64,000 nt of DNA from assembly GCA_019057815.1 (NCBI GenBank), contig JAHLWR010000003.1, positions 69,248 through 133,247 of the forward strand. The letters run 5' to 3'. Every line of letters starts with the position of its first letter. The stretch's first letter is position 1. The notes beneath the pieces were generated by a model. That model saw only the letters and a list, made by a program, of their open reading frames with translations. It made no database searches and had not been told where the DNA came from. Both the position numbers and the translations under genes were made by a program. This DNA is from Candidatus Heimdallarchaeota archaeon (GTDB lineage Archaea > Asgardarchaeota > Heimdallarchaeia > Heimdallarchaeales > Heimdallarchaeaceae). Below, piece after piece: positions 1 to 64,000 of this stretch.

Positions 1-1161
1 CCTATTAGCACACAGAATCCTGTTATTCTTAAGCATGTTTCAGGACATTTTGACACTATTAATACCTATGGTTTCGAAAAACTAGGTTTATCTAAAGACT
101 TGAAAGGTGTAGATCTAGATGAACACGGAGAGATAACAGGAACTTTGAGAGATGTTGAATTATCAAAATACAAAGAGATTCAACCTAGTCCTGTAGAGTT
201 TATTCAAGGAATTAAACTAGGAATGAAAGAAGCTGTTAGATTGGGTATAACTTCTGTTCATGATAATATTACTTTTGAGTTATTACCTGCTTATAAGGAA
301 TTGATAAAGAATAATGAACTGCTCATTAGAGTTTATGGGATCATCTACCAAGATATGCTAGAAGAAGCTATTAAACTAGGTATTGATAGGAACTTTGGTG
401 ATAAATGGTTCAAAATAGGGGCTGTTAAGCTGATGACTGATGGTGCTTTATCATCTCGAACAGCATTAATGTTTGAAGATTATGACGATAAACCGGGAGA
501 AAAAGGATTTGCTCTATATGATGAAACCATGCTCAGCGAGATGGTTACTAAAGTCCATAAAGCGAATTTACAACTCGCTGTTCATGCAATAGGTGATAAA
601 GCAATTGCTAATGTGGTTAAAGCTATAGAAGACAACCTTGATCCTGAAGAGTGTAAATTAATTATGCATCGTATAGAACATGCTGAGATTTTGAGGAAAG
701 AGGAAGTAAAACGATCCAAACCTTATGGGATAGTCTTTTCAATGCAACCTAACTTCGTTTACAGATGGGGATTAGTTGGAGTAAATGGAATGTATGAGAA
801 GAGAATAGGACATGATAGAACTTTGCTTAATAACCCATTTAAATGGATTTTAGATGAGAATCTTCTCGTAATATTCGGTAGTGATGGGATGCCATTAGGA
901 CCTCTTTACGGTATTAAAGGAGCTTTATTTCATTCAAATCCAGATTTGAGACTGTCTCTAGAAGAAGCAATTCGATGTTTTACTGTATATCCTGCCATAG
1001 TATCAAAAGATGAAAAAGATAAAGGTACGTTAGAAAAAGGAAAACTTGCGGATATAACTATTTTAGACAGCAATTTGGATGAAATTGAACTTGAAAAATT
1101 CTATGATGTCGATATAGCTTATACAATCATTGGAGGAAGAATTATCTACAAGAAAGAGTAA
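1..1161 (+). CDS. Amidohydrolase-3 family metal-dependent hydrolase, 5'-partial. The reading frame is open from base 1, so the gene continues upstream of the window.
   Basis: Frame of ORF 100..1161 has no stop back to position 1. Contains VHAIGDKA (HAIGD motif), GSDGMP and C-terminal GKLADITILD, all typical of the Amidohydro_3 family. Confidence 0.6.
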   Translation, partial: PISTQNPVILKHVSGHFDTINTYGFEKLGLSKDLKGVDLDEHGEITGTLRDVELSKYKEIQPSPVEFIQGIKLGMKEAVRLGITSVHDNITFELLPAYKELIKNNELLIRVYGIIYQDMLEEAIKLGIDRNFGDKWFKIGAVKLMTDGALSSRTALMFEDYDDKPGEKGFALYDETMLSEMVTKVHKANLQLAVHAIGDKAIANVVKAIEDNLDPEECKLIMHRIEHAEILRKEEVKRSKPYGIVFSMQPNFVYRWGLVGVNGMYEKRIGHDRTLLNNPFKWILDENLLVIFGSDGMPLGPLYGIKGALFHSNPDLRLSLEEAIRCFTVYPAIVSKDEKDKGTLEKGKLADITILDSNLDEIELEKFYDVDIAYTIIGGRIIYKKE

Positions 1162-1171
1162 TTTCTTTTTC

Positions 1172-2296
1172 TTAGAATTTTTTAATAATTATAGTTATAA
1201 CATCCCCTTCTCTAACTATATGATCTAATCCTACTCTTTGGTTGGGATGCTTTGCACTCCTACCGGATATAACTGCGTATCTAAACTCTTTTTCAAATTT
1301 CCGATGTATTTTACCACATACATCTTTTATAGTCGAATCTCTAGCTATTATAAGCGGTTCCTCATAATCAGTCTTTTCACCTTGTTTTTTAAGGTAGATT
1401 TGCATTAATTCTAGTTTATCAACAATAATATCCTTTAGGTTTGAAAGGTTTTTTCCGCTTAATGCACTAATAAAAACCGCATCTTGAAAGATTTTCTTTA
1501 AATTTTTCAATTCTTTTCTAGATAGTAAATCTGTTTTATTTATAACAACTAATAGTTTAGGGTATGTTCGATTACCTTCCAAAATGTCAATTAATTCATC
1601 AATGGTCGGATCGCTTCTTACAGTAACTTGTGCATTACTAATCTTATATTCTCTCATAATGCTTGCAAAAGTTTTTTCACTCATATGAGAAAGAGATTTA
1701 AGGGTGGAAATTGATACACCACCACGTTCTGTCTTGGTTATTTTAATAAATGGTTTCTTTTTACCTGGTTTAATAGCAACTTTACCTAGTTCGTTAATTA
1801 TGATGTTGTAGGTATCGATTATTTTGAGAACCAAAGGTTTAGATTCGAGAAGAACTAGAATCATATCTGCCACTCTAGCAACAGCAAGAATCTCCTTTCC
1901 TCTTCCTTTACCAATATGGGCTCCTTCAATTATACCAGGTAGGTCAATAATCTGGATTTGCGTTCCTTTATGAGCTAAAATACCCGGAATAGCTGCAGTT
2001 GTAGTAAAGTAATAAGCTCCAACTTTAGATTCTTTGCTAGTAATTTTAGAAATAAGTGTAGACTTCCCTGTTGATGGAAAACCTAGAAGAACAACAGTGC
2101 CATCGCCAGTTCGCTTTACGTCAAAACCATAACCTGTAGATCCTTTAGAAGAAAGCTGAAAATCTATCTGTTTTCTACGTAATTTAGCCATTTTAGCTTT
2201 AAGAAATCCTATATGCCGCTCTGTAGACTTGTTTTTCGGCGTTTCTCGGATTTCATCTTCTAAATCCCTGATCTTTTCCTCTATGGTAGTGCTCAT
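1172..2296 (-). CDS. drg: DRG/Obg-family GTPase with C-terminal TGS domain (developmentally regulated GTP-binding protein homolog).
   Basis: G1 GFPSTGKST, DLPGIIEGA switch II, NKTD (G4), and a C-terminal TGS-like segment GDVITII. Length of 374 aa is typical for archaeal DRG. Confidence 0.8.
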   Translation of the reverse strand: MSTTIEEKIRDLEDEIRETPKNKSTERHIGFLKAKMAKLRRKQIDFQLSSKGSTGYGFDVKRTGDGTVVLLGFPSTGKSTLISKITSKESKVGAYYFTTTAAIPGILAHKGTQIQIIDLPGIIEGAHIGKGRGKEILAVARVADMILVLLESKPLVLKIIDTYNIIINELGKVAIKPGKKKPFIKITKTERGGVSISTLKSLSHMSEKTFASIMREYKISNAQVTVRSDPTIDELIDILEGNRTYPKLLVVINKTDLLSRKELKNLKKIFQDAVFISALSGKNLSNLKDIIVDKLELMQIYLKKQGEKTDYEEPLIIARDSTIKDVCGKIHRKFEKEFRYAVISGRSAKHPNQRVGLDHIVREGDVITIIIKKF

Positions 2297-2561
2297 ACTA
2301 TTCCCTGAAGTATGTTATTTTATAGATTGAGTAACTTAATTTCGATAAATATTTAGATTTAACGATTGTAATGAAAAACCAAAAAAAACAGCATGTTAGT
2401 AAAACTGAAAGCACACGCACTAATATTGTACTTTCAATAAAAATCGATAATATATAGACTTTTTGTTAATATAACAACATAAGCGCTTTAAAATAAACAG
2501 AATATTTAAATATCTATATAAAAGGAAAATAGTAGTAAGTTATTGATTGGGTGTTTATTTA

Positions 2562-2840
2562 ATGACAGAAATATTAGAATTAAATGATGAACAAGGTATT
2601 ATTAGCTTAGCAAAAGCTCTTTCATCCCCCACACGATATAAAATCGTGAAGCTGCTTGTTAACAAAGAAATGGATATTTCCAATATTGCTAAGAAGATGA
2701 ATCAAACAGAAGCTAATACCTCAGCTCAGATTAAATTCCTTGAAAAAGCCGGTGTTCTTGAATCAAGATACGAACCTGGTGTTCATGGAGTTAGAAAGGT
2801 CTGTAAAACTAAAATAAGGAAAGTTATTATAAATATTTAA
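2562..2840 (+). CDS. Small winged-helix (ArsR-like) transcriptional regulator.
   Basis: 93-aa protein; ISLAKALSSPTRYKIVKLL...ISNIAKKMNQTEANTSAQIKFLEKAGVL fits the ArsR/SmtB HTH pattern. The ATG at 2562 is preferred over the TTG at 2547. Confidence 0.5.
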   Translation: MTEILELNDEQGIISLAKALSSPTRYKIVKLLVNKEMDISNIAKKMNQTEANTSAQIKFLEKAGVLESRYEPGVHGVRKVCKTKIRKVIINI

Positions 2841-3391
2841 TATAATTTACTTCCCTTTTTTTTTCCTATTAAACAGTAGTCTTCAATTTTTAATTTCCAT
2901 ATTTTTTCTACTTCTATATCTACATCTTTAGCCAATTTAGAAAGATCATCCAAGTTGAATATATTTGTAAGAACTGATAATATAATTTTTCCGTTCTCTT
3001 TCAAAAAAAGAATTCCCTCATTTAGAGTTATAGCAGGTTTTGGGCTATTCTGTAGAATTGAAAAAAATGTTAAAATATCACAAGAGTTTTTTTTAAAGGG
3101 CAACAAATCTGCGTCAGCACATATAAAACAACTATTTGGATGCTTTTTTTTCCCTTCTAAAAGCATTTTGTAAGAAAAATCGCAACATATGATATTAATA
3201 TCATACTGCTGAAGAAAATCTAGAAACAGGGCAGTCCCACATCCAATATCAATTAAGATATCTTCTGATCTCAATTTTATAAATGATAAAATTTCTCTAT
3301 ATTTTGTGAACTGAATTTGTTTGTATCTACTGTCGTATTTATCAGCTGTTGCATCATACTTTCTACGAACTTCTTGTTTCTTATTTTTCAT
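2837..3391 (-). CDS. Class I SAM-dependent methyltransferase.
   Basis: Motif I LIDIGCGTALF (DxGCGxG) and the downstream acidic loop CCDFS. 184 aa. Confidence 0.6.
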   Translation of the reverse strand: MKNKKQEVRRKYDATADKYDSRYKQIQFTKYREILSFIKLRSEDILIDIGCGTALFLDFLQQYDINIICCDFSYKMLLEGKKKHPNSCFICADADLLPFKKNSCDILTFFSILQNSPKPAITLNEGILFLKENGKIILSVLTNIFNLDDLSKLAKDVDIEVEKIWKLKIEDYCLIGKKKGSKLY

Positions 3392-3487
3392 TCTATTAGA
3401 TTATAAATGGAAAACAATTTTAAGTTATTCTCCTATATACAATTAATGAAAACAAACCAAATAAAGGACTAACAAGCGAAGGAGAAT

Positions 3488-3495
3488 AAGGAGGT
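3488..3495 (+). promoter_or_regulatory. Shine-Dalgarno site AAGGAGGT, 6 nt upstream of the GTG start of the RIO2 gene.
   Basis: aaggaggtaaaggtGTG seen directly in sequence. Similar AGGTGA motifs precede both gamma-subunit copies and the beta subunit of the oxidoreductase operon, and the ABC ATPase start. Confidence 0.5.
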
Positions 3496-3501
3496 AAAGG
3501 T

Positions 3502-4392
3502 GTGACACTCTCTCTTAAAGGAGCAAAAATACTCAAAGATTTATCTATTAAAGATATACGTGTTTTACAAATGGTGGAAACCTTACTTAAAAGAGGAGAA
3601 TATGCTCCATTTGAGAAGATAGCTCTTTATTCTGGATTTAGAGAAAAGGATGTAGATATAATGATATCTAGACTCCACAAGTTTAAATTATTACAAAGGT
3701 GGAAAGGACATTACGTAGGTTACACTCTAACTTTTGCAGGTCATGATGCTCTTGCTTTGAATGCACTCTATAACAAAAAAGCTGTCTACGGTGTAGGTAG
3801 AGAGAGAGCAAAAGGAAAAGAGAGCGATATTTACTACGCTATAGACTTCGAAGAAAATGAGGTTATAATCAAAATTAATAGAACAGGAAGACCTAGTTTT
3901 CAACATATAAGAAAGAAAAGAGATTTCTTGGATGGAAAATTCCACTATTCGATATTCTTTTTAGCTGCTATCTCTGCTCAGAGAGAGTATAGTGTTCTTT
4001 CTAAGTTACAGAAATCAAAGCTTTCTATTCCTAAAATCATAGATTACAACAGACACATTATCGTAATGGAATCAATTCCTGGAACAGAACTTGTTAACGT
4101 CCGATATCTGAAAAACCCTTTGAAAGTTCTAAAGGAAACCATCGAATTTGCAAAGAAACTTTACAAAGACTATCATCTTGTCCATGGTGATTTAACCGAA
4201 TATAATATCCTTTATGATGAAAAAAGAGAAAAAATTACAATAATAGATTTTCCACAAACTATTCCTTCTGATCATCCAGAAGCAATGAATTTTCTTTCTC
4301 GAGATTTTGATCACTTATTTGACTTCTTTGGAAAGAAATGGTCTATAAGTATGGAATTAGAATCAGTAATTGACTACATCACAAAAAAATAG
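3502..4392 (+). CDS. rio2: RIO2-type serine/threonine protein kinase (N-terminal winged helix plus RIO domain).
   Basis: N-terminal wHTH-like segment, catalytic loop LVHGDLTEYNIL, metal-binding IIDFPQ. 296 aa, GTG start with strong SD. Confidence 0.75.
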   Translation: MTLSLKGAKILKDLSIKDIRVLQMVETLLKRGEYAPFEKIALYSGFREKDVDIMISRLHKFKLLQRWKGHYVGYTLTFAGHDALALNALYNKKAVYGVGRERAKGKESDIYYAIDFEENEVIIKINRTGRPSFQHIRKKRDFLDGKFHYSIFFLAAISAQREYSVLSKLQKSKLSIPKIIDYNRHIIVMESIPGTELVNVRYLKNPLKVLKETIEFAKKLYKDYHLVHGDLTEYNILYDEKREKITIIDFPQTIPSDHPEAMNFLSRDFDHLFDFFGKKWSISMELESVIDYITKK

Positions 4393-4395
4393 CTG

Positions 4396-6522
4396 GTGAT
4401 AATAATCGTAAAAGAAGAATCGATAATTATTGGAGTAGACATTCTTCCACAGACATCGCCTTTAAGAAAAAATTACTTTGCTGTTTGTGTTTATGATGTC
4501 AAACAAGAAAAAGTGCTGATGGAGTTTGAGAGAGTTAATATTCACAAACTCCTAGGGATAACAACAAGCGCCAAAGCGCACTTGTTAGCAACTGACAATA
4601 TATATGAGCTTGTATTTTCTCCCTCACAAATTCCTTTTCTTTGTACCAGACTTTTACCAGTAACAAAATTAGTTCAGGTTACAGGTTCACCTATCCACGG
4701 TTTTACTCCTCTATCACAATTAATGAGAAATCACGGAATGAAAATATCTGGAAAACTAACTCCACTAAACGCAGCAAAGGCTTGTGCTTTTTTGGCTAGT
4801 AAAAAATTAGGGTATATTATAGAACCTTTTGAAGACGAAACAAAAATAATCGTTTCTAGAACTAGATCAAAAGGAGCTGGAGGTTGGTCTCAAGCTAGAT
4901 ATAGTAGACTGATGGATACATCAGTAAATCAAGAAGCTAAAAAAGTTGAATTAATTCTAAAAGAGCAGAGCTTTGATTATGATAAAAACACAGCTAAGAG
5001 CAAATATGGAGCTCAAAAAGTTATTTTTAACATATATGCTCCTTTTAATGAAGTTACAAAAGTTATCAAGAAACAAAAAGGTGAGATATGTAAAATTAAT
5101 GTTGTACCTATAAACAAAGAAAGAGTAGAATTTATCCCTCTTTCTCAAGAAGTTACAGAAAAATCCAAACTTAAACGATTAATAGTAGGTATTGATCCTG
5201 GATTAACAGTTGGACTATCTATTCTAGATTTAAGAGGTAGGGTCGTAAAAATAGCCAGTTTTAGAGAGGTGAGTAGAGGTCAAATAATACGAGAAATAAC
5301 CCGTTATGGGAAACCTACAATTATTTGTTGTGATGTTTATCCTTATCCCAGCTACGTTGAAAAGATTGCAGCAACTCTAAGTGCTAGAATTTACGCACCA
5401 AAGAGTGTTATGACTGTCGCTGAAAAAAACGAAATGTCTAGAACACTTGCATTGCAACAAGGTATATCTGTTAAAAATGCACATCAACGAGATTCTTTGG
5501 CAGCTGCTTATAGTGGTTATAAAAAATATAGAGGCGAATTTGACAAAATTGATAAAAAATTCTTTAATGATTTTAACCAAACTTTACGGGATGAAATCAA
5601 GAATATGATCGTAAAAGGCAGTTCGATTTCTGATGCTGAACAATTTATAAAAAAAGAATTAGTGGAGGAACGATTACCAATAAAAGCTCCAGCTGACATT
5701 AAAATTATCGAGAAGGAACCCACTGAAGAACAAGCTGATTCATTGATTCAAAGAATAAATTTACTCGAAGAACTCTTAGATTTTGAAAGAAGAAAAAACA
5801 CTGAATTCTATTCTGAGAATAAGGAACTAGAAATAAAAATCGAATACCTTCAAGAGAAGCTTGAAGAAGGGAAAACAGATTATTTTAAACAAATATATCG
5901 AGAGAAAATAATAAGACAGAAAGATAATTTAATCTCTTCTTATAGTGAAAAAATGAGATTATTAGAAAGAGAAATGGAGTTTTTTGCAGATAGAATAGAG
6001 GAGCTTAAACGAGTAGCTTGGTTGAGAGGAAATGAAGGCTGGACTCCACTGAAAGTAATTCGAAAGTTTTCTCAAGATGAAATTATGAAAACTGAAAAAA
6101 CTTATGGTCTAGGTCCTGGGGATTCGGTCTACATCTTGGACACAACAGGTGGAGGAGGGCAAACAGTTGAACTTTTACTTTCCTACAAAATTAAAGCTGT
6201 AATAGGTAATATCGATCAATTTTCATATTATGCAAAGGAAAAATTAGTTGAATTAAATGTCCCCATGGCTGATTCTAGTAGTGTAGAAATTGTAAGAATA
6301 GATGAGATTGCCATTATTAAGGAAGAGGATCTCAATAATATTGTAACAAAAGCTGAGAAAGATTTAGAAAAAATTCAAACAAAGAAAAAAAAGGGTTTTC
6401 TTATTAGCTTGCTTGAGGAGTACAGAGAGGAGAGACAGAAAGAATTTGAAGAATATGACGAGTTAAAGAAGCAGAAAGAACATAGAAGGGATAAAATCGA
6501 TTATACTCGTGAAAATGAATAA
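4396..6522 (+). CDS. DUF460/COG2433-like archaeal protein with two RNase-H-fold (YqgF/RuvC-like) modules and a long coiled-coil region. Abuts rio2 with a 3-nt gap, so probably co-transcribed.
   Basis: IIGVDI and LIVGIDPGLTVGLSILDLRGR...IICCDV segments resemble YqgF/RuvC-like resolvase cores. A long E/K-rich coiled coil follows. 708 aa. Confidence 0.45.
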   Translation: MIIIVKEESIIIGVDILPQTSPLRKNYFAVCVYDVKQEKVLMEFERVNIHKLLGITTSAKAHLLATDNIYELVFSPSQIPFLCTRLLPVTKLVQVTGSPIHGFTPLSQLMRNHGMKISGKLTPLNAAKACAFLASKKLGYIIEPFEDETKIIVSRTRSKGAGGWSQARYSRLMDTSVNQEAKKVELILKEQSFDYDKNTAKSKYGAQKVIFNIYAPFNEVTKVIKKQKGEICKINVVPINKERVEFIPLSQEVTEKSKLKRLIVGIDPGLTVGLSILDLRGRVVKIASFREVSRGQIIREITRYGKPTIICCDVYPYPSYVEKIAATLSARIYAPKSVMTVAEKNEMSRTLALQQGISVKNAHQRDSLAAAYSGYKKYRGEFDKIDKKFFNDFNQTLRDEIKNMIVKGSSISDAEQFIKKELVEERLPIKAPADIKIIEKEPTEEQADSLIQRINLLEELLDFERRKNTEFYSENKELEIKIEYLQEKLEEGKTDYFKQIYREKIIRQKDNLISSYSEKMRLLEREMEFFADRIEELKRVAWLRGNEGWTPLKVIRKFSQDEIMKTEKTYGLGPGDSVYILDTTGGGGQTVELLLSYKIKAVIGNIDQFSYYAKEKLVELNVPMADSSSVEIVRIDEIAIIKEEDLNNIVTKAEKDLEKIQTKKKKGFLISLLEEYREERQKEFEEYDELKKQKEHRRDKIDYTRENE

Positions 6523-6545
6523 AGAAAAATGTAGAATAGGGAAGA

Positions 6546-6776
6546 TTATTCCTTAATTGAAAGTTGAACTAACAAGATGTTGTTTCCTCTAACAAATATG
6601 CTCCCATAACGAGAAACTTCTTCATCGTCTATAATCTCAACAGCTTCAGAAAGATGGCAGTTCATATATTGGTCAAAACTCTCAAGTTTTCCTTTATACT
6701 TGACATTATCTTTTAATCTTATTATGATAAATTTTCCTAATGCTTTTTTTAATGTACCTATCGGAAAGCTGCTCAT
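6546..6776 (-). CDS. Sm-like archaeal protein (SmAP/LSm).
   Basis: 76 aa. IIRLKDNVKYKGKLESFDQYMNCHL...VRGNNIL matches Sm1/Sm2 motifs. Confidence 0.7.
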   Translation of the reverse strand: MSSFPIGTLKKALGKFIIIRLKDNVKYKGKLESFDQYMNCHLSEAVEIIDDEEVSRYGSIFVRGNNILLVQLSIKE

Positions 6777-6862
6777 ATGTTACACCTTGTTCAACTAACT
6801 GAAGATATTGCCAAGTGGGATGTTTAAAAACATTTTGATGGCAAATTAGTGTTTTTGAGTTT

Positions 6863-8356
6863 TCAGTCTATATCATAAGCTTTTGCGGATTCTTCTAAAT
6901 CCATTGTCTGAAGAGCACTTGTTTTTCTCTTTCTGATACTAACGAAAATAGGGTGGTTTACAGCATTACCAACAATAATAGCTTCCCCTATTCCTAAAGT
7001 TGTTATTGAATCCATTGTTTCTCTATCAATACCTTCTGAAGATCTACCAATAAAATCAAGATCATAGGGATTCACAATTCTCATTATTACGTGGGTGTTG
7101 CATTGGCTCAGTGCTGTTGTGGATAGTTTCACCGGTCTTTGACTTATCAGAACTAGGGAAATGAAGAACTTCCTTCCTTCTCTCGCAATTGTTTCGATTA
7201 TTGGTCGGGATAGTCCCATATTAATGCTTGCTTCAGGAGCGAATTGATGTGCCTCCTCTACAATTATTGTTGTTGGCGGAATCTTGCCTTTCTTTCGTAA
7301 ATCAAAAAGTTGAGTGAGAAAATAGCTCATTATTAACTGTTTTTTCCTTAAACTAGTGAAATCACTTAAATCTACTATTAATAGCTTTCCTGCTTTTATA
7401 TCATCTTCTAAAGAAGGTTTCTCAACCTGACCAAAAAGTTGTGTAGATTCAAGAGTATAAAACCACCCAATTAGTGCTTCTTTACTTCTTTGATTGATAT
7501 TATCATCGTTTTCTATTTTTTCAATAATATCTTTAATCAGATAACTTTTGCCCTGTTTTGTATTTGTTACGTATAATTTTCCTAAAATTCTATATAACTC
7601 TCGAACTTGGACAGCTGACATTTGAGGTTGAAATGATGCAAACTGTCCTGCTGTTAATTTATGCGTAGCAAATTGAATAAACGCGCCTGGAAAGAATTCA
7701 ATTTTATCTTTGAATTCCGAGGAATCATCACTTAATCCTTTATATTCACCATGAACATCGAACAAAATTACAGCTACTCTTCCTTGCTCTTGACTCCTTG
7801 ATAATAGTTCTTCCAAGATTATTGAAACTGTGTAAGATTTTCCAGCTCCTGATATAGCCAGTAAAGCTGTATGTTTTTGTAAAAATCTTGTTAGGTTAAC
7901 TTTTACTTCTAAATTATGATGAGCAATTTTACCTAAAAACAAACCGTTTTCTGGGTCAAGCCCGAGAAATTTTGATAGAGTACCAGTATCGGGAACATAT
8001 ACTGTATCTCCCGGTGAAACAGGATAAAGTAAGCGTTTTATACCTATTTCTGAAAATATCCCCAAGGGTTTTGCTTGTGCAATAATATATTCCCATGAAT
8101 CGACAGGAAAAATCGACGCTAATGTTTTACCGCTAGTTTCGTATGCTTTTACAGCTGAAGGGGATGAAAAATATCTGTTTGTCTTGAAAACATTTAGAAC
8201 TGAAGCAATAATTTCTCCTTCTTCTGATTGAATAGTTACATACATTCCTTTCTGTAAACGGAAATCTTCTTCTGACTTTGTTAAAACAAAACTAAATTCG
8301 GATGGGTTTGGAGTTTCTTCGGCAACAATTACTGTTCCTATACTTTTTCCTTTCAT
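6863..8356 (-). CDS. herA: HerA-family (FtsK/HerA superfamily) DNA helicase/translocase ATPase.
   Basis: Walker A AISGAGKSYT; EEAHQF (HerA DEAH-like box); N-terminal barrel-like region. Located immediately downstream of NurA. Confidence 0.75.
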   Translation of the reverse strand: MKGKSIGTVIVAEETPNPSEFSFVLTKSEEDFRLQKGMYVTIQSEEGEIIASVLNVFKTNRYFSSPSAVKAYETSGKTLASIFPVDSWEYIIAQAKPLGIFSEIGIKRLLYPVSPGDTVYVPDTGTLSKFLGLDPENGLFLGKIAHHNLEVKVNLTRFLQKHTALLAISGAGKSYTVSIILEELLSRSQEQGRVAVILFDVHGEYKGLSDDSSEFKDKIEFFPGAFIQFATHKLTAGQFASFQPQMSAVQVRELYRILGKLYVTNTKQGKSYLIKDIIEKIENDDNINQRSKEALIGWFYTLESTQLFGQVEKPSLEDDIKAGKLLIVDLSDFTSLRKKQLIMSYFLTQLFDLRKKGKIPPTTIIVEEAHQFAPEASINMGLSRPIIETIAREGRKFFISLVLISQRPVKLSTTALSQCNTHVIMRIVNPYDLDFIGRSSEGIDRETMDSITTLGIGEAIIVGNAVNHPIFVSIRKRKTSALQTMDLEESAKAYDID

Positions 8357-8360
8357 TTTT

Positions 8361-9518
8361 TCACCTTGTAAATGGAGATCTTGCTCTTCTTTTTTGGAGA
8401 GAGAAACTAGAATATCCTATTTTTGAAGCTATTTCATCTATTAAAATATCAGCATCAACCTCTTGTAATCTGGCCCGTGCATCTGCTTCAATTATTACGC
8501 TTGGTAACCCGTACTCTGGGTTATGTTTGGATACTGAAATAACTAATGCTGAAATTGATTGAGACAAATCTTGGGGGTTTGAAAAAAGAATGGGGAATTC
8601 TACTCTCAAAGGAGTATCATATTCAGCTGTTTTAAGATAAAAGCAGTGAATATCGAAATCAGGCAAGTTTTTATCGAATTTCTCATTGAAGTTTGATAAG
8701 TAAAACTCAAATGTTCGCTCATTCTGGTCTAAAACTTGGAATAATAGATCTGTATCCCGTAATTGCCTTATTATAGGACGGTAGTCTATTTCTAGAAGCT
8801 TTTCAAATTCTTTAAGTTTGCTTAAATGCGGTAATAAGTGCGACATTTTTTCAGTCAAAATAGCTGATCTTGAATCTTTCACAATCCCACATAAAGAAGT
8901 ATGATGTTTTTGGCAGAGAGAATATAGTTGTCTGTATAATGTTTTAAGGTTCAGGTACTGATGAACAAGAAATTCACTGTGATTAATCACCTTATAATCA
9001 ATATATGGCAAAACAGAACCATCAATAATAATAATATCTGGAAGATCCTCTTTAACCAAGGAAATTGCACATTTAATCTCTTTTTGCATTCTCCAAATCG
9101 ATATTAAACTTTCAATCTCATTCTGATTTAATGGTTCAATACTGGTTACAATATCAGGGAAAGGATTCTCTTCAGGAAAATATCTAACTACTGGGTTACT
9201 GTTAGGTAAATAATAAAAAAGAACACCAACAGCACGTATTAATGCAATATCAAAGAAATTCAACGATCGATGGATAATACCTCCATCTACACCTGCGATT
9301 TTAAGTCCTTCAATATTTGTCTCAGGACAGTTCACTACAAACGATTTATCTGTTGTTTTAAAACCAAAAGAGTCTGGAAACTCAGTTGGGTTAAGAGAAT
9401 TTTTCACACTTCGAAATAAATTTTGAAACAACCTTCTATGCTCGTTGTATCTAAGTATTTGTTGAGAAATTTTGTCAATAGCACTATTTATTTTGTCCTT
9501 AAGATGCATACTCTCCAC
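8361..9518 (-). CDS. nurA: NurA-family nuclease, partner of HerA.
   Basis: IAGVDGG and IIIDGSVLPY (NurA D-G-S active-site motifs), plus adjacency to herA. Confidence 0.6.
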   Translation of the reverse strand: MESMHLKDKINSAIDKISQQILRYNEHRRLFQNLFRSVKNSLNPTEFPDSFGFKTTDKSFVVNCPETNIEGLKIAGVDGGIIHRSLNFFDIALIRAVGVLFYYLPNSNPVVRYFPEENPFPDIVTSIEPLNQNEIESLISIWRMQKEIKCAISLVKEDLPDIIIIDGSVLPYIDYKVINHSEFLVHQYLNLKTLYRQLYSLCQKHHTSLCGIVKDSRSAILTEKMSHLLPHLSKLKEFEKLLEIDYRPIIRQLRDTDLLFQVLDQNERTFEFYLSNFNEKFDKNLPDFDIHCFYLKTAEYDTPLRVEFPILFSNPQDLSQSISALVISVSKHNPEYGLPSVIIEADARARLQEVDADILIDEIASKIGYSSFSLQKRRARSPFTR

Positions 9519-9574
9519 AATCTTCGTATACAGTGTTCTAATAATAAAGACATTTTTTTGGTATAAAAACCAGT

Positions 9575-11182
9575 TTATTTTTTCCTTGAAAGAGCTGATT
9601 TGATAAATTCAAAATATGGAGGTGAGGGATTGTTGGGTCTAGATTGAAATTCAGGGTGGTACTGTGTTGCTATGAAATAGGGATTTTCATCAATTTCTAA
9701 AGTCTCCATTCTTCTTCCATCTTCAGATTTTCCTGAGAATACAAGACCATTTTTCTCTAATAACTCAATATATTCAGGATTAACCTCGTATCTGTGTCTA
9801 TGTCTTTCGAAAATTGAAGTCGATTTGTATATAGCTTCAAATCTGGATCCTGGATTGATCAAAACCTTGTGTTTTCCTAATCTCATGGTTCCTCCTTTTC
9901 TCGTAATTGTTTTTTGTTCAGGTAGTATATCAATAACAGGATAAGGCGTATTAGGGTCAATTTCTGCAGTGTTAGCCCCTGCTAAATTGCATACATTTCT
10001 CGAATATTCTATCACAGATAATTGAAATCCATAACAAATGCCTAAAAATGGGATTTTATTTTCTCTTGCATATTTTATTACATTTATTTTTCCTTCAATT
10101 CCTCTAGAACCAAATCCACCTGGAACTAGTATGCCATCATACTTGTTTAGTTCCTTTATTCTGTCTACATTGTCTTCAAAATCTTCAGTATCAATAAATT
10201 CAATATTAACTTGAGCATTATTATGGGCTGCACCATGTTTAAGGGCTTCTTTAACACTAATATAAGAATCAGCTAGACGAGTATACTTCCCAGTTATTGC
10301 TATATTTATAGTATTATCTGCATGAAGGAATTTTTCGATTATTCTCTCATCTGCAGACCAATCTGCTGAAACATCTTCATATCTAAGCTTTAGGTTCAGT
10401 GTTGATCCTAAACCTTGTTTATCCAAGTAAATAGGGGATTCCAGAATGTGTTCAAGATCTGGAAGGGAAAATACTGCATTAGCGGGAACATCACAATACA
10501 TGATAATTTTTTCTTTTGCTTTCTGTGTAAGATCTTTTTCTCCTCGAGCAATAATTATATCTGGGTTCAACCCCATAGATTGAAGTTCTCTGACAGCATG
10601 TTGAGTTGGCTTTGTTTTCTGTTCATTTAAATTGGGAGGTATCATAATATATGTTAAAAGAACTAAAAGCGAATCATTACTAGACATTTCTCTTCTAAGC
10701 TGCCTAAGAGCCTCCAAAAAGGGTTGACTTTCAATGTCACCAATGGTACCCCCTATTTCAATAATAAGAACATCAAGATCTGGGTCTCTATCAGCTACTT
10801 TCTTGACACGACGTTTTATTTCATCAGTAATATGAGGAATTACCTGAACTGTCTTGCCAAGAAAATCTCCTCTTCTCTCAGCTTCAATGACATTAAGGTA
10901 TACTTGACCAGTTGTGATATTTTGATCTTTTCTCATTTCTAAATTAAGCATTCTTTCATAATGGCCAAAATCAATATCAATTTCTGAACCATCAGATGTA
11001 ACATAAGTTTCACCATGTTCAAAAGGGTTCATAGTGCCTGCGTCGATATTTAGGTAAGGGTCAACCTTAATTACATCAACTTTCTTACCACGAATTTGGA
11101 AATTTCTTCCTATAGCTGAGCTAACTACTCCCTTACCTAACCCTGATATTAAAGCTCCACAGACAAAGATATATTTAGGCAT
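9575..11182 (-). CDS. pyrG: CTP synthase.
   Basis: Full-length: N-terminal synthetase domain MPKYIFVCGALISGLGKG and C-terminal glutamine amidotransferase GICYGFQ...HRHRYE. 535 aa. Confidence 0.95.
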   Translation of the reverse strand: MPKYIFVCGALISGLGKGVVSSAIGRNFQIRGKKVDVIKVDPYLNIDAGTMNPFEHGETYVTSDGSEIDIDFGHYERMLNLEMRKDQNITTGQVYLNVIEAERRGDFLGKTVQVIPHITDEIKRRVKKVADRDPDLDVLIIEIGGTIGDIESQPFLEALRQLRREMSSNDSLLVLLTYIMIPPNLNEQKTKPTQHAVRELQSMGLNPDIIIARGEKDLTQKAKEKIIMYCDVPANAVFSLPDLEHILESPIYLDKQGLGSTLNLKLRYEDVSADWSADERIIEKFLHADNTINIAITGKYTRLADSYISVKEALKHGAAHNNAQVNIEFIDTEDFEDNVDRIKELNKYDGILVPGGFGSRGIEGKINVIKYARENKIPFLGICYGFQLSVIEYSRNVCNLAGANTAEIDPNTPYPVIDILPEQKTITRKGGTMRLGKHKVLINPGSRFEAIYKSTSIFERHRHRYEVNPEYIELLEKNGLVFSGKSEDGRRMETLEIDENPYFIATQYHPEFQSRPNNPSPPYFEFIKSALSRKK

Positions 11183-11220
11183 ATTATTCGTTTTTCAAAG
11201 TTGAATATAAAGTTATCAGT

Positions 11221-11787
11221 TCAAATCTCATTATGTAGAATTTTAGGTTTTTTCACTAATTCTTTCCATTTTTCTACTGCATCTACCACTATTTCATACA
11301 ACCATTTTTCTTCAGGAGTAAAGTTCCTAGTCTTACTAGTGATGTTTTTTCCTTTCTCTGCCATTTTTATTATTTTGGAAAGCCTTACCGTCATAAATTC
11401 TCTAATTTTCGTTTCTATTGATTGTTGTTGTCTAAACGATATCACTTTCTCTTTCTTCTGTAATTCATCAAATGTTTTGCGTGCTAAAATGTAGAAGAAT
11501 TGGTCAATCTTTTGAAGGCTTATATTCTCTCTCTCTTTCCGTGTGACTTCATGTAATTCTGGAAAATCAAAATCAGATAAATCTTCAATTGTTACATAAT
11601 CTTCTTTCGCTAGTACTATAGCTAGCCAATATGGCAATTTAATTTTTACTCCTTCTGTAAGCTTGATTTTTCTTTCTCCCAAATTAAATTCTTCAAGATT
11701 TTGCTTACATATAACTGTGATTTCAAGGGTCTCAAAATCGAGTTGAATTCTTTCAAGCTCATCTGATAATAGATTTTCATCTAACAT
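11221..11787 (-). CDS. GINS complex subunit, Gins23 (Psf2/Psf3)-like, with the B domain first.
   Basis: KLPYWLAIVLAKEDYVTIE aligns with eukaryotic Psf2 VPLWLAINLKQRQKCRL. 188 aa, sitting between Hel308 and MCM-cluster genes. Confidence 0.5.
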   Translation of the reverse strand: MLDENLLSDELERIQLDFETLEITVICKQNLEEFNLGERKIKLTEGVKIKLPYWLAIVLAKEDYVTIEDLSDFDFPELHEVTRKERENISLQKIDQFFYILARKTFDELQKKEKVISFRQQQSIETKIREFMTVRLSKIIKMAEKGKNITSKTRNFTPEEKWLYEIVVDAVEKWKELVKKPKILHNEI

Positions 11788-11829
11788 GTTATCAAAAATA
11801 AGACTCTGAAAATAGTTTTAAAACATTGC

Positions 11830-14088
11830 TTATTTTGTGAAAAAATCTTCTAAACTCTTCTGAGATTGAGAATATTCGCCTGAATTCTCTTCAGATTCTT
11901 CACTAGGTAATTCTTGTAACATTTCAAGAGACTTTTTTTCACCAAATAAATGGTTGTAAATTGATTTAACTATCTCTGTACCAATACCTGGTATTTTCTG
12001 CATTTCTGTTGGATTTGTCTGTTTTATTATTTCTTGAGAAGAATAACCTTTATTGAACAGCAATCTAGCTCTTACTCTTCCGATTCCAGGGATGGAAACA
12101 AGGTCTAGAAGTTCTTCTTTTATACCATTTATTACTCTATTATGAAGAATTTTAGTTTTTGCTGCAACTTCAGAATACCCAAGTAACTTAGCTATCTCAT
12201 TTGTAGCATAAAGAAGCCATTCAGCATTTGAAACAACTGAAAATACGTCACCACTACCTACATTATATCGGTCCAAAATGCTGTCCTCTGAAGTTTCCGT
12301 TATCCAATCTTGAATAATGAAAGCTGTTTTTAACTGACTCATAAATAGTTCAAGTTCAAAAGGCGATGAAGGAAGTTCGGTTAGAAACTCTTCGTCGTGC
12401 TTCGACATAATGTTTAAGATAGGAATTTCATCCGATTTTTTTATGCTAATAAAACGTACATCAGGAGTTGAGCACACTAAGTGAAGTAGACTTAAATCAG
12501 TTAGAAATTCTTTTGCCATAATTTTGGAACGATTTAACCCATCTCTTATGATTACAGCGCTTAATGGATCAATGTACAGCTGACTAGCTCGCTTCCCAAA
12601 ACTTGTAGCATCTAAATAGTCAGGATCTTTAATAATCAACCCCTCTTCTTTGAGGTAGTCTATAACTTTTATTAGGATTGAAGCTAAATTATAAGTGTCC
12701 TGTTGGTAACCGTAAAATGTTTGACTAAAGAAATCATTCAGTTCTTCCAAAGACTGAACATTTTCAGTAGCAATTTGACCTAAAACTATTCTTCTTAATG
12801 CAGGTTCAGCAGCTATGCGCGATTCTATTTCTTCAGTCTCACCAATTAAATATCTTTGAAATAGTTTCTGTGCTTCAATTTCACTTTTTGCTATAAGAAT
12901 AGCATCTCCTTCTTTATCAAACTGTGGTCTACCAGCTCTCCCAGATTGTTGTTTAAACTCTAAAACAGGGATAGGATAGCTTCCTAATGTAACATCGTAT
13001 CGATAGATACTTTTTATAACAACATATCTAGCTGGTAAATTTACTCCTGAGGCAAGAGTTGGAGTACTGGTTATTATTTTGATATACCCTCTTTTGAAAC
13101 TCTCCTCAATAAACCTTCTCTGTCCTAAGTTTAATCCTGCGTGATGAAAGACTGTTCCTTGTCGAATTAAACTTGCAACTTCCTTTGACTGTTTTGTTTG
13201 TTCCCCTTTTTTGATGAGTTCATTAGCTATTTCATTTAATTTTAGTCTTTCCCCCTCTTTTAAGGTACTTGAAACTCTTCGAGCTATTTTCTTAGCTATT
13301 GATTCAGTCATATTTCTTGTTGTTCCAAAAACTATTGCTTGGTGATTATTTGTGAGAATATAATTCAATAAATTGTCAAAGCTGTCTTTGTATCTCATTG
13401 GAATTGTTTTTTCGCTTCCATCAGCATAGATAATATTATTACCATAGACAACACCTTCATTTAATTTTACAGAACGCCAATCACTAGAAACTAATTCTGC
13501 TTCGAGCCATCTTGCTATTTGATCAGCGTTTTTTATAGTTGCACTCAATGCTATTATTTGAGTCTCTGTTATCTGACGTAGTTGAGCAATAACAACCTCT
13601 AAAGTAGGTCCTCTATTCCTATTGTTAATCAAATGAACTTCATCTACTATTATAATACCTAATTGTCTAACCCATTTTGCTCCATGCCTGAGCTCAGAAT
13701 CTATTTTTTCATTTGTTGCAATGATTACATCTGCATATTTTGCTTTTTGATCTTCTTTATCATAGTCTCCGGTTAATATAACGGTTTTTTTACCCAAAGA
13801 GTCAAAAATACGTTTGAACTCCACATATTTCTCATAAGCTAGTGCTCTTAATGGAGCTAAATAAAGTGCTTTCATACCTTTCTTTTCAATATTGTGAACA
13901 CAAGCTAGAAGTGCTAAAAGCGTCTTACCTGAAGCTGTAGGAATTGCTATAACTAAGTTATTATCTTCAAAAAGACCTTTTTTTACAGCTTCTACTTGAG
14001 GAGGATAAAGCTTTTTTATGCCCTCTTCTTTAATTAAGTCAGCAACTTTCTGAGGTATAGGTAAGTCATCAATATCCATAAATCTCAC
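11830..14088 (-). CDS. hel308: Hel308/Hjm-type Ski2-like DNA helicase.
   Basis: Motif I AIPTASGKT, DEVH box IIVDEVHLI, helicase C region QQSGRAGR, C-terminal HhH-like domain IPGIGRVRARLL. 752 aa. Confidence 0.8.
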   Translation of the reverse strand: MRFMDIDDLPIPQKVADLIKEEGIKKLYPPQVEAVKKGLFEDNNLVIAIPTASGKTLLALLACVHNIEKKGMKALYLAPLRALAYEKYVEFKRIFDSLGKKTVILTGDYDKEDQKAKYADVIIATNEKIDSELRHGAKWVRQLGIIIVDEVHLINNRNRGPTLEVVIAQLRQITETQIIALSATIKNADQIARWLEAELVSSDWRSVKLNEGVVYGNNIIYADGSEKTIPMRYKDSFDNLLNYILTNNHQAIVFGTTRNMTESIAKKIARRVSSTLKEGERLKLNEIANELIKKGEQTKQSKEVASLIRQGTVFHHAGLNLGQRRFIEESFKRGYIKIITSTPTLASGVNLPARYVVIKSIYRYDVTLGSYPIPVLEFKQQSGRAGRPQFDKEGDAILIAKSEIEAQKLFQRYLIGETEEIESRIAAEPALRRIVLGQIATENVQSLEELNDFFSQTFYGYQQDTYNLASILIKVIDYLKEEGLIIKDPDYLDATSFGKRASQLYIDPLSAVIIRDGLNRSKIMAKEFLTDLSLLHLVCSTPDVRFISIKKSDEIPILNIMSKHDEEFLTELPSSPFELELFMSQLKTAFIIQDWITETSEDSILDRYNVGSGDVFSVVSNAEWLLYATNEIAKLLGYSEVAAKTKILHNRVINGIKEELLDLVSIPGIGRVRARLLFNKGYSSQEIIKQTNPTEMQKIPGIGTEIVKSIYNHLFGEKKSLEMLQELPSEESEENSGEYSQSQKSLEDFFTK

Positions 14089-14128
14089 TGTTTTTTTGAA
14101 ACTACTAATGTAAGGATTTCAGAATGTT

Positions 14129-17100
14129 CTATGTATAACTAATCCTTCCTTCTTTAGGAGTGAATATTTGTCCACTCTTTTGAAGTTGTTCGATAACTTT
14201 GATAACGAAATCTTCTTCAATATCTCTCTCTTTTGCTATTTCTTTTAATTTCTGCATCGTAATATAGTTATATTTGCTTTTAGTAATTTCATCTTTGATA
14301 ATATCAAGAATCTTATCCATCTTTGAACGTGAAACTGAAGTCATTCCTGATACCATATAATCAACAGTAACTTTTCCACTGATAGGATCTTTACCAGCTT
14401 GTTCTAAAGAGGTTTTAAGTAATCTGATAGCTGCTTCAACATGGTCTATTGTAACATCATTTTTTAGAGCCATTCTAGCTTGAGATTCTGATAATCTGAC
14501 TAAGGCTTCTAAATATCTAGGAGTAATAGCAATTTCTAATCCATCTGATTCCTTTCTTAATTCTAGATAATACTTTTCTATTCTTTCCATTGCTTCATCT
14601 GTAAGAACTGGATGTACATGTTGTTTTGAATAACTTATGTATTTGCGCAAAAGTTCCATAGAAATTGGGGGTTCAGCTTCTTCTAACAAATGACCTCGCC
14701 TTAATTCTAAGATATGACGAGCCATTTTAGTATCAAATTCAACCTCTGGTTCATCTTTAATTATGAATATTAGATCAAACCTAGAAAGGATAGTAGATGA
14801 AAGGTTAATATTTTCTCCAGGAGAGCGTGAAGGCTCATAGCGTCCAAAACGCGGGTTAGCAGCTGCAATAATAGCTGTTCGAGCGTTTAATTGGGCAATA
14901 ATTCCAGCTTTAGCTATACTAATACTTTGTTGCTCCATAGCTTCATGTATTGATGAACGGTCAACTTTATTCATTTTGTCAAATTCATCTATTGCAACTA
15001 CCCCTCTATCTCCTAATACTAATGCTCCTGCTTCTAATGTGAATTCTCCCGTATCTTGATCTCTAATTACAGCCGCGGTGTTATGTGTAACAAATCCATT
15101 TACAATAAAATTATGAGTTTCTGGTATTGACAAATCATAAACATATTCTTCTGTATTTTCAAACTCTTCAATTTGTGCAATCTCATCCCATAAAACATCT
15201 GAATTTGCTAATGTCTTTAATAACTCATATCTCTTCTGTAAATATTTGTGTTTTTCTTTTATCTTTTCAATTACGTTATCTATGTACTTTGTTATTTCCA
15301 GTGGTAAAACAATATTTTCAAGTTTTTTTAGCTTGATAATTATTTTTATTTGAATTGAGATATCCCTATTTTTTCTCATGAAAAAATCATAAATATTATC
15401 ATAATTGAGTCCAGTTTCTTTTTCTATCTCTTTTCTTTCTAATTTCTTATTTATTTCTGAAAATAATGTGCTTCGGACAGAGAAAGGTAATTTAATTCTG
15501 TGTCTTAACCAATTTGTATCAATTTTTTCTAGTATCTCTTTCAGACGTTTTTGAGATATTGCTTTATCGAAATTATCTTTGGAAAAAGCTCCATGATAAC
15601 CTGTCAAATCTCTACTACTATAATTGTAGAATATCTTTAGTTCATTTACCATTGAAAAGATTTGGGGTATGTTATCCAAATTTCGATGTTTCTGTCTGGT
15701 TTTTTCACATATTTCGTCTAGTTTCTCCATTTTACTAGAGTGCCTAAAACCAACAAATTCTCTAAATACTTTGAAATCTTCATTATTGCTAAATGCTATT
15801 TCATATTTCTCTAGTTTGCCTGTTATTTTAGTCCCATCTTTCTTAATTGATGTTTTTGGTTTTCTCACCCTTCTAAATGAAGCGATGTTAAGAGTTGATA
15901 GTGCATCTTGAATAAAATTTGCAAGCTTTTTGCTTGTTGTAGATATTCCGATGTGAGAAGAACTATTTTTTCTTACAGTTATCCATCCATCTGAATCATA
16001 TAATCCCTGAAGAAGATTCTTTAGATAAATTTCTGGATAAAATAGAATGTCCCAGATAGGTGCTATTGTGCTTGATTTAGGAGCTAATGTCAGGCCAAAA
16101 TAATTGAAAATATGATAAAGCAATTTGGACCAAATTCTATATTCTGCTGGCCTAGATTGTGTTTCTTTTGTTTTGCTAATTGTGAAACCTAGTTTTTTAA
16201 AGAATTGTTCAAAAGTATCCAATATCTCTTGCTGTGTATTAGACAATCCAATAGTAACACCACCATAACCCTCTGTTCTTTTATCAATTGATACCCGACC
16301 ATCACCCATTAATAGACCTAACATGTAGAACCATTCTTCATCTAAAGTTTTAGGAAGGAAAATAGTTTGACCTTTTTTGATCTGGAGTTCTAATATATCT
16401 GGGAGTTCATTCAGCAGATCTTTGTTTGCTAATTTACATAAGTTACCAAATTGTCTAAAACTTATTGAACCTCGTTTGCTTTTATCTTGCCAGTTTGATA
16501 TTGTACTCTCTGTAACCTTTAATATTTTCTCTATGTCTTTTATTGTATAAGAAGTGCTATGTTTCAATTCTTCAATAATTGTTGCAACTTTGTCTTCAAC
16601 AGAAGATAATGTAATAGTTCCTTTATAGATTTCAATAATTTCATATGATATTGGTACTTCTTTTCTTGTTATAATTGGTAATTTTCTCGTTGTAGCTACC
16701 CTATCTCCTTCTGTAAGGATGCTTGCATGTTTCCAAACTACTCCTTCATCCTTTGTTATTGAAAGAAGGCTAGTTTGAGGAGTGATTACAAGTTGTTTTC
16801 CTGTTCGTGAGGTTATTCTAATTAGACTCTTTGGAGGTTTAATTTTCCAAAATCTTGATATCGGTTGTTTATCTAAATGTAAATTCTTTGAATGGACAGC
16901 TAAATTTTCATTGCTAGAATTCTCAACATATTCCATTTGTTCATTATAATATAAGATATCGCCAGATTCAAATTCTTGTTCAACTATTTCAGAAATAGGT
17001 TTAATTTGATTATGAAGAAGAATTCGGCTATCACCAGAAACACAAAGACCAGCAGCTGTTGAGGCTTTTCCAGATGTCATTAGTCCTCTTGGTGCAAGTT

Positions 17101-18214
17101 TACATGCAAATTGTAAAATTTGACTCTTAGCAACTCCTGGATCGCCTATTATTAATAAATTAGATTCACCTCTTTGTTTCATCCCATCGGACGCTACTCT
17201 ACTTTCTCCACCAAAGAGAATGGTTGCTATGGCTTCTTTGATTGTCTCCATTCCGTATATCGAAGGTGCAACAGATCTTATTATCCTTCTATGAATACTT
17301 AAATCGCGGGATAATTCTATGATTTCTTTTTCTGTTTCTGGGTCTATATCGATTTCTTCATACTCTTTCTGTTGGGAAGAAATATAATTGACATCCAACC
17401 AAAGGTCAAAAATAGCTAGTTTTCCTTTCTTCTTTGGAGTTGGAGCTTTCATTCTCAAAATACCACTAACAACAGCTCGATCTCCTGCTCTGACAGCATC
17501 GACTAAATCTCCCACTAATCTTGCAGAAAGGTTTCTAGGAATTTGACCTGCTGGGAGTGTTTCAGGTCGTTCCTGAACTGTTATTGTCTGTAGATCTTTG
17601 TATGTAGATTCCTCTGAATTGAGTTTAAAGAAACCTTTCTTTCCACAGCTTGGATTAACACAGATATGTGGTTCCATATACATACCTCCTATTTGAGGGA
17701 CATAATTAATTTCACCGCAGCTCAAACACTGAAAAGAACCTTCAATAAGTAAAGGTTTGACAACACTCTGTCTAAGAACAATGCCTTCTACAGATATTAG
17801 TTTCCCTAAATGCACATTTCTAACCCTTCTCAAATCAACTTGATCAGGAATATTTGAAAAACGAACAACAAATGTTTCTTCACCTGTTGCATAAATTGGG
17901 TCTTCTATGGTTAATACTTCCTTTAATGCTCCATTAGCTTCTTTGAGAATCTCTTCAGGATTCTCTCTTAATTGTCTAGCTGATTCTGGGTCGTATCGAA
18001 GAAGATCATCATAACTTACAAAAAGTGACGTTAAACCTTCTAAAACCATTTTTTGAATTTGTTCTGTATATACTCTTCTTCCTTTATCATCCATATATCC
18101 TTGAAAAAAATCAGTAAACCTATCTATAGGCGTAGATTGCATGTCGATGTGCATTTTTTCCAACCTTAATTCTACAACTTTCCTTAGTTTATTAGTTTTA
18201 CTTTGTACTGACAA
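14129..18214 (-). CDS. mcm: MCM replicative helicase interrupted by one intein. 1361-aa precursor; the extein is 706 aa (N-extein 390 aa, C-extein 316 aa).
   Basis: N-terminal zinc finger CLSCG...CVNPSCG, Walker A IIGDPGVAKSQ, Walker B VVAIDEFDKM, arginine finger SRFDLIF, and a C-terminal wH. Confidence 0.9.
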   Translation of the reverse strand: MSVQSKTNKLRKVVELRLEKMHIDMQSTPIDRFTDFFQGYMDDKGRRVYTEQIQKMVLEGLTSLFVSYDDLLRYDPESARQLRENPEEILKEANGALKEVLTIEDPIYATGEETFVVRFSNIPDQVDLRRVRNVHLGKLISVEGIVLRQSVVKPLLIEGSFQCLSCGEINYVPQIGGMYMEPHICVNPSCGKKGFFKLNSEESTYKDLQTITVQERPETLPAGQIPRNLSARLVGDLVDAVRAGDRAVVSGILRMKAPTPKKKGKLAIFDLWLDVNYISSQQKEYEEIDIDPETEKEIIELSRDLSIHRRIIRSVAPSIYGMETIKEAIATILFGGESRVASDGMKQRGESNLLIIGDPGVAKSQILQFACKLAPRGLMTSGKASTAAGLCVSGDSRILLHNQIKPISEIVEQEFESGDILYYNEQMEYVENSSNENLAVHSKNLHLDKQPISRFWKIKPPKSLIRITSRTGKQLVITPQTSLLSITKDEGVVWKHASILTEGDRVATTRKLPIITRKEVPISYEIIEIYKGTITLSSVEDKVATIIEELKHSTSYTIKDIEKILKVTESTISNWQDKSKRGSISFRQFGNLCKLANKDLLNELPDILELQIKKGQTIFLPKTLDEEWFYMLGLLMGDGRVSIDKRTEGYGGVTIGLSNTQQEILDTFEQFFKKLGFTISKTKETQSRPAEYRIWSKLLYHIFNYFGLTLAPKSSTIAPIWDILFYPEIYLKNLLQGLYDSDGWITVRKNSSSHIGISTTSKKLANFIQDALSTLNIASFRRVRKPKTSIKKDGTKITGKLEKYEIAFSNNEDFKVFREFVGFRHSSKMEKLDEICEKTRQKHRNLDNIPQIFSMVNELKIFYNYSSRDLTGYHGAFSKDNFDKAISQKRLKEILEKIDTNWLRHRIKLPFSVRSTLFSEINKKLERKEIEKETGLNYDNIYDFFMRKNRDISIQIKIIIKLKKLENIVLPLEITKYIDNVIEKIKEKHKYLQKRYELLKTLANSDVLWDEIAQIEEFENTEEYVYDLSIPETHNFIVNGFVTHNTAAVIRDQDTGEFTLEAGALVLGDRGVVAIDEFDKMNKVDRSSIHEAMEQQSISIAKAGIIAQLNARTAIIAAANPRFGRYEPSRSPGENINLSSTILSRFDLIFIIKDEPEVEFDTKMARHILELRRGHLLEEAEPPISMELLRKYISYSKQHVHPVLTDEAMERIEKYYLELRKESDGLEIAITPRYLEALVRLSESQARMALKNDVTIDHVEAAIRLLKTSLEQAGKDPISGKVTVDYMVSGMTSVSRSKMDKILDIIKDEITKSKYNYITMQKLKEIAKERDIEEDFVIKVIEQLQKSGQIFTPKEGRISYT
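15080..17044 (-). mobile_element. Intein within mcm. 655 aa with LAGLIDADG homing-endonuclease motifs, inserted between Walker A and Walker B.
   Basis: Starts with Cys after ...GKASTAAGL and ends ...VTHN followed by +1 Thr (TAAVIRDQ). LAGLIDADG-like motifs LLGLLMGDGRV and LQGLYDSDGWI. Boundaries verified codon by codon on the minus strand. Confidence 0.8.
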
Positions 18215-18295
18215 AGCTTTATGTTTAATAAAATATACTGAAAATTAGTATAAAAACTACTCATCAGAACAAAAAGAACATAAATTAAGAGATGG

Positions 18296-19651
18296 ATGTT
18301 GACTAAAATGACTTACACTAATACTCACTTAGCCTTACAAGGAATACTGATGTGGATTCTTTTATCAAAAAAATCTAAAGAATATTACAAAGAGCATAGA
18401 TGGGAGTTTCTTTTAGTTAATTTATTTGCAATTTTACCTGATATAGATCTTCTGTTCGGTCTTCACCGTTCATATACTCATTCACTAATTCTGCCACTAG
18501 CTATTCTCTTATGTTGTTTAACGGTAGGGAAGATAGGCGGAGGATTCTCGAAAATAAGTGAGAAGGGGTTAAGGATTATCCGATTTATTAAGTTAGCTTG
18601 CTATATGTATTTGCTTCATATTGTTCTTGATATTGGTTGGGGACCTGTAATGTTTTTCTGGCCATTAGATACTAATTATTATGATTTATCGGTGTTTTTA
18701 AGGCTTGAAAACGTTAAGTGGTTATTTCTACCGATGACTTTTATCGGTTTAATACCATCGTGGAAAGTTTATACTTATTCAGAGGGACATAGTCAGTTTT
18801 TCATCAATTTAAGTCAAGAAGAAAGACAGTCGATTTATGGTCAGTATTTGGATTTTAAAATAGAGTATTTTATTTTTCATGTAGTCATTTTAATAGCTTG
18901 GATTATAGTCATTTTGCTCCCTGTATTTAAAAGGAAACGGCAAAAAGAAAAATCAAATTTTACTACAAATTTAGTTAAGGGCTTCAAACAGATTACAAGA
19001 GAGACAACTCTTGTTGGAGTATTAATACTAGCATTAGGTCTAATTATAGGTCCTTCGATAGGCAGAAGTTATAGTGTATCACATATAGTGAATATAGATT
19101 ACGTTTCAAGTAATACTCTTTTTGATCCAACATTGGGAGTCATTGTAGATAGGGGAGTATATGAAAACACAACATTAAGCTATAAATGTAAAACAGGATT
19201 AGTAGACTACAATGCATCTGTTATGTTTGTAGAAAAAGAAACGTTCTATAATTTCTTCAATTCGTTTTCTAATATAAGCTCTGAATATCAAGCTGGAAAT
19301 ATATCCTATACAGAGTTAATTGTCTCATATTCAGTTCTAGTAGATGGTGTAAAAAACGCAAGTAACGAAGTTTATCAATTAATTGGGGAACAGAACCAAA
19401 TTGGCTTAAATTTTACTTATGATTCTTCTTCAGAAGAAAGTACACTCTATTTCTTAGCTCTTATCGATGAATGGAATTGGACAGAATCGTATGTATATAG
19501 ATGTACGTTAACTATATCACACACATTAGACAGGAGTATAGCTCAGATTGAAGGTGCTGTCCTAGTTTCTTTGGCGTGTGTAATAATCTTATTAGACCAA
19601 TCCTTTAGTGTTATAAGAATACGTAAAAAAATAGATGAAAAAATAAGTTAA
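18296..19651 (+). CDS. Membrane protein: N-terminal YdjM-like membrane-bound metal-dependent hydrolase domain fused to a large extracytoplasmic domain with many N-glycosylation sequons.
   Basis: LPDIDLLFGLHRSYTHS...HIVLDIGWGP (PF04307-like His/Asp pattern), multiple TM helices, then an NxS/T-rich soluble region. Confidence 0.4.
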   Translation: MLTKMTYTNTHLALQGILMWILLSKKSKEYYKEHRWEFLLVNLFAILPDIDLLFGLHRSYTHSLILPLAILLCCLTVGKIGGGFSKISEKGLRIIRFIKLACYMYLLHIVLDIGWGPVMFFWPLDTNYYDLSVFLRLENVKWLFLPMTFIGLIPSWKVYTYSEGHSQFFINLSQEERQSIYGQYLDFKIEYFIFHVVILIAWIIVILLPVFKRKRQKEKSNFTTNLVKGFKQITRETTLVGVLILALGLIIGPSIGRSYSVSHIVNIDYVSSNTLFDPTLGVIVDRGVYENTTLSYKCKTGLVDYNASVMFVEKETFYNFFNSFSNISSEYQAGNISYTELIVSYSVLVDGVKNASNEVYQLIGEQNQIGLNFTYDSSSEESTLYFLALIDEWNWTESYVYRCTLTISHTLDRSIAQIEGAVLVSLACVIILLDQSFSVIRIRKKIDEKIS

Positions 19652-20655
19652 GAGGCCATTTCTGTTGTCAATTCTACTAGGTCTGTATTTTCATTTAATT
19701 CTCTCAAAATTACGTTTGATAATATAGCTATTTCATCTACAAAAGGCATCCTTCTATAGGTTCTAAAATAAATTACTCGGAAATCTTTTGCTTTTTTGAT
19801 AAAGGGAAGAGGGTTCTTACCTGCTGTTCTTTCTAAATCGCTGATAAGATAAATTATACGTTCAGGAGCTGATACCTGTTCTAACTCATCAAGTGCCAGT
19901 TCAAGAGCTTCAGAAATGTTAGTTTTTCCTCTACTTTCTAAATCAAGGATTTTTCTAACTATCTCATTAGGATGAGTTGCTTCAGCCATTTTCTTGAGTA
20001 ATTGAGCTTCTGAATCAAACCCTATGATTGCCAAATTGTCTCTTTTAACTGTCAAAGAGAGTACTGAAGCAGTTAAAACTATTTGATGTATATGTTGTAA
20101 AACACTAAGACTTTTGTCTATACATATAACAATGCTACGTTTTCTTTTTTCAGGTTCTCGAACAACTATATTATCATAAGTGGGCAGAATGTTACCACTA
20201 CTTAACAACCGTTGCATAGTCATTTCGAGATCCCATTGATCTCCAGGTTCATAATTCTTAAAACGAGCTACAGATGAAGCTATTCCTTTAAGGTAGATGA
20301 GCTTAGCTTTTTCCGTTATAAATGGTATAAGTTTATCAAGAATTTCCTTGCGAATTTTAAAACTCAAATGTTTTTTTGTGAGAGAATAAAGTTGTATCAG
20401 ATCCTCTTCAGATATTTTTTCAAGGATTACATTATCAATATCCATTTCATTTAATGTCTTAGCGACAAAATTGGGATAATTAGTTGCAATTAATCTCAAC
20501 CCTTCCAAATTTCTAGTTTCTGCTGCTTTTTGAGTCAGTTCAGCTATACGTGCCATATCTTCTTTGTAATGCCCTAGTTCTAATGAGATATCATTAACTA
20601 ACATACGAGCTTCTATATTTGAAGGAAAGTGTAACAACGGTTCATTCTCTATCAT
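19648..20655 (-). CDS. von Willebrand factor A (VWA) domain protein, partner of the MoxR ATPase.
   Basis: MIDAS motif ICIDKSLSV (DxSxS) and downstream IIGFDSEA. 335 aa, immediately downstream of MoxR on the same strand. Confidence 0.65.
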   Translation of the reverse strand: MIENEPLLHFPSNIEARMLVNDISLELGHYKEDMARIAELTQKAAETRNLEGLRLIATNYPNFVAKTLNEMDIDNVILEKISEEDLIQLYSLTKKHLSFKIRKEILDKLIPFITEKAKLIYLKGIASSVARFKNYEPGDQWDLEMTMQRLLSSGNILPTYDNIVVREPEKRKRSIVICIDKSLSVLQHIHQIVLTASVLSLTVKRDNLAIIGFDSEAQLLKKMAEATHPNEIVRKILDLESRGKTNISEALELALDELEQVSAPERIIYLISDLERTAGKNPLPFIKKAKDFRVIYFRTYRRMPFVDEIAILSNVILRELNENTDLVELTTEMAS

Positions 20656-20675
20656 TTGGTTGATAGAGTCACCTT

Positions 20676-21584
20676 TTATCCTTTTTTTCTTATTATACGC
20701 TCATCTTCATATGTAGAAAGAATTTTAGAAACAATTTCTTCGAGAACTGTTTGTTCAGATTTTTGACTCGTTGTAGTACATCTGACTTTACGTGAGTGTA
20801 CAGCAATAACATGCGAAATCAATATATTTTCATCTATATCTTGATTTTGAGGATGTAATTCAACTAATTGAATAGCTCCTCTTACAGTAGAAGAGATATC
20901 AAGTTCAGGGTGGTTAATTGTGGTTTGAACTATATCGCACGAGATTTGAATAAGAAGATCATCACTTGAACTAGTTCGAAGTTTAACAATTTCTATCATC
21001 TCTTCTCTAGATTGGTGATTTACGTTTATCCATATGCAACGATCATAAAACGCTCTAGGGAGAGGATTCGTGGCTACTGTGTCCTTTGGATTAAAAGTGA
21101 ATATGGGTATGAAACCTACTTCAGCTTTGATTGTACCCAGTCTGGGAATTGTGATTAATCTTTCATCCAAAGCTGATAATGCAGCGTTTATGGTCTCAGA
21201 AGGAGCTCGATTGGTTTCATTGAAGAAGAAAATACCCCCTTTTTCCATTGCTTCAGTTAAAGGACCAGGAATAAAACTTTCTTTAGAAAAACCTTTCTCG
21301 AGAACTAATGGTGGATCATACCAGCCTTTTAATTTTATGGCTGTAAGATTATCATCTCCATCAACACGAATGAAAGGACGTTCTAAACAATCAGAGACAG
21401 CTTTTGCCATTTCAGTTTTACCAGTTCCTATGGGACCTTCAATAATTATTGGGAGATTTTTCTCAATAGCTCTAAACATTAAACGAAGCTCTTCGCGACG
21501 ACCAATTATAAGAGTAAAAACTTTTTCCAATGAGTCGTCTAAAGACATACTAGAATTGGTCATTACTAGAGGAACATAGAACAA
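20676..21584 (-). CDS. MoxR-family AAA+ ATPase.
   Basis: Walker A GPIGTGKT and Walker B/sensor FFFNETNRAPSETINAALSALDER. 302 aa. Confidence 0.75.
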   Translation of the reverse strand: MFYVPLVMTNSSMSLDDSLEKVFTLIIGRREELRLMFRAIEKNLPIIIEGPIGTGKTEMAKAVSDCLERPFIRVDGDDNLTAIKLKGWYDPPLVLEKGFSKESFIPGPLTEAMEKGGIFFFNETNRAPSETINAALSALDERLITIPRLGTIKAEVGFIPIFTFNPKDTVATNPLPRAFYDRCIWINVNHQSREEMIEIVKLRTSSSDDLLIQISCDIVQTTINHPELDISSTVRGAIQLVELHPQNQDIDENILISHVIAVHSRKVRCTTTSQKSEQTVLEEIVSKILSTYEDERIIRKKG

Positions 21585-21675
21585 AAATAAAACTCTTGTC
21601 GTTTAAGCTGAAAAAGAAAGAAGAAAGAAAAAGAAAGGAAGGTTAGTAATTTTTAGCGGATTTTTCAGGATTGAC
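21583..21675. repeat. Repeat R1 (copy 1 of 3). It contains a 33-bp core, a purine-rich tract, and a copy of the last 33 nt (stop included) of the MFS gene at 24302.
   Basis: aaaaataaaactcttgtcgtttaagctgaaaaa at 21583 recurs at 23024. ttagtaatttttagcggatttttcaggattgac at 21643-21675 differs at 2 positions from the 24302-24334 copy. Confidence 0.8.
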
Positions 21676-21882
21676 AGATAGAGAGAATAATAAGAAGTGA
21701 GACGATAATAAACATAACAATATCAACAGTAGATGAAAAAGAGGAGTTAATAGAAAGGGTAAAGCTAGCAGAAGAATATCAAGAGGAAGGAGGAAAAGTG
21801 GCTTTGAGGGTAGTAACATTTGCGTTCAAAGAAAGAGAAGAAATAATCAAACTAAGCCATAAAAACTAGATTCTTCATATAA

Positions 21883-22761
21883 CTATTTCATTTTTTTACC
21901 ACAATTCGAACAGAATTTAACTGAATCTCTATGTTTAGAACCACAGTTTATACAAAATTTAGAATTAGTATCCTCCTTAAAAGTGTCTTGGTGAGGATGG
22001 AGTGTTTGAGAAAAAGAATTTTGTTTTCCTGTTTTTATTTCATTAAAATCGTTAGATGTTCGATAGATACCAAGTAAGAATAAACCATAGTATATAAAAC
22101 TAGTAACATATGTGAGTATATAATAAGTAAACTGAGAAGTATTAAAGCTCCAGTTACTAAATATTGTGTTACTAAGACTATTTTGGAGGATATTAATGAA
22201 AAGAATATAGATTTGAGAATAGAGGAGAAACCTATCAGCTCGGTTGTCGATAATTTGCTTTTCTTCCATCTCCGCAAATAAATCCTTCATGAACCAAAAA
22301 GCAAATATAAAAGGCACAGGAGTAATACAGATTAAAATGTCATAAACAAGACCCATTCTAAGGATGCTAAAAAGCATTGTTATGAACTCAAAAGTAGCAG
22401 CAAAAATCAAGGAAATAGTTATCTTATTTGATTTAAACTCTAGCTCTGGGAATGCTTCTTCAAGTTTGTTAAAATCAGAAGCTAATAAATAGAAAAGAAT
22501 GAACAGTGTAGCATTGATGAAATATACAGCGTAGAATATATAGAAATAAATGTTGTTAATTGAAGTAAATTCAGGAGAAGTAGGTTGAACAAAAGATTTA
22601 GTGCTAACAATCTGATAAAGACGAATGATAAACTGAATGAGAGTTCTGGAAAAGGTTATAATAAGTATGATCCCAATTGTGTTAAGATGTCTTTTGAAGT
22701 TTCTTTTAGCTATTGACAAGAGATCAAGAGGTACATGTGTAGGGTGATACATACTAATCAA
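21883..22761 (-). CDS. Polytopic membrane protein with a C-terminal double-CxxC zinc ribbon. It lies inside the cassette bounded by repeats R1 and R2.
   Basis: 292 aa with multiple hydrophobic helices. C-terminus CINCGSKHRDSVKFCSNCGKKMK. Confidence 0.4.
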   Translation of the reverse strand: MISMYHPTHVPLDLLSIAKRNFKRHLNTIGIILIITFSRTLIQFIIRLYQIVSTKSFVQPTSPEFTSINNIYFYIFYAVYFINATLFILFYLLASDFNKLEEAFPELEFKSNKITISLIFAATFEFITMLFSILRMGLVYDILICITPVPFIFAFWFMKDLFAEMEEKQIIDNRADRFLLYSQIYILFINILQNSLSNTIFSNWSFNTSQFTYYILTYVTSFIYYGLFLLGIYRTSNDFNEIKTGKQNSFSQTLHPHQDTFKEDTNSKFCINCGSKHRDSVKFCSNCGKKMK

Positions 22762-22924
22762 CTTACAATTAGAAAAAGTGAACTATTTAAGCTTATTTAA
22801 CGATTTTTTGAGTTTTCTTAATGTGCAATAGGTAGTTAACAGTAATACTCATCAAAGTATCCTTCCACTTCAATATTAATAAATTCTTACTGATTCGAAA
22901 TTTTCTTTGAACAACAACTTTGTT

Positions 22925-23023
22925 GTCTTTTTATGTCCCTTTTACTATATTGAAGTATGAAAAAGCAACAGCTGAAACAGTGGATATTACTATGAATATC
23001 ATCCCAAAGGATTCTAACATAAG
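22925..23023 (-). pseudogene. About 100-bp internal fragment of an MFS transporter gene, paralogous to the mid-region (about 24.72-24.82 kb) of the gene at 24302..25120, joined directly to the R2 repeat.
   Basis: 22953-23030 matches 24748-24810 with about 6 mismatches. The antisense ORFs 22920..23132 and 24594..24851 share KYEKATAETVDITMNIIPK only because of this duplication. Confidence 0.7.
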
Positions 23024-23083
23024 AAAAATAAAACTCTTGTCGTTTAAGCTGAAAAAAGATAACAAGAAAGAAAAAAGAGAGAG
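23024..23083. repeat. Repeat R2: the same 33-bp core plus purine-rich tract, exactly 1441 bp downstream of R1.
   Basis: Identical 33-mer aaaaataaaactcttgtcgtttaagctgaaaaa, followed by agataacaagaaagaaaaaagagagag. Confidence 0.8.
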
Positions 23084-23475
23084 TATACTACATACAATCT
23101 TAATTATTACCTGTTTATTGAGAAACTATTAAAAGAAATAGAAACTAGAGAATAACATCGAAGTAATTATCTTACTTCTCCTGGAGGGATTGGTTTATTA
23201 TGGCTACCTACTCTTTGTAAATATTTTCCAGAGTTTGTACAATGATGGTGTTTACTAAATCTAGGAACAAGAACACAAAGTATACCTAAATAAGTTGATG
23301 TAATTATTGTGTGAAATTCAGGTGTAAATGGAAGTAAAATTCTGTCTCTAGCAAGATTAACAATTTGATTTTAAATTTTATCTCTTTGCTTATAATCCAA
23401 AGGATATACTTCTTTGTTGTGGTCCATACTTGAGTATCGAGTGTTTTTTATACAAACTGAAGTCTACTTTGTATT

Positions 23476-24216
23476 ATGGATGAAGAGATTACCCAAGTAT
23501 CTAAGTTTCTTTTAGAATTCAATACATATTTGAATATATCATCAATCATATCAATAATGGAATTTGAAGGTATTAAACTTGAAATTGAAAAAATTGAGAC
23601 TTATCCAACTACTTTAACTGTACAGAATGAAGAACTCCAACGAGCTTTCGATACCTATAATAAAACTTTGACCATAGAAGGCTATATAAAATATAAGAAT
23701 AGGTTTGAATTGATTCATCTAAATACATTATTAGAAGCATATCTCTTTAATTGTTGCAAATATCATATAGAACAGCATAAAGATATTCTAGATTGTACTA
23801 AAATATTATTTAAAGATCTTAGAACAAAAGATACTGAAACAATAATTGATGAAAAAATTGAGAAATATCTTAATGATGCAATAATGTATGGAGATTACAC
23901 AGATATCTTTGAAAAGATAAAAAGAAAACTGAAATTGAATCAAATTGAAAGAATTCTTTCTGATGAGGTGGTTAGAGAATTAAATGAATTGAGTGCCAAA
24001 CGAAATTTAGTTTTGCACAGAAATGGAAGAATCGATAGAAAATATATACAAAAGATACACGATGATAATTCAGAAATTGGAGATAAACTACAAGTAGACA
24101 GCGAGTATATAAAACATATCAGATTAATAGTTATGACTTTTGCTATTGATTTTGACAATATTATTTGTGAATTGTACCCTAATCTAAAAACAAGTTTAAC
24201 ATATTATTATACTTGA
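23476..24216 (+). CDS. Hypothetical all-alpha protein with a candidate HEPN-type Rx4H motif, possibly an Abi-like RNase. It lies in the cassette bounded by R2 and R3.
   Basis: 246 aa, K/E/L-rich. ...LSAKRNLVLHRNGRIDRKY gives R-x4-H near the C-terminal third, as in HEPN families. No other recognisable domain. Confidence 0.3.
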   Translation: MDEEITQVSKFLLEFNTYLNISSIISIMEFEGIKLEIEKIETYPTTLTVQNEELQRAFDTYNKTLTIEGYIKYKNRFELIHLNTLLEAYLFNCCKYHIEQHKDILDCTKILFKDLRTKDTETIIDEKIEKYLNDAIMYGDYTDIFEKIKRKLKLNQIERILSDEVVRELNELSAKRNLVLHRNGRIDRKYIQKIHDDNSEIGDKLQVDSEYIKHIRLIVMTFAIDFDNIICELYPNLKTSLTYYYT

Positions 24217-24257
24217 TGAATTTCAATAAGCTTTTCTATTAAGCCTAGAAAAGATAC

Positions 24258-24334
24258 AATAAAACTCTTAGAATCTAAAAGAAAAGAAAAAGAAAGGAGT
24301 TTTAGTAATTTTTAGCAGATTTTTCAGGCTTGAC
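24258..24334. repeat. Repeat R3: a degenerate core (aataaaactctta...) plus purine-rich tract plus the authentic 3' end of the MFS gene.
   Basis: caataaaactcttagaatctaaaagaaaagaaaaagaaaggag followed by ttagtaatttttagcagatttttcaggcttgac. Confidence 0.7.
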
Positions 24335-25120
24335 CATAATTATTACCCCGAGTCCTATGACCATCATTATTCCGATAATCAACATAGCCCAACCATATGT
24401 TTTGTAGTTCCATTTATCATAAAAGACAATGAAAGCAAGACTCCATATTATTGGGCCTACAGCTGCAGAAACTTTACCGGATAACTTGGAAAAACCAAAA
24501 TATTCGCCAAATTTTTCCTTAGGAGCTAATGCAGCAACCATAGCTCTCTGAGCAACCCATGTACCACCTAAAGCAGGTCCAGCGAGTACACCCATGAGAA
24601 TTATCATGATAAAAGGGAAATTGAAACCAGTGTCTATAGGAGCCCAAATGAAAATACCTAAGATTCCAAGAGCTAGTGCTACAAACCAAAGGATTCCAAC
24701 TAAAATGAAAGCATTCTTAGCTCCTTTTTTATCAGCAAAGACACCGATGAAATATGAAAAAGCAACAGCTGAAACGGTGGATATTACTATGAATATCATA
24801 CCAAAGGTTTCAGACATAAGAAAACCGTCGCGAATTAAAGGGAACATATAAATCACTATCACATTCGCAACATCAACAAAGAGGAAATATCCGATAATAA
24901 AGATAAACATCTCTCTATGACGAGTAATCTCTTTAAAAGTACGTCCAAGACTCTTGAAAGTATCCTTTATTAGAACACCAGCAGAAGGTCTGTCTCCTTT
25001 TTTCTGTCTTTCTTTGACAAAGATGAATTCTACCCAAAATGTTGACTTTGTAACAATGGATTTGGAAAATTTCATCAAGTTCAATTCGACTTTTAATGAA
25101 TCTTCATCGGAGGAATTCAA
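24302..25120 (-). CDS. MFS-type transporter, C-terminal six-helix half only. It is 5'-truncated, so it may be a remnant or a half-transporter.
   Basis: 272 aa. It begins in what looks like the central cytoplasmic loop (VLIKDTFKSLGRTFKEITRHREMF) followed by about six TM helices. There is no room upstream for the N-terminal half, since the HDAC gene starts at 26463 and the + strand ORF 24954..25373 overlaps. Confidence 0.5.
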   Translation of the reverse strand: MNSSDEDSLKVELNLMKFSKSIVTKSTFWVEFIFVKERQKKGDRPSAGVLIKDTFKSLGRTFKEITRHREMFIFIIGYFLFVDVANVIVIYMFPLIRDGFLMSETFGMIFIVISTVSAVAFSYFIGVFADKKGAKNAFILVGILWFVALALGILGIFIWAPIDTGFNFPFIMIILMGVLAGPALGGTWVAQRAMVAALAPKEKFGEYFGFSKLSGKVSAAVGPIIWSLAFIVFYDKWNYKTYGWAMLIIGIMMVIGLGVIIMVKPEKSAKNY

Positions 25121-25373
25121 TTATATTAGCAATTTTTCTGAATTGAATACAACATCGATTTCATTTGATTTATTATTTGAAGAAGAAACTAGACTCTTTT
25201 TCATTATCGAAAATGCTGAATTAATCTTAGGTGGAATAAATGGTACCGATAATTGTGATATATCTCTTGTTTTGACATCTGAAGAGGAAAGTGATTATGT
25301 TTTTGGCATAATTATTGGTGTTATAATTCTCTTATTCATAGGTTTAGCCGTCTATTTAAGGAAGAGAAAATAA
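25056..25373 (+). CDS. Small putative type-I membrane glycoprotein (NxS/T-rich ectodomain, one C-terminal TM helix, KRK tail). Its start is uncertain and it overlaps the 5' end of the truncated MFS gene antisense.
   Basis: C-terminal FGIIIGVIILLFIGLAVYLRKRK. Several N-x-S/T sequons. Starts at 24954, 25023 or 25056 are all possible. Confidence 0.25.
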   Translation: MDLENFIKFNSTFNESSSEEFNYISNFSELNTTSISFDLLFEEETRLFFIIENAELILGGINGTDNCDISLVLTSEEESDYVFGIIIGVIILLFIGLAVYLRKRK

Positions 25374-25410
25374 ATTTTTTTCAACATTCTTTTTTGATTT
25401 TTTCAAGATT

Positions 25411-26463
25411 TTAAAGAATCCAATAATCTTTTTGAGCTTTTTTTACTAAATTAATCATATCTATAGTGTGTTCAGTTATATTTTCTATTTTTACATCGTC
25501 ACACAAAGAAGATTTTTCACCTAAAATCCCTTTTAGGTATTTCTCGCTGACCGTTGCTAGCTTTTTCAAATAGTAACCTCCTTCTAGAACGTTTACTATT
25601 TTTCCACCAGTTAATTTTTTTGCTGTTTCTTGAATCATGTAACCTGCAGCTTGGAATGCTTCTGCTGTGATGTTTAAAATCCCTGCAGGGTCACCCTTCA
25701 ATGCATCAAATCCAATTGAAACAAGAACAATTTCGGGCTTATATTGTTCCACTATTTGTAAAGCTGTTTTCAAAGCGTAAAGCCAATCAACATTTTCAGT
25801 ATTTGGTAGAAGAGGTATATTTACTGTGAATCCTTTTCCTTCTTTTATTCCCACTTCTGAAGGGTATCCTGATCCTGGATATGAGTATTTAGGATGAGCA
25901 TGTAATGACAAATAAAGAACATCCTTTCTGTGATAGAATATGTGAGCAGTACCATTACCAAAATGATGATCAATATCTAATATAGCTATTTTCTTGATAT
26001 TTCTTTCACTAATTAGCCATTCAGCAGCAATAGCGATGTTATTAAAAAAGCAGAAACCTCCACAAGAATTTACTTCAGCGTGATGTCCCGGTGGTCGAAC
26101 TAATGCAAAACTTGTTTTTGATATACCATCAACTACCACTCTAGTTGCTTTTATTGTTCCTCCAACAGCTAACTTAGCTGTAGTGAACGAATGCTCATTC
26201 ATGGAAGTATCAAGAGATACCATACCTCCTCCTAGTTCTGAAACTCTTTTAATACGATAAACAAGATCCGGAACATGAACTCTGAGTATCTCATCCTCTT
26301 CAACTAATTCAGGGTCATCGATTTTAATTGTTAGTGAACTTTCAGATTTCAGTTTCTCTACTCCCTCAAGTATAGGATTTAGCCTTTCTGGACACTCTGG
26401 GTGTAAAGTATCCATTTTATGATCCTTGTAACGTTCTGAGTAAATGACTATAAGATCATACAT
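25411..26463 (-). CDS. Histone-deacetylase / acetoin-utilisation (AcuC) family deacetylase.
   Basis: VRPPGHHAEVNSCGGFCFFNN and ILDIDHHFGNGT are class I/II HDAC active-site signatures. 350 aa. Confidence 0.75.
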   Translation of the reverse strand: MYDLIVIYSERYKDHKMDTLHPECPERLNPILEGVEKLKSESSLTIKIDDPELVEEDEILRVHVPDLVYRIKRVSELGGGMVSLDTSMNEHSFTTAKLAVGGTIKATRVVVDGISKTSFALVRPPGHHAEVNSCGGFCFFNNIAIAAEWLISERNIKKIAILDIDHHFGNGTAHIFYHRKDVLYLSLHAHPKYSYPGSGYPSEVGIKEGKGFTVNIPLLPNTENVDWLYALKTALQIVEQYKPEIVLVSIGFDALKGDPAGILNITAEAFQAAGYMIQETAKKLTGGKIVNVLEGGYYLKKLATVSEKYLKGILGEKSSLCDDVKIENITEHTIDMINLVKKAQKDYWIL

Positions 26464-26616
26464 TTAGTTTAACTAGGTCATAGAACAATTAATCTTTTCG
26501 TATTAATCTATCAGCAGAACATTTTGTTTGTTAATTGAGAATAAAAATAGAAACTACAAACTTATATATGGTTTTTTTGAAATCAGAATTATTGTAATAT
26601 CGATGGAGTTAGAAAA

Positions 26617-27153
26617 ATGAGTTTCTTGGTTGATGTTGGACTAGCGCTACTCTTTGCTGGACCTATCTTCTTTTCCAATGCAATTCCTTCAGTGCTTGGA
26701 GGAGGTTATCCTATAGACTCTTATAAGAATTTCTTCGATGGAAAGAGAATTCTTGGCGATCACAAAACACTGCAAGGATTAATTAATGGAATACTTTTTG
26801 GTTTTTTCACAGGTGTGATTATCTGGTATACCGTTGGTGAAACTATGAATGCAAGGTATGAACATCTTGGTTTCCAATACCCATTCTGGATTGGCATATT
26901 GTTTGGTTGGGGGGCTAACTTTGGTGATTTGTTAGGGTCATTCATAAAACGAAGAATAAATATAAAATCTGGTGGTAAATTTCCTGTTTTTGATCAACTT
27001 GGTTACATGGTTTTTGGTATTCTCTGGGCATGGCCTGTGTATAGAGCTATTCCATGGCAATTCTGGGTTTCTTTGTTGATTTTTGCTCCCTTACTTCATA
27101 TATTATCTAATCTTTTTGCTTATGCTATTAAAGCAAAAGACGTACCATGGTAA
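26617..27153 (+). CDS. carS: CDP-archaeol synthase (CarS)-like small integral membrane cytidylyltransferase.
   Basis: 178 aa, about 5 TM helices. DGKRILGDHKTLQGLING resembles the CdsA/CarS cytidylyltransferase signature. Confidence 0.45.
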   Translation: MSFLVDVGLALLFAGPIFFSNAIPSVLGGGYPIDSYKNFFDGKRILGDHKTLQGLINGILFGFFTGVIIWYTVGETMNARYEHLGFQYPFWIGILFGWGANFGDLLGSFIKRRINIKSGGKFPVFDQLGYMVFGILWAWPVYRAIPWQFWVSLLIFAPLLHILSNLFAYAIKAKDVPW

Positions 27154-27260
27154 ACTACTAGTTCATATAGAAAAAGAGCTATTTAATACACTGTCGATAA
27201 AGTCAAATTTATAAAGGAAATTACGTATAGAAAATTGTACTAACTTAAAAGTCGTTTTCA

Positions 27261-27584
27261 ATGAAAGTAGATTCAGATAGAAAGGATTGCATTCTAACTT
27301 GTCGTTCCTTTATGTGCAGCAAACGAATGTTGAAAATAAAAAGAGATGGAGAAAGTAAAAGCTTTATTTGTCGCTTGGATGGATATGAATGTTTAGGATA
27401 CAGCTGCAGTTATGCTGAGTGTAGAGACAGATTACTTAGTGACGATGGAAGATGTTTAAAACCTGTTCAGAAGGATCAGAAACATCTTAGGGTAAAGAAT
27501 CTTGCATTTGAGCAACACAATAATAAGTTTCAACAAAATCTAGATGATAGAATTCAAAAGAAAATAAGCAGAAAGTTGAAATAA
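27261..27584 (+). CDS. Cysteine-rich small protein (8 Cys in the first 65 residues, basic C-terminal tail). First gene of a co-directional trio.
   Basis: Cysteines at positions 10, 14, 19, 37, 44, 49, 54 and 65. The spacing is not a canonical CxxC ribbon. Confidence 0.3.
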   Translation: MKVDSDRKDCILTCRSFMCSKRMLKIKRDGESKSFICRLDGYECLGYSCSYAECRDRLLSDDGRCLKPVQKDQKHLRVKNLAFEQHNNKFQQNLDDRIQKKISRKLK

Positions 27585-27649
27585 GGCTATGACTAAATCT
27601 TAAATATCTATAATGTAAAAGGTCTATAAGAATAAGATGTGATGTAAAA

Positions 27650-28429
27650 ATGATTCCTAATAGTTCTGGAACAGGTCAAAAAAAGCTTTTAACTTTCGGA
27701 ATACCAAGTCTTGATGAAATTTTAGGGGGAGGAATACCTCCTGGATCAAATGTTCTAATAGAAGATGCAATAGGTGCTGAAGCGGAGCCTTTTGTTCTAC
27801 AGTTTCTTGCTGAAGGCCTTAAAGCAGGTGAATACGGTTATATTATGTCGACAGAACACCCATACGACTATTATGTCGACATATTGAATGGGATAGGTGT
27901 TAACCCTGATATGCTATCAGCAACTGGGAGATTGCAATATATTGATGCTTTTAGCAACCCTTTTGGATATGCAGATAAGAGAGATTCACACCAACACACT
28001 GTAAACGATTTAAGCCAACCAAGAGAAATTAACGAGACAATAAGAAGAGCGTTTTTACACGTCCAAAATCAAAAAATCATGAAAAGAGGTATAGTCTTAT
28101 CACTTTCATCGATAATTTACGCATCCAACGAATCGAAAAATATCTTATTTTCTTTTCTACAAAATAGATTAGCAAGCAATAAAAATGATGGGTCTGTAAC
28201 AATTTTCTTACTGCATTACGATGCTCATGAACCGTTATTGGTAAGAGCAATAGAACATAATTGTGATGCAACTATAAGAGTATTAAAAGCTAAAACAGAT
28301 AATGATCGACCTATTACAGAAGTCCGAGTTGTTAATGTAAAAGGCAAACCTGAATTAGTAGGAGAACCAGTACTTTTCGAGTTCATAAGTGGAAAAATCT
28401 TACCCTATTATGAAGGTGAAAAGTTCTAG
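27650..28429 (+). CDS. KaiC/RadA-like RecA-superfamily domain protein with a degenerate Walker A, so predicted ATPase-dead.
   Basis: FGIPSLDEILGGGIPPGSNVLIEDAIGAEAEPFVLQFLAEG: the G-PGTGKT position reads AIGAEAEP, so the P-loop lysine is absent. Confidence 0.5.
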   Translation: MIPNSSGTGQKKLLTFGIPSLDEILGGGIPPGSNVLIEDAIGAEAEPFVLQFLAEGLKAGEYGYIMSTEHPYDYYVDILNGIGVNPDMLSATGRLQYIDAFSNPFGYADKRDSHQHTVNDLSQPREINETIRRAFLHVQNQKIMKRGIVLSLSSIIYASNESKNILFSFLQNRLASNKNDGSVTIFLLHYDAHEPLLVRAIEHNCDATIRVLKAKTDNDRPITEVRVVNVKGKPELVGEPVLFEFISGKILPYYEGEKF

Positions 28430-28449
28430 ATAACTCTTCATCCTTTTTT

Positions 28450-29055
28450 TTGATGGGAATTAAAGATAGGTTTAATAATCAATATGAAAAGAATAACACG
28501 AGAAACTTGATGTTTGATTACCTATTTAAAACGATAATTGTTGGAAATCCAGGAGTAGGGAAAACATCAATAACACTCCGATTTGCTACTGGAGTATTTA
28601 AATCAAGATATCTCCCAACAATAGGCGTAGAATTCTCAGTAAAAGATATTGAAGTGAAAGGACAGCACATAAAATTACAATTATGGGATACAGGAAGTCA
28701 TGATCGTTTCTCTTATATTAGACCAATGTATTATAGAGGAAGTTATGGTGTTCTGGTAGTTTGTGATTTAGCAAATGAGCTGACACTTAAAGAACTCGAT
28801 AAATGGTTCACAGAAGTGTACTCCAATACTGAGGAAGTGATACCAGCTATATTGATAGGTAATAAAGCTGATTTGGGTGATAAGCGCTTGATATCGACAG
28901 AAGAACTTTTGCAATATGCTTCAGAAAAGAAAGACGAGTACAAATTAGCTGAAATACCAGTCTATGAGGTTTCAGCAAAATCAGGGCAAAATATTAATGA
29001 TATTTACTATCGCTTAGCAGATTTAATGATTAAAAAATCTAATGAATCGGAATAA
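28450..29055 (+). CDS. Ras-superfamily small GTPase, Rab-like. The true start may be the internal Met at 28510 (MFDYLFKTIIVG...).
   Basis: G1 GNPGVGKTS, Rab-like TIGVEF, switch II LWDTGSHDRF (canonical WDTAGQERF), YYRGS, G4 GNKADL, G5 SAK. No C-terminal prenylation Cys. Confidence 0.75.
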   Translation: MMGIKDRFNNQYEKNNTRNLMFDYLFKTIIVGNPGVGKTSITLRFATGVFKSRYLPTIGVEFSVKDIEVKGQHIKLQLWDTGSHDRFSYIRPMYYRGSYGVLVVCDLANELTLKELDKWFTEVYSNTEEVIPAILIGNKADLGDKRLISTEELLQYASEKKDEYKLAEIPVYEVSAKSGQNINDIYYRLADLMIKKSNESE

Positions 29056-29164
29056 ATAACTTATAACTCTGCTTCTTCTCATGTTATTAATAAAAATCCA
29101 AATTTTCATTTTAATGAGGTTGTATGCAAATATTTAAGTTATTTTTACTCATTATAGTATATAT

Positions 29165-29747
29165 AATAAATTTAGATTGTTTTAGGTGAAAAAACTATGG
29201 CTAAAATAGTTGATGTCCGTATAAACGGAAGAGGAGGGCAAGGAGCTGTGACAGCTTCTCGTCTATTAGCAGAAGCAGCTATCATAGAAGGACAATATGT
29301 TCATGCTTTCCCTAACTTCGGTCCTGAAAGGGCAGGGGCTCCAGTTACGTCATTTTCAAGAATCAGCCCTGAGCCCTTTACAGAGAAAATAGAGGTTTAT
29401 AATCCAGATATCGTGGTTGTAATAGATTCTTCTTTGTTGGGTGATGTTCAAATAGCTGAAGGTTTAAAACCTGGAGGTATAATTATTTGCAACTACGAAG
29501 GGAAATTGGAATCGCTAAAACACTATTTTGAAGGAGTAGATTCTAAAATTTATAAGATATCTGGAACAAGAATTGCTAGGGAAGAGCTGGGAATAAATAA
29601 ACCAAATATGATAATGCTAGGTGCATTGTTAAAAGTTGTTCAGATTGTTAAACTTGAAAGTCTAATCAAAGTAACTAAAGAAAGATTCAAAGGTGTAATT
29701 GGTGAAAAAAATTCTAAAGCTATGAAAAGAGCATATAATGAGGTGAC
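29165..29747. repeat. Duplicated segment, copy A, about 583 bp. It covers the gamma-subunit gene (porG) plus about 30 bp of leader. The internal ~500 bp are identical to copy B at 30295..30877.
   Basis: Direct comparison shows differences only at the edges (first ~30 bp and last ~35 bp). Spacing 1130-1131 bp. Confidence 0.85.
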
Positions 29748-29766
29748 AGGCAATGGTACAATCTAA
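29197..29766 (+). CDS. porG: 2-oxoacid (pyruvate):ferredoxin oxidoreductase gamma subunit, orphan duplicate copy.
   Basis: MAKIVDVRINGRGGQGAVTASRLLAEAAI...; 189 aa. The C-terminus diverges (…VTGNGTI) and no delta subunit follows. Confidence 0.8.
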   Translation: MAKIVDVRINGRGGQGAVTASRLLAEAAIIEGQYVHAFPNFGPERAGAPVTSFSRISPEPFTEKIEVYNPDIVVVIDSSLLGDVQIAEGLKPGGIIICNYEGKLESLKHYFEGVDSKIYKISGTRIAREELGINKPNMIMLGALLKVVQIVKLESLIKVTKERFKGVIGEKNSKAMKRAYNEVTGNGTI

Positions 29767-30022
29767 TGTCTGGTTCATAAAAAAGCAGAGTTGCTCAACC
29801 AACCTGTCAGAATAGCGTCAGAAGAACTATAAACAGAGAAGCTAAATTTAGGAGGTTTAGAATATAAACTAGATTAGTGAATTATTAGTGTTTAAAGATT
29901 TTAATCCTATTTTAGGTCCCCTAAATGTTATTTTCTCTCGGGAAAACTATATTTAAAAATAACCTATTTACGGAGAATATCACAATAATTTCTTTAAACA
30001 TAAGAAAGTTTCCGGTGATAAA

Positions 30023-30316
30023 ATGGTATATAAATTTCCAAGCAAAGGATGGATTGAATACTATAAGGACATTCTAAACAGTGAAAAGGGCAAACCATGG
30101 CAAAAAGCTGCTAAAGCGTGGGAAGGCGACTTTCTATTTGTTATAGAACCTGATGAAAAATTAAAGCAAGGGAACACTTTCTACATAAATCTATGGCATG
30201 GAGAATGTAGGAAAGTAGACAGCTCAGAGGATGGAAAAAAATTACCGGAATCTGAGTTTGAGTACAGAGGAATACTTACTCAAGATAGCTTAATTAATAA
30301 ATTTAGATTATTTTAG
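30023..30316 (+). CDS. Hypothetical 97-aa protein between the two gamma-subunit copies.
   Basis: ORF with no recognisable motifs (…WQKAAKAWEGDFLFVIEPDEKLKQGNTFYINLWHGECRKV…). Confidence 0.3.
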   Translation: MVYKFPSKGWIEYYKDILNSEKGKPWQKAAKAWEGDFLFVIEPDEKLKQGNTFYINLWHGECRKVDSSEDGKKLPESEFEYRGILTQDSLINKFRLF

Positions 30317-30877
30317 GTGAAAAAATTGTGGCTAGCATAGTTGATGTTCGTATAAACGGAAGAGGAGGGCAAGGAGCTGTGACAGCTTCTCGTCTATTAG
30401 CAGAAGCAGCTATCATAGAAGGACAATATGTTCATGCTTTCCCTAACTTCGGTCCTGAAAGGGCAGGGGCTCCAGTTACGTCATTTTCAAGAATCAGCCC
30501 TGAGCCCTTTACAGAGAAAATAGAGGTTTATAATCCAGATATCGTGGTTGTAATAGATTCTTCTTTGTTGGGTGATGTTCAAATAGCTGAAGGTTTAAAA
30601 CCTGGAGGTATAATTATTTGCAACTACGAAGGGAAATTGGAATCGCTAAAACACTATTTTGAAGGAGTAGATTCTAAAATTTATAAGATATCTGGAACAA
30701 GAATTGCTAGGGAAGAGCTGGGAATAAATAAACCAAATATGATAATGCTAGGTGCATTGTTAAAAGTTGTTCAGATTGTTAAACTTGAAAGTCTAATCAA
30801 AGTAACTAAAGAAAGATTCAAAGGTGTAATTGGTGAAAAAAATACTAAAGCTATTAGAAGAGCATATAATGAGGTGG
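30295..30877. repeat. Duplicated segment, copy B (operon-linked gamma-subunit copy).
   Basis: See copy A. Confidence 0.85.
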
Positions 30878-30882
30878 AATGA
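30328..30882 (+). CDS. porG: 2-oxoacid (pyruvate):ferredoxin oxidoreductase gamma subunit, operon copy, GTG start.
   Basis: 184 aa, identical to copy A except residue 3 (S for K) and the last ~10 residues. Its stop overlaps the delta-subunit start (ATGA). Confidence 0.85.
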   Translation: MASIVDVRINGRGGQGAVTASRLLAEAAIIEGQYVHAFPNFGPERAGAPVTSFSRISPEPFTEKIEVYNPDIVVVIDSSLLGDVQIAEGLKPGGIIICNYEGKLESLKHYFEGVDSKIYKISGTRIAREELGINKPNMIMLGALLKVVQIVKLESLIKVTKERFKGVIGEKNTKAIRRAYNEVE

Positions 30883-31220
30883 TGAAAAAAAAGGAAATAC
30901 CTCTTGATATCCAAAAGTGGCATATAAACAAGTGGGGAACTGAAAAATTGCCAATTGGTGGAGCTGTACCCTTTCACAGTTCATATGGTTATAAAACAGG
31001 AAATTGGTCAGCGAGGAAACCGTTTATTGATCAAGAAAAATGCACTGGGTGCTTGAATTGCTTCTATTATTGCCCTGATTCTGCAATTGAAATGCAAGAA
31101 ATTGAAGGAAAATACGTAGCAGAATGTGATTTCAACTATTGTAAAGGCTGTGGAATATGTGTGCAACATTGTCCTGTTAATGCAATAGAATGGACGAAAG
31201 TGAGGTGGCACACAAAATGA
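30879..31220 (+). CDS. porD: 2-oxoacid:ferredoxin oxidoreductase delta subunit (2x[4Fe-4S] ferredoxin).
   Basis: CTGCLNCFYYCP and CKGCGICVQHCP cluster motifs. 113 aa. Confidence 0.85.
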   Translation: MMKKKEIPLDIQKWHINKWGTEKLPIGGAVPFHSSYGYKTGNWSARKPFIDQEKCTGCLNCFYYCPDSAIEMQEIEGKYVAECDFNYCKGCGICVQHCPVNAIEWTKVRWHTK

Positions 31221-32407
31221 TAGAACCAATAGTTAAAGGAATGACAGGTGATGAGGCTGTTGCTTGGGCTGCAAAACAAATAAATCCAGATGTAATAGCC
31301 GCCTACCCTATCACACCCCAGACAATTATTGTTGAACGCTTTTCAGATTATGTGAATGATGGTTTAGTTGATACTTCATATATTCCAGTTGAATCAGAAC
31401 ATTCAGCAATGTCTGCATGTGTAGGTGCTTCAGCAACGGGAGCAAGAGTTTTTACTGCTACGGCTTCTGCTGGACTAGCTTTAATGTATGAAATTCTTTA
31501 TGTGGCTTCAGGTATGAGATTACCTATCGTTTTAGCTGTCGCAAACAGAGCTTTTTCAGCTCCAATTAATATACATGGAGAGTGCACAGATCAAATGGTC
31601 TGTCGCGATGCTTCATGGATTTCTCTTTTTGGTGAATCAGCACAAGAGGCATATGATGAAACTATTATGTCTTTCAAAATAGGAGAAAACCCAGAAGTAA
31701 TGCTTCCAACAATGTTTGGTATAGAAGGTTTTATTGTTACACATGCTCTTGAAAGAGTCGATACACTTCCTGACAAAACCGTTAAAGAATTTCTCGGTGA
31801 TAGAAGAGTAATACCAGCCTGTTGTACTTTTAACCCATTCGCTGTAGGAACTTTTGGTTCTTTAGTTTTACAAGATAATTACATGGAACTTAAAAGACAA
31901 CAAGAAGAAGCAATGCAAAAAGCTTATCACGTAACAAAAAATGTTATGGCAGAATTTTCCGAGATTTCAGGAAGGGATTACGAAATAATTGAAAAATATA
32001 ATCTTGAAGATGCTGACTATGCTTTTGTCTCGTATGGAGCAACAGCAGGGAATGCTAAAGCTGTAGTTGATCGTTTAAGAGAAAAAGGAGAAAAGGTTGG
32101 TTCACTAAAAATAAGACTATATCGTCCTTATCCTGTTTCTGACATCTATGAAGCTCTGAAAGGAATTAAAGCCGTATCTATTCTAGATCGTTCTGCAACT
32201 TTCGGTTCTCCAGCAACCATAGCTCAAAACGACTTGGCAGCAGCTCTTTATGGAAAGAAAGATGTTCCTACACTACATGGCTATATTAATGGTCTTGGGG
32301 GACGCGTTTTATTACTTCCTGAAATTGAACAAGTCTATGAACAGTCTAAGAAATATCATGAGGAGGGGAAAGCCTTGACTCAAGATTGGATAGGGTATAG
32401 AAGGTGA
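31217..32407 (+). CDS. porA: 2-oxoacid:ferredoxin oxidoreductase alpha subunit.
   Basis: MIEPIVKGMTGDEAVAWAA...; start overlaps the delta-subunit stop (ATGA at 31217-31220). About 397 aa. Confidence 0.8.
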   Translation: MIEPIVKGMTGDEAVAWAAKQINPDVIAAYPITPQTIIVERFSDYVNDGLVDTSYIPVESEHSAMSACVGASATGARVFTATASAGLALMYEILYVASGMRLPIVLAVANRAFSAPINIHGECTDQMVCRDASWISLFGESAQEAYDETIMSFKIGENPEVMLPTMFGIEGFIVTHALERVDTLPDKTVKEFLGDRRVIPACCTFNPFAVGTFGSLVLQDNYMELKRQQEEAMQKAYHVTKNVMAEFSEISGRDYEIIEKYNLEDADYAFVSYGATAGNAKAVVDRLREKGEKVGSLKIRLYRPYPVSDIYEALKGIKAVSILDRSATFGSPATIAQNDLAAALYGKKDVPTLHGYINGLGGRVLLLPEIEQVYEQSKKYHEEGKALTQDWIGYRR

Positions 32408-34482
32408 GGAATATGATAGAATTACAACGTGTTAACTTAAAAGAAATCTCTAAACTAGAACCTGCTCTAACAGGAGGTCATAGACTCTGCGCAGGATGTG
32501 GTGCAGGTACAATGGCAAGACAAGTAACTCTAGCTGCACAAGCTCTAAAGGAACCTTTTATGATTGTTAATGCCACAGGGTGCCTTGAAGTAGCAACAAC
32601 TATCTATCCATATAATTCATGGACCGTACCATGGTTGCATAATGCTTTTGAGAATGCAGCAGCAACAGCTTCAGGAACAATTGTAGCACTAGAAGCTCTG
32701 AGAAGAAAGAAACAACTAGAGTATGATCAAATAAATATATTAATTTTCGGAGGTGATGGGGGGACGTATGATATAGGTCTTCAGAGTCTATCAGGAGCAA
32801 TAGAAAGAGGACATGATTTTCTATATGTCTGTTATAATAATGGAGCATACATGAACTGCTTAAGTTTAGATACTTTCATTATGACTGAAGATGGTCTTAA
32901 ACGTGTAATTGAAATCCAATTGGGTGATCTTGTTTATGCTTTTGATCAGACTACAGGGGATTTGGTCTTAAAAGAATGTAGCGGTATATATGATAATGGT
33001 ACTAAAGAAGTCTATGAATTGAAAACACTACATCACTCAATAAAAACAACATTAAATCATCCATTTCTGACAGTTCAAATGAGTCGAAAGAAAGATGTGA
33101 ATGCTTTGATTTGGAAAACTCTTGAGCAATTAGAACTAGGAGATGAGATAATCGTTTTAAAGAAATTGACAGGTGGAAAGAGTTATACTTTCAAGAAAAT
33201 AGATCTCTCCGTAAGGGGAGATTTTAAAGTTCATAAAATAAATGAAATCCAACTACCAGAAAGTAGCAATCCAGAGCTAATGGAATTTCTTGGTCTGTAC
33301 ATAGGTGATGGTTGGACAAGATCTCATAAAGCTGAAACAGGATTTTCTTTTCCAGAGAAAACAGATGCGAGAGCGAGGTTAGTCTTCTTATCAAAGAAAT
33401 TATTTAATTTAGAACCTAGTACTACTAGTCTTAATGACGTATATTTATACTCTATAAATCTTGCACGGTTTATCGAATCACTTGGTTTTGGTAAAGGAGC
33501 TAAAAATAAGATTATACCATCTTGGGTCTTTACTATACCTCTTGAAGAAAAAGAAGCATTAGTTAAGGGATTAATGCAATCTGATGGATATATTGTAGGA
33601 AAAAGCAAAAGGTATGTTTCTGCTAGTTATGAATTGCTCAAAACATTAAGACTGTTATTGCAAACCATGAATTATAGAGTTGGAAAAATACATCAACAAA
33701 CAAAGAAAAAAGGAACGTTTGTAGTTTATAGAAAATTACTGGAAGATAGTAGCTACGGTTATGTCTGTTTTAGTAAAAAGAAGGAACCGAATATAGACAA
33801 ATATCTATCACAAATTAAACAGAGAAACTTCTTAGCAGAAAATAAATATTTTAGTTCAGAGAAAATTACTTCCATTGAATTCATTAAGGAAGAACCTACA
33901 ATAGATCTTAGAGTTGAAGATGAACATAATTTCATTGCAGATGGAATAGTCGTCCACAATACTGGAATCCAACGTTCTAGTGGAACCCCTATGTGTGCTT
34001 CCACAACAACCAGTCCTGCTGGAACTGTTATCCCTGGTAAGATTAAGTGGGCCAAACCTCTTCCAGATATTATGGCTGCTCATGGAATTCCAACATTTAC
34101 TGCTAGTCCCTTCTACCATCGCGATCTGATGTCCAAAGTTCAGGCTGGGTTAAACCATGAAGGTCCTGCTTTCCTTCTTGTCGATTCACCTTGCAACTTG
34201 GGTCAACGATACGAGCCTAACATTTCATTAGAAATAGCTAAACTCGCTGTTCAATCTTGTTTCTTCCCATTATACATGACATATCAAGATGAATGGGCAT
34301 TCACTAGTGAATCCTTAAGAATTGCTAATAATCCTGATAAAAAGGTTCCAGTTGAAGATTACCTTAAACTTCAAGGACGGTTCAAACATCTCTTCAAACC
34401 TGAATGGAAGGATAAGTTGGTTGAGATTCAAGAAACAATTGATAATCGTTGGGAACGATTAATAAAGAAAACAAAATACTAA
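32404..34482 (+). CDS. porB: 2-oxoacid:ferredoxin oxidoreductase beta subunit (TPP-binding) interrupted by an intein. 692-aa precursor, 324-aa extein.
   Basis: CAGCGAG...GGDGG TPP motif. Extein junction YNNGAYMN / TGIQRSSGTP matches the conserved PorB AYMNTG(N/I)QRS block. Confidence 0.85.
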   Translation: MRNMIELQRVNLKEISKLEPALTGGHRLCAGCGAGTMARQVTLAAQALKEPFMIVNATGCLEVATTIYPYNSWTVPWLHNAFENAAATASGTIVALEALRRKKQLEYDQINILIFGGDGGTYDIGLQSLSGAIERGHDFLYVCYNNGAYMNCLSLDTFIMTEDGLKRVIEIQLGDLVYAFDQTTGDLVLKECSGIYDNGTKEVYELKTLHHSIKTTLNHPFLTVQMSRKKDVNALIWKTLEQLELGDEIIVLKKLTGGKSYTFKKIDLSVRGDFKVHKINEIQLPESSNPELMEFLGLYIGDGWTRSHKAETGFSFPEKTDARARLVFLSKKLFNLEPSTTSLNDVYLYSINLARFIESLGFGKGAKNKIIPSWVFTIPLEEKEALVKGLMQSDGYIVGKSKRYVSASYELLKTLRLLLQTMNYRVGKIHQQTKKKGTFVVYRKLLEDSSYGYVCFSKKKEPNIDKYLSQIKQRNFLAENKYFSSEKITSIEFIKEEPTIDLRVEDEHNFIADGIVVHNTGIQRSSGTPMCASTTTSPAGTVIPGKIKWAKPLPDIMAAHGIPTFTASPFYHRDLMSKVQAGLNHEGPAFLLVDSPCNLGQRYEPNISLEIAKLAVQSCFFPLYMTYQDEWAFTSESLRIANNPDKKVPVEDYLKLQGRFKHLFKPEWKDKLVEIQETIDNRWERLIKKTKY
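32857..33960 (+). mobile_element. Intein in the beta subunit. 368 aa with LAGLIDADG endonuclease motifs.
   Basis: Begins with Cys (CLSLDTF) and ends VVHN followed by +1 Thr. Motifs LGLYIGDGWT and LMQSDGYIV. Codon positions verified (tgc at 32857, aat at 33958-33960). Confidence 0.8.
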
Positions 34483-34709
34483 TCTTTTTCTCCTCATTCT
34501 TTCTTTTTCTTGAGATTATTAGTGAAATATTCTCTTTCTGATTATAGTATGCACAAGATTATGAAAATGTTGTTTTAAAAAAGCTAAAAGTATTATAATA
34601 GGGAAAAGAGAATATTTGCTAATGCCCTTTTTTTCTTGTAGAAACTCTAATTCTGATTTAATATTTGTGTCTTCATAATCTTTATTAAATATTTATCTGA
34701 TTTGCAATC

Positions 34710-35060
34710 ATGGCGACAAAAAAACAATTGGCAAATTGGGGCTCTATTCTTGCTCTAATTGGTGGAATTCTTGAAGTAGCTGTAGGAGTCTTGATGTTAA
34801 TAGGAGGAATTCTAGAAAGTATCCTTGATATCTTCAATAAATCTAATTGGCTTGGTCCTTTGGTAGGGAATGATTTAGTCTCTGCTATAATACTAATAGT
34901 TGTTGGAGTTATTGTCATTCTCATTGCGATTGGGAGATTTGGATTAAATTATACTGTAATTGCAATTATCTTCATCATCTTAGGAATTATAGGAAGTAGT
35001 CTTGCTGCTTTACTTATTCTAATTGGTGGAATTCTATACTTAATCGCTGCTTTGAAATAA
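34710..35060 (+). CDS. Small polytopic membrane protein with internal LIGGIL repeats.
   Basis: 116 aa, 3-4 hydrophobic helices, repeated LIGGILE/LIGGILY. Confidence 0.35.
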   Translation: MATKKQLANWGSILALIGGILEVAVGVLMLIGGILESILDIFNKSNWLGPLVGNDLVSAIILIVVGVIVILIAIGRFGLNYTVIAIIFIILGIIGSSLAALLILIGGILYLIAALK

Positions 35061-35063
35061 ACT

Positions 35064-36527
35064 CTAATTTTTTTTCTTTTTCTTTTTCCTTTTTACCTTC
35101 CTTTCTGATCTCTTTTGCTTTAAGAGGATGAAATTATCCTTTGAAAAAGCATATAGTTCTTTGTAATTTTGTGGTCTCCAGAAAGCTAAATGCATTGTTA
35201 AATCATATGTAGAAATTGCAGTTATTAAAAGCAAAAATACGTAGAACATATGTAACCATTTTATTTGCATGATAATCCACACATTAACAACAAAAAGCCA
35301 ACTAATAAGAGCTAGGAAAATTGCTGTTGCAAGAGGCTTCCATTTAATATTCCTGTATAATTGGGTGAAAGCTATTATCAAAAAAGGCATGAAAAAAGGG
35401 TCGTAATATTTGTAATTTCCTCGTGGTTGGAAAAGGTGTGCACCAACTACAAACATCGCGAGAAAAGAATACCAAGCGCCTTTTTTCTTATATAAATGAG
35501 GACCAATTAACATCATAGCAAAATAGCATAAAACAGAGAAAAGAAGAAAAGGCAAATATAATTCATTCATTTCATAATAAAATAAAGCTAAACCTTCCCA
35601 TTCCCAATAAAGAAATGCGTGAAAAGGTGTTGTTGACCATAGTCTCCACGTAGAATGAATAGAAAATTGAACATTGATGGTTGTACCTGTCCAAAGTTGT
35701 CGTCTAAAGTAACTTAATTTATGCATGTAAATCCATGGTAGAGAAATTATTAGTCCAACAACGAATAGAACTAAAAGAAATTCTAGACTTTTTCTAATGT
35801 CATTACGGAAGTAGTAAAGAAAGAAAATTGGTACCAAATATAGGGCAATGAGTTTTGTAAATACAGCTATAGCTAAAAAACTAGCTGAGAGTTTGTGTTT
35901 TTCGCTAATAAGAAAGTATAGGGCGAGTATGGTGAAGAATGTGAACATGTAAGTGTTGAGATAAACAATAGTATTGTAAAAAAGAACTAGAGGTGAAAAG
36001 GTGTAAATTAAGCTACCTGTTAGTGGTAAAACGTATTGCATAACTCCTTCGATTTTCTTTTTCGCGCTTTTTTGAATGATTAAAAATATAAGAATTGTAG
36101 TAAGAGAATCAAAGAAAGCTGGAGCAATTGTTACAGTTTCCCATGCTAACTCCATGCGAGTAAGAGAAGGATGAAAAATTTGAACAAAATATGAAAGAAA
36201 AACAAACATGTAAGCAAAAATCGGTCCATAAACATACCCCACTAATGGCCAAGTCATGTCTCCATAAAGATTCCAATTTTGATACCTAAAAGCATAGAGA
36301 TAAGATCTATAGTAATCAGTTGCATCTTGATATGTTTCCCAATAATGACCTGTAGAGGAAATATACGGAGTGACATCATAGTTGTGCAAGAACCAAGTTT
36401 CTATTATTGCTCTAATAGCGAAAGATATTAAGAATATACTGTAACATATGGCTATCTGCTTCAGCTTCTGATAGTTGTTTGAAGATAAATAGATTCCAGT
36501 TTTGTCGACAACGTTTCTAATTCGCAC
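35064..36527 (-). CDS. Large polytopic membrane protein, possibly a GT-C-fold glycosyltransferase (PMT/ArnT-like), ending in a poly-Lys tail.
   Basis: 487 aa, more than 10 TM helices, aromatic-rich loops. C-terminal KRKKKKKKN. Family assignment is tentative. Confidence 0.3.
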   Translation of the reverse strand: MRIRNVVDKTGIYLSSNNYQKLKQIAICYSIFLISFAIRAIIETWFLHNYDVTPYISSTGHYWETYQDATDYYRSYLYAFRYQNWNLYGDMTWPLVGYVYGPIFAYMFVFLSYFVQIFHPSLTRMELAWETVTIAPAFFDSLTTILIFLIIQKSAKKKIEGVMQYVLPLTGSLIYTFSPLVLFYNTIVYLNTYMFTFFTILALYFLISEKHKLSASFLAIAVFTKLIALYLVPIFFLYYFRNDIRKSLEFLLVLFVVGLIISLPWIYMHKLSYFRRQLWTGTTINVQFSIHSTWRLWSTTPFHAFLYWEWEGLALFYYEMNELYLPFLLFSVLCYFAMMLIGPHLYKKKGAWYSFLAMFVVGAHLFQPRGNYKYYDPFFMPFLIIAFTQLYRNIKWKPLATAIFLALISWLFVVNVWIIMQIKWLHMFYVFLLLITAISTYDLTMHLAFWRPQNYKELYAFSKDNFILLKQKRSERKVKRKKKKKKN

Positions 36528-36704
36528 AGAATAAATGAAAAGCTTACTATAGTTAAATTTTTTCCAAAGAAAGAGATTTTAATACGAAATGCAAGAGATT
36601 TGCAAATAAACTGTTTTTTTGACTGAACATAGCGAAGTACACTTCCTTTGGGGAGTAGTTTATCATAAAAGTTAAATCACTATTAGTTGTATTCTTAATA
36701 GAAT

Positions 36705-38543
36705 ATGGGTATTTACAAAAATCACGCGAAAAAAGTTTCTGGGGAATTTTACACTCCTGAAATAGTTATTGAATATATGATTCAAAGGATCTTCAATTTA
36801 TTAGAAGATCAAGGAAGAATCACCATGTTTTCTTTTTCAAAATTCATTGATTCGCTTGAGAGAATAAGTTTTTGTGATCCTGCATTAGGCACTGGGAACT
36901 TCATTTTGGGTATTATGCAAAAAATCCGTAGATTAAGTGTTGATTTTCCAGATTATTCAGATAAAAAATACTCTTCTTTTATTAAGAAATTTGTAGGTAA
37001 CAATATTTTTGGTATAGAACTAAGTAGAAATTCACTACAAGTTTGCAAAAAAAGACTGAAAGAAAATCTTTCTCTACCGGAAGAATTCGAATTAAGGAAT
37101 TTAAAACTGGGAAATACACTGGTAGATGAAGATGCATTTGATATCCTTCAAATGGAGGAAACTTCAGTGTTAAAACCTTTTTCTTGGGAAAATTTTTCTG
37201 GAAATAACTCCAAATTTGATATAATTATCGGTAATCCTCCATACTTTAACCTAAAAAAAATGATTCTGTTAGATAATCAAGTAAGACTGTTATTTACATA
37301 TTTAAGAAAATCTAAATTCTGGAGAGGATATTATCGTTCATCTTCTGATATATACTATTATTTTCTCATCAAATCGCTCTTACACTTAAAAGAAAATGGT
37401 TTATTATCATTTATTTTGCCAAATTCTTGGATTGAGAATAAATATGCGGATAAATTAAGAGATTTCCTATTAAACTACGGAATAATTGAGATTGTTGATT
37501 TAGGTCCGATGTTGATATTTAAAGAAGAAGGAAGATGGCTCAATATTGAAAATAGTATTTTAACAGTACAAAACAAACCTGCTTTAGATACTTTCCAAAT
37601 AATAAAAAATGAAGAAATAAGAGTATTGAATCGAGACAAATTTATTGGAGAAATAATGAACAACTATAGCAGATTCAAAATAGCTCAAACAGCTCTTAAC
37701 AAAGAAAAATGGGTTCTTAGTCCAAATTTGTCACTTATTCGAGAAATAGAAAAAAACCCATCTGTTGTTCAATTAGGAGAAATTGCTACAGTAGCTCAAG
37801 GAATGTCACCTGGACTAAAATCGGTTTTCGTTCTTTCAGAAGACGAAGTAATAAAACATGAAATCGAAGAAGATGTGTTAGTACCATTCATTACAAATAA
37901 AAGTATAAAGAAATGGTTCTGCCAAGATTCAAAGAAAAAATGCATATTACCTTCAAAAGTAGAAGACATTAGTGAGTATGTAAACTGTTATAGGTACTTG
38001 ACTTCTTATGAAAAGGAATTACAAAGAGGTCCTGATAGACAAAGATTACTTAAAAAAGGTCTAATAAGGTTTTACGATTTCAGTGTTTACAGGAATCTAA
38101 ACTTGTTTCTTACAGCTAAAAAGAAAATAATCTGTCCTTATAGATCTTATAACAACAGATTTGCTGTTGATTTGAAAGGTTTATTTGGGGCAACAGATAT
38201 CTATGCTATTGTACCTGACGATGAGACTATGCTTTATTATCTCCTAGGCATATTAAACAGCACTATCTTTGAATTCTGGTATAAAGAAGCTGGAAAGCGT
38301 AAAGGGAAAATGCTTGAATTCTTTAGCCATCCTTTAAGAAAATCTCCTATCCCTTTAATTAATGAAAGAGAAGAGATTCAAGATCATGTGAAATCAATTG
38401 TGCAAATGTCAGCAAGGGAGAAGGGAAAAGAAACAACTGAAATTGTCAAGAAACAAGTAATTATTGATCAGCTTATTGTTGAAGGAATGGGAATTAAACA
38501 ATCAGATTTCAATAAAATACTGAAATTGAGTTCAAAATTATAA
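36705..38543 (+). CDS. N6-adenine DNA methyltransferase, gamma class (Eco57I/TaqI-like), with a C-terminal target-recognition region. No adjacent endonuclease.
   Basis: Motif X GEFYTPEIV, motif I DPALGTGNFILG, motif IV IIGNPPYF. 612 aa. Confidence 0.7.
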   Translation: MGIYKNHAKKVSGEFYTPEIVIEYMIQRIFNLLEDQGRITMFSFSKFIDSLERISFCDPALGTGNFILGIMQKIRRLSVDFPDYSDKKYSSFIKKFVGNNIFGIELSRNSLQVCKKRLKENLSLPEEFELRNLKLGNTLVDEDAFDILQMEETSVLKPFSWENFSGNNSKFDIIIGNPPYFNLKKMILLDNQVRLLFTYLRKSKFWRGYYRSSSDIYYYFLIKSLLHLKENGLLSFILPNSWIENKYADKLRDFLLNYGIIEIVDLGPMLIFKEEGRWLNIENSILTVQNKPALDTFQIIKNEEIRVLNRDKFIGEIMNNYSRFKIAQTALNKEKWVLSPNLSLIREIEKNPSVVQLGEIATVAQGMSPGLKSVFVLSEDEVIKHEIEEDVLVPFITNKSIKKWFCQDSKKKCILPSKVEDISEYVNCYRYLTSYEKELQRGPDRQRLLKKGLIRFYDFSVYRNLNLFLTAKKKIICPYRSYNNRFAVDLKGLFGATDIYAIVPDDETMLYYLLGILNSTIFEFWYKEAGKRKGKMLEFFSHPLRKSPIPLINEREEIQDHVKSIVQMSAREKGKETTEIVKKQVIIDQLIVEGMGIKQSDFNKILKLSSKL

Positions 38544-38558
38544 ACTGCTTTCAAGAAT

Positions 38559-39362
38559 TTATATGTAAGAACAATGGACACTCCATTCATCAAAACCAGC
38601 TAAATATAATTTTACTTTGTTATATCCTATTTCTTTAAGAATTAAATAAACAAGAGCAGATTGTGGAGCGCTTTCACAATAAACGACAATGTCTTTTTTT
38701 CTTGTAATTCCTTTGGATATTAAAGCATCTTCAATACACCTAAGAGCTTTTAAAATAAAATAATCGGGTAATTCTTCATACATATCCATCCACCAATATT
38801 GCAGGCTGTTTGGAATATTACTACCCATATTATCCATTTCAATTGCATAAATTGAACGGTTGTCAATAAATGTAAAATTACCAGTTTTTAATGAAATCAA
38901 TATTTCATCGCTAGTAATCATTATTTCTTCATTACAGCAATTTAGGTCAAAATCTCCTCTCACAATTTCATGAGTATTCGTTCCCATGGGTAAGTTCTCA
39001 TTTTCCCATTTGGCAAGCGCACCATCAATCAATTTAACGTTCAGAAAGTTGAAATAATGCAAAGACCACGTAGCCAGGGAGCAATTAAGGTTGAAGACAT
39101 CATCAACAAAAATGATTGTATTTTCTTTATTCACACCTTTTTCTTGTAAAGAGTTAACAACGTCTTTTCTATCGGGTAAAGTGTTAAAACCATCTTCATT
39201 TTTCCGAATAAAAACAGAAGAATCAATATGAACAGATCCAGGAATGTGGGCTTCTTCATACTTTTCTTTTAATCTTAAATCAATTATTTTGAAGTTCTTA
39301 TTATCAAGAATGCTAGCTACCCATTCAGTTGAAACGAAAGTTTGAATCTTCTCCTTACTCAT
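38559..39362 (-). CDS. Two-domain rhodanese-like sulfurtransferase.
   Basis: N-terminal rhodanese module IIDLRLKEKYEEAHIPGSVHID. Second module with active-site loop VVYCESAPQSA. Confidence 0.65.
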   Translation of the reverse strand: MSKEKIQTFVSTEWVASILDNKNFKIIDLRLKEKYEEAHIPGSVHIDSSVFIRKNEDGFNTLPDRKDVVNSLQEKGVNKENTIIFVDDVFNLNCSLATWSLHYFNFLNVKLIDGALAKWENENLPMGTNTHEIVRGDFDLNCCNEEIMITSDEILISLKTGNFTFIDNRSIYAIEMDNMGSNIPNSLQYWWMDMYEELPDYFILKALRCIEDALISKGITRKKDIVVYCESAPQSALVYLILKEIGYNKVKLYLAGFDEWSVHCSYI

Positions 39363-39407
39363 TCATTGTTGAGAAAAGTATTATCTATTAATAATTTTGT
39401 TGTAGTA

Positions 39408-40373
39408 CTACTCGTCTCGTTGTATGTTGGCTAAAGTTCCAGCAAATATTAGTGGGAGTGCTATAGTTATATCTGAGACAACTGTAACCATCTTAGATCT
39501 ACCTGATGTCTTACCCCACGATATAGATTCCGAAAGAGATGCTCCTGAAAGACCACCTGTTTCAACTCGATCCATGGTGATTTGAATGGCATATTCATAT
39601 GTTTTAGGGGACATAAGTCTAGACTGAAAAATGTAATTTTTAGGAACTCCTCCTCCCAAGAAAAATGTTCCAGCCTTATCTGAATCACACGCAATTTGTT
39701 GGATTTTACTCAAATCCCCCATTATATCGATAAATACTTTGTGAGTTTGTGAGAATAACCAGAGTTGTAATCCAAGAATACTATCGGAGAATGCAGGAAC
39801 AAAGATTGGTATCTTTTTTTCATAAGCAGCTTGAACAAAAGAATCTTCATCAGATATTTTACTTCCTATTATTTCAAGTAATTTGTAAGTAGTAAGAGAA
39901 AGTTGCTGGTTTTCACTTCTTTCGCCCCAGATCTCTTGAAAAATAGGTTGAAGACCATCTTCAAGTTTCATAAAGGATTCGTCAGAAACAAAAGCATCGT
40001 AGATTCTATCAATTGACTTTTCCCTTAATTCAGCATCTGAAGTGTAAGGCACTTTATGCATATGCCTTCCTCCAAAAGCTTCAATTAAATCATGAGTGAC
40101 ATTTGCTCCAGTAGAGACGATCACATTAACCATATCATTTCTGATTAAATCAACTAGAACTTTTCTCATACCACCAGGAACTAAAGCTCCTGCTATTCCA
40201 AGAAAAACTGTTGCCTTATTTTGGAGCATTTCAGTAAATACTTCAATTGCTTCTGCAATTCGTCCTGGACCAAAAACACCAGAAGATCTAAATTCAGATA
40301 GCAATTCCTCCACTGTTTGTCCGTTATTAACCTTGATATGATTTACTCGGGAATATTTATTATGGTTTTTCAT
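39408..40373 (-). CDS. dys: Deoxyhypusine synthase.
   Basis: 321 aa. GIAGALVPGGMRKVL...VSTGANVTHDLIEAFGG and GGGVPKNYIFQS are DHS family blocks. Confidence 0.85.
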   Translation of the reverse strand: MKNHNKYSRVNHIKVNNGQTVEELLSEFRSSGVFGPGRIAEAIEVFTEMLQNKATVFLGIAGALVPGGMRKVLVDLIRNDMVNVIVSTGANVTHDLIEAFGGRHMHKVPYTSDAELREKSIDRIYDAFVSDESFMKLEDGLQPIFQEIWGERSENQQLSLTTYKLLEIIGSKISDEDSFVQAAYEKKIPIFVPAFSDSILGLQLWLFSQTHKVFIDIMGDLSKIQQIACDSDKAGTFFLGGGVPKNYIFQSRLMSPKTYEYAIQITMDRVETGGLSGASLSESISWGKTSGRSKMVTVVSDITIALPLIFAGTLANIQRDE

Positions 40374-40452
40374 CGACTTCTAAGTCTAATATTCTAATCC
40401 ATTCTTTAGTTTTTTCACTGAACGGAATGTTTTCCAAACCATCCACAAAAAA

Positions 40453-40767
40453 TTATTTGTTTTCCTCTTCTTTTTGTGCAATAAGCAGTTCTATCTCTTT
40501 AGCTCGAAAAGGTGATTCATCTAATTCTGTATGATCAATAGGACAAATATATCGAATCTCATCTCCAATTTGAATTTTACCTAAAGGGAGATTGCAGATA
40601 TACATGCGTCCACATGCAGGGCAATAGAATGTAGAACGTGTTGCTTCTTCAAATAAATCTAAATCTTTATCTATAGCACAAACAGGGCATGGGAACATAC
40701 AAATTGTAGGGCGAAGAGATTCTTTTGGTGACAAAATTATACACCGTGATATTTTAACATAAAACAA
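40453..40767 (-). CDS. Small zinc-ribbon protein.
   Basis: CPVC...CPACGRMYIC...CPIDH. The start may be an internal Met. Confidence 0.3.
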   Translation of the reverse strand: MFYVKISRCIILSPKESLRPTICMFPCPVCAIDKDLDLFEEATRSTFYCPACGRMYICNLPLGKIQIGDEIRYICPIDHTELDESPFRAKEIELLIAQKEEENK

Positions 40768-40837
40768 TTAGAATATATTAATTTTGGCATTTAATTTCTT
40801 TATAAAATAGTTAAGACAACTAATTTTTTCTCTTATT

Positions 40838-41665
40838 TTATGCTTTGAACCACAATTTTAACTCTGGAAAATGGAACACTTCATTTTTTTCACCTAGAAC
40901 AAAGAATTCCATCAGATTAATGTTTACTTGCGTTCTTAAGATAGGGGATAATAATGATTTTTGATTCAAGGGTGTAATGGGTGTTCCTGCAGAATATACT
41001 GTATAAGCTGGCATTACAATGATTTTTGCGTCATAATTTATTAAAGGTCCAAGTAAGAATGAAGGCGCTTTCAATTTTTGAATTTTATTCACTTTCTGTT
41101 CAAAGACAGGGTGTTCATGACCTATTATCACATAATGAACTGAAGAAGGAAGATGTTCAGGTAATGGCTGATCACCATGAGTAAAGTAATAATTCTTAAA
41201 AACAAAAGACTCTGGATGGAAATGAACATTAGTATATTCTCTAGCTACCCAGTTAAGAAAAATGTCATGGTTTCCTTTAATTAAATGAATATCCTTAACT
41301 AGTTTGGAAACAGCTCCTACAAATTTCTTTACATCTCTATTTTCGATTTTTGAAGGTTCTTGAAAAGAATGTTTTACATCTCCATTAAGTACAAGCATAC
41401 AAGGTTTAATCTGTTTAATTAGTAGTTTTATTGTATTGATAACAGAATCTGTCTGATTATAAGGAGTAAAAGATCCATCCTCATTCATAATAGCTTCTAT
41501 TCCCAAATGTAAATCTGAAATTACAAGCGCATTAATATCCTCTAAAAATAAAACTGGTTGGGCATTTATTATACTAATCAACGAGGATATTTGGTATTTA
41601 GTGAACGATTTCATGTAATTCCTTTTTCCATATTTTTGAAGATAAGAAGCTGTTAACGTGTTCAA
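40838..41665 (-). CDS. Calcineurin-like metallophosphoesterase.
   Basis: ISDLHLG, NGDVKH, GNHD, GHEH metal-binding blocks. Confidence 0.65.
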   Translation of the reverse strand: MNTLTASYLQKYGKRNYMKSFTKYQISSLISIINAQPVLFLEDINALVISDLHLGIEAIMNEDGSFTPYNQTDSVINTIKLLIKQIKPCMLVLNGDVKHSFQEPSKIENRDVKKFVGAVSKLVKDIHLIKGNHDIFLNWVAREYTNVHFHPESFVFKNYYFTHGDQPLPEHLPSSVHYVIIGHEHPVFEQKVNKIQKLKAPSFLLGPLINYDAKIIVMPAYTVYSAGTPITPLNQKSLLSPILRTQVNINLMEFFVLGEKNEVFHFPELKLWFKA

Positions 41666-42460
41666 TTAATGCTTCTTCTTTTCCTTCAATAAACTTGTGG
41701 GAGTCATGTTCGAATAATTTGTGCTCACTGAGTGGATTTCCTACTAGATATCTTCTAGCATCTTTAGGGTCCGTAAAATCATCATTTGTACTTGACATAA
41801 CAAAAATAGGATAAGGCATGTTTCCTTCTTGTCCTCTAAAATCTACTACTCCTAAAGTTTCAATAGCTATTCTTCTTTGAACCCATGGATCATTATCATA
41901 GAACCTTTTTTCTGCATGCTTAACATCTTTTCGTTCTTTTTTATTTCTTGTAATTTTTAGCCAAAGAAAAACGATTTTTTGAAAGAAACTGAATAACCAA
42001 TCAGGAAACCATCCTATTCTCTTAAAAATGCCTGCTTCTCTATATTTTGGAGAAGGAGAGGCTAATAATAATGCAGCTGGTTCAGGTTTTTCACCTTCTA
42101 AAAAAACTGAATATTGATGTATCATAGCTACAGCTAAACTTGATCCAAAAATGGTAAATTTTTGACTCTGGAGATTCAATTCCTGAAAAATCTCTCTCAT
42201 CTCATTTGCATAAGAAACAATTATTAAATTCCCTTTACATGCAATTTGGAAGACTTTCCATATCCTCTAGGTTCATATAAAATAACATTATAATATTTTG
42301 AAAATGCTTGTGCTAGAGGGTAGCGCTCTTCTATAGTACCAAAAAATCCTGTAATTATTATAACAGTTTTATCTTTGCCTTCCTCGTTCTCAGTCTGAAG
42401 GTGAACATATCTAATGTTTATTTCGTTAAAGGAAGGAAGTGTTAGTGTCTGAAAATGCAT
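41598..42460 (-). pseudogene. Alpha/beta-hydrolase split by a frameshift into two ORFs (42224..42460 N-terminal part; 41598..42200 C-terminal part with the GxSxG elbow).
   Basis: The N-terminal ORF (IIITGFFGTIEERYPLAQAFSKYYNVILYEPRGYGKS) and the downstream ORF (FTIFGSSLA nucleophile elbow) are in different frames, 24 bp apart. Confidence 0.45.
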
Positions 42461-42585
42461 TTTCTATCAACAAATGATTTCTATTTCTGGTTTGTTGATA
42501 AATTTAAAAATTATTGTTTCGTACCAAATATTTGTTGAGACGAAGTAAGCTTTAAGAAATCAAACACAAAGTAATTTTGAAAGAT

Positions 42586-43845
42586 ATGACGATACGAAAA
42601 GAAATTCAAGAATTTCTATTAGAAGAGACGGTAAAGAGATTTCTAGTGTACGTTAAGATTCACACAACATCTTCAGAAGAATCAACTACTTATCCCAGTA
42701 CATCTTGTCAACTGGATTTAGGTAGTAAATTAAAGGAGGAATTGCTTGAGTTAGGTCTAGATAATGTTGTGCATGATGAGTTTGGTTATGTCTATGCTGA
42801 TTTATCTGCAAGCGAAAATCGTGAAAATGTTCAACCAATAGCGTTTATTGCTCATCTTGATACTTCTCCTGCTGCAGAAGGGAAAGATGTTAAACCAATA
42901 ATTCATGAAAACTATCAAGGGCAAGAAATCAAGTATCCTGAAGATCCTACTCTGTCTTTAAGTGTAAAAGATTCACCTGAGCTTGAATCATTTATTGGGA
43001 TGGACATCATTACTTCTTCAGGTGATACTCTTTTAGGAGCTGATGATAAAGCTGGAATAGCCGAGATTATGGCAGCTCTAAGAGCATGGAAGAAATTTCC
43101 TGAACTTAAGCATGGTAAGATAATTGTCTGTTTTACTCCTGATGAAGAAGTTGGTAAAGGTACAGCAAAAATCAATTTAGATCGATTACCTAAATTCTGT
43201 TACACTCTTGATGGTGGAGAAATGGGAGAATTAGAAACTGAATGTTTTGATGCATGGAAAGCAGAATTCGAATTTAAAGGCTTGAGTGTTCATCCAGGAT
43301 ATGCAAAAAACAAGATGATAAACGCTATTGATACCGCTTCAAGATTCTTTTCAGAAGTTCCAGAATATGAAACGCCAGAACACACTGAAAAAAGGGAGGG
43401 TTTTTATCATCTGTATAATCTTTCAGGTAGTGCAGAAGTAGCGAAAGCTGCAATGATTTTGAGAGATTTTGAAGAAAAAGAAAATAAGAGACGAATGGTA
43501 TTTCTAGAGTCTCTGAAAGAGACCTATGAAAAGCGATATATTGGGTTAAAAATAGATTTAAAATTATCTCACAGTTATGAAAATATGTCTGTGTATTTGG
43601 AACCATTTCCTGATGTTATAAAACATGCAGAAAAGGCTATAGAAGAAGTTGGTCTAGAAGTAAAACGAATAGGGATACGAGGAGGAACTGATGGTGCAAG
43701 ATTGTCAGCTAAAGGGATACCAACACCTAACATCTTTGCCGGTGGAATGCTGTTCCATTCACGAAAAGAATATATACCTGCCAAAGCTTTGCAAAAAGCT
43801 GCTGAAGTCGTGTTAATAATCGCAAAAAATTGGATAAGTAACTGA
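42586..43845 (+). CDS. pepT: Peptidase T (M20B tripeptidase).
   Basis: IAHLDTSPAAEGKDV, GADDKAGIAEIMAAL, FTPDEEVG. ATG at 42586 preferred over TTG at 42577. Confidence 0.8.
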   Translation: MTIRKEIQEFLLEETVKRFLVYVKIHTTSSEESTTYPSTSCQLDLGSKLKEELLELGLDNVVHDEFGYVYADLSASENRENVQPIAFIAHLDTSPAAEGKDVKPIIHENYQGQEIKYPEDPTLSLSVKDSPELESFIGMDIITSSGDTLLGADDKAGIAEIMAALRAWKKFPELKHGKIIVCFTPDEEVGKGTAKINLDRLPKFCYTLDGGEMGELETECFDAWKAEFEFKGLSVHPGYAKNKMINAIDTASRFFSEVPEYETPEHTEKREGFYHLYNLSGSAEVAKAAMILRDFEEKENKRRMVFLESLKETYEKRYIGLKIDLKLSHSYENMSVYLEPFPDVIKHAEKAIEEVGLEVKRIGIRGGTDGARLSAKGIPTPNIFAGGMLFHSRKEYIPAKALQKAAEVVLIIAKNWISN

Positions 43846-43878
43846 AATGTAGTGCAGAAAGTTAGAAAATACTTTTAT

Positions 43879-44547
43879 CTATTTATTTTTCCTTGTTCTC
43901 TCTTTTTCGAATAAAACAGAATACATCTTTTTACATGCAATACAACAGTTGCTTACTATTTCTTTCATTTTGTTTGCCATTATATATAAAGAGAACTCGT
44001 CTTTCAATGTTTGGGTTTCTTGCATCATGTATCTGAGCATCACACGATACAATTTTTGCGAACTAATATCAAGTTCAGTTAATTGGATTTTGTCAAGATG
44101 TTTTAAACTTGTAAACTGTGGTTGGATGATTCTGTTGAATAATGCTATTGAATCAGCTACTGTTTGATTAAGAGCATATAACACATCCATAAATGGTAGT
44201 TGCATTTCTATGTGTTTGTGAGATAATAGTGTGTTAAGATCAACCATTAAATTGGCAACAATTTTGAGATGATTAAAAACATAGTCATAAGATGGAACTA
44301 GGCTTGTGTATTCCTTTTCAGTCGGAATAATTACTATTGTTGAAATATCATCCAGAAAATTAATCACATTGATATACAACTGTTCGATCAGAATCCCTCT
44401 CTCTTCTATTCCTGGATGAAAGAGAAGAGAGTTTGTCAGCAATTCAGACATTCGTTCCAAAGTACTACCCACTAGCGTAGAACAATTTTGAAGTATTATA
44501 ATTATTTCTTCACTTGTACTCTTTTTAGGTGACATTATAGAACCCAA
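43879..44547 (-). CDS. Hypothetical all-alpha protein (possibly PhoU-like).
   Basis: 222 aa with no decisive motif. Confidence 0.25.
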   Translation of the reverse strand: MGSIMSPKKSTSEEIIIILQNCSTLVGSTLERMSELLTNSLLFHPGIEERGILIEQLYINVINFLDDISTIVIIPTEKEYTSLVPSYDYVFNHLKIVANLMVDLNTLLSHKHIEMQLPFMDVLYALNQTVADSIALFNRIIQPQFTSLKHLDKIQLTELDISSQKLYRVMLRYMMQETQTLKDEFSLYIMANKMKEIVSNCCIACKKMYSVLFEKERTRKNK

Positions 44548-44620
44548 ATAATAATATCTTCTATAAGTATAAAGATTTTTGTGTGATTTATTTCCACTGA
44601 ATAATCCCCTTTACAGCTGT

Positions 44621-45063
44621 TTATATGGGTATAATTTGGACAAATTCAAGAGTCTGAGCAAAGAGTCTGAAGTCTTCAGTATCGAAGATGTTCTTATGCT
44701 TCTTTCTATTGTAGCCAAATACGAATTTTGCTCCATTATAATTCTCGCAAAAAAATTGTAGGTGTTTGATCTTTTCTTCAGGTTCATCAACAAAAATAGC
44801 TTCTGCTCTAAATCTCTTAAAACCCTTGTAAACAAAAACAATTTTTTCTTTTTGAGCTCGGATATTTCTAACCCAATCAGCATTTTTACCTCGAGCTGAA
44901 TAAAGGGTAATAGTATTTGTGTAAAAAGAGTTATGGAGAGTTGGAGTTCTTCTTTTCTTTCCCGTTCTTCTTCCGATTGTTTCAATAACTAGCATACTTT
45001 TACCTATGCCAAATATTGGTAAAACATAAAACCGATACAGAAATATTATAACTCTGTTCATTC
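44621..45063 (-). CDS. Nitroreductase-family deazaflavin/FMN-dependent oxidoreductase (DUF385/PNPOx-like). Start set at the internal Met.
   Basis: GRRTGKKRRTPTLH...SARGKNADWVRNIRAQKE...FRAEAIFVDEPEEK matches the DUF385 pattern. The upstream 54 codons of the long ORF look non-coding. Confidence 0.45.
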
Positions 45064-45253
45064 TTTTTGTCTGTTTTCTAAAAGAGCTATTGCTAGCTCT
45101 ATGTTTAGAGACAATAGAGACAATAGAATTAGAAGAAGGGAATTCATTAGACATAATGTTACTTTTGTTTATCAATATATAAAATTTTGCAGAACTGAGC
45201 CTTAAAATCAAATAATTACACAAAAAATGAAAATAAATAGGAAAACTAGTTTT

Positions 45254-45772
45254 TTAGTTCTCTTCTGTGAAAAGTTTTCCTACTCTATCAGCCCATTTTT
45301 CGATTTTTTCCCAGTCACGATTATCTTTTTGGAATGTGGGTATCCTCTGTAAGATACGAAGAGTCCAGATTTTTGGTATTTGTGTTAAAGGTATTCTACC
45401 ACCAAAAGCTTCAGCGGCTATTGGATTTACATTAGAGTGTTTAGCAATTACATTTTCAAGAAAATTCTTCTTTGCGTAATCATATGTTTCTGTTTCTCCT
45501 GCGTAACTAGAAGAAATATAAACAGCTACTTTCTTACCAGTAAAATCGTTTTCGAGATATTTTTCAGTATTTTCAGTCCATTTACCATATTTGATACCAC
45601 TGCCGATAATTACATATTTGTAATCTGATAAATCGGGACAAGATCTGTAGTCTTTAAGATCCCATATATCGGATACAAGTTTGTGTTTTTTCTTCAATAC
45701 AGCTGCTATTGCTGCTGCAGTATCACCTGTAGCTCCATATCTTGTTCCAAATGCTATTAGTACGTCACTCAA
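45254..45772 (-). CDS. Flavodoxin-like FMN-binding protein.
   Basis: MSDVLIAFGTRYGATGDTAAAIA (flavodoxin T/SxTGxT loop). 172 aa. Confidence 0.65.
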   Translation of the reverse strand: MSDVLIAFGTRYGATGDTAAAIAAVLKKKHKLVSDIWDLKDYRSCPDLSDYKYVIIGSGIKYGKWTENTEKYLENDFTGKKVAVYISSSYAGETETYDYAKKNFLENVIAKHSNVNPIAAEAFGGRIPLTQIPKIWTLRILQRIPTFQKDNRDWEKIEKWADRVGKLFTEEN

Positions 45773-45889
45773 TTATTTCACCTTAATTGGGTATTCATCC
45801 ATTTTCTACTTCAACTAACGTGTTAGAGTTTATTAAATTTCTCAATAAACAAATTTTTAAATTATTTTTATAAAGAGATTTAGAACATC

Positions 45890-46417
45890 ATGCCATATCC
45901 AGTAAGACTTGTAGATTACAAATCTGAATGGTCTGCTCATTTTAAGAAAGAAAAGGATTTAATTATGGATATAGTCTGTGTCAAAAACATTGTAGTTGAG
46001 CATATAGGCAGTACATCTATTCCAGGAATAAAAGCTAAATCGACGATAGATATCTTAGTAGGTGTTCAAACGTTAGAGGAAGCAATGAAAATCATTCCAG
46101 ATCTTGAAAAGATAGGATATGAGTACTTTCCTGAGTATGAAGAGCGGATTCCAGAGAGAAGATATTTGAGTAAAGGCGAAAAAGGGAAAAGATCTCATCA
46201 TCTTCACATGTTTGATATCAAGAGCGATTTATGGAAAGAACATCTTCTTTTCAGAGAATATTTAAGAAAAAATAAAGAGAAAGCAAAGGAATATGAGAAA
46301 TTAAAAGTGAATTTCGCAAAAAAGTATCACTCAAATAAGGAAGAGTATACAAGAGCTAAGGGTCCTTTTATCGAAAAAATGATTAGAGAAGCAAAATCCC
46401 AGATTCCTTCACTTTGA
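45890..46417 (+). CDS. grpB: GrpB-family (UPF0157) nucleotidyltransferase-fold protein.
   Basis: HIGSTSIPGIKAKSTIDILVGV and HHLHMF motifs. 175 aa. Confidence 0.65.
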   Translation: MPYPVRLVDYKSEWSAHFKKEKDLIMDIVCVKNIVVEHIGSTSIPGIKAKSTIDILVGVQTLEEAMKIIPDLEKIGYEYFPEYEERIPERRYLSKGEKGKRSHHLHMFDIKSDLWKEHLLFREYLRKNKEKAKEYEKLKVNFAKKYHSNKEEYTRAKGPFIEKMIREAKSQIPSL

Positions 46418-46460
46418 TCAAGATTTTCTCTACCACTAACTACTTTTTTAACTACAAGGA
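46267..46460. repeat. Direct repeat, copy 1: the authentic 3' end of grpB (last ~150 bp of CDS) plus 45 bp downstream.
   Basis: About 194 bp, roughly 94% identical to 47708..47901. Confidence 0.85.
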
Positions 46461-46959
46461 TTTAAGATACGAATTCATGATTAATTGTACATTATATGTA
46501 TTTGCTGGAACAGATATGCTAGGTATTGAAACAAGTCTTCGTTTAAAATGCTCTCATTCAAGTCGTTTTCAACCCCATTACCAACTTTATTTCTTACTTG
46601 GTATAAATCGACACAAACTGCAATATTAATGTTTTCGAATAATCTTCTTCTAGACGCACTCTGATTATATATTACACATTTCTTAAATCTTAAATGAAAT
46701 CTCATCTAATTCAGACTTGTAGACGTTTTAACATAGTCTAGATATTTATTGTGTTTAAAACAGAGAGAGCGTGTTAATAATCGAATATAACCAAAAATAA
46801 AGCATTTTCCAAATTCTATTCACCAGAGTGAACATTTTGTTGATATATATCTTACAACTATAAATTCTATAGAAATAGTTAAAATATGCATATTTTTTAA
46901 CTAAGTTTAAAAGATACTTATCCTTTTTATTATTAGATTAAATATCTAGGAGAATAAAA

Positions 46960-47367
46960 ATGATTGAACGAGTTCATGAACATATTCTTGATGAATTAAA
47001 AACTAATACTAGAACAGACACAATTTTCATCATTACTGCTATCATTCTAAATATTGTTGCAGCAAGCATTAACGCTACAATTGCAGAAGGTTCAGATCTT
47101 TCAGATACACTAATCTTTGTTATATTTATTGTGTTAGTTCTCGTGATTAATACTGCTGTATTCTTTGGTTTAAATAGAGGAAAACAGACTCGACAGAAGT
47201 TGTTAGATGGTTTGATAAGATTATATAAAGATCAAGAAGTCAGTGGATATTATGATTCATCGATTCTAAGTTCATATAACTTTAGATATATTCTCTTCAC
47301 GATAGTTGTTTTAACTACTGGAATCGCAGCTTTAGCAATCTCCATAATTCTAAAAGTTTTGGCATAG
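46960..47367 (+). CDS. Hypothetical membrane protein (3 TM helices) inside the repeat-bounded insertion.
   Basis: 135 aa with no motifs. Confidence 0.3.
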   Translation: MIERVHEHILDELKTNTRTDTIFIITAIILNIVAASINATIAEGSDLSDTLIFVIFIVLVLVINTAVFFGLNRGKQTRQKLLDGLIRLYKDQEVSGYYDSSILSSYNFRYILFTIVVLTTGIAALAISIILKVLA

Positions 47368-47415
47368 TCAAAATTCATCAGAATTCAGTACAAGTTCTAG
47401 GGAATGATATTATAA

Positions 47416-47691
47416 TTGCATCAGACGAGAGCCATGGTAGCGTTAGATTTTAACACTATGAAACCTCTTATCACTGTAAGTATTCTTGATTCAATCAACC
47501 TAATGTCCAAAAGTATCATATCTTTCACAGAAAATCTTCTGAAAGGTTTGAAACCAAATATTGAGAATATCAAGAAGCATATGGAAAGAAATTTGATATC
47601 TGTAACTAAACTTGCACAAATAATCGGTTATGATAAAGCTGAAGAATTTGCCATTAAAGCCCATGAAACTAACAAAACAATCAAGGAATAG
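47416..47691 (+). pseudogene. C-terminal ~90-aa remnant of a class II fumarate hydratase / aspartate ammonia-lyase.
   Basis: ...MKPLITVSILDSINLMSKS...LISVTKLAQIIGYDKAEEFAIKAHETNKTIKE aligns with the fumarase C-terminal block ...NVFKPV...[25 protein letters not shown]. The upstream ~370 codons are absent. Confidence 0.55.
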
Positions 47692-47707
47692 TTTCAGAAT
47701 CAGATTT

Positions 47708-47901
47708 AAAAAATAAAGAGAAAGCAAAGGAATATGAGAAGTTAAAAGTGAATTTAGCAAGAAAGTATCACTCAAATAAGGAAGAGTATACAAGAGCTAA
47801 GGGTCCTTTTATTGAAAAAATGATTAGAGAAGCAAAATCTCAGATTCCTTCACTTTGATCAAGATATTCTTTACCACTAACTACTTTTTTAACTATAAGG
47901 T
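47708..47901. repeat. Direct repeat, copy 2: a duplicated grpB 3'-end fragment, exactly 1441 bp from copy 1.
   Basis: Encodes ...KNKEKAKEYEKLKVNLARKYHSNKEEYTRAKGPFIEKMIREAKSQIPSL* without the upstream gene body. Confidence 0.85.
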
Positions 47902-48004
47902 TTTGGGACATGCTTACAAACGATATTTTCTTTTTTTCTTTTCTTTTTAATGAAATAAACAAATATATTAATGAGAATAAATAACATATTGAAGTGAATG
48001 CTAA

Positions 48005-50695
48005 TTGCTAAAGGAAACTAATAAAAGGTCAACCATAATATTGTTACTACTGCCACTTTTATTGATATCAATCTGCTTTTTCACTGTATATTCGAGTGAT
48101 ATTTCAACTTACTACCAAAATTATGATGAAATTATAACAAATTCTTTCCCTGATTATTTAACGTTTAATGAAAATGCTTCCTTTATTCACACACCAAAAT
48201 TTCAAAGAGATACAGTTATTCAAGAGTTCACTTTGGAGGATTATACTCATCTAGGTTTTTTCTCATGTGAAACAGCGTTAGGTGACAAAAATTTTCCACT
48301 GATGACAATTATATGGGCACCTAGTTCGTTTTATGAAGAGTACCTTAGTTTATCTTTGTTTGAAGGAGAAATATTTATAGGAAGTTCACTAAGAAACGAA
48401 TATTTTAATTATACAACAACGCTCTTTACTTCATTTAAACCTGCAGAAAGCTTGATTATTAATAGTTCTTTTACTCTAAAAAATTTCATACAAATAGAAG
48501 ATATCTTTATTGGGAAAATGCTTTCAAGCCTACAGAGAGACAAATTAGGAACAAATAGTAACTACATTTGTATGACAGATGATACTTTTAACACTATTTT
48601 TAGTGAACATATAAACAATTTCGGTTTTTATAATATTTTTATGTTTAAATTCGATAGAGAAACAATTTATTCTCTTCCAATTGATCAAATCAAGAAATTT
48701 CTTGACACTAATGAGAGAAATATCAATTCTTACTTTGAATACCAAGCAGATAATGATTTGATTTTTATTCAGTTTTCCTTAAAAGGGGAATTAGAAAGGT
48801 TTGATGAGCGATACAGTGGAGTAAAAATATTCCAAATGTTAATTATTTATTTAGTTGTTACCTTTTTAGCTACAATCTCATTGGCATTTACGGTAGAATC
48901 ATATATCACTAACCAAAGAACTACAATTAATTTATTCAGATTGAGAGGAGGAAAAAGGTATGATATTTTTAAGAAGTATTTTAATATAGAATTAAAATTA
49001 ATAATTCTAACAAGTCTTATAGTATATATCTTCTCGATAGGGTATATTGCTATTGTGGCTCCAGCTTTCTTACATTTTAATACAAACTTCTTTAAGCTTG
49101 CAGGATCAGTACTTTCATTTGTTATCCTCTGTGGAAGCATTCAAATATCTATGCTAGTAAGATACATTTCACAAATAAGGACTGTAGAATACAGTTCTAC
49201 TGTCCTAATGCAAAAAATGAAGAATATCATAAAAGATTTATTATTTTCGCTCATTCCAACATTGTTTTGCGTTCTTTTATACTTCATCCTATTTGCGATG
49301 CTATTGGGTAATGAAGTTTTTGTGAATTACTGGATATTAGGACTCTTTTACGTTGCAGTGTTGATGTTAAGTTTTATTATTACAAGAAACAGGATTTTAA
49401 GAGTGGGTACGCTAATATTTTCAGCGTTTTCCAAGTTATATAATCTCTTTTCTTACACAAAAGAATTTTCACAAAAAGTATTATTAAAGAGATTAAAAAT
49501 GTCTAAATTATTAATAGTATACATTATAATTCTGTCTCTATTTTTCTCAATGTTTGATTCCTTTAATTCCTACGAAACTAGAAATGAAGTCTATAATGAA
49601 GTTGGTGACTTGACCATTGTGTACCCAAAATCAAGCAGTTATCAGGTGCAACAAACCCTAGCTCAATATATTGATTTATCAATCGAATTTTCTCATTTTC
49701 GAATTCATAAACAATACATAGATGCTGAAAATTCATTAAGAAATATAAATATTGATAGTTACATTTTAAATCATAGTAAGATTAATGATTTGTTTGAATG
49801 TGAGAAGTTCAAGAAATCTTATGCTGGTCTAGAAGATCTTGAAATTATTAAATCAAAGTTCCATAATAGTAATGCAACTATAGTTTCTGAAACTTTATCT
49901 TCTGAATTGCAAAAGGAGATAGGAAATACTCTTATTCTTAAAATAGCAACACATAGTACTTACAGAGCAGAGATAATAGATATTGTCGAGATTCTACCTG
50001 TTTTTTCATGGATAAGTATGAACTATTTTTTCCCAAGTGCAGTTTCAAACTACATATTATTAAATAATGAATTTACAGAAAACATTTCTGAATTAGAAAT
50101 TAGTGAGACTTGGACAATCCTTTTTACAAATAATTCATGTGACCGTAATCAACTAATAGAGATAATAAACAACTTAAACAATGATCTACACTTGGGTATC
50201 TCAATCATAGATTTTGGGGAGACAAATCTAATAGATGAAAATTATGCGGGAATTATGATAAATTCAACACAAATAGTAATTATAATAGTAATTCTGAGTG
50301 TTGCACTTAGTTTTTTCACATTAGAATATTGTAGACAAATGTTTAGTGAACAACTTAATGGTTTTAGAGTATTTTTTGCTAGAGGAGTTCCAATAAGAAA
50401 AGGTTTATTCCTCGCTTTAGTGCCATTACTCTTGTTTATTTATTATATCACCGTAATAGGAAATATTTTCGGTTGGTTGTTAACTTTTATAATCTCAAGC
50501 GAAATGCAACCGTTTGATTATTTAAAAGTACGATTATCGATTTTTCCTTATTCATTATTGTTCCTTGTCGCACAATTATCTTTATTATCAATTATAACTT
50601 GCATAACAGGATATCTTAGTTATAAGAAACTTAAATCAAGATTACCAGAAATCATTTCAACAGATAACCTAACGATTAAATTAGAGGAGAGTTAA
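48005..50695 (+). CDS. Large FtsX/MacB-like ABC transporter permease with big extracytoplasmic domains, TTG start.
   Basis: 896 aa, clusters of TM helices separated by large NxS/T-rich loops. Followed by a paralog and an ABC ATPase. Confidence 0.45.
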   Translation: MLKETNKRSTIILLLLPLLLISICFFTVYSSDISTYYQNYDEIITNSFPDYLTFNENASFIHTPKFQRDTVIQEFTLEDYTHLGFFSCETALGDKNFPLMTIIWAPSSFYEEYLSLSLFEGEIFIGSSLRNEYFNYTTTLFTSFKPAESLIINSSFTLKNFIQIEDIFIGKMLSSLQRDKLGTNSNYICMTDDTFNTIFSEHINNFGFYNIFMFKFDRETIYSLPIDQIKKFLDTNERNINSYFEYQADNDLIFIQFSLKGELERFDERYSGVKIFQMLIIYLVVTFLATISLAFTVESYITNQRTTINLFRLRGGKRYDIFKKYFNIELKLIILTSLIVYIFSIGYIAIVAPAFLHFNTNFFKLAGSVLSFVILCGSIQISMLVRYISQIRTVEYSSTVLMQKMKNIIKDLLFSLIPTLFCVLLYFILFAMLLGNEVFVNYWILGLFYVAVLMLSFIITRNRILRVGTLIFSAFSKLYNLFSYTKEFSQKVLLKRLKMSKLLIVYIIILSLFFSMFDSFNSYETRNEVYNEVGDLTIVYPKSSSYQVQQTLAQYIDLSIEFSHFRIHKQYIDAENSLRNINIDSYILNHSKINDLFECEKFKKSYAGLEDLEIIKSKFHNSNATIVSETLSSELQKEIGNTLILKIATHSTYRAEIIDIVEILPVFSWISMNYFFPSAVSNYILLNNEFTENISELEISETWTILFTNNSCDRNQLIEIINNLNNDLHLGISIIDFGETNLIDENYAGIMINSTQIVIIIVILSVALSFFTLEYCRQMFSEQLNGFRVFFARGVPIRKGLFLALVPLLLFIYYITVIGNIFGWLLTFIISSEMQPFDYLKVRLSIFPYSLLFLVAQLSLLSIITCITGYLSYKKLKSRLPEIISTDNLTIKLEES

Positions 50696-53347
50696 GTGAA
50701 AATAACTTATTTACTTTCAAAAGGTCAGAGAAAATTACTTGTAATAGAGTTTATAATTATTTTCTCTTTATTTATTGGTACTTCTTTCCTTTTTTGCACA
50801 TATTTATCAGAATATCATAAAGAATATTCAAATCTTGTAACAGCAAATAACGACCCAGATTATGAAGTACAAGCAGATCAAAGGTTTTCGTCATATTTGT
50901 TATCTCATAGTTCTTTCGTTGGTCAATTTGGAGGTTATAAATACCAATCAATAGTTAATATCCCCAAGAGTTTAGTAAATGTCCAAGTTAAAAACAATAG
51001 TTTCGATAAATATAATCTTATATTAATTAATTCGGAGATTAATGAAGCTGTGAATGCTGATTTACATGACAATGAAATCATGATACTTTTACGTAATTCT
51101 GATGAAATACAAGTTTCAGATATTTCTATCAATTGGAATTTTTATGTAGAAAACGAGAGTCTATCGGTTATCAACATTGTAAATGAGACATTCTTTAAAC
51201 CTGCTTTTTCTTCAATGAACAATTTGCTGGTTAACCATGCTTTGCAAAATTTTAACATAATTATTTATGAAACATTTTTCTTTAAAATTGCCCAAAAAGT
51301 AAGTTATAACACTTTGTTGAATATTGCAGCCTTAAATACTACTTCTCTTTTCTCTTTCTTTCGGTGGAACAAAACAGAGTATCTCAACTCTTTACCAAAA
51401 CGAGTACAAGAAGCACATGACATATGGACAAATACTATAAGGAATGGTTTTTTACAATTTTATGGTTTCTTTGATGCAGTCAGCGGACCTTACGCTCAGA
51501 TCGATTTTAACGATATTTTCGCAGATAAAGTATCGAAACTTACTCAAAAAATGAATGCTGTTTTTATAAGCACATCTATTATAGCATTGATTATTTCTTC
51601 AATTTTCCTTTTTACAACATATAATTTTCTCAAACAAAGTCAAACAGATTTAAGGCGTGTTTTAAAGAGTTTCAGCGAGAAAGGTGCTAGTTATTCAACT
51701 CTAAGTAGGAGGATAATTTTCCTGCACATTCTTGTTTCGCTGTTCTGTTTGATTTTTTCTCTCTGTGTATCCTTTTCATTCTTATTTATCAATAAAATTA
51801 ATAGATGGTCTTACTCAAACTTACTTATAATAATAGTTCATTTAATAGTTATATTTCTCATAAGCTTCTTTCAATTTAGACTAAACTCAGCTGTTCAATT
51901 GAAGGAAACCTTGAGAGAGAAGAGGAAAAGAACATCATATTCAAAATCGGAAATAATAAGCGTTATTATTCAATCTTCAGCAATATTAGTAATCGTTCTG
52001 ACTATAACTGTCTTTTGGACGATAAACAAGACAACTCTTGGATCCGGAGGACTGACTACAGGAGCAATTTGGTTAATTTCATTAGGTATTCTTAGTTTTA
52101 CTACTCTTCTACTTTTCACTCCTAGAATATTACCACTTGCAGTAAAAAGAGTAGTAAATAAACTTCTATCCCTTTTTACAGATCTATATTCATTTATCAC
52201 CAGACTTTTTACATCAATTTACAGAAGTAAAAAACAAGCTTGGTTACTCAGCTTCTACTTACTCTTTTTTACTTCGTTTCTAACATTAAGTTATTCAACA
52301 CTTCAAAACCATCAAGAACAATTATATTTATCAGCAAAATTGGGAGATGCAACAGTAATTATTGATTCAGACGCTGTTTCAGATGTAATCAAGATAGGTG
52401 GAAAAGAGAATTGCGTGGTCTCTTATTTAGACACTGTGAGTACGGTAAAAGGTGTGTTCTATATGTTATATCTTAATAATCCATTGAAATTTTATGAAAA
52501 TGCTTTTTTTGCAACTGAATGTTTTCAAGAGATGGAAAATTATGAGGTTTTTAATCTTTTGAATAGCTCATCTGACTATTTTATAACTTCTAGTCTCATT
52601 GCAAACGCATTTTATTATTCCATAGGGGACAATGTTTCAATTCCAAGAACTTCTCATGATTTTAGCATCAATTATGAAAATAAAATTCTCTTAGACATAG
52701 CAAAATATTTACCGTTTTATTTTCCAACAGGTGATATAAATTGGTATGTGATGAAACAAGATATATTAAAAACAAATGATACCCATTATCAATTCGCATA
52801 TATTAGTATTAAGAAAGATAACAATAATATTGAAGATTTAATCTTTTTCTTGGATGAACAAAAAATATGGTACTCGATAAATGAATATGACGAAAATGTG
52901 TTATCAATTGAAAATACAAATGAAAGTTTTGTAGAAGGATTAAAACTTCCAGTTATTTTCATAAACATAACTATCCCAGCAATTCTAGCATTAATTCTGT
53001 TAGATATTCAAAAAACAAGCAAGGAACAATTTTCATATCTCAATCTGAGAGGTTTAAAAAAATCTGTTTCTGTTTTTGCAATTTCTAACTGGTTTTCAAT
53101 CCATATGTTACTAACTATTATTTTAACCATGTTAATTTCGATTCTTGGTCTTCAAATTATTCTGTTTATAAGAAATTCTTCTTATGGTTTACCCGTAACA
53201 CTGAATATTTCTAGTGTTTTTTTTGTAACACCGCTTATTCTTATAATTGTTACATTAGTAGTACCCTATTCCTCATCTTTACTTCTGAGGATTATGGGAC
53301 AAAAACAATCTTCCAAATTCATAATCAAAGGTGATAATAATGAGTAA
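50696..53347 (+). CDS. Second FtsX/MacB-like permease paralog, GTG start.
   Basis: 883 aa with the same architecture. Abuts the previous gene and overlaps the ATPase gene by 17 nt. Confidence 0.45.
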   Translation: MKITYLLSKGQRKLLVIEFIIIFSLFIGTSFLFCTYLSEYHKEYSNLVTANNDPDYEVQADQRFSSYLLSHSSFVGQFGGYKYQSIVNIPKSLVNVQVKNNSFDKYNLILINSEINEAVNADLHDNEIMILLRNSDEIQVSDISINWNFYVENESLSVINIVNETFFKPAFSSMNNLLVNHALQNFNIIIYETFFFKIAQKVSYNTLLNIAALNTTSLFSFFRWNKTEYLNSLPKRVQEAHDIWTNTIRNGFLQFYGFFDAVSGPYAQIDFNDIFADKVSKLTQKMNAVFISTSIIALIISSIFLFTTYNFLKQSQTDLRRVLKSFSEKGASYSTLSRRIIFLHILVSLFCLIFSLCVSFSFLFINKINRWSYSNLLIIIVHLIVIFLISFFQFRLNSAVQLKETLREKRKRTSYSKSEIISVIIQSSAILVIVLTITVFWTINKTTLGSGGLTTGAIWLISLGILSFTTLLLFTPRILPLAVKRVVNKLLSLFTDLYSFITRLFTSIYRSKKQAWLLSFYLLFFTSFLTLSYSTLQNHQEQLYLSAKLGDATVIIDSDAVSDVIKIGGKENCVVSYLDTVSTVKGVFYMLYLNNPLKFYENAFFATECFQEMENYEVFNLLNSSSDYFITSSLIANAFYYSIGDNVSIPRTSHDFSINYENKILLDIAKYLPFYFPTGDINWYVMKQDILKTNDTHYQFAYISIKKDNNNIEDLIFFLDEQKIWYSINEYDENVLSIENTNESFVEGLKLPVIFINITIPAILALILLDIQKTSKEQFSYLNLRGLKKSVSVFAISNWFSIHMLLTIILTMLISILGLQIILFIRNSSYGLPVTLNISSVFFVTPLILIIVTLVVPYSSSLLLRIMGQKQSSKFIIKGDNNE

Positions 53348-54026
53348 AAATACCCAACCAATCGTTCAAATAGTAGATTTAGTGCAAATTTATAAAGGAA
53401 AAGTCGAGACAATAGCTCTCCCTGGGATTAATCTAAAAATAAATCGGGGTGAGAGAGTTGTAATAAGAGGAAAATCTGGAATTGGAAAAACAACTTTACT
53501 TCATTGTTTAGCAGGAATTCTTAAACCATCAGCTGGAAAGATAATCATTGAAAATAGAAATATTGTAGACTTTAACGAGGATCAACTAGCAGATTATAGG
53601 TGTACAACTGTTGGGTTAATTTATCAATCATACAATCTTGCTCCATTTTTAACAGTCGAAGAAAATATTGAATTTCCCATGGTTATAGCGAAAATTAGAA
53701 GAGAAAAACGAAAGGACAGGATTCTTGAGCTTGTTGACTTGCTTGAAATTGAAAGATATCTTAATCAAAAACCCCCTTATCTGAGTGGAGGAGAACAACA
53801 AAGAGTCGCTATTGCAGTTGCTTTAGCTAATAAACCTGCTATCATACTAGCGGATGAACCTACAGGGAATTTAGATACAGAAACTTCTGATCAAGTATAC
53901 AAGCTGCTTTCAAATATGTGTATAGCTCATAATACTACATTAGTCATGGCTTCACATGATCCTGAAGCCAAAAGTTATGCTGATCGCGAGATTGTACTTT
54001 CTAAATTAAAGTCACATGACTTATAA
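53331..54026 (+). CDS. ABC transporter ATP-binding protein (LolD/MacB-type).
   Basis: Walker A GKSGIGKTT, signature LSGGEQQRVAIA, Walker B ILADEPTGNLD. 231 aa. Confidence 0.85.
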   Translation: MIIMSKNTQPIVQIVDLVQIYKGKVETIALPGINLKINRGERVVIRGKSGIGKTTLLHCLAGILKPSAGKIIIENRNIVDFNEDQLADYRCTTVGLIYQSYNLAPFLTVEENIEFPMVIAKIRREKRKDRILELVDLLEIERYLNQKPPYLSGGEQQRVAIAVALANKPAIILADEPTGNLDTETSDQVYKLLSNMCIAHNTTLVMASHDPEAKSYADREIVLSKLKSHDL

Positions 54027-54104
54027 TTCTCAAGAATCCCAACAGTTATTGCTGGTTGAAGATCACCTATCTATGATTTAAATTCAATAATTTTTCGAGT
54101 GACA

Positions 54105-55409
54105 TTAAGAAACTTTTGGAGTTTTAATCTTCTTTCCTTCTCCTCTCAATAAAAGATTAATGATAAACATAGTAGCTCCAACAATTACGAAAAGTAAAGG
54201 AATTGAATAATCTCCAAGTAAACCAAATAATGGTGCAAAGATAAGCACTAATATTGATTTTATCTGCGACTCTACGCTTAACATAGTTACTCTCTGTTCC
54301 TTTTTCATAGTTTCTCCTAGATAGTCGACACACAACGGTCTCCTAATGTTTTGCAAAATGTATATTATTAAATAGAGAATGGTGACTACTATAGGAATTT
54401 CAATATAAACGAATAACGCGTTCAAAAGCAGTAATGCACCAAATATGTAGAAAATAATATCCATTCCTTTTTTAGCTGATTTGAAATAATTTTTTACTAG
54501 ATAAGCGTTCCTAGAAGAAAATGATGAAAGTAGATAGAAAAGTGTGTACAGTAAGCCCAAAATGATTGAAATAATGTCCTCTTCTGAGATATTTAGACTA
54601 CTTAAACCTAAATGCAATATCATCGCTGCAATTAATATTTGAATAATGGGTTGAATGTAGTCTTTCAATGTTCTGAAAATAGCATCATAAGTCGCAGAAG
54701 AAAAAAGTCCTTTAACTAATCTTCTATTCTTCAAAGCTGCAAATATATCCTTAAAACCACTTGCCATTTCTTTCCAGCTAGATTGAGTGTGGGGAACATG
54801 TTCATTCATGTAGGACGGATAAGTGGTGATGAGAATAAAATCGAGGATATAAGGAATAATTGTAATTAAGAATAACCAATTGCTAGCAGGAGCAAAGATT
54901 ATTATAAAGATTGCTAAAATACCTGAAAGAGCAGAACCTAATAACGACCAAGATCTTGTTCTACCATATACAAAGGTTTTGTGATCTTGATAATTGTTTT
55001 TATCCATCCAGAGCAAGATCATAGCTTTATGAGTACCAGAGCGAAAAGCTTCACCCAAACCAAAAAAAACAGAAGCGAAAATTAAAACAGTCCAATTGGG
55101 TCCAGAACCAAAGAAGAAGAAAACAAAGGAAGAGATATAAAAAACAAAACAAACTAGGAGTTCGTTCTTTTTACCATATTTGTCTGCAATGATGCCTGAA
55201 GGTACTTCGAAGACATAGGTGATTATTTCTCGGATTAAAACCAATAACCCTATTTGAAAAAGATTTAACCCCCAAGCTAAAAGAATAATCAACAAGTAAG
55301 GTTCAAAGAATCGAAGATTCTTAAAAAAACCATAAAGCTGGAATTTTTTCATAATAGGAGCTTTAAGTATCTCAGTTTGAAGCGCATCGTACTTGGGAAC
55401 ATCGGGCAT
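54105..55409 (-). CDS. MFS transporter, full length with 12 predicted helices.
   Basis: 434 aa, hydrophobicity pattern, GxxxDKYGKK loop motif. Confidence 0.6.
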   Translation of the reverse strand: MPDVPKYDALQTEILKAPIMKKFQLYGFFKNLRFFEPYLLIILLAWGLNLFQIGLLVLIREIITYVFEVPSGIIADKYGKKNELLVCFVFYISSFVFFFFGSGPNWTVLIFASVFFGLGEAFRSGTHKAMILLWMDKNNYQDHKTFVYGRTRSWSLLGSALSGILAIFIIIFAPASNWLFLITIIPYILDFILITTYPSYMNEHVPHTQSSWKEMASGFKDIFAALKNRRLVKGLFSSATYDAIFRTLKDYIQPIIQILIAAMILHLGLSSLNISEEDIISIILGLLYTLFYLLSSFSSRNAYLVKNYFKSAKKGMDIIFYIFGALLLLNALFVYIEIPIVVTILYLIIYILQNIRRPLCVDYLGETMKKEQRVTMLSVESQIKSILVLIFAPLFGLLGDYSIPLLFVIVGATMFIINLLLRGEGKKIKTPKVS

Positions 55410-55668
55410 AATTAGGTGAAGATTTCGTAACTTTTTAAATATCTATTTGCTAAAACAAAAGCTATTATTTTCCTATTTGAATATTAGTAAAAACAATCAG
55501 TTGATTATAAAATACTGTTTTAGTTAGTCTATTTCCAATCTTTGTTAACCATCTACACTTGACTGTTGACATAATTGGTGAGATTTCTTTTTCTGTGATT
55601 TGATAGACAGTTTAAGATGTTTTTGGGAGTAAATTAAATTAAATATCCAACAAAAATAATTGATTTCC

Positions 55669-56118
55669 TCAGTCTTTTTTCTTAGGTTTTTTCTTGATTG
55701 CTGTGAGCATTTTTACATCTTCTAAATCTTCAGGTTTATGAACTCTAATCCACAACCATTTACCATCGTGGAATTTTTTTGTATTCTCATACAGTTGGAC
55801 TATTTCTTGACTAAATTCTAATTTTAGCTCCTCAAATTTTTGTATTTCATTTTTACCAAAAACTAGTAGAATAGTGAAGCTTCCTTTTTCAGGAAAAAGA
55901 GAACATAAAGTTTTTCCACTTCTTCGATAACGAACAGTCCAACCATATTTCCTGCCATAAAACGTAGTTTCCGGAATAAAATCATAATTAATATCTAGAA
56001 AACTCCTTAAATCGATCCAAGCTGTATTTGCAGGTTTTTTTAAAAAGTATAAAATATCTTTTTCTGTTGGTTTGATAGCTTCATCAAACATTCTCTGAGT
56101 TTCCTGTTTTGAGTTCAA
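55669..56118 (-). CDS. Small conserved hypothetical protein (DUF3788-like).
   Basis: 149 aa, ...YGWTVRYRRSGKTLCSLFPEKGSF... The family call is a recollection and unverified. Confidence 0.25.
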   Translation of the reverse strand: MNSKQETQRMFDEAIKPTEKDILYFLKKPANTAWIDLRSFLDINYDFIPETTFYGRKYGWTVRYRRSGKTLCSLFPEKGSFTILLVFGKNEIQKFEELKLEFSQEIVQLYENTKKFHDGKWLWIRVHKPEDLEDVKMLTAIKKKPKKKD

Positions 56119-56406
56119 AAAACCACCAAATCAAAATCTTACGCTAAAATAAATATCTATCACTTTTAAATATGACTATCTTATTTAGAGAAACAAAAAT
56201 TCGAATCAAAATTCTATTATCTTTTCTTTTTATTCATTTCTTCAATTAAATTGTTTATTTTATCTGAGTGATAGGTTAATGCTTTTCCATTTGTGATAGC
56301 AGGATGTTCCATAAGGGTGGATTTTTTTTTGAGTTTTTCTACAATAGCTGTAAGTTTTAGTCTTCTTTATTTAGTTAAGGAAACAGGATTTTTACAAGAA
56401 TTGCTT

Positions 56407-56778
56407 TTATGATAAACCTGCTTTTGTAGTTGAATCCAGAAGTAAGTGGCTAAAATAACCTGTAAATAAACCCAGTAGCGGATAAGCGATAAATACATTA
56501 TCATATCTAGTTACTAATACAAAACTTATCACAAAACAAGCTGAGAAAACAAAGAATAGTATAAAGACTGAATGAAAGAATTTTCTATGATTCGGGCTTT
56601 TCGGAGGTTCTATAATGTCTGGTAAATGGGAACCAACCAGTATAAATGGTAATGAAACAAGTAATGATAGTATCAGCAACCATGTACTAAATTCCGACGC
56701 TAAGAAATATCTTACTACTCCTATGATAGGTAGTCCAATTATCAATCCTCCTAGTGTATGAACGATTCTGTTCGGCAT
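56407..56778 (-). CDS. YdjM-like membrane-bound metal-dependent hydrolase (PF04307-like), paralog 2.
   Basis: 123 aa. GSHLPDIIEPP...HRKFFHS...HLLLDS His/Asp pattern within 3-4 TM helices. Confidence 0.4.
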   Translation of the reverse strand: MPNRIVHTLGGLIIGLPIIGVVRYFLASEFSTWLLILSLLVSLPFILVGSHLPDIIEPPKSPNHRKFFHSVFILFFVFSACFVISFVLVTRYDNVFIAYPLLGLFTGYFSHLLLDSTTKAGLS

Positions 56779-56960
56779 TGAGTTTCACTATAATATTATG
56801 TGTTTCATTTTTAAGGTCAAAGAATATACTATTCTTAAATTATCTTATATAGATTCTCCATTCTCCATTCTTTAGTTTTAGTAATTCCTTAGTATTTCAA
56901 GTTCACGTGTATTCAGAAGTGACTGAAATGTTTAAAAGATGTTTTGTCTAAAAGCATGTT

Positions 56961-57410
56961 ATGAAAGCTGTTTTTATTGCATCAATGGTACCTGTTCAAG
57001 GACCAACGATAATCTCACTAAATCCTGATGATTATTTATCAAACAAGGAAAAAGAGGAGGTTGCTCTCATTAGTATGCCTGTAGGGGGTAAAGAGGGGGA
57101 GTTTTGCTCTGTTTCACTAAATAATTATCATGCATGTAGTATCCTAACAGTACTTCCACCTATTGATGAAGAATTGGATACAAGAGACACTCCAACATCA
57201 ATTGGTTTCTTACTAGATCCATATGAAAACCCTATTCCATACAAGAATCTTATCGAAGATTTCATTGAAAAATGCAAGACTCATGGCATATTCACCTTAG
57301 ATTTTTTGAAAAAGGCTCACCCTGAATTATTTAAACTTCAAAATTCTACTAGCATAAAAATCCCCTTTGGTGAATCTAGTTCATTTAATATTAGTATCAC
57401 AGGAAGATGA
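56961..57410 (+). CDS. Hypothetical protein.
   Basis: 149-aa ORF with no motif recognised. Confidence 0.2.
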   Translation: MKAVFIASMVPVQGPTIISLNPDDYLSNKEKEEVALISMPVGGKEGEFCSVSLNNYHACSILTVLPPIDEELDTRDTPTSIGFLLDPYENPIPYKNLIEDFIEKCKTHGIFTLDFLKKAHPELFKLQNSTSIKIPFGESSSFNISITGR

Positions 57411-57516
57411 AAAACACAAATTAGTGCACCATTCAATCTTTGAAAAACAATTACAGTTTTTTTAGATGGTTTGATGGATAATCTTTAATTACAGCTAAAA
57501 GAGCTTCATGTAAAAG

Positions 57517-58500
57517 GTGTTATACTTGAAATTTAAAGAAAAAATAGCAAACTTACAAAAAAAACAAATAATTTATGGAATTTTAATTCTAGTTTTCTTA
57601 ACTGTCTTCATAATCTATTTAGTTAGTCGATTTGTTGATGATACTTTTGTCGAGGTTATTTTTGATAATCTTAAAGGTGAATCTGAAGTAATTTACAAGG
57701 ATTTTCTGAAAGCATATGTTGATTCATTTTTCATTTATGCTACTTGTCTAATTGCTATAATGTGGATAATGAATTTTATTCTCCGAACAGTTAAAAAGAG
57801 AGTCTCACCCGATTTTCACAACGCAATACGAGTAATTATAAGAGTCACTGTAATACCTTTTTTTATTATAGCATATCTGAATAAATTTCCTGCATTTACT
57901 GGAGCCATAATTGGAGTAGCTGCAACGATAGGTATAGCTTTTGGTTTAGCAGCTTCTAGATATGTTAGTGATTTAATAACTGGTCTCTACATTCTTTTCA
58001 GTAAACATCATAATATTGGGGATTACTTAATCATACCATCTTTAAATATTGAGGGAATTGTACAAGAAATTTCAATTAACTATTTAATTATTCTCCAACC
58101 GGGTGGAACTACCTCTGTAATCCCAAACAACAAGTTGAAAGATCAAGATATCATTAATATCACTGTCGTAAAAGAGGAAAAAAGTAGAGATGGTATTTCA
58201 CAATTGATAATGTATGGTAAAAAAGTTTCAGAAGTTCAATATATCTATCCATTAAAATGGGCGTGCAACTCCGATGACTCCCATGAAATGATTGCAAAAG
58301 CTATTGAAGAAACTGGGGATGATTTCAAAGACTTTCTTGAAGATAAGGTAAACTGGCACATTTCAAAGAGAAATAGATTAGACCGTGAATACACTATTAT
58401 GTTAACTGTAATTGATTCTAAATCTCTACTTGCTTTAGTTCCCAAATTCACTAAAACTCTGGAAGAAAATTATGAAAAACTAAAGAACAAAAAAAGGTGA
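57517..58500 (+). CDS. MscS-family small-conductance mechanosensitive channel.
   Basis: 3 TM helices followed by the conserved pore/beta domain ...GLAASRYVSDLITGLYILFSKHHNIGDYL...GIVQEISINYLIIL... Confidence 0.65.
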   Translation: MLYLKFKEKIANLQKKQIIYGILILVFLTVFIIYLVSRFVDDTFVEVIFDNLKGESEVIYKDFLKAYVDSFFIYATCLIAIMWIMNFILRTVKKRVSPDFHNAIRVIIRVTVIPFFIIAYLNKFPAFTGAIIGVAATIGIAFGLAASRYVSDLITGLYILFSKHHNIGDYLIIPSLNIEGIVQEISINYLIILQPGGTTSVIPNNKLKDQDIINITVVKEEKSRDGISQLIMYGKKVSEVQYIYPLKWACNSDDSHEMIAKAIEETGDDFKDFLEDKVNWHISKRNRLDREYTIMLTVIDSKSLLALVPKFTKTLEENYEKLKNKKR

Positions 58501-58539
58501 ACTTCTTTCCCTTTTTCTTTGAAAGTCAATAAGATTCGA

Positions 58540-59097
58540 TTAAAACCTCAACTCACTTAAGAATTTTCGTATATTCTTCTTTCTTCTAAGAATAACAACG
58601 CTTTCTTTACTCAATATTTGACTTATTTCTTCTAGTAGTTTCTTATATCCTCGTTTTTTGAATCTAAATGCATATTTTGCTAGTTCAACAAAACTCTTGA
58701 AAAAATACTCTTTATTTTCATTTTCCTCTATACGTGATGGAAGACGAGAAATTTTTCCTAATCTTATTTTTGTACTTCTTCCCAAAGTACGCACAAGAAG
58801 CCTCCATAGTATTAGAAGTAAAGGTGGATTTAGTATTATAGCGTGAGTGACTCTATCTAATATCCTTTCTCGGACTTTCGAATAATTCCCATCAATAATC
58901 CATTTCTTATCTGTAGTTATATCCTTAACTTGATTCTGAAAAATTTCTGCAGGAGCCATTTTCCATTCAGCTTCCCAGAAAAGGTCATCTAGGTGATAAA
59001 CAGGAATATCTAAGAGATCAGATAAAATTATTGCGAATGTTGATTTCCCAGAACAAGTACTTCCAAAAACTGCTATTCTATCCATTCTCCTAGTCAC
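58540..59097 (-). CDS. P-loop nucleotide kinase of the FlaR/topology-modulation (adenylate-kinase-like) family.
   Basis: Walker A IAVFGSTCSGKST...HLDDLFW. 185 aa. Confidence 0.5.
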   Translation of the reverse strand: MTRRMDRIAVFGSTCSGKSTFAIILSDLLDIPVYHLDDLFWEAEWKMAPAEIFQNQVKDITTDKKWIIDGNYSKVRERILDRVTHAIILNPPLLLILWRLLVRTLGRSTKIRLGKISRLPSRIEENENKEYFFKSFVELAKYAFRFKKRGYKKLLEEISQILSKESVVILRRKKNIRKFLSELRF

Positions 59098-59461
59098 TAG
59101 AGATACAATAATGAGTGGGTTAATAACTATTTTTTAAAGATAAAAAGGAATTAGGAAGATGTTTAGAGTTTTATTAAGTTGATTTCTACTTTCTTCTTTG
59201 ATACTCCTAGCTTATTACAACTACCAGCCACACCAGAAAAAATCCTAAACCAATGATTGAAGAAACTTCTTGAAGATATACTTTCAAGTATGTTGATTAG
59301 CTAATGAGACAAATAAAGTGTTGTTTTGCAAGTATTAAACAAAATAAAACAGTTAAAAAACAGAGATTATTTTGAAGAACATCTTTTTAGTCCCACAAAA
59401 TTTATTCCAATTTTATCTTGGATTAAAGAAAATTTTATCGCTTAATTATAAACAGTAATTA

Positions 59462-59659
59462 TTATACTTGTTTTACATTAGTTGCTTGATTTCCTCTATC
59501 GGTTTCTTCAATATCGAATTCAACTTCGTTCCCTTCTTTAAGGTCATCAAATTCACCTGTGAATCCGGAACGATGGAAGAAGAGATCTTTTTCTTCTCCT
59601 TCAACAGTGATAAAACCGTAATTTCTATCTGAATATATTCTTTTTACAGTTCCTTTCAT
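59462..59659 (-). CDS. csp: Cold-shock domain protein (CspA-like).
   Basis: 65 aa. KGTVKRIYSDRNYGFI (RNP1-like), FFHRSGF (RNP2-like). Confidence 0.8.
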   Translation of the reverse strand: MKGTVKRIYSDRNYGFITVEGEEKDLFFHRSGFTGEFDDLKEGNEVEFDIEETDRGNQATNVKQV

Positions 59660-60033
59660 GTTATTAACTCCTATTATTTATTTTTGTAACTAGTTTGAAT
59701 CTTTGTGAGATTCAACCTCTAACTAAAAACTCGCTAATCAGATTTTATTTAATATTCTACTGAACAAAACAAAAATCTAACTAAATAATTTTTAATTGTC
59801 AAAGAAGGTTAGAATGATATCCTAATAAACTATGTGATTAAGACAAATTAACTAAAGTAATTCTACAGCCTTGTATTCCTTGTAAGAACACATAATGGAT
59901 ATTGTAACTCATTCTCTGAAGTTTCTCGTCTTTTTGAGTTTTTTCATATAACTTCTCTCTTGGGGGAAATTTTCTGATTACTATAGTTATTTTAACAGAG
60001 AAAGAATTTTAATTAACCAATCTTACAAGTAAG

Positions 60034-61281
60034 ATGTGCATGATTAAGATAAGAAAGAATGCGATGAAATTTTGTTTTTTATCATTTGTATTAACATTAT
60101 CTATTTGTTTAAATTCAGACAATCTAAAAATATCGGATAGTGTTTCCATAAATGTGTCTGCTTTCACAAATATTCCTAAAATTATTATTGCATCAAATGA
60201 AGACTTCCAGAACTATAATTTCTCTGGCGTAGGAAGCTATGATAATCCTTACATTATAAATGGATATGAGATATTAGACAGTGGGATAGGCATCACTATT
60301 AGTAATACTACTGAAAATTTTGTCGTTTCTAACTGCAAAATCGAAAGTGTTTCTTCAGGTTATGGTATCTTCATCTACGATGTAAGTTCAAATTTCAGCA
60401 TTGAAGGGTGCCTTATTAGTACTCAATATGAATGTATTAAAGTTTTCAACGTTACAGCAGCTAATGTTAAAATAAACGCTAATACAGTCGGTAACAATGG
60501 AATTTCTGTGACATCAGGTATTCATGTGAAAAACTCCTCATTAATTACAATTTCTGGCAACTATTGTGAAAGAAATGCAAATGGAATCTTTGTTGAAATG
60601 TCTCATAACACTGTGATCGAAAACAACAGATGTCTAGATTCAACAATAAGAGTTGTCAGTTCAAATCTGACAACAATTGTCGATAACAGGTGTTTTAAGC
60701 TTTCAATTGCTTATTGCCACTTCTCATCGATTAACAATAACCTCTGTGATGGTAAAGAGACAATTAGTAATATTGTCTATATTGAACATAGTTCAAATCT
60801 CAACATTACAGATAATACTATCATCAACAGCTGGCAACTTGGATTTATGGGATTTTATCTAGAAGACAGTCTAATAATATCAAATGTTTTTCAAGATAAC
60901 CGTCAATATGGGCTTGCTCTGTTTTATGGTCCATATTATGAAGACATAGGTCACAATATCATATATCTGAACTCGTTCTATCATAACAGTTATGAGGATG
61001 AAGTTTATGATTCGAACTCGCAAGCGTTCGATTATGGCAATAACACTTGGTATAATGAAGAAACAAGTGAGGGGAATTATTGGTCAGACAGGGATAATGG
61101 AGAAACCTATTCCATAGATGGTATCAGTAACGCTTATGACCTCTTTCCATTAGATAAACCTTCTAAACCCAAATATTCTGGATCTTTCCAATTAATGGTC
61201 TTTACTATAATAGGGCTTTTATCGATTGTTTTATGTAGAAAAAATAAAAAAGAACAAAAGAAAAAAAGGTATAGTGTCTAG
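60034..61281 (+). CDS. Secreted/surface right-handed parallel beta-helix repeat protein with a C-terminal TM anchor and basic tail.
   Basis: N-terminal signal peptide; repeated ~22-aa units rich in N/S/G/I (…ISGNYCERNANGIFVEMSHNTVIENNRC…); C-terminal FTIIGLLSIVLCRKNKKEQKKKR. Confidence 0.5.
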   Translation: MCMIKIRKNAMKFCFLSFVLTLSICLNSDNLKISDSVSINVSAFTNIPKIIIASNEDFQNYNFSGVGSYDNPYIINGYEILDSGIGITISNTTENFVVSNCKIESVSSGYGIFIYDVSSNFSIEGCLISTQYECIKVFNVTAANVKINANTVGNNGISVTSGIHVKNSSLITISGNYCERNANGIFVEMSHNTVIENNRCLDSTIRVVSSNLTTIVDNRCFKLSIAYCHFSSINNNLCDGKETISNIVYIEHSSNLNITDNTIINSWQLGFMGFYLEDSLIISNVFQDNRQYGLALFYGPYYEDIGHNIIYLNSFYHNSYEDEVYDSNSQAFDYGNNTWYNEETSEGNYWSDRDNGETYSIDGISNAYDLFPLDKPSKPKYSGSFQLMVFTIIGLLSIVLCRKNKKEQKKKRYSV

Positions 61282-61304
61282 CTATAATTCACCCTTCTTT
61301 ATTC

Positions 61305-61802
61305 TTATAATGCTGCCCATTTAGCGAAGAAGAACAAGAATATTATTCCACCTGCTAGAATGATCAAACCATTCGTCAATAGAAACATGAAAGATGCGGT
61401 ACCATTCATTGTTTTTCTTCCTTTTTCATTCTTCCACCAAAAATGGACAAGCGCTGATCCTTCCCAACCTTTTGGAAACAAATCAAGAAAGAGATGTGAT
61501 GCATGCCCTATTAGATACATGGCAAAGATGGGTAAAAGAAATCTCATTTCTGTTGTCATAAAATAAATAGGAATGGTTAACAAAGCAGGAAGAATAAAAG
61601 AATGTGTAAGAATATTCCTATGAGGTAATAGTTTTTTCCATAAAATATCATAATCTGGTAATTGTGCACCAAATTGGCTTGAGAAGAAGGATAACATTAT
61701 CCAGATAGAGTATTCAGTCAGTAATTCTCCGAACCAATAATAAAATCCAATTATTAAAACCCAAAATAACGCTCCACCAATTATATGTCCTTTTCTATTC
61801 AT
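61305..61802 (-). CDS. YdjM-like membrane-bound metal-dependent hydrolase, paralog 3 (start set at the internal Met).
   Basis: ...QLPDYDIL...HRNILTHSF...HASHLFLDLFPKGW. Confidence 0.4.
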   Translation of the reverse strand: MNRKGHIIGGALFWVLIIGFYYWFGELLTEYSIWIMLSFFSSQFGAQLPDYDILWKKLLPHRNILTHSFILPALLTIPIYFMTTEMRFLLPIFAMYLIGHASHLFLDLFPKGWEGSALVHFWWKNEKGRKTMNGTASFMFLLTNGLIILAGGIIFLFFFAKWAAL

Positions 61803-62000
61803 AATATCACCTATGATATTGCATACTATTACAAGTTTATTTTTAAAGACTACTATGCAAAATCGTGAAATATTCTCGATTAGGTAATAAAAACTCAAGA
61901 ATGCATGAAACTTTAAATTTTCATATCTCCCTATATTTTTCCTTTTAGTAAAACCTTAAAAATCTGTTTTAAATCTTTAAACATAAATATTTAATACCTA

Positions 62001-63452
62001 TTGCGCAAATATAACTATCTAGAGGTTTTTACCTATCTTTGGTGGACAAATATGACAGAATTTCAACTTTCATTAATTACTGCATCTGGGCTCTTATTGG
62101 CCTCAAAACCTGAGTCTATTGACGAAACAAAGCAAATACTTGCTACTGGATTGATGACTGCCTTACTTTCTTTTTCAGAAGAAGTTCATCATAGAGAATT
62201 ACAATCTGTCTCATTCCATGACAGATTAGTATCATTCATAAGAATTAATGGTTTCATTCTAATTGTTGAAGCTGTTTCAGATGAAAGTGAACTTTCGATT
62301 ATTGTCATAAATCAGATTCTCGAAAAAATTAAGCAGTCTATGAAAAATCTTCTGGAAGGAGCAGATTCAGAGTTATTATCAGAAGGAGAAGCTGCACTAA
62401 TACTTGAACAATGTACGTTTGATATCCGGAATTTAAAACTCAAACTCACAGATAAACCATTCAACAAAGCCGAAATCTCCACTTTTACAATTATTCACTC
62501 TGATAAAAAATGGGAAATAGAAAAAATAAAGGGTGAAGGACCCCAAATTTCAGATGTGGCACAAATTTTAGATGCTCACAAAGTAAGTCAAACATCTCAA
62601 GGTTCATTGTTTCCGTTTATAGCACTTTTTCCTGAACAAAAATATGTAACTTGTAATATAGCTTATCCAGTTGGCAACAAAACAGGTGTAGGTGTTTTGA
62701 AGTTTCCCAACTTGCTTGACCATACATTGTTTAGACTTTTTCCAGTTTTAGAGAAACGATTGGCTGAAATGTCAACTCAAAAGATTGAATTCAATATTGA
62801 TGATATTCTAGAAGAAATAAAAGAGATTGAGGATACAGGTAATCGATTATCTTTACTAAAAAAGGATAGTTTATCACCATCATTATTGTCAATTGTTGGG
62901 GGTAGAAATATAGGTAAAGCAATATATTCAGCAGTTATAGGCGAACCTATTTCTATTATTGGAGATAAACCTTCTGTGAAAATTATTATTGACACTCTAT
63001 CGATATTCTGCCAACATCAAAAAATAAACGTAGACGAATGGGTTGTCGAAGAGTTGAGGAAAAAAGACAAATATAAATTAGAGGCTAGATTACATGGTAT
63101 GTCTCAAAAAACCTATGATTCGCTATTAGAGCAAAAAATAGTAAAAAAGAAGATGACATCAATGAATTTAGAATCAGCCAAAGTAACTGGAGCAAAAACA
63201 AGTCACTATTTCAAGAAAATTTTTGATGATAACAAACAAGAGAGCATTTCAAAGCTGTCAAGTGTAATAGGTAAAGAACTTGAAAATCTTGTTTCAATGT
63301 CCCTTATAATAACTTCTTTCTCTCTTGAAAGTATAAGCGACGGAAAGGAAAAACTAAAAGAACTCGAACTAAACACGAAAAGTCCATTTCTTTTTCAGAA
63401 AGCATTGCTTTTAGCTGTCTCTAGAAACAAACTACTTAAGAATCTTCTTTAA
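62001..63452 (+). CDS. Protein with an N-terminal roadblock/LC7 (MglB-like) domain and a ~370-aa uncharacterised C-terminal extension.
   Basis: LSLITASGLLLASKPESIDETKQILATGLMTALLSFSEEVHH...RLVSFIRINGFILIVEAVSDES fits the roadblock beta-alpha-beta-beta-alpha pattern. Confidence 0.35.
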   Translation: MRKYNYLEVFTYLWWTNMTEFQLSLITASGLLLASKPESIDETKQILATGLMTALLSFSEEVHHRELQSVSFHDRLVSFIRINGFILIVEAVSDESELSIIVINQILEKIKQSMKNLLEGADSELLSEGEAALILEQCTFDIRNLKLKLTDKPFNKAEISTFTIIHSDKKWEIEKIKGEGPQISDVAQILDAHKVSQTSQGSLFPFIALFPEQKYVTCNIAYPVGNKTGVGVLKFPNLLDHTLFRLFPVLEKRLAEMSTQKIEFNIDDILEEIKEIEDTGNRLSLLKKDSLSPSLLSIVGGRNIGKAIYSAVIGEPISIIGDKPSVKIIIDTLSIFCQHQKINVDEWVVEELRKKDKYKLEARLHGMSQKTYDSLLEQKIVKKKMTSMNLESAKVTGAKTSHYFKKIFDDNKQESISKLSSVIGKELENLVSMSLIITSFSLESISDGKEKLKELELNTKSPFLFQKALLLAVSRNKLLKNLL

Positions 63453-64000
63453 TCATTGTTTAATAGTTGTAATTAATTGGATGTTTGTTTTAAGGTCTAC
63501 TTTCAAAAAGGGAGACTCTTTTAAAAGATACCTTATTATTAGATATCTCTTATAACACCATTTCGTACTTATGCATTTCTAGGGATTATCTGAGTTACAA
63601 TAGCTACTATATCGACCTTCCTTCAATTCTTATATATTCTTCTATTTTACTTCTGCTTAAACTGTATTAACTTCGCATGTCCTCTTAATCGTGTTTCAAA
63701 AGAAGTAAGAGTGAAATATATGGAAAAAAATCCTAAAATAAAGGAAGCTTGGGAAAAAGCTAACTTAAAAGGATAGAATCAGCTGAGATTTTATCTAGTC
63801 TGTAAGTTGACTTTAGTTATGATAAGCATTTTTAAAAGCTATTTTATAGTAATTTAATCTAATTTATGCATTGCAAATAAATTAAACAATAAACATTTAA
63901 AGTAAAAGTGATATACTCACTATGGACTAAGTAATGGAGATTTCTGTATGGGTCAAACATTCTTATGTAAAGTTAATGCAAATGTGATTATGGTATTGTT

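Follow-up and report, generated by a model that had tools for sequence, protein, structure and literature searches.

Origin of a spacer-repeat array with two accessory genes between MFS and MoxR in a Heimdall-group archaeon

A Heimdall-group (Asgard) archaeon carries two accessory genes inserted between two housekeeping genes, MFS and MoxR, and three direct repeats accompany the insert. This raises the question of what the repeats are and by which route the genes were added. The original prediction read the locus as repeated site-specific insertion at the MFS 3' end within a defence island. In this study, we analysed the insert in a 64-kb stretch of DNA, hereafter the window, and compared it with loci of relatives, designated by L numbers.

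Three copies of the native spacer

The gene order CarS-HDAC-MFS-MoxR-VWA-YdjM is kept across 23 loci. The neighbours of the insert (MCM, GINS, Hel308, CTP synthase, POR, HDAC, and CarS) are genes of replication and central metabolism in conserved synteny. The right-hand flank is the conserved MoxR-type AAA+ ATPase gene (20676..21563, minus strand; 295 aa; Pfam AAA_5 and AAA_3), and the VWA gene is next at 19648-20655. Translation of MoxR most likely begins with the ATG at 21563, which matches the calls in relatives (295 aa), and the 33-nt core of the first repeat therefore lies 19 nt upstream of it. The native MFS-MoxR spacer is 58 nt, and the insert in the window is 2.66 kb.

All three direct repeats, R1, R2, and R3, were found where they had been predicted. 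R1 (21580-21675, minus) is a complete native spacer copy that is still joined to MoxR. It consists of the MoxR BRE/TATA promoter, which is the core (21583-21615, minus), a purine tract that is the T/C-rich MFS terminator tract (21616-21642, minus), and an orphan duplicate of the final 33 nt of MFS including the stop (21643-21675, minus), the second MFS 3' end that had been proposed. R1 is colinear with the MFS end, spacer, and MoxR of L003 (93.8% over 276 nt), and from the tract onward it is 99.1% identical to L034/L036. R2 (23016..23083, minus) comprises the tract, which reaches about 23083, and the promoter core (23024-23056), and it ends directly after the TATA box. R3 (24258..24334, minus) combines the true 3' end of MFS with the terminator tract and with a diverged, shortened promoter core up to the TATA box. 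A 33-bp core had been ascribed to each repeat; it is identical in R1 and R2, but the R3 core is degenerate, 13 nt shorter, and retains only AATAAAACTCTT. Within the 64 kb, the exact 33-mer occurs in R1 and R2 only (matches in 0/100 shuffles), and the exact 12-mer AATAAAACTCTT in R1, R2, and R3 only. A metagenome scan for the core gave no match.

The core matches the motif ACAAnAAGAGTTTTAATTTC, which precedes the MoxR ATG by 25-35 nt in 19/19 more distant relatives, that is, all those with a readable region, whichever gene is upstream. These results show that the repeat unit is the native MFS-MoxR spacer with its MFS end, terminator tract, and promoter. Since it is a host spacer with a conserved MoxR promoter, this counts against a mobile-element site, and the att-like role proposed for the repeat was not borne out.

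Inserted segments and a switch of MFS allele

Filler 1 (21676..21832, 157 nt) carries an open C-terminal gene fragment on the plus strand and ends in CTATCT beside R1. It had no match within the window or in any locus, and when it was tested as a decayed R copy, no significant similarity emerged. The next segment (21833..22943, minus) carries the expected Zn-ribbon membrane-protein gene between R1 and R2 (21883-22752/22761; Pfam Zn_Ribbon_1), together with the region upstream of this gene and the final 11 codons of a convergent neighbour. The segment is 94.2% identical over 1111 nt to L027/L028 and 72% identical to L029-L032, where the gene stands in other chromosomal contexts. It is followed by an orphan internal MFS fragment of 77 nt (22951..23027, minus), which corresponds to residues about 313-338 of the 486-aa protein. 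The proposed joining of R2 to such a fragment, then placed at 22925-23023, was thereby confirmed. The join to R2 has TTTT(T) microhomology, and the junction with the Zn-ribbon segment has apparent CTTCA microhomology. The fragment is identical to L003/L035/L037 at 75/77 positions (97.4%) vs 71/77 (92%) for the window MFS, and it agrees with L003 at 4/4 sites where the window MFS differs. This comparison indicates that it is a piece of the resident, L003-like allele.

Filler 2 (23084..23404, 321 nt) contains a broken ORF on the minus strand and has no homologue and no Pfam match. The HEPN-family segment (23405..24217, plus) comprises the gene itself (23476-24216, 246 aa) and its own 70-nt upstream region. 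Directly after the HEPN stop, filler 3 (24218..24257, 40 nt), which has no homologue, contains a hairpin with an 8-bp stem (24231-24238 / 24246-24253). The HEPN protein of the window had no direct Pfam or PADLOC match. Over 43 homologues, no columns are invariant except R176, N177, and H181 of the Rx4-6H catalytic motif, and the product conforms to the all-alpha HEPN fold. Among the remote homologues, 10/43 matched PF18735 and 9/43 touched the PADLOC model RTasHEPN. The HEPN call between R2 and R3 thus holds, and these data support a member of the HEPN superfamily (RiboL-PSP-HEPN-like) and a predicted RNase. Only one close homologue was found, in another context. Both cargo genes are ordinary chromosomal genes elsewhere in relatives; the homology stops within or at the edge of neighbouring genes, and the cargo consists of ragged pieces of chromosome, 1-3 kb in length.

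The MFS gene (ATG22/UMF1-type by Pfam; 24302..25120, minus) ends inside R3, as predicted. Only its C-terminal half is left, matching positions 229-479 of 482 of the Pfam ATG22 profile, so the reported loss of the N-terminal half is real; relatives carry a 480-486-aa protein. Comparison with L003 7404-8449 revealed a deletion of ~1.04 kb, whose junction (25023..25028) has the 6-nt microhomology ATTCAT. It took the first ~245 residues of MFS and, with them, the divergent promoter region and the N-terminal end of a 194-aa neighbour. The small antisense membrane ORF noticed earlier does exist (24954-25373, plus; 139 aa), but it is not a new overlapping gene. It is the remnant of this conserved, divergently transcribed gene for a 194-aa signal-anchored protein, being 88% identical to residues of the L003 ORF, and L003, L035, L037, and L038 have this gene in full length.

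The remaining MFS sequence is a hybrid of two alleles. Positions 24871-25028 (158 nt) are the resident allele, 0.6-1.9% from relatives, whereas positions 24302-24870 (569 nt) are 15.6-16.2% diverged from five close strains, which differ mutually by 0.2-6.6%. Against L003, mismatches number 1/158 nt and then 92/569 nt (Fisher p = 1.3e-9), and the four other strains show the same pattern. The dS of MFS is 0.58 vs 0.15-0.29 in flanking genes, dN/dS is 0.11, and the changes are mostly synonymous. With this divergence of about 16%, the MFS 3' part beside the insert is a foreign allele, and R3 lies on the same divergent block. The 33-nt MFS end differs from L003 by 4 mismatches in R1 and 3 in R3; as R1 is not closer to the relatives than R3, this piece does not discriminate between the models.

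The same spacer in close strains

Empty and differently filled sites had been predicted, and both were found among close strains, defined as those with MoxR at least 90% identical. Six loci (L003, L035, L037/L038, and L040/L041; four distinct sequences) have an empty site of 79-80 nt, and three (L034/L036 and L039) have unrelated cargo, of the NosD/beta-helix surface-type protein kind. Because of these empty sites and unrelated cargo, the MFS-MoxR spacer of this Heimdall-group lineage is a true insertion hotspot whose content varies among strains.

The cargo of L039 is flanked on both sides by a 103-nt, 95% direct repeat consisting of the MFS 3' end and spacer. The copy on the right begins at exactly the nucleotide where R1 of the window begins, and both are preceded by CTATCT, with unrelated cargo. 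The chance of such a shared boundary by random illegitimate joins is roughly 1e-5; common descent of the junction or a site-determined mechanism is therefore needed. The insertion in L034/L036 lies inside the tract, at a different spacer position, and has no long repeat. The left junctions vary by case (L003 coordinates about 9217, 9240, and 9251), with differences of at most about 35 nt. When the cargo ends in the window and in L039 were aligned locally, the result did not exceed shuffled controls, and no conserved element arms were found beyond 6 nt.

Two further duplication-flanked inserts with gene fragments were found in the same 64 kb, one at porG and the other at the 3' end of GrpB. They have the same architecture with other repeats, at two unrelated genes. 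The porG duplication has near-identical copies with the insert at the junction, and porG is single-copy in L003 and L037.

Weighing the routes of insertion

In site-specific integration, the ~100-nt R unit would serve as attB/attP for a recombinase of the tyrosine or serine type, whose gene would lie elsewhere in the genome or on a helper element. Cassettes of one or a few genes would regenerate the MFS 3' end, and the window would hold two that are now immobile. The filled and empty alleles side by side among close strains, the unrelated cargo of L039 within its long repeat, the boundary that it shares with R1, and a repeat that restores the gene end are all as in integrative elements that target 3' ends, such as those with tRNA-type att sites, the Heimdallarchaeum virus, and aloposons (PMC8813620). 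However, no integrase was found in any variant or nearby. Pfam scans of the two cargo proteins, the L034/L036/L039 cargo, and every ORF of 150 aa or more in the roughly 12 kb to each side detected no recombinase or transposase domain, which confirms the absence stated in the original prediction. The unequal left junctions, the fusion of R2 to DNA from within the MFS coding region, the tract insertion of L034/L036, the lack of conserved arms, and the similar architecture at porG and GrpB with other repeats also stand against this reading. The core is the host MoxR promoter, and the target is a protein-coding gene end with that promoter, whereas for the described Heimdall elements, a virus and aloposons, the reported integration sites are tRNA genes (PMC8813620). 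Integrative elements carry replication or packaging genes, unlike the ragged fragments seen here. Of the predicted repeated site-specific insertion, the hotspot thus stands, but the mechanism fits poorly, and we consider it rather unlikely, though not negligible.

An integron-like or defence-island array, in which promoterless or terminator-bounded cassettes were captured for anti-virus defence, is already largely refuted and very improbable. As in integrons, small units of mostly one gene are arrayed at a single site with a repeat between them, and one cargo gene encodes the predicted RNase of the HEPN family, whose homologues in part touch RTasHEPN. Integrons, however, have IntI and attC structure. 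Here, no intI-like gene or attC-like hairpin was found, an inverted-repeat search at the cassette ends was empty, the cassettes are oppositely oriented with their own promoters in conserved upstream regions, and the repeat is host spacer DNA. Neither cargo protein matched a PADLOC model, the surroundings are the core housekeeping genes named above, and other strains carry surface-type cargo, so that the defence island was not borne out. A mis-join at the repeats during assembly, with the cargo genes not truly between MFS and MoxR, is the most remote of these readings. Two Logan contigs (run SRR14803094) match window 21586-23053 and 23027-29247 base for base and reproduce all non-core junctions. 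Both end inside the 27-36-nt repeated core, exactly where short-read contigs break, so they give no independent check of the order across it. Nevertheless, the window order is the only linear path that uses each contig once, the sequence on either side of R1 and R3 is unique, and L039, an independent assembly, has a similar repeat-flanked insert.

A single complex replication error with serial template switching (FoSTeS/MMBIR type) would produce duplications and templated inserts in one event, the nascent strand leaving the MFS-MoxR template, copying ectopic loci, and re-annealing upstream several times. Microhomology at every resolvable junction, the alternation of short stretches of local DNA (77 nt, about 60 nt, and 93 nt), in direct orientation, with ectopic ones, and the near-identical porG copies agree with this. 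However, the MFS 3' part and R3 belong to an allele that differs by about 16% from every close strain, which implies DNA from another lineage and not a copy of the cell's own template. The R2 tract and R3 core are also far more different from R1 than one recent event allows, and other strains have different cargo in the same spacer. We judge this explanation unlikely.

With moderate confidence, we attribute the array to homology-anchored illegitimate recombination, in which host recombination without a site-specific recombinase displaced the old 3' end of the gene. We infer the following order of events, in which the spacer would be duplicated at each joining-in of foreign or ectopic DNA. DNA from a diverged strain would have entered with the 3' part of MFS, the strain's own copy of the spacer (R3), the HEPN gene, and a second spacer copy (R2), and recombined homologously within MFS, with a crossover near window 24870. 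Its other end would have joined illegitimately via TTTT to the resident MFS slightly downstream of the crossover. The old resident 3' part and spacer would thereby have been displaced downstream, where the MFS fragment and R1 are their orphaned remains. The middle of this orphan copy may then have been swapped, apparently via CTTCA, for a 1.27-kb chromosomal Zn-ribbon piece, and a separate 1.04-kb microhomology deletion would later have taken the MFS 5' half. In agreement with this, 3/3 junctions with both partners known have 4-6-nt microhomology (ATTCAT, TTTT(T), and CTTCA), and the 77-nt resident-allele fragment and the 33-nt MFS end in R1 lie downstream of the new DNA. The presumed donor arrangement, MFS'-R3-HEPN-R2, was seen in no locus examined. 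To our knowledge, neither natural DNA uptake nor DNA transfer between cells is documented for these archaea. This counts against the recombination model, as do the lack of a donor locus and the boundary that R1 shares with L039.

The architecture matches the published model of homology-facilitated illegitimate recombination with 3' displacement for rhs and T6SS orphan arrays (PMC5361080). As in rhs and V. cholerae T6SS effector-immunity arrays, there is a homologous anchor in a conserved gene (here visible as the intragenic allele switch), a microhomology-based illegitimate join at the opposite end, an old 3' end displaced downstream as an orphan, and an array from successive events with gene 3'-end repeats between cargo from other strains. 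The anchor there is a toxin gene and the cargo its cognate immunity genes, whereas the window has a housekeeping MFS transporter gene, later half-deleted, in an Asgard archaeon, unrelated accessory genes, and a repeat that also holds the promoter of the downstream gene. Campbell-type single-crossover insertion would likewise bracket the insert with a direct duplication, give hybrid copies, and allow precise loss in principle, but it involves a circular R-bearing intermediate, which was not observed. The crossover (L003 8601/8602) lies outside the segment duplicated at R2, and a linear one-sided event therefore fits better.

The same signature at three loci of one 64-kb window counts toward a general gene-adding route of the Heimdall group, which would target a gene 3' end and downstream spacer with no element-encoded recombinase, or with one acting in trans. 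We think such a route improbable. If it exists, the R unit would act as an att-like site whose left boundary is fixed at 33 nt ahead of the MFS stop; CTATCT precedes this boundary in two strains that differ in cargo. Circles carrying R would then be excised and integrated again, and each cassette in the array would inherit a copy of the terminator and promoter. The junctions favour ordinary recombination between strains over a dedicated cassette system, and insertions that duplicate the spacer may survive selection because the MFS end and the MoxR promoter both stay intact.

The repeat unit and its genomic setting

The insert lies between an MFS gene and a MoxR gene of a Heimdall-group Asgard archaeon. 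This assignment was made because CarS is present in the window, an Arf-family GTPase gene lies on the adjacent Logan contig, and the related loci, 23 in number, were all from Heimdallarchaeota MAGs. On the minus strand are HDAC (25411-26463), the truncated MFS gene of the ATG22/UMF1 type (24302-25120; profile positions 229-479 of 482 matched), the gene for a Zn-ribbon multi-pass membrane protein (21883-22761), and MoxR (20676-21563), with a minus-strand VWA gene next in order; the gene for a 246-aa HEPN-family protein (23476-24216) is on the plus strand. The gene order CarS-HDAC-MFS-MoxR-VWA-YdjM was conserved among relatives. The MCM gene (14129-18214) and the gene for the TPP-binding POR subunit (32404-34482) each carried a LAGLIDADG-domain intein. 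The window MCM was 1361 aa long with one intein, and the MCM of relatives was called at 1874 aa with two.

Three direct repeats had been claimed at the MFS-MoxR site, and R1 (21580-21675), R2 (23016-23083), and R3 (24258-24334) were confirmed by a repeat search of the window and by exact-match counts. The search returned a 36-nt core pair (21580-21615 and 23021-23056; 97%), a 52-nt pair (21624-21675 and 24283-24334; 90%), and a 77-nt pair (22951-23027 and 24748-24824; 92%). Within the 64 kb, the exact 33-mer core occurred at R1 and R2 only, and 0 of 100 shuffles matched it. Exact copies of the 12-mer AATAAAACTCTT were found at R1, R2, and R3 only. Two Logan contigs of SRR14803094 were identical base for base to window positions 21586-23053 and 23027-29247, and both ended within the repeated core. 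Since these contigs match the window and break in the core, every junction was independently reproduced except for the order across the core. The window order is the sole linear path that uses each contig once.

The nature of the repeat unit was investigated by comparison with L003, the closest species representative (~93% at the nucleotide level). In L003, a 486-aa MFS is followed by a spacer of 58 nt to the upstream TTG or 79 nt to the ATG of MoxR, and window R1 was colinear with the L003 MFS end, spacer, and MoxR start. Read in the direction of transcription, the spacer has a T/C-rich tract directly after the MFS stop, which, from general knowledge of archaeal oligo-T termination, we take to be the MFS terminator. 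The 'purine tract' of the original prediction would be the opposite-strand view of this terminator. After the T/C tract comes ...ACGACAAGAGTTTTATTTTT, whose end is 19 nt ahead of the MoxR ATG. A near-identical motif, ACAAnAAGAGTTTTAATTTC, was located 25-35 nt upstream of the MoxR ATG in 19 of the 19 more distant relatives examined, regardless of the upstream gene. Because a motif of this type is kept ahead of MoxR in all of them, the repeat core is predicted to be the MoxR BRE/TATA promoter. The R unit is native MFS-MoxR spacer DNA in three copies.

Strain variation and the origin of the cargo

The MoxR 90%-identity cluster had 13 members, whose loci sorted into three groups. An empty site, with 79-80 nt from MFS to MoxR, was observed in L003, L035, L037/L038, and L040/L041. 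L034 and L036 carried a 7.8-kb four-gene insert, three genes of which were NosD/beta-helix genes. It had gone into the T/C tract and lacked a long repeat; rightward of the insert, these loci and the window were 99.1% identical. In L039, the insert was 1.36 kb long and encoded a beta-helix protein of 263 aa; a 103-nt direct repeat (95%), comprising the last 33 nt of MFS and the spacer, bordered it on both sides. Both empty sites and other cargo were therefore seen in close strains; the site is polymorphic and its cargo differs, as the original prediction had anticipated. The NosD/right-handed beta-helix proteins (860, 623, 544, and 263 aa) and a 147-aa ORF were encoded at L034 584-7670, L036 1-2992, and L039 1015-1806, and the L039 beta-helix protein was 30-39% identical to those of L034.

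The 1.6-3.8-kb MFS-MoxR 'inserts' of more distant lineages were also considered as cassettes. This was rejected, as the same conserved genes were found throughout, and the content of the interval in these lineages reflects differential gene loss. A 460-aa beta-lactamase-like gene was conserved between MFS and MoxR (L009-L011, L013, L015, L017-L019, and L024); part of these lineages also had a second MFS (410 aa) and a 188-aa gene, and L016 and L021 had remnants only.

Over 1111 nt, the Zn-ribbon segment (21833-22943) shared 94% identity with L027/L028; its identity to L029-L032 was 72%, and in all of these loci the gene is in other chromosomal contexts. One such locus belongs to MAG DXJF01, whose own MFS-MoxR site is empty. 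The homology stopped within the spacer upstream of the gene at one end and, at the other, 11 codons into a convergent neighbour gene. No relative was returned when viral contigs were searched with the Zn-ribbon membrane protein, whose gene is an ordinary one of the lineage. In L029, a TnpB/Cas12f-like gene (5692-7260) lies ~2.7 kb upstream of the Zn-ribbon gene, and none is near the window copy. The HEPN segment (23405-24217) matched one Logan contig only, at 86.6% identity, and its neighbours there were different. For the fillers of 157 nt (21676-21832), 321 nt (23084-23404), and 40 nt (24218-24257), no source was found among the sequences compared; two contained broken or partial ORFs. The first filler was tested as degenerate MFS and proved not to be so. 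The insert DNA consists of ragged chromosomal pieces and not precise cassettes.

The original prediction of a HEPN-like gene was supported. The 246-aa protein itself matched neither Pfam nor PADLOC, and 167 remote homologues were recovered. Across 43 homologues, the only invariant columns were R176, N177, and H181, which form the RNxxxH motif; PF18735 (RiboL-PSP-HEPN) was matched by 10 of the 43 and the PADLOC model RTasHEPN by 9. Foldseek of the HEPN model against the PDB gave insignificant helical-bundle matches only, and no PDB sequence was recovered by a profile search. The protein is a predicted RNase of the HEPN family without a partner gene. Divergent from it is a broken minus-strand ORF (23084-23430; MDHNKEVYPLDYKQRDKI, a stop, then 67 codons) with no Pfam match, which could be a partner-gene remnant. 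In the 40-nt filler by R3, 15 nt past the HEPN stop, a perfect 8-bp stem with a 7-nt loop was noted (24231-24253; CTTTTCTA...TAGAAAAG). Nothing favours the proposed defence island, as the site is surrounded by genes for NurA, CTP synthase, GINS, a Hel308-type helicase, MCM, and POR.

Allele replacement, junctions, and the proposed mechanism

Relative to L003, the MFS truncation was a ~1.04-kb deletion with a 6-nt microhomology, ATTCAT, at its junction. A divergently transcribed neighbour of 194 aa lost its N-terminus to the same deletion, and the 139-aa 'antisense ORF' of the window is what remains of it. The window MFS had 1 mismatch to L003 in the 158 nt after the deletion junction and 92 in the remaining 569 nt. 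The same divergence step was observed against four other close strains, which differ mutually by 0.2-6.6% there (Fisher p = 1.3e-9). The differences were mostly synonymous, with dS 0.58 compared to 0.15-0.29 in flanking genes, and dN/dS was 0.11. Because of this dN/dS, the mostly synonymous changes, and the sharp step, the divergent 3' part is a functional allele that came from a lineage further away; the alternative of a plain decaying pseudogene was rejected on dN/dS and the step. The orphan 77-nt MFS fragment beside R2 had the relatives' base at 4 of the 4 sites where the window MFS differs, and is a remnant of the resident, L003-like allele.

The R2 core was joined to MFS-internal DNA at ...GAGTTTTATTTTT/CTTATG..., with TTTT common to the MFS sequence, and at the join between the MFS fragment and the region upstream of the Zn-ribbon gene, CTTCA was apparently shared. 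Microhomology of 4-6 nt was present at all three junctions with both partners known, the deletion included. The best explanation is a displacement array built by recombination at an insertion hotspot. Homology-facilitated illegitimate recombination has been proposed for the '3'-displacement' orphan arrays of rhs and T6SS (PMC5361080). The kind of process is already known, and here it is documented in an Asgard archaeon.

An import anchored by homology and closed by microhomology is proposed because it fits the junction and allele facts. Incoming DNA would have recombined within MFS near window 24870, carrying a new MFS 3' part with its own copy of the spacer (R3), and with them the HEPN gene and a second copy of the spacer (R2). 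Its other end would have joined via TTTT to the resident MFS, 46 nt downstream of the crossover, pushing the resident MFS 3' part and spacer downstream. A Zn-ribbon piece may then have replaced the interior of the displaced copy, leaving the 77-nt and 33-nt orphans. Both the sequence in which these steps occurred and an R3/R2 duplication in the donor itself are inferred. Presumably only insertions that duplicate the spacer survive, because others would sever the MFS end or the MoxR promoter.

Site-specific integration at the R unit by a recombinase acting in trans was weighed against this, because window R1 and the right-hand copy of L039 start at the same nucleotide, both after CTATCT (window 21676-21681; L039 1918-1923). 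The cargo behind this common boundary is unrelated, as a test for shared DNA between window and L039 found none, and by a rough estimate the boundary would coincide by chance at ~1e-5. In each genome, the right copy resembles the left copy of the same genome (stop TAA/TAA in the window, TAG/TAG in L039). The common boundary may be an old junction that both strains inherited, where cargo turned over and was lost precisely more than once via repeat recombination, or it may be set by mechanism. In L039, the 14 nt just before CTATCT (TTAAACGTATAAGA) agree with the promoter core at 13 positions, a hint of a third R copy in decay, although shuffle tests were not significant. A decayed extra copy in the 40 nt upstream of the right repeats did not exceed shuffles (824/2000 in the window; 270/2000 in L039), nor did one across the whole first filler (225/1000). 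The R core pattern had no match in viral contigs or JGI metagenome contigs. The integrase or integron-like mechanism originally suggested found no support, as neither an integrase nor a transposase domain could be found in the cargo or in ~12 kb of flanking DNA on either side. We consider integration in trans unlikely, but a live alternative. Of the 'variable site with att-like repeats', the polymorphic site and varied cargo held, and the repeats are better read as native spacer duplicated by recombination.

Similar inserts in the window and their implications

Two more inserts with duplicated target DNA were found in the same window, so the process does not appear to be specific to the MFS-MoxR site. 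The porG gene (POR gamma subunit) is duplicated in tandem at 29145-30882, with near-identical copies at ~29160-29745 and ~30291-30876 (189 aa and 184 aa). Between them are 545 nt with a 97-aa ORF (30023-30316) without a Pfam match; porG is single-copy in L003 and L037. At the 3' end of the GrpB gene, its final 150 nt and 46 nt of spacer form a 197-nt direct repeat (46267-46463 and 47708-47904; 95%). The 1244 nt inserted between the two copies contain a membrane ORF of 135 aa and a C-terminal fragment of fumarase (91 aa). The GrpB site, known from the window alone, has the architecture of the MFS-MoxR site. Start-to-start spacing was 1441 nt in both the 21580/23021 and 46267/47708 pairs; a comparison of the two repeat units found no shared sequence, and the equal spacing is probably a coincidence.

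The Heimdall-group archaea are the archaeal lineage closest to eukaryotes. These results give a base-level view of accessory-gene entry and turnover within a conserved housekeeping neighbourhood. Recombination between diverged strains and microhomology joins appear to be sufficient, with no need for a mobile-element enzyme, and the flanking genes would be kept working by duplication of the terminator-promoter spacer. For annotation, 'att-like' repeats at gene 3' ends can be displaced host DNA. Three duplication-flanked insert structures were present per 64 kb; if this density is typical, the many non-tandem repeats and the gene-content flux reported for Heimdall genomes could in large part stem from this process.

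Follow-up and report, generated by a model that had tools for sequence, protein, structure and literature searches.

The window analysed here, a 64-kb stretch from the genome of a member of the Heimdallarchaeaceae (a Heimdall-group Asgard archaeon), contains three co-directional ORFs on the + strand. As mechanically called, they are separated by 65 bp (first and second) and 20 bp (second and third):

27261..27584, + strand: Cys107, a 107-aa orphan with eight invariant cysteines (C10, C14, C19, C37, C44, C49, C54, C65) and a basic C-terminal helix
27650..28429, + strand: pKaiC, a 259-aa inactivated single-domain KaiC-like (RecA-fold) protein, with EDAIGAEAE at residues 38-46 and Leu149 at the position of the Walker B Asp
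28450..29055, + strand: Rab-like (Asgard RasL-type) GTPase, 201 aa from TTG, with a probable start at ATG 28510 (181 aa)

An earlier sequence-only reading had singled out these closely spaced + strand genes by a set of motifs, and all of the motifs that it quoted were found. Because over 35 independent contigs contain orthologues of Cys107, pKaiC and the GTPase and the eight cysteines of Cys107 are invariant, we regard the three ORFs as real; judged by this conservation, they are genuine genes under selection and no chance ORFs.

Cys107 had been described as a small Cys-rich protein, and its orthologues, mostly 40-50% identical to the window protein, indeed keep all eight cysteines. Two Cys4 metal sites are probable. 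Profile searches with Cys107 gave no match in Pfam, NCBIfam or the PDB, and its AF2 model, built on a shallow alignment, is unreliable (pLDDT 43). The protein is confined to one family-level clade, and in every close-clade locus with enough upstream sequence its gene lies immediately 5' of pKaiC.

pKaiC matched the Pfam family KaiC (PF06745, 1.8e-14), and the PDB profile search returned KaiC (3e-23) and PH0284 (2e-20). The structures nearest to its AF2 model (pLDDT 85.9) are PH0284, SSO2452, KaiC-CI and FlaH, and the protein has a RecA-like alpha/beta core homologous to KaiC CI and PH0284. It carries the lead-in GIPSLDEILGGGIPPGS and the segment AIGAEAEP. In both profile and multiple alignments, E-D-A-I-G-A-E-A-E falls on the G-x-x-G-x-G-K-T/S of canonical KaiC-likes (GVPGVGKT or GPTGSGKS), with the Walker A Lys replaced by Ala and the Thr by Glu, and the pattern GxxxxGK[T/S] is absent; the replacement can be written as E-D-x-I-G-x-E-x-[DE]. 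Realignment therefore uncovered no functional Walker A, since EDAIGAEAE sits exactly on it. The Walker B pattern hhhhD is also missing (GIVLSLS vs the canonical VVLDSLS). Of the sequences displayed in the alignment, those of Hod, Thor and P0019-type still have the Walker B Asp, and those of the Heimdallarchaeaceae and Kari-type have lost it; neither the Walker A Lys nor the Thr was present in any of the more than 40 family members inspected. The proposal that pKaiC is non-catalytic for want of the P-loop Lys was thus strengthened, since Walker A is lost family-wide and in this clade the Walker B Asp as well. On these motifs pKaiC is predicted to be ATPase-dead, with canonical ATP binding or hydrolysis impossible. 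It would most likely serve as a nucleotide-independent scaffold or adaptor and, by analogy with its nearest structural relatives, is probably ring-forming.

By its sequence, pKaiC is one of a small family of inactivated single-domain KaiC-likes that spans the Asgard archaea and in which the loop replacing the P-loop is acidic (E-[DEQV]-x-x-G-x-x-x-[DEN]). A word-index search with pKaiC gave 45 matches, all of the named ones from Asgard archaea, and 57 pKaiC loci were located in GTDB species labelled Heimdall, Hod, Kari, Borr, Hermod, Prometh or Thor. Only 18 clusters (50% identity) among 1.84 billion representatives reached E<=1e-30 to pKaiC, and the next P-loop-less relatives, where named, came from Thor and Baldr. 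We found no description of the family in the searchable literature.

The neighbours of pKaiC differ among these lineages. In Hod/Loki/Thor its tight neighbour is c1, a basic protein of 68-75 aa with a C-x4-C...C-x2-H (CCCH) pattern; pKaiC is followed by c1 in 25 of the 31 distant genome loci, and other contigs show the pair as well; the stop and start codons sometimes overlap. In Kari-type lineages the neighbour is MPE, a PdeM/SbcD-related metallophosphoesterase, whose start codon overlaps or abuts the pKaiC stop codon in several of them, and in three Kari-type loci a tRNA-splicing endonuclease gene lies 1.3-1.8 kb 5'. A metagenome scan returned only the three known types of pKaiC context. The recurrence of c1 and MPE suggests that pKaiC may have small zinc/basic partners and possibly a role in nucleic-acid transactions. 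This pan-Asgard P-loop-less KaiC-like family, whose tight neighbours alternate among CCCH, PdeM-like and 8-Cys proteins, offers a small and manageable sample of Asgard 'dark matter'.

Inactivated KaiC-like domains ('iKaiC') are already known in archaea, according to the passages on them in PMC5847659 (citing Makarova et al. 2017). As these passages describe iKaiC, a KaiC-like fold with disrupted ATPase motifs, pKaiC is of this kind, having likewise lost its ATPase motifs. It also resembles the archaeal single-domain KaiC-likes (PH0284/UPF0273, SSO2452, ArlH/FlaH) in its GIPxLDxxLGGG lead-in, its IEHxxDG motif and its Pfam KaiC match. Unlike these known iKaiC domains and archaeal KaiC-likes, however, pKaiC stands alone with no fused sensor or output domains; its family is Asgard-restricted, with the acidic P-loop replacement and a Glu that never varies where Walker A has its first Gly; and beside it lie lineage-specific proteins, either small and of Zn type or a PdeM-like phosphoesterase.

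The loss of the P-loop could also be taken to mean that pKaiC is the Asgard counterpart or precursor of the P-loop-less scaffolds of eukaryotes, Elp4/5/6 and the Walker-less Rad51 paralogues. pKaiC matched Pfam PAXNEB (Elp4, PF05625) at 4e-8 (33.1 bits, cut-off 28), and precomputed PAXNEB matches, occasionally Elp6-family ones, occur across the family, which is restricted to the closest archaeal relatives of eukaryotes and in Kari-type lineages has DNA/tRNA-related neighbours (the PdeM-like nuclease and the tRNA-splicing endonuclease). However, the PAXNEB match spans only residues 14-61, the GIPxLDxxLGGG lead-in that KaiC, RadA and Elp4 have in common, and canonical KaiC-likes receive the same match. 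The PDB profile search that returned KaiC gave no Elp4/5/6 at E<=1, and none of the close pKaiC matches seen was eukaryotic. Archaeal KaiC-likes are markedly closer to pKaiC in both sequence and structure, Elp4/5/6 and the Walker-less Rad51 paralogues being no closer than Rad51 or DnaB, and pKaiC showed no affinity for Elp4/5/6 over other RecA-fold families. We found nothing relevant on an Asgard Elongator or Elp4 in the literature. A specific Elp4/5/6 relationship was rejected, since PAXNEB matched nothing but the generic lead-in at the N-terminus and KaiC-likes lie far closer to pKaiC, and we consider such a counterpart or precursor very improbable. As a nucleotide-independent RecA-fold scaffold, which the pKaiC family could be, it would be analogous in principle to Elp456 and the Rad51 paralogues.

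The third gene had been called Rab-like, and this holds. The protein matched Pfam Ras (PF00071, 3e-43), its closest solved structures are Rab35, Ypt1, Rab1, Rab8 and Rab10 (~1e-37), and its top PDB matches are all Rabs (1e-37 to 1e-32), with 35-40% identity to eukaryotic Rabs. It contains G1 (GNPGVGKT), the G2 Thr in PTIGVEF, G4 (NKAD) and G5 (SAK) together with YYRGS, and so, with Rabs as its best matches, has the marks of a Rab. With G1, G2, G4 and G5 intact, the GTPase should bind GTP. Its G3 reads DTGS followed by His, and in a gapless alignment to Rab35 its switch II, WDTGSHDRF, lies on WDTAGQERF in place of the usual DTAGQ, which upholds the replacements of Gln by His and Gly by Ser read earlier from the letters and now seen to be clade-fixed. 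Among 32 clusters of orthologues, switch II is DTGSH in 28, DTGGH in 3 and DTGSQ in 1; the nearest paralogues have DTGGQ and eukaryotic Rabs DTAGQ. Judged by this distribution, found in all but one of the 32 orthologue clusters and in no paralogue, the DTG[S/G]H switch II is fixed under selection, and the GTPase that carries it occurs in a single family-level clade only. GTP would be hydrolysed slowly, or by way of the His, with or without a partner, instead of the canonical Gln.

Asgard RasL proteins are relatives of Rab/Ras/Rho/Ran as a whole and no true Rabs, and no Asgard sequences are specifically sister to Rabs (bioRxiv 10.1101/2024.02.28.582541). The window GTPase resembles Asgard RasL and eukaryotic Rabs in its RabF-like IGVEF, its YYRGS and its intact G1, G4 and G5, and differs from both in DTGSH vs DTAGQ, with the Gly of DxxG replaced by Ser and the catalytic Gln by His throughout the clade. 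It ends in ...KKSNESE with no prenylatable C-terminal Cys, like other Asgard Rab-likes (PMC10933270), and C-terminal Cys motifs were found in none of its orthologues, unlike the eukaryotic matches.

Promoter and terminator calls were made by conservation of motifs across orthologous intergenic regions, in a genome that is AT-rich. Four candidate signals lie around the three genes:

27208..27215, + strand: TATA-like box TTTATAAA, ~46 nt 5' of the Cys107 gene, a putative promoter element
27600..27609, + strand: TATA-like box TTAAATATCT, ~41-50 nt 5' of pKaiC, a putative promoter element
28444..28451, + strand: T8 run 15 nt past the pKaiC stop, a candidate archaeal oligo-T terminator
28471..28478, + strand: TATA-like box TTTAATAA, 32-39 nt 5' of ATG 28510

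Upstream of Cys107, (A/G)TTTATA(A/T)A at the same distance and an 'aagtagtttt' leader are found in nearly all orthologous loci. Between Cys107 and pKaiC, TTAAATATCT is followed by a GAGATGA/GTGATG ribosome-binding-like motif, and (T)TTTAA(A/T)AT(A/C)T is kept in the spacer of orthologous loci, which is 62-92 bp long (167 bp in one locus) and contains no T run longer than 5. Oligo-T runs are an archaeal termination signal, which is the basis for reading the T8 run as a terminator; runs of at least eight T occur only seven times on the + strand of the 64 kb, and each of the six loci in which the GTPase directly follows pKaiC (the window's own contig, L001, included) has a T5-T10 run in this position. 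In most GTPase orthologues an element 'agctacaacttt(c/a)gata(g/a)ATTTAAGTA' lies at the same distance from the start codon. Since GTPase orthologues begin with M-x-FDYLFK and the promoter-like box falls inside the mechanical extension, the true start is most likely ATG 28510, which brings the pKaiC-GTPase gap to 80 bp. Scanning for bacterial-type signals, which says little in an archaeal host, gave 12 promoter sites vs 14 expected and no hairpin terminators. Going by the conserved TATA-like boxes and the oligo-T run, the Cys107, pKaiC and GTPase genes look separately transcribed.

The order of the three genes is kept only in the Heimdallarchaeaceae, where the whole 8-10 kb neighbourhood is kept equally. 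The block MFS-HDAC-CarS-Cys107-pKaiC-GTPase-POR gamma is found only where pKaiC is at least 68% identical, and the unrelated neighbours HDAC, CDP-archaeol synthase (CarS) and POR gamma are as syntenic as the trio. Across the clade the distance between pKaiC and the GTPase stays at or below 1.1 kb, nearly always in the same orientation; an antisense kinase-like gene lies between them in 14 of 22 relatives, however, and the GTPase gene is inverted in L024 and L082. HDAC itself is only ~45-55% identical across the Heimdallarchaeaceae, so some constraint on the pKaiC-GTPase order is possible. In the nearest outgroup, with a pKaiC 54% identical, the order is RsmB, pKaiC and unrelated genes, and neither there nor in other Asgard lineages do the Cys107 gene and the DTGSH GTPase lie beside pKaiC. 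The co-conservation expected by the sequence-only reading thus holds inside one family-level clade and fails in the nearest outgroup and the other Asgard lineages.

These observations bear on whether the trio is one unit, as had been proposed. The order is limited to one family, antisense insertions and inversions disrupt it, and a T8 run and a TATA-like box lie within it; a three-gene operon or module, which would be expected outside the syntenic 8-10 kb block and without internal transcription signals, was not found. We therefore favour, with moderate confidence, the reading that these are three separately promoted genes in a lineage-specific block of conserved order and not a conserved three-gene module. 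Within this reading Cys107 would, by its invariant adjacency, be the best candidate for a direct pKaiC partner in the Heimdallarchaeaceae clade. As a rule Asgard GTPases do not share an operon with their regulators, and gene order rarely reveals their partners (PMC10933270).

On the other hand, the trio, or at least pKaiC and the GTPase, could form a signalling module in which the pseudo-ATPase ring would be an effector, a GAP/GEF-like regulator or a platform for the hydrolysis-altered GTPase, with Cys107 as third subunit. The co-directional neighbourhood is kept throughout the Heimdallarchaeaceae, and an independent GTPase>pKaiC>MPE order exists in the L031/L062/L093 lineage, with a gap of 65 bp that contains no oligo-T run and a Ras-like GTPase that also lacks the catalytic Gln (DLAGE). 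A Roadblock/LC7 gene lies 28 bp 3' of pKaiC in L070, and the Baldr iKaiC cluster contains a longin/RB-like-GTPase fusion. Beyond these, ~750 kb of loci contained no Ras-like or Roadblock gene, which gives a rough enrichment of p ~0.01-0.02, an estimate that is post hoc and draws on few independent contexts. The window-clade and L031/L062/L093 GTPases are no orthologues, however, because they are only 32% identical, and pKaiC has no neighbour from a GTPase system in Hod/Loki/Thor/Hermod/Borr, Kari, L063, L059 and L108. Within the window clade, pKaiC and the GTPase are split by the T8 run, a separate promoter-like box, the frequent antisense insertion and the occasional inversion, and unrelated housekeeping genes are as syntenic as the trio. 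We consider the signalling module unlikely. What is left of it, the GTPase or Roadblock genes beside pKaiC-family members in three other lineages, is a weak and suggestive residue; if the association is true, it would point to a new type of GTPase partner.

The likeness to MglA-MglB and roadblock-GTPase pairs drawn earlier did not survive, since the trio has no Roadblock- or MglB-like partner. As in the MglA/MglB and Rag/Roadblock pairs, a small GTPase lies beside a non-enzymatic putative partner, and the pKaiC relative in L070 has its Roadblock/LC7 neighbour. Unlike those pairs, the trio has no Roadblock or longin domain (neither Cys107 nor pKaiC gave a Pfam match to Robl_LC7 or longin, and jackhmmer, with the Roadblock protein of L070 as query, returned nothing in the window), the candidate partner has a RecA fold, and the pKaiC-GTPase pairing is not kept beyond one family.

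It could also be that the functional unit is the pair of Cys107 and pKaiC, with Cys107 in the role of c1 and the GTPase as a bystander. Wherever a close-clade locus includes upstream sequence, the two genes lie side by side with nothing between them, also in the loci that lack CarS (L018, L019, L054), their spacer has no T run, and the tightest pKaiC neighbour elsewhere, c1, is another small basic protein with Cys and His. Homology of Cys107 to the c1 mini-protein was undetectable, however (hhalign probability 0.3%), the spacer contains the conserved TATA-like box, which hints at a promoter of pKaiC's own, the Cys107 model is poor, and the pair is found in one family-level clade only. No c1 homologue lies in the 64-kb window, and in the outgroup L059 the 107-aa ORF 5' of pKaiC lacks Cys richness and is unrelated to Cys107. 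We hold this pair to be a tentative and somewhat unlikely unit.

Under the favoured reading, that of separately promoted genes, the analysis is of value mainly for setting the picture right: each of the three genes is interesting by itself, and a module is not demonstrated. A broader proposal is that Asgard P-loop-less KaiC-like rings are platforms or regulators of Ras-like GTPases without the canonical catalytic Gln, with the small zinc proteins Cys107 and c1 as adaptors. Its examples are DTGSH in the Heimdallarchaeaceae and DLAGE in the L031/L062 lineage, together with the Roadblock or longin-GTPase neighbours in two further lineages. We regard this as quite doubtful; if true, GTPases and pseudo-ATPases would be partners in a way not described before, and this in the archaea nearest to eukaryotes. 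No known organisms are closer relatives of eukaryotes than the Asgard archaea, and few partners of their many small GTPases have been identified. A Rab-like GTPase with a clade-fixed Ser/His is a natural experiment on the rewiring of hydrolysis.

The sequence-only reading proposed that a pseudo-ATPase, a GTPase and a Cys-rich protein form an undescribed signalling module. All three co-directional open reading frames, and every motif quoted for them, are present in the window, which is AT-rich (about 32% GC):

27261-27584, + strand, Cys107, a Cys-rich protein of 107 aa
27650-28429, + strand, pKaiC, an inactivated KaiC-like protein of 259 aa
28450-29055, + strand, Rab-like GTPase, 201 aa

They are flanked upstream by a minus-strand histone deacetylase family (HDAC) gene and CDP-archaeol synthase (CarS), and downstream by a pyruvate:ferredoxin oxidoreductase (POR) cluster. 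The same DNA was found on a 6.2-kb public contig, and the nearest genome contig is from a Heimdallarchaeota MAG, the KaiC-like protein of which is 94% identical.

The close clade (identity of pKaiC to the window protein 68% or more; labelled Heimdallarchaeaceae or Heimdallarchaeota) keeps the whole order MFS-HDAC-CarS-Cys107-pKaiC-GTPase-POR gamma. Because the whole block is syntenic, adjacency within the trio is no more informative than that of the genes for lipid and central metabolism. The GTPase is flipped in loci L024 and L082, and in 14 of the 22 close-clade genomes pKaiC is separated from the GTPase by an antisense gene for a 187-aa P-loop-kinase-like protein (weak Pfam matches to AAA_18 and cytidylate kinase), which is not present in the window:

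L014:6777-7340, minus strand, kinase-like gene; also in L003, L004, L006-L009, L011, L012, L016, L017, L021, L023 and others

In the nearest outgroup (pKaiC 54% identical), pKaiC lies between RsmB and unrelated genes, and neither the Cys-rich gene nor the GTPase gene was found at that locus. The order is co-conserved within the close clade but absent from the nearest outgroup and from other Asgard lineages, and support for a three-gene module stops at lineage-specific synteny.

Transcription signals were called by sequence comparison of the loci, from which we infer their function. Nearly all orthologous loci share a TTTATAAA box about 46 nt upstream of Cys107 and a conserved leader. The Cys107-pKaiC spacer carries a conserved (T)TTTAA(A/T)AT box and a GAGATGA-like ribosome-binding motif, with no T run longer than 5 in the orthologous loci. 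A T8 run follows the pKaiC stop codon (28444-28451), one of only 7 T8-type runs on this strand in 64 kb, and T5-T10 runs occupy the equivalent place in all loci with the GTPase directly after pKaiC. The GTPase orthologues start with M-x-FDYLFK and are preceded by a conserved ATTTAAGTA-type element; its window counterpart, TTTAATAA, lies 32-39 nt before the ATG at 28510, within a mechanical N-terminal extension of the GTPase ORF. The simplest reading is that the trio would have three promoters, with termination after pKaiC.

pKaiC matched Pfam KaiC (PF06745, 1.8e-14) and, in a short stretch confined to residues 14-61, PAXNEB/Elp4; its NCBIfam matches, KaiC and ArlH, were all sub-threshold. Searching PDB with the family profile retrieved KaiC (3e-23) and PH0284, a single-domain protein of archaea (2e-20), and no Elp4/5/6 chain at E<=1. 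The GxxGxGK[T/S] of canonical relatives aligned to E-D-A-I-G-A-E-A-E in pKaiC, and the Walker A Lys and Thr were missing from every family member inspected, so that the earlier view of the protein as ATPase-dead is borne out by the alignments and holds for the family as a whole; realignment recovered no functional Walker A. In the window's clade Leu stands in place of the Walker B Asp, which several other lineages still have. No other protein of the neighbourhood is as well conserved as pKaiC (71-78% identity across the clade versus 44-57% for the deacetylase), so the loss of these motifs is not decay.

A word-index search found 45 relatives of pKaiC, those named all being Asgard (Heimdall, Hod, Prometh/Loki and Thor), and scanning a single genome for each GTDB species gave 57 loci, which carry the labels Heimdall-, Hod-, Kari-, Borr-, Hermod-, Prometh- and Thorarchaeota. 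When 1.84 billion representatives were searched exhaustively with the profile, just 18 clusters reached E<=1e-30. Matches after these, down to about 1e-23, likewise lack GK[ST], and Thor and Baldr proteins are among them; proteins with a canonical Walker A appear from about 1e-24 onward. Inactivated KaiC-like domains ('iKaiC') are an already recognised kind in archaea (PMC5847659); the literature searched, which did not extend to the primary iKaiC paper, gave no description of the Asgard pKaiC family.

The neighbours of pKaiC differ among these lineages. Hod, Loki, Thor, Hermod and Prometh lineages have the conserved order CofE-like (minus strand)/pKaiC>c1, where c1 is a basic protein of 68-75 aa (C-x4-C...C-x2-H-Y-[RK]-K-I-K-K) with no Pfam or NCBIfam match, encoded immediately 3' of pKaiC with stop and start codons overlapping in some loci; in Borrarchaeum c1 is convergent with pKaiC. 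In Kari-type and related lineages the gene after pKaiC encodes a PdeM/SbcD-related, TIGR00024-like metallophosphoesterase (MPE), and the codons where the two genes meet overlap or abut.

c1 loci: L034-L053, L055, L058, L065, L067, L069 and L094-L107 (e.g. L038:6747-6974)
MPE after pKaiC: L025, L026, L031, L033, L062, L063, L090, L091, L093 and L106
MPE homologue in the window: 40850-41602, minus strand, 13 kb off and unlinked to pKaiC

In the Kariarchaeaceae-type loci L025, L026 and L028, a tRNA-splicing endonuclease gene (about 1.3-1.8 kb upstream) and a Pro/Ala-rich low-complexity protein precede pKaiC; Hod loci have a similar Pro-rich protein (c8) 2 kb upstream.

The eight Cys of Cys107 are all invariant and form two sets of the pattern C-x3/4-C-x4-C...C; the C-terminal helix of the protein is basic. 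It had no similarity in Pfam, NCBIfam or PDB and no detectable relationship to c1, and its structure was predicted at unusably low confidence. It is detectable in the Heimdallarchaeaceae clade only, always directly 5' of pKaiC there, even without CarS. Cys107 is probably a metal-binding, clade-restricted neighbour of pKaiC. pKaiC itself is best read as a scaffold of the inactivated KaiC-like kind that belongs to a pan-Asgard family, its likeliest partners being small zinc/basic proteins or a phosphoesterase.

The GTPase matched the Ras family in Pfam (3e-43), with Rab35, Ypt1, Rab10, Rab8 and Rab1 as best solved relatives (about 1e-37). It has intact G1, G2, G4 and G5 motifs and no C-terminal Cys. 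The atypical switch II noted earlier is confirmed by a gapless alignment to Rab35, which places WDTGSHDRF on WDTAGQERF, and it extends to the orthologue family. Because 32 orthologue clusters are nearly uniform (DTGSH in 28, DTGGH in 3, DTGSQ in 1), the nearest paralogues (42-45% identity) have DTGGQ and eukaryotic Rabs have DTAGQ, the DTG[S/G]H variant is, on sequence comparison, a derived character fixed in one clade. Gly60 and Gln61 of Ras have an established bearing on hydrolysis, and translational GTPases use His; from this biochemistry, altered or partner-dependent hydrolysis may reasonably be expected. Such proteins have been placed in an Asgard 'RasL'/Rab-like group, not among true Rabs (bioRxiv 10.1101/2024.02.28.582541), and Asgard GTPases generally lie outside operons with their own regulators (PMC10933270). 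The sequence data are best read as a putatively separately transcribed, Rab-like GTPase with a fixed non-canonical catalytic loop.

A real link between pKaiC and a GTPase appears unlikely to us, yet some loci point to one. In the lineage of L031, L062 and L093, a different Ras-like GTPase (32% identity to the window GTPase) immediately precedes pKaiC>MPE with no T run between, and its switch II, WDLAGERQF (DLAGE), has Glu for the catalytic Gln (L062:5375-5935). At L070:4829-5125 (minus strand), a Roadblock/LC7 gene lies convergently 28 bp downstream of a pKaiC orthologue of the clade of protein P0173. The gene cluster of a distant family member in Baldrarchaeia also encodes a longin/RB-like-GTPase fusion and two KaiC-like ATPases of the canonical type:

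L071/L072:79-8742, Baldrarchaeia cluster with the 383-aa fusion and the P-loop-less KaiC-like protein P0186

This cluster, which also holds an Arc_PepC_II peptidase fragment and large coiled-coil proteins, may be a KaiC-centred system. About 750 kb of fetched loci contained no further Ras-like or Roadblock genes, and a rough, post hoc estimate over non-redundant contexts put the enrichment of GTPase or Roadblock genes near pKaiC at p of about 0.01-0.02. However, at least five other independent pKaiC contexts have neither gene. A second, divergent 251-aa GTPase-like gene adjoins the Ras-like GTPase of the L062 lineage.

Other features of the window surround the trio:

29145-29444 and 30276-30575, direct repeat, 96% identical, 1131 bp spacing
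29197-29766 and 30328-30882, near-identical copies of the POR gamma subunit gene
30023-30316, 97-aa ORF between these copies, without a Pfam match
32404-34482, + strand, POR TPP-binding (beta) subunit, 692 aa, split by an intein with a LAGLIDADG homing-endonuclease domain
24302-25120, minus strand, Atg22-like MFS transporter ORF, C-terminal half of the Pfam model only (orthologues about 464 aa)
22952-23026, minus strand, repeated 25-residue piece of this transporter
23476-24216, + strand, 246-aa ORF between the transporter ORF and this piece, no Pfam match

POR gamma is single-copy in the relatives checked, and its doubling in the window reflects a recent tandem duplication or else an artefact of assembly. 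The intein matched Pfam Intein_splicing, LAGLIDADG_3 and Hint. The arrangement of the transporter pieces suggests that its gene is disrupted or rearranged in the window, and a similar split occurs in locus L002.

Follow-up and report, generated by a model that had tools for sequence, protein, structure and literature searches.

The locus analysed here lies in a window of 64,000 nucleotides from a Candidatus Heimdallarchaeota contig (family Heimdallarchaeaceae, JAHLWR010000003.1) and raises the question of whether a long insert in the catalytic loop of a metabolic enzyme is a working intein, and whether this element still moves between genomes. An earlier, sequence-only reading had proposed a LAGLIDADG intein of 368 aa within a TPP-dependent oxidoreductase beta subunit, starting with Cys, ending with His-Asn and followed by Thr as the first residue of the C-extein. 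The insert was borne out exactly, to the nucleotide and to the codon, and all three residues can be read in the sequence. We consider it very probable that the insert, in a PorB-type active-site loop, is a canonical intein of class 1 whose embedded endonuclease has two LAGLIDADG motifs, and it is predicted both to splice and to home. The features of the locus are collected in Table 1.

Table 1. Features of the porGDAB locus and of the PorB intein (positions are those of the window).
Feature	Position	Strand	Details and evidence
porG, gamma subunit, first gene of the porGDAB operon	30328..30882	+	Pfam POR PF01558, 146.7 bits
porD, delta subunit, two [4Fe-4S] ferredoxin domains	30879..31220	+	Pfam Fer4, Fer4_21
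porA, alpha subunit	31190..32407	+	Pfam POR_N 220 bits, PFOR_II 87 bits
porB precursor ORF, intein included	32404..34482	+	692 aa; GTG start overlapping porA stop
N-extein, aa 1-151	32404..32856	+	Cys29, Cys32, Cys60; TPP/Mg motif G117-D118-G119 ... N145-N146
TPP/Mg-binding motif GDG-X25-NN, aa 117-146	32752..32841	+	Read from sequence; alignment to D. africanus PFOR
Intein, 368 aa, precursor aa 152-519	32857..33960	+	Pfam/NCBIfam above cut-off; Foldseek matches to solved inteins
Block A nucleophile Cys1	32857..32859	+	TGC, codon 152 of the precursor ORF; invariant 79/79
Block B, T65-L-N-H68 (TxxH)	33049..33060	+	T65, N67, H68 invariant 79/79
LAGLIDADG homing-endonuclease domain, ~intein aa 136-330	33262..33846	+	LAGLIDADG_3; alignment to VMA intein endonuclease domains 7qsu, 7qss
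LAGLIDADG motif 1, LMEFLGLYIGDGW, intein aa 141-153, catalytic Asp151	33277..33315	+	G150, D151, G152, W153 invariant 79/79
LAGLIDADG motif 2, KEALVKGLMQSDGY, intein aa 232-245, catalytic Asp243	33550..33591	+	D243, Y245 79/79; G244 78/79
Block F, EPTIDLRVEDEHNFIADG, intein aa 346-363	33892..33945	+	D350, H357, N358, F359 invariant 79/79; TIGR01443
Block G IVVHN, then C-extein Thr+1	33946..33963	+	H367, N368, Thr+1 invariant 79/79
C-extein, aa 520-692 + stop codon	33961..34482	+	Begins TGIQRS; holds invariant Cys597

The identical NCBI protein, P0001, starts from an ATG at 32413 and counts 689 aa. The insert spans 1104 nt in frame, closing with codons 518-519 (CAC AAT, 33955-33960) before the ACT (Thr) at 33961, and its removal gives back an uninterrupted conserved host protein. 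Indeed, the 324-aa extein without the insert is colinear with the PorB of Methanosarcina acetivorans (PDB 9bt4_C, E = 1.4e-72) with a gap-free junction, and also with oxalate oxidoreductase beta (5c4i_C) and PFOR (1b0p). The N-extein ends in ...VCYNNGAYMN and the C-extein starts with TGIQRSSGTP, while the N-extein/intein junction in the precursor reads ...AYMN-CLSLDTF...; the predicted tryptic peptide across the junction of spliced PorB is GHDFLYVCYNNGAYMNTGIQR. The intein has a GC content of 31.7%, against 39-40% for the exteins and 31.9% for the window on average; as it equals the genome average, this value is not informative on origin.

The site had been placed near the TPP-binding fold, and the alignments locate it in the active-site loop directly after the TPP/Mg motif. 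TPP_enzyme_C (PF02775) matches aa 58-152 of the precursor, the GDG-X25-NN motif aligns to Asp963...Thr991/Val993/Tyr994 of D. africanus PFOR, and the insertion point, 5 residues after this motif, separates the counterparts of Asn996 (aligned to Asn151) and Thr997. In the D. africanus enzyme, Asn996 is part of the pyruvate pocket lining (PMC5020499). The intein also parts the three conserved cluster cysteines of the N-extein from the fourth, in the C-extein. Because the insert splits both the Asn996/Thr997 equivalents and the cluster cysteines, the unspliced precursor should be inactive, and efficient splicing should therefore be under selection.

Concerning the host, its description as a TPP-dependent oxidoreductase beta subunit agrees with the Pfam and NCBIfam results, which point to a PorB-type TPP-binding beta subunit: the TPP_enzyme_C domain, the GDG...NN motif and the cluster cysteines are all present, and porB directly follows the gamma, delta and alpha genes in a porGDAB operon, a gene order kept in two related loci, L081 and L083. 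Residues G117-D118-G119, N146, C29, C32, C60 and C597 are invariant (alignment A1). The intein-free M. acetivorans PorB has in common with the window extein the cluster cysteines, the GDG...NN motif and the YMNTGIQRSSGTP loop, differing in that it does not carry the 368-aa intein, and the extein part of the AlphaFold model matches it with a TMt of 0.83 (Foldseek). The best NCBIfam match of the spliced extein is PorB NF008819 with 325.3 bits, below the equivalog cut-off of 405 that would assign pyruvate specificity, and the best match of porA is PorA_Arch with 455.8 bits, below its cut-off of 550. Because both scores fall short, we file the protein as the PorB-type beta subunit of a four-subunit 2-oxoacid:ferredoxin oxidoreductase (OFOR), its substrate not being proven; judging from these profiles, pyruvate specificity is likely but not established.

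We asked whether the insert has the domains of an intein, considering that the sequence-only reading would have been abandoned had an HMM search found no Hint-domain blocks. Results showed that all four curated profiles scored above cut-off: Pfam Intein_splicing (PF14890) with 55.4 bits (cut-off 35.8, E = 8e-15), Pfam LAGLIDADG_3 (PF14528) with 31.7 bits (cut-off 22.5, intein aa 231-295), NCBIfam intein_Nterm (TIGR01445) with 27.5 bits (cut-off 24.5) and intein_Cterm (TIGR01443) with 27.0 bits (cut-off 15.6). Blocks A, B, F and G of class-1 inteins and the +1 residue are all present, as are two LAGLIDADG motifs, each with its conserved acidic residue (D151, D243). The AlphaFold model (pLDDT 80.4) matches the endonuclease-bearing inteins TliVMA, PhoVMA, PI-PkoII and PI-SceI (Foldseek E = 3e-25 to 1e-14). 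Pfam, NCBIfam and Foldseek thus confirm a Hint fold combined with a double-motif LAGLIDADG endonuclease.

Among solved proteins, the best matches in both sequence and structure are the inteins of the V-ATPase A subunit, TliVMA and PhoVMA (PDB 7qsu, 7qss, 7qst), with a phmmer E of 3.6e-10 and a Foldseek E of 3e-25 (TMt 0.74 for TliVMA 7qsu). They have the same Hint splicing domain with an inserted double-motif LAGLIDADG endonuclease, but share only ~20% identity with the PorB intein and occupy another site in another host, an ATPase and classic intein host as opposed to a TPP/Fe-S oxidoreductase. PI-SceI and PI-PkoII (PDB 1vde, 2cw7) share the bifunctional design and the fold (Foldseek E = 1e-14 to 2e-15) at 13-16% identity and serve as the model for the homing mechanism proposed for the PorB intein; splicing and cleavage have been demonstrated for them, whereas here they are predicted. 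The nearest relatives outside the PorB allele family are metagenomic inteins of SufB, of a T4-like portal protein and of ClpP (P0244, P0253, P0255, P0249, P0251, P0262), which match over the full length, both LAGLIDADG motifs included. As their identity is 29-34%, compared to 45-83% within the PorB family, and their hosts and sites differ, PorB inteins form an allele group of their own.

From the conserved residues and the established intein mechanism, we infer how the window's copy would splice and cleave DNA. Translation would yield the 692-aa precursor, in which, with the help of Thr65 and His68 of block B, Cys1 would undergo an N-S acyl shift at Asn151-Cys152. The hydroxyl of Thr+1 would then attack the thioester to give a branched intermediate, and cyclisation of Asn368, helped by His367 and by Asp350 and His357 of block F, would release the intein. 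A final O-N shift would join Asn151 to Thr520 by a peptide bond, so that the 324-aa PorB has its native loop (...GAYMN-TGIQRS...) again. Either the released intein or the precursor itself would be expected to cut an intein-free allele at ...GCATACATGAA(C/T)|ACTGGAAT... and be copied in by repair. Such homing would explain the patchy, cross-lineage distribution of the element.

Evidence of mobility comes from a sporadic distribution, from filled and empty sites and from discordance between intein and host. Intein-free and intein-bearing Heimdall PorB alleles have exteins that are 98.4-99.7% identical. L081, with an empty site, and L083, with a filled one, are syntenic; over 11-12 kb their identity is 84-98%, and the sole indel of at least 6 nt between them is one of exactly 1101 nt at the insertion site. 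The empty-site DNA of L081 reads ...TATAACAATGGAGCATACATGAAT|ACTGGAATACAAAGAAGT... (L081 positions ~5430-5465) and matches the reconstituted site of the window at 17/18 nt upstream and 8/9 nt downstream. Intein similarity exceeds extein similarity in 92% of 2701 pairs (74 loci); for example, in a pair from Cloacimonadota and Nanoarchaeia the intein is 80% and the extein 46% similar. With its nearest relative, L027, the window shares 98.7% identity in the intein and 94.0% in the flanking operon (Fisher p = 2e-8), third codon positions differing at 71/555 in the operon versus 2/233 in the intein; part of this low intein divergence could stem from metagenome assembly, given that the L027 contig breaks off within the intein. 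Taken at the level of sequence, the intein is apparently still mobile, and its distribution and alleles show clear signs of recent movement.

The copies are uniform. The insertion site is identical in 80/80 related loci, and C1, T65, H68, D350, H357, H367, N368, T+1, D151 and D243 are 100% invariant in 79 copies, whose inteins measure 365-370 aa and contain no stop codon. Mean column conservation in these copies is 0.71 in the endonuclease domain and 0.72 in the splicing domain. Comparison of the window intein with that of L001 gave pN 0.096, pS 0.60 and a dN/dS of ~0.08, a Nei-Gojobori estimate that is usable only for L001 and L027, synonymous sites being saturated (pS 0.6-0.8) against most Heimdall relatives. 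No mini-intein derivative occurs among the 79 copies. P0243 (~307 aa) is a candidate mini-intein derivative. The classic homing-cycle model expects frequent decay of the endonuclease once the intein is fixed; copies of such even length, all of them strongly conserved, are contrary to this prediction, and another constraint could account for part of the conservation.

These data allow weighing other explanations. That the insert is a domain that does not splice, or an artefact of assembly, has almost no probability left. The N- and C-terminal splicing regions are each modest when taken alone (27 bits), but four curated models lie above their cut-offs, the fold is that of solved inteins and the catalytic residues do not vary, which rules out a non-splicing insertion domain on computational grounds. 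An assembly chimera is ruled out as well, considering that the P0001-identical protein has 9 member sequences (NCBI, ENA, JGI, Logan), that 119 species representatives share this architecture and that the insertion is in frame and codon-exact. We also rejected a BIL or Hedgehog-type Hint domain, such domains having neither the C-terminal His-Asn and nucleophile nor an endonuclease, and a split or mini-intein, the insert being contiguous and of full length. Alternatively, the intein might splice while its endonuclease has retired, homing having ended in a lineage where the element is fixed and inherited vertically. We regard this as unlikely. The closest intein-free relative of the window allele has an extein identity of only 79%, DNA cleavage by the intein is a prediction, and, since only an exact deletion could rid an essential active site of a fixed intein, the element could remain there without homing. 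However, the two catalytic aspartates, together with the motif residues around them, are invariant in 79/79 copies, the endonuclease domain is conserved like the splicing domain, sister Heimdall lineages are polymorphic for filled and empty sites at 98-99.7% extein identity, and the intein is closer to that of L027 than the flanks are.

A further reading makes the intein a co-opted splicing switch responsive to redox or oxygen, so that an oxygen-labile Fe-S/TPP enzyme would mature only once its surroundings have become reducing; we find this quite improbable. Conditional splicing through disulfides of Cys1 is documented in other inteins. It was also put forward as a general proposal by Novikova et al. 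(PMC4760082). Conservation of the PorB intein is unusually uniform, its 79 copies share an invariant extra cysteine, Cys41, with a Cys at extein position -9 in 65/79, and SufB inteins are among its nearest relatives outside PorB. If a switch of this kind existed, inactive precursor would build up under oxidising conditions, possibly through a disulfide Cys1-Cys41 or Cys1-Cys-9, and mature quickly on return to anoxia; this would explain why the same length and the same extra cysteine are found in 79/79 copies from Asgard and DPANN archaea and several bacterial phyla. On the contrary, the intein is dispensable, because close relatives manage with intein-free alleles, and its patchy and discordant distribution is of the kind that a selfish element produces. 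A splicing and homing class-1 intein is therefore the reading that we retain, and as such it is mechanistically ordinary.

What is atypical is the host, a central enzyme of energy metabolism in anaerobes whose catalytic loop holds the intein. Described inteins cluster in proteins of replication, repair and nucleotide metabolism, ~75-83% of intein hosts belonging to COG categories L and F (PMC4760082). In full-text searches of the literature, including PMC3655853, PMC4853749, PMC4760082 and PMC10710043, we found no description of an intein in POR or any other OFOR; wherever the two terms co-occurred, they were unrelated. The allele's absence from the literature is thus a matter of not having been found rather than of proof. 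The sequence-only reading had called such a host unusual, which holds among described inteins but fails in sequence databases, where the allele is not rare, the same intein occurring at the same site in more than 120 protein clusters and at least 119 GTDB species representatives. Carriers include Heimdallarchaeota, DPANN archaea, Bathyarchaeia, Omnitrophota, Cloacimonadota and Parcubacteria (CPR-type bacteria). The breadth of this cross-domain spread is less certain than its existence, because many MAG contigs received their taxon automatically ('uncultured Planctomycetia/Clostridia/Methanosarcinales', for instance) and these assignments may be erroneous.

The widespread PorB intein contradicts the view that inteins are confined to proteins of DNA metabolism, and is a marker of gene flow among co-occurring uncultured anaerobes, the boundary between archaea and bacteria included. 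It also carries a warning for annotation: PorB genes of ~690 aa fall below the family cut-offs, and pipelines therefore label their products 'hypothetical' or 'thiamine pyrophosphate-dependent enzyme', as NCBI does. The JGI annotation of some carriers reads 'POR beta subunit/intein/homing endonuclease'.

The intein lies exactly where the sequence-only reading had placed it, with the boundary residues Cys, His-Asn and Thr at +1 all read from the DNA (see table). The insert of 1104 nt (368 aa) forms residues 152-519 of the precursor, between the extein flanks ...VCYNNGAYMN and TGIQRSSGTP.... We searched curated models with the insert alone, judging each match against the model's curated cut-off. 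A Hint domain was confirmed by Pfam Intein_splicing (55.4 bits, cut-off 35.8), NCBIfam intein_Nterm (27.5 bits, cut-off 24.5) and intein_Cterm (27.0 bits, cut-off 15.6), while Pfam LAGLIDADG_3 (31.7 bits, cut-off 22.5) and two LAGLIDADG motifs bore out the proposed LAGLIDADG type. The complete set of canonical blocks was found, namely Block A (C1), Block B (T65-L-N-H68), LAGLIDADG motifs 1 (LMEFLGLYIGD151GW) and 2 (KEALVKGLMQSD243GY), Block F (D350 ... H357-N-F) and Block G (I-V-V-H367-N368, then T+1). The nearest solved proteins by sequence were the V-ATPase inteins 7qsu (E = 4e-10) and 7qss (E = 2e-9), endonuclease-bearing like this one. We modelled the whole precursor with AlphaFold (mean pLDDT 80.4); Foldseek matched the model to TliVMA (E = 3e-25, TMt 0.74), PhoVMA, PI-PkoII and PI-SceI, and its extein part to M. 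acetivorans PorB 9bt4_C (TMt 0.83) and to oxalate oxidoreductase beta.

Features of the por region (window coordinates)
Feature	Position	Strand	Remark
KaiC/PAXNEB-like ATPase	27650-28429	+
Ras/Roc/Arf-family small GTPase	28450-29055	+	Pfam Ras 147.6 bits
Direct repeat, ~600 nt	29145-29745 and 30276-30876		porG and ~50 nt upstream of it
100% identical part of repeat	29218-29712		495 nt
Stand-alone porG ORF	29197-29766		second copy
97-aa ORF	30023-30316	+	in spacer, extends into second repeat copy
porG	30328-30882	+	upstream of porB
porD	30879-31220	+	upstream of porB
porA	31190-32407	+	upstream of porB
porB precursor ORF	32404..34482	+	692 aa
Intein start, Cys codon TGC	32857-32859	+
Intein end, His-Asn codons CAC AAT	33955-33960	+	then ACT (Thr)
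Two ORFs after porB	34710-36527	+ and -	116 aa (+), 487 aa (-)
Eco57I/MmeI-like N6-adenine methylase	36705-38543	+	TaqI_C specificity domain; type IIG-like restriction-modification protein

The porGDAB genes, whose start and stop codons overlap, are an operon for a four-subunit pyruvate/2-oxoacid:ferredoxin oxidoreductase. As the top family for the spliced extein, NCBIfam PorB, scored 325 bits, under its cut-off of 405, we call the enzyme PorB-type, pyruvate not being proven as its substrate. The 324-aa extein aligned without a gap at the junction with 9bt4_C (E = 1.4e-72), oxalate oxidoreductase beta 5c4i_C and D. africanus PFOR. In the PFOR alignment, Asp963 falls opposite GDG (aa 117-119), Thr991, Val993 and Tyr994 opposite the stretch near the NN that closes the TPP motif, and Asn996 and Thr997 opposite Asn151 (-1) and Thr520 (+1). 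Asn996 forms part of the wall of the pocket enclosing the methyl group of pyruvate and rotates when substrate binds, and its equivalent in the Sulfolobus tokodaii enzyme (StOFOR1) influences substrate specificity (PMC5020499). Therefore, the intein sits inside the catalytic loop, five residues past the TPP/Mg motif, in agreement with its earlier placement near the TPP-binding fold. Going by PFOR structures, the TPP-proximal [4Fe-4S] cluster is presumably held by four invariant cysteines, C29, C32 and C60 in the N-extein and C597 in the C-extein. With such a site, and the cluster cysteines split between the exteins, activity of the precursor before splicing is highly improbable; splicing is predicted to re-form the Asn-Thr bond of the loop.

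Using the precursor as query, we found its combination of TPP_enzyme_C and intein (and LAGLIDADG) domains in at least 120 protein clusters of 636-702 aa, some of which JGI names 'pyruvate/2-oxoacid:ferredoxin oxidoreductase beta subunit/intein/homing endonuclease'. An intein-only alignment retrieved 119 confirmed loci from GTDB species-representative genomes. The best 80 of these, several in bins with automatic taxon labels only, are assigned to Heimdallarchaeota, Woese-, Nano-, Micr-, Aenigmat- and Iainarchaeota and Bathyarchaeia among archaea, and to Omnitrophota (including a single-cell genome), Cloacimonadota, Aerophobetes and Parcubacteria among bacteria. The proposed database check for beta subunits interrupted at AYMN/TG thus gave an identical insertion site in 80/80: (A/G)Y(M)N / C(L)(S/A) ... 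VVHN / TG(I/V/N)QRS. Among 1.84 billion cluster representatives scanned, PorB inteins formed their own group, in which representatives are 45-59% identical to each other; SufB, T4-like portal protein and ClpP inteins came next, at no more than 35%. Some intein-bearing exteins (loci L032, L039 and L021) are just 30-35% identical to others, yet their inteins are 66-73% identical; judging by these sequences, one intein appears to have entered different paralogous OFOR beta-subunit families having the YMN/TGxQRS motif. One TPP_enzyme_C protein (P0243, 607 aa), the only such case seen, carries at the same relative position a shorter intein (~307 aa, 45% identical) without a LAGLIDADG_3 match, which may be an endonuclease-eroded derivative.

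The best explanation of these sequence data is a canonical class-1 intein with a LAGLIDADG homing endonuclease that is putatively still active or was so recently. That the insert does not splice, or is an artefact, is scarcely credible beside the invariance, in all 79 complete copies (365-370 aa), of C1, C41, T65, N67, H68, G150-D151-G152-W153, D243, Y245, D350, H357-N358-F359, H367, N368 and T+1. No stop codon interrupts the inteins of the best 80 of 119 loci, two of which are truncated by contig ends. A retired endonuclease is unlikely: the endonuclease and splicing domains are equally conserved. Against L001, a related locus, the window's intein gave pN 0.096, pS 0.60 and dN/dS ~0.08, similar to the exteins (synonymous sites are saturated in other pairs). 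Co-option as a redox-gated splicing switch, conceivable in an Fe-S enzyme, we consider slightly less probable still.

Mobility of the canonical intein is indicated by filled and empty alleles. Intein-free PorB alleles of the same family are 72-79% identical to the window's extein, and intein-bearing Heimdall alleles are equally distant from it; some filled/empty pairs of Heimdall alleles reach extein identities of 99.7% (P0004/P0130), 99.4% (P0007/P0132) and 98.4% (P0003/P0122). The empty locus L081 and the filled L083 are syntenic over 11-12 kb (84-98% DNA identity), and their sole indel of at least 6 nt measures exactly 1101 nt, at the intein site. Compared with the window's reconstituted site, the empty one in L081 (GGAGCATACATGAAT followed by ACTGGAATACAA) agrees at 17/18 nt upstream and 8/9 nt downstream. 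Across 74 complete loci (2701 pairs), mean identity was 62% for inteins and 51% for extein cores, the intein being more similar in 92% of pairs; Cloacimonadota versus Nanoarchaeia is among the extreme cases (intein 80%, extein 46%). In DPANN and Omnitrophota, identity to the window is 44-55% for exteins and 55-70% for inteins, and intein-free Hodarchaeales PorBs (56-59%) are closer to the window's extein than the DPANN exteins that bear the intein. Homing would target the highly conserved YMN/TGxQRS coding sequence, which would account for spread across diverse OFOR beta subunits.

Compared with L027, the nearest relative, the window's intein is 98.7% identical (9 differences in 699 nt) and porGDA with the porB N-extein 94.0% (152 in 2529 nt; Fisher p = 2e-8), with third-codon-position differences of 2/233 and 71/555, respectively; the intein is therefore younger than the surrounding genes, although assembly effects may contribute, as the L027 contig breaks inside it. 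This contig, BPTO01000090.1, ends within the intein (locus positions 3001-3710), suggesting that intein sequence common to co-occurring strains makes the assembly graph branch at this point.

The mechanism and kind of element are already well known. The host had been called unusual, which holds against the surveyed repertoire, as an energy-metabolism TPP/Fe-S enzyme departs from intein hosts of which COG L and F make up 75-83% (PMC4760082), but not against public sequence data, where the allele is abundant. The literature searched on inteins and ferredoxin oxidoreductases yielded no paper describing it in PorB. Because automated pipelines also recognise its domains already, we regard it as a new insertion allele of a familiar type of element, moderately interesting for how widely it is distributed across domains and for clean evidence that it apparently still moves.

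The identical NCBI protein (P0001) lies on a 228-kb contig, and the labels on its cluster members and on close homologues read Candidatus Heimdallarchaeota or Heimdallarchaeaceae. The order CDP-archaeol synthase, ATPase, GTPase, porGDAB, methylase, rhodanese and deoxyhypusine synthase is the same in L081 and L083, including the GTPase and ATPase directly upstream of the operon; such a eukaryote-like GTPase fits an Asgard origin. The methylase adjoins the operon in Heimdall relatives too. The two ORFs after porB, without Pfam match, look like hydrophobic membrane proteins and are missing from L081 and L083, where a NosD/beta-helix gene follows the methylase. The direct repeat creates the stand-alone porG, with a spacer of 530 nt between it and the operon. 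In L027, L081 and L083 the GTPase gene leads directly to a single porG, so the 1131-nt insertion is either specific to the window's lineage or an assembly artefact. The 97-aa spacer ORF, possibly a truncated gene carried in by the rearrangement, had no Pfam match at E < 0.01.

Follow-up and report, generated by a model that had tools for sequence, protein, structure and literature searches.

A truncated chromosomal segment, probably inserted by illegitimate recombination, separates duplicated grpB gene ends in a Heimdallarchaeota genome

Integrative elements enter the 3' ends of protein-coding or tRNA genes and bring with them a replacement 3' end, as do e14 and phage 21 in the icd gene of E. 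coli. The grpB locus described here lies in a 64-kb stretch of Candidatus Heimdallarchaeota DNA (the window), and resembles these insertions in that the 3' end of a gene is duplicated as direct repeats around an insert while the target gene remains intact. Unlike e14 and phage 21, it carries no integrase and no element-like cargo; its cargo has a conserved chromosomal home and one of its boundaries falls inside another gene. Measured against an element that uses a gene 3' end as its attachment site, the locus thus has the direct repeats and lacks both the integrase and a cargo lying outside conserved synteny. A search of the ORFs between the repeats found no integrase, recombinase or transposase Pfam domain, the ends of 46464-47707 carry no terminal inverted repeats and the 64-kb window holds no tRNA. 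Nor is the locus a transposon or insertion sequence, as transposase and terminal inverted repeats are absent and the duplication measures 197 bp as against the short (2–15 bp) duplications of such elements. The locus is therefore not a mobile element.

A second described system is the FoSTeS/MMBIR model of replicative template switching, made for amplification in E. coli, for yeast and for human copy-number variants (Hastings et al., 2009; PMC2621351). In this model microhomology is found at the junctions and a duplication results when the switch returns behind the break, an outcome listed in Table 2 of that paper as duplication behind the template return (PMC2621351). The grpB locus shares with the model a microhomology at one junction (J2, below), inserted DNA drawn from another locus and a 197-bp duplication, so that its A-X-A arrangement (inserted DNA within a duplicated gene end) can come from one complex event. 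It differs from the reference cases in that the process is here deduced from junction anatomy, with microhomology readable at J2 alone of the two junctions.

Repeat search of the window identified a pair of 197-nt direct repeats (46267-46463 and 47708-47904) that are 95% identical and lie 1441 nt apart. In pairwise alignment similarity drops off directly outside both repeat limits, on both sides, and because the whole 64-kb window has just one longer direct repeat, the pair is not a chance match. A sequence-only reading had described the repeat as the last ~150 bp of grpB plus ~45 bp of 3' sequence, ~94% identical and 1441 bp downstream, and these values agree closely with those measured. Its geometry of an unbroken gene end, intervening DNA and a duplicated gene end also stands on repeat search and alignment, and it had correctly recognized grpB (Pfam), a 135-aa membrane ORF (three hydrophobic stretches) and a fumarase C-terminal remnant (FumaraseC_C). 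The features of the locus are as follows.

45890-46417, plus strand: grpB, intact, 175 aa (Pfam GrpB, E 3e-49, profile positions 1-158 of 159).
46267-46463, plus strand: repeat copy A, comprising grpB codons 127-175, the stop codon and 46 nt of 3' sequence with an oligo-T run (repeat search, alignment).
46464-46959, minus strand: decayed 5' part of a divergent 150-175-aa gene (orf74, 46481-46705) and the intergenic region upstream of orf135.
46960-47367, plus strand: orf135, conserved and intact, 135 aa (three hydrophobic stretches; 1144 homologues, outside any Pfam family).
47368-47390, plus strand: 3' flank native to orf135, ending at deletion junction J1 (window TCAAAATTCATCAGAATTCAGTACAAG corresponds to GCTAATTCATAAGAATTCAGTAAAGC in the L016 flank).
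47391-47719, plus strand: fumC pseudogene remnant, codons 341 to ~450 of ~460 (tblastn, codon alignment, blastn).
47708-47719, plus strand: junction J2, a microhomology common to fumC and grpB (AAAAATAAAGAG, encoding K-N-K-E; DNA alignment).
47708-47904, plus strand: repeat copy B, in which grpB codons 127-175, its stop codon and the next 46 nt recur as a displaced duplicate (repeat search, alignment).
47905-54104, plus strand: right flank with putative ABC transporter genes of 896 aa and 883 aa and a 231-aa ATPase (Pfam).

The grpB gene itself encodes a full-length GrpB domain (PF04229) in an unbroken ORF, and its orthologues in related contigs are 85–97% identical. Exact look-up of the window GrpB gave no match, the closest named record being that of Candidatus Heimdallarchaeota archaeon 8H_bin2 (94% identity). 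Copy A forms the end of this intact gene and its right end is junction J3 (46463|46464) with the relocated segment, while copy B is non-functional; the two grpB tails have diverged by ~5%. Beyond copy B, the 231-aa protein matches ABC_tran (Pfam, E 6e-33) and the 896-aa protein has a weak match to FtsX, and this ABC transporter block was probably the original downstream neighbour of grpB. Elsewhere in the same 64-kb window a porG duplication (29145-30876; 601 nt, 97.5% identical) surrounds 530 nt of unique DNA.

The segment between the repeats opens with a 74-aa minus-strand ORF, orf74, without a Pfam match. Its sequence '...LYQVRNKVGNGVENDLNES' aligns with '...LKQLRNKVDNGVDSGLNET' of a 175-aa protein in the related contig L012, and orf74, as judged from this alignment, is the decayed gene start of a divergent 150-175-aa neighbour and not a gene. 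Two portions of the region (46554-46742 and 46864-46959) match contigs L012, L014, L016 and L020 at 77–86% by blastn, and 46464-46959 as a whole has undergone four different deletions or replacements across strains. For the stretch closest to J3 (46464-46537) similarity to L012 and L016 is not significant, the score being equalled or exceeded by 257/500 and 153/500 shuffles respectively, and a weak match to the distal part of the L014 gene (1/500 shuffles) was one of three targets tested. Next to this region, orf135 shows dN/dS (omega) values of 0.13–0.56, and it is therefore functional and under purifying selection, alone among the genes of the segment in still being so. Its synonymous distance is 0.07–0.08 to strain contigs L001 and L003, 0.25 to L020 and 0.38 to L012.

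The 3' part of the segment is the remnant of fumC. The 91-aa fumarase ORF (47416-47691) scores 32.1 bits against FumaraseC_C (Pfam, E 1.6e-7), slightly below the 32.5 cut-off, and by tblastn the fragment is 80% identical to residues 359-440 of the intact 462-aa FumC of L012. Codon-level alignment with L016, L012 and L001 reveals two frameshifts, both called relative to L001: 2 nt are missing between 47442 and 47443, and the A-run at 47687-47688 is 1 nt shorter. The window thus lacks an intact class II fumarase frame at fumC, with codons 1-340 missing, the Lyase_1 catalytic domain absent and the remaining frame twice shifted. Between the window and L001 the remnant differs at 2 synonymous and 10 nonsynonymous sites (omega 1.34), as against an omega of 0.06 for the same codons in the intact genes of L012 and L016. 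In L001 the remnant continues in frame into copy B, forming an open 133-aa fusion ORF (P0106) that matches both FumaraseC_C (40.8 bits) and GrpB, and this fusion frame is open in L001 and frameshifted in the window. By these codon comparisons the fumC remnant and the fusion frame evolve neutrally. The orthologue of the remnant, at 80% aa identity, is the 3' end of fumC in the sdhA-sdhB-fumC operons of L012 and L016. The remnant differs from these genes in retaining only codons 341 to ~450, without Lyase_1, in a shifted frame and under neutral evolution; it is a pseudogene.

Searches with the fumarase fragment itself say little of its source. A word-indexed search returned only the fragment and the L001 fusion ORF, and an exhaustive search of representatives returned generic class II fumarases only, at 37–49% identity, which is uninformative on origin. 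The origin was instead traced through the neighbours of orf135 homologues, which in related Heimdallarchaeota lie in the gene order TFIIB(-)/150-175-aa gene(-)/orf135(+)/sdhA/sdhB/fumC(+)/CCA-adding enzyme(-). The individual relatives are arranged as follows, with the identity of their orf135 to that of the window.

L012, 84%: 150-175-aa gene (minus), orf135 (plus), sdhA, sdhB, fumC (plus), with TFIIB upstream and the CCA-adding enzyme downstream.
L016, 82%: 137-aa gene (minus), orf135 (plus), sdhA, sdhB, fumC (plus), then the contig end.
L020, 86%: 150-175-aa gene (minus), orf135 (plus), sdhA, then the contig end.
L014 and L015, 70%: the same flanks, with sdhAB-fumC missing.

In tblastn comparison of the L012 proteins with the window, only orf135 (84%) and FumC residues 335-440 match, and the similar identity of the two (84% and 80%) indicates that the fumC remnant and orf135 diverged together. 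By the same search sdhA and sdhB are missing from the window, as are all the genes that flank the locus in L012 (TFIIB, CCA-adding enzyme, Band_7 and others). Conversely, no grpB sequence lies beside the TFIIB...CCA-enzyme locus in L012, L014/L015, L016 or L020. By blastn, positions 46554-47719 of the window are collinear with the orf135-fumC loci of these relatives, with the operon deleted. Since the relatives hold the same genes in a different, TFIIB...CCA neighbourhood, the segment is relocated chromosomal DNA; the comparisons identify it as part of a conserved chromosomal locus, cut off inside a gene at either end. A second copy of the donor locus was not found within the 64-kb window. L020 was considered as a donor paralogue from the same genome and rejected, its orf135 dS of 0.25 far exceeding the ~5% divergence of the grpB tails.

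These comparisons bear on how the insert had been viewed. The fumarase fragment, earlier taken as either foreign DNA or a paralog remnant, is instead the residue of an operon natively adjoining orf135 that has decayed in place. The scenario which the sequence-only reading had set against its own, simple in-place decay with the fumarase gene intact in relatives, holds in part: the operon did decay in place, but the intact operon sits in another context and not between grpB copies. The extent of this decay is evident at junction J1. The native 3' flank of orf135 continues to ~47389, matching the L016 flank (AATTCATAAGAATTCAGTAAAG), and fumC codon 341 (QVLGND) begins at 47391, so that the deletion at J1 amounts to ~3.57 kb and comprises sdhA, sdhB and fumC codons 1-340. 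The 1.25-kb length earlier assigned to the insertion is consequently that of the residue of a segment of originally ~4.8–5 kb.

The two novel junctions that join the segment to grpB differ in what can be read from them. At J2 the native FumC of L016 ends ...SESDLKNKDELLKSLES and GrpB reads ...REYLRKNKEKAKEY; in longer context the L016 FumC end is ...IVSESDLKNKDELLKSLES, GrpB is ...REYLRKNKEKAKEYEKL and the window reads ...SESDL-KNKEKAKEYEKL. The junction lies within AAAAA(T/C)AAAGA(G), a sequence found in both parents and encoding K-N-K-E/D. By blastn the fumC remnant retains similarity to L016 and L014 as far as 47719, overlapping the grpB repeat that starts at 47708. The microhomology measures 5–12 nt, with a run of 5–6 A certainly shared and an upper limit of 12 nt, of which 9/12 are identical in the L016 and L014 fumC sequences. 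Both genes read the microhomology in one frame, as K-N-K-E/D, and fumC is therefore joined to grpB in frame. At the left junction, L001-type strains keep CC(C/A)(T/C)TAACTA past 46442, and their deletion between TAACTA repeats implies that sequence to at least 46452 is ancestral. The junction of L003 at 46442 was rejected as the original left junction, given that L001-type strains keep this CC(C/A)(T/C)TAACTA sequence beyond it; the L003 junction also falls within an imperfect repeat (ATTT(T)CT(C/G)CTA), as would be expected of a secondary deletion.

Metagenomic contigs covering the locus at 89–100% DNA identity provide a record of strain variation. L009 (Logan) is 100% identical to the window over 46342-47737 and spans both J3 and J2, and L001 (ENA; another sample and assembler) runs unbroken from grpB with copy A through orf135 and the fumC remnant to copy B and the beginning of the downstream region. 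At least 6 different microhomology-type deletions are found among strains at the locus, and the variants of the window and the strain contigs are as follows.

Contigs L005-7 and L011: 46405-46846 lost, altering the GrpB C-terminus.
Contigs L001, L008, L018 and L019: 46443-46896 lost between TAACTA repeats.
The window itself: internal replacement or deletion.
Contig L003, left side: junction at 46442, secondary.
Contig L006: ~47583-54087 lost, cutting the fumC remnant and removing copy B and the ABC genes.
Contig L003, right side: ~47382-54095 lost between ATCAGAAnTTCAG repeats.

The ABC block is thus absent from L003 and L006 through two different deletions, and as L006 retains the first part of the fumC remnant, it descends from a window-like state. 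RecA-independent microhomology-mediated deletion and pseudogene decay in prokaryotes have been reviewed (PMC2621351, section 6), and the deletions at J1, in L014 (between GGTTATGA repeats), in the L001-type strains (TAACTA) and in L003 (ATCAGAAnTTCAG) all fit this process with no difference in kind. Copy B is orthologous in the window and L001, where the two share a derived, B-specific substitution (TTCTTTACCA), which points to a single event that would have occurred shortly before these strains split and after divergence from the L020-type lineage.

Taken together, we consider the locus to be an illegitimate-recombination scar, left by an insertion, probably through replicative template switching, that duplicated part of its target and was followed by the decay of pseudogenes, and give this reading a probability of roughly 0.6. 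The starting point is the arrangement seen in the relatives, TFIIB(-)/150-175-aa gene(-)/orf135(+)/sdhA/sdhB/fumC(+)/CCA-adding enzyme(-). From anatomy and parsimony, a ~5 kb segment reaching from inside the 150-175-aa gene to fumC codon ~450 would have been placed into the grpB 3' region in the ancestor of the strain cluster, leaving the terminal 197 bp of the target in duplicate, one copy on either side. Copy A would thereby keep grpB intact, and the copy B stub would run on into the original downstream ABC DNA. The right junction falls in the fumC/grpB microhomology, where the reading frame is kept by coincidence. The most likely route is template switching of the MMBIR/FoSTeS type, in which the nascent 3' end would leave grpB 46 nt past the stop codon, copy the orf135-fumC locus and return to grpB 197 nt behind its point of departure, so duplicating that stretch. 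Decay then followed: the 3.57-kb deletion took out sdhA, sdhB and fumC codons 1-340, frameshifts entered the fumC remnant, and the remnant of the 150-175-aa gene and the flanks lost DNA by several microhomology-type deletions that arose independently in separate strains. Template switching is what we infer from junction anatomy, and other routes would give the same structure.

One such route, which we regard as unlikely though the strongest of the competing accounts, is tandem duplication followed by deletion. Here the segment would already have lain 3' of grpB, a microhomology-mediated duplication would have joined fumC codon ~450 to grpB codon 127, and a later deletion would have left little more than the first 197 bp of the second copy. 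J2 does resemble a typical tandem-duplication junction, and the locus is deletion-prone, with the at least 6 different deletions among strains described above. But this history needs ~4 illegitimate junctions in three events, and insertion with target duplication is favoured by parsimony because it needs two (J3 and J2). The segment would in addition first have to reach grpB from its TFIIB...CCA context, and no strain was found in which orf135 occurs twice or copy B is longer. Against the insertion reading, an empty site, with grpB followed directly by the ABC genes, was not found, every grpB contig recovered having orf135 downstream; a GrpB scan of genome contigs returned one 2.1-kb Heimdallarchaeota contig and a metagenome scan one 1.2-kb contig, neither with an empty site.

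Very improbable is a decayed integrative element whose attachment site was a replacement 3' end for grpB that it brought along, with attL and attR as the products of its integration. Direct repeats of a gene 3' end do flank the insert and leave the target gene intact, as such an element would. The cargo, both present and reconstructed, nevertheless consists of ordinary chromosomal genes that are in conserved synteny in four other lineages with no adjoining grpB tail, there is no integrase or transposase domain and no tRNA, and the right 'att' edge is no element end but a microhomology within the coding sequence of fumC. The element class targeting gene 3' ends that the sequence-only reading had suggested thus finds no place here, the insert being a conserved chromosomal locus (intact in L012 and L016, and in L020 to the contig end) without recombinase, terminal inverted repeats or tRNA. 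The MFS locus, which it had put forward as a second case of the same architecture, is built differently: a 59-nt and a 77-nt fragment of an MFS gene stand in collinear order, with the gene of a zinc-ribbon protein between them. Finally, an assembly or binning artefact in which strain variants were joined into a chimeric contig is hardly credible: several strain variants of the locus do co-occur in related samples and L009 ends inside both repeat copies, as is typical of assembly breaks at repeats, but L009 independently reproduces J3 and J2 at 100% identity, L001 from a different sample and assembler has the whole structure on one contig, and copies A and B differ at ~5% of positions, so that the repeat structure is not an assembly artefact.

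The finding belongs to an ordinary class of event, segmental insertion mediated by microhomology, with long duplication of the target and subsequent erosion of pseudogenes. It is mainly a result for annotation, in which both the fumarase stub and the second end of grpB need labelling as pseudogene fragments. The relatives show in addition that the sdhA-sdhB-fumC operon was lost at least 2 times independently in Heimdallarchaeota, which bears on reconstructions of central carbon and fumarate metabolism. The locus also offers a clean case, sampled across a population, of an Asgard archaeon in which microhomology drives rearrangement and pseudogenes erode rapidly. There is an outside chance that the lineage is unusually prone to a process that makes A-X-A structures, with DNA enclosed by long (0.2–0.6 kb) direct duplications of genes or gene ends; the porG duplication in the window is a second candidate for such a structure. 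If these structures do come from replication restart or template switching typical of the lineage, they would form a natural record of how Asgard replication and repair reshape genomes and create in-frame gene fusions.

The direct repeat at the porG locus is the second A-X-A structure in the window, that is, DNA (X) bracketed by long direct duplications of a gene or gene end (A). The repeat units of 601 nt (29145-29745 and 30276-30876) align without gaps at 97.5% identity, each comprising 52 nt of upstream sequence and the first 183 codons of a gene for the POR gamma subunit; the two gamma-subunit proteins share 98% identity. Between the copies, 530 nt of unique DNA hold a 97-aa ORF with no Pfam match. 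Copy 2 is the first gene of the porG-D-A-B operon. An intein (Intein_splicing, E 5e-14) bearing a LAGLIDADG homing-endonuclease domain (LAGLIDADG_3, E 9e-7) lies within the putative POR beta subunit.

32404-34482, + strand: putative POR beta subunit, 692 aa, TPP_enzyme_C

The MFS locus, which the sequence-only reading had likened in architecture to the grpB locus, does not share it. Two short fragments of the MFS/ATG22-like gene recur downstream in collinear order, separated by the gene for a 292-aa zinc-ribbon protein, and look like a decayed second MFS copy.

24302-25120, - strand: MFS/ATG22-like gene
21617-21675 versus 24278-24334: MFS fragment pair 1, 59 nt, 88% identity
22951-23027 versus 24748-24824: MFS fragment pair 2, 77 nt, 92% identity

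At the grpB locus, orf135, lying between the grpB repeats, encodes a member of a conserved, functionally uncharacterised family with more than 1100 homologues, Chloroflexota and Dehalococcoidia among them, and no Pfam family.

45890-46417: grpB
46960-47367: orf135, small protein with three hydrophobic stretches

Identities to orf135 homologues form a graded series (99, 93, 86, 84, 82, 73 and 70%), whereas those of GrpB drop from 85% within the same strain cluster to 47% or less without intermediates, the latter being mostly Chloroflexota-type sequences. This contrast suggests a recent acquisition of grpB by this lineage. In the strain variants L005-L007 and L011 a deletion, equivalent to 46405-46846, begins 13 nt upstream of the stop codon of grpB and replaces the last GrpB residues with ...REARTQISYNNKF, giving proteins of 176-178 aa in which the Pfam domain is apparently unharmed by the new C-terminus.

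Beyond the repeats, two strain types (L003 and L006) lack a three-gene block encoding a putative ABC transporter. Two different deletions are involved, each with an endpoint no more than about 30 nt from the stop codon of the convergent MFS gene.

47905-54104: putative ABC transporter block, three genes (896 aa, 883 aa and a 231-aa ATPase)
54105-55409: convergent MFS gene

Finally, in the more distant relatives L014 (10409-10620) and L015, sdhA-sdhB-fumC have been lost independently downstream of orf135. The deletion lies between 8-nt repeats (GGTTATGA), one in the sdhA start region and one at about fumC codon 416, so that only the last ~30 fumC codons, with an internal stop, remain. At least two losses of the sdhA-sdhB-fumC operon have thus occurred in this group.
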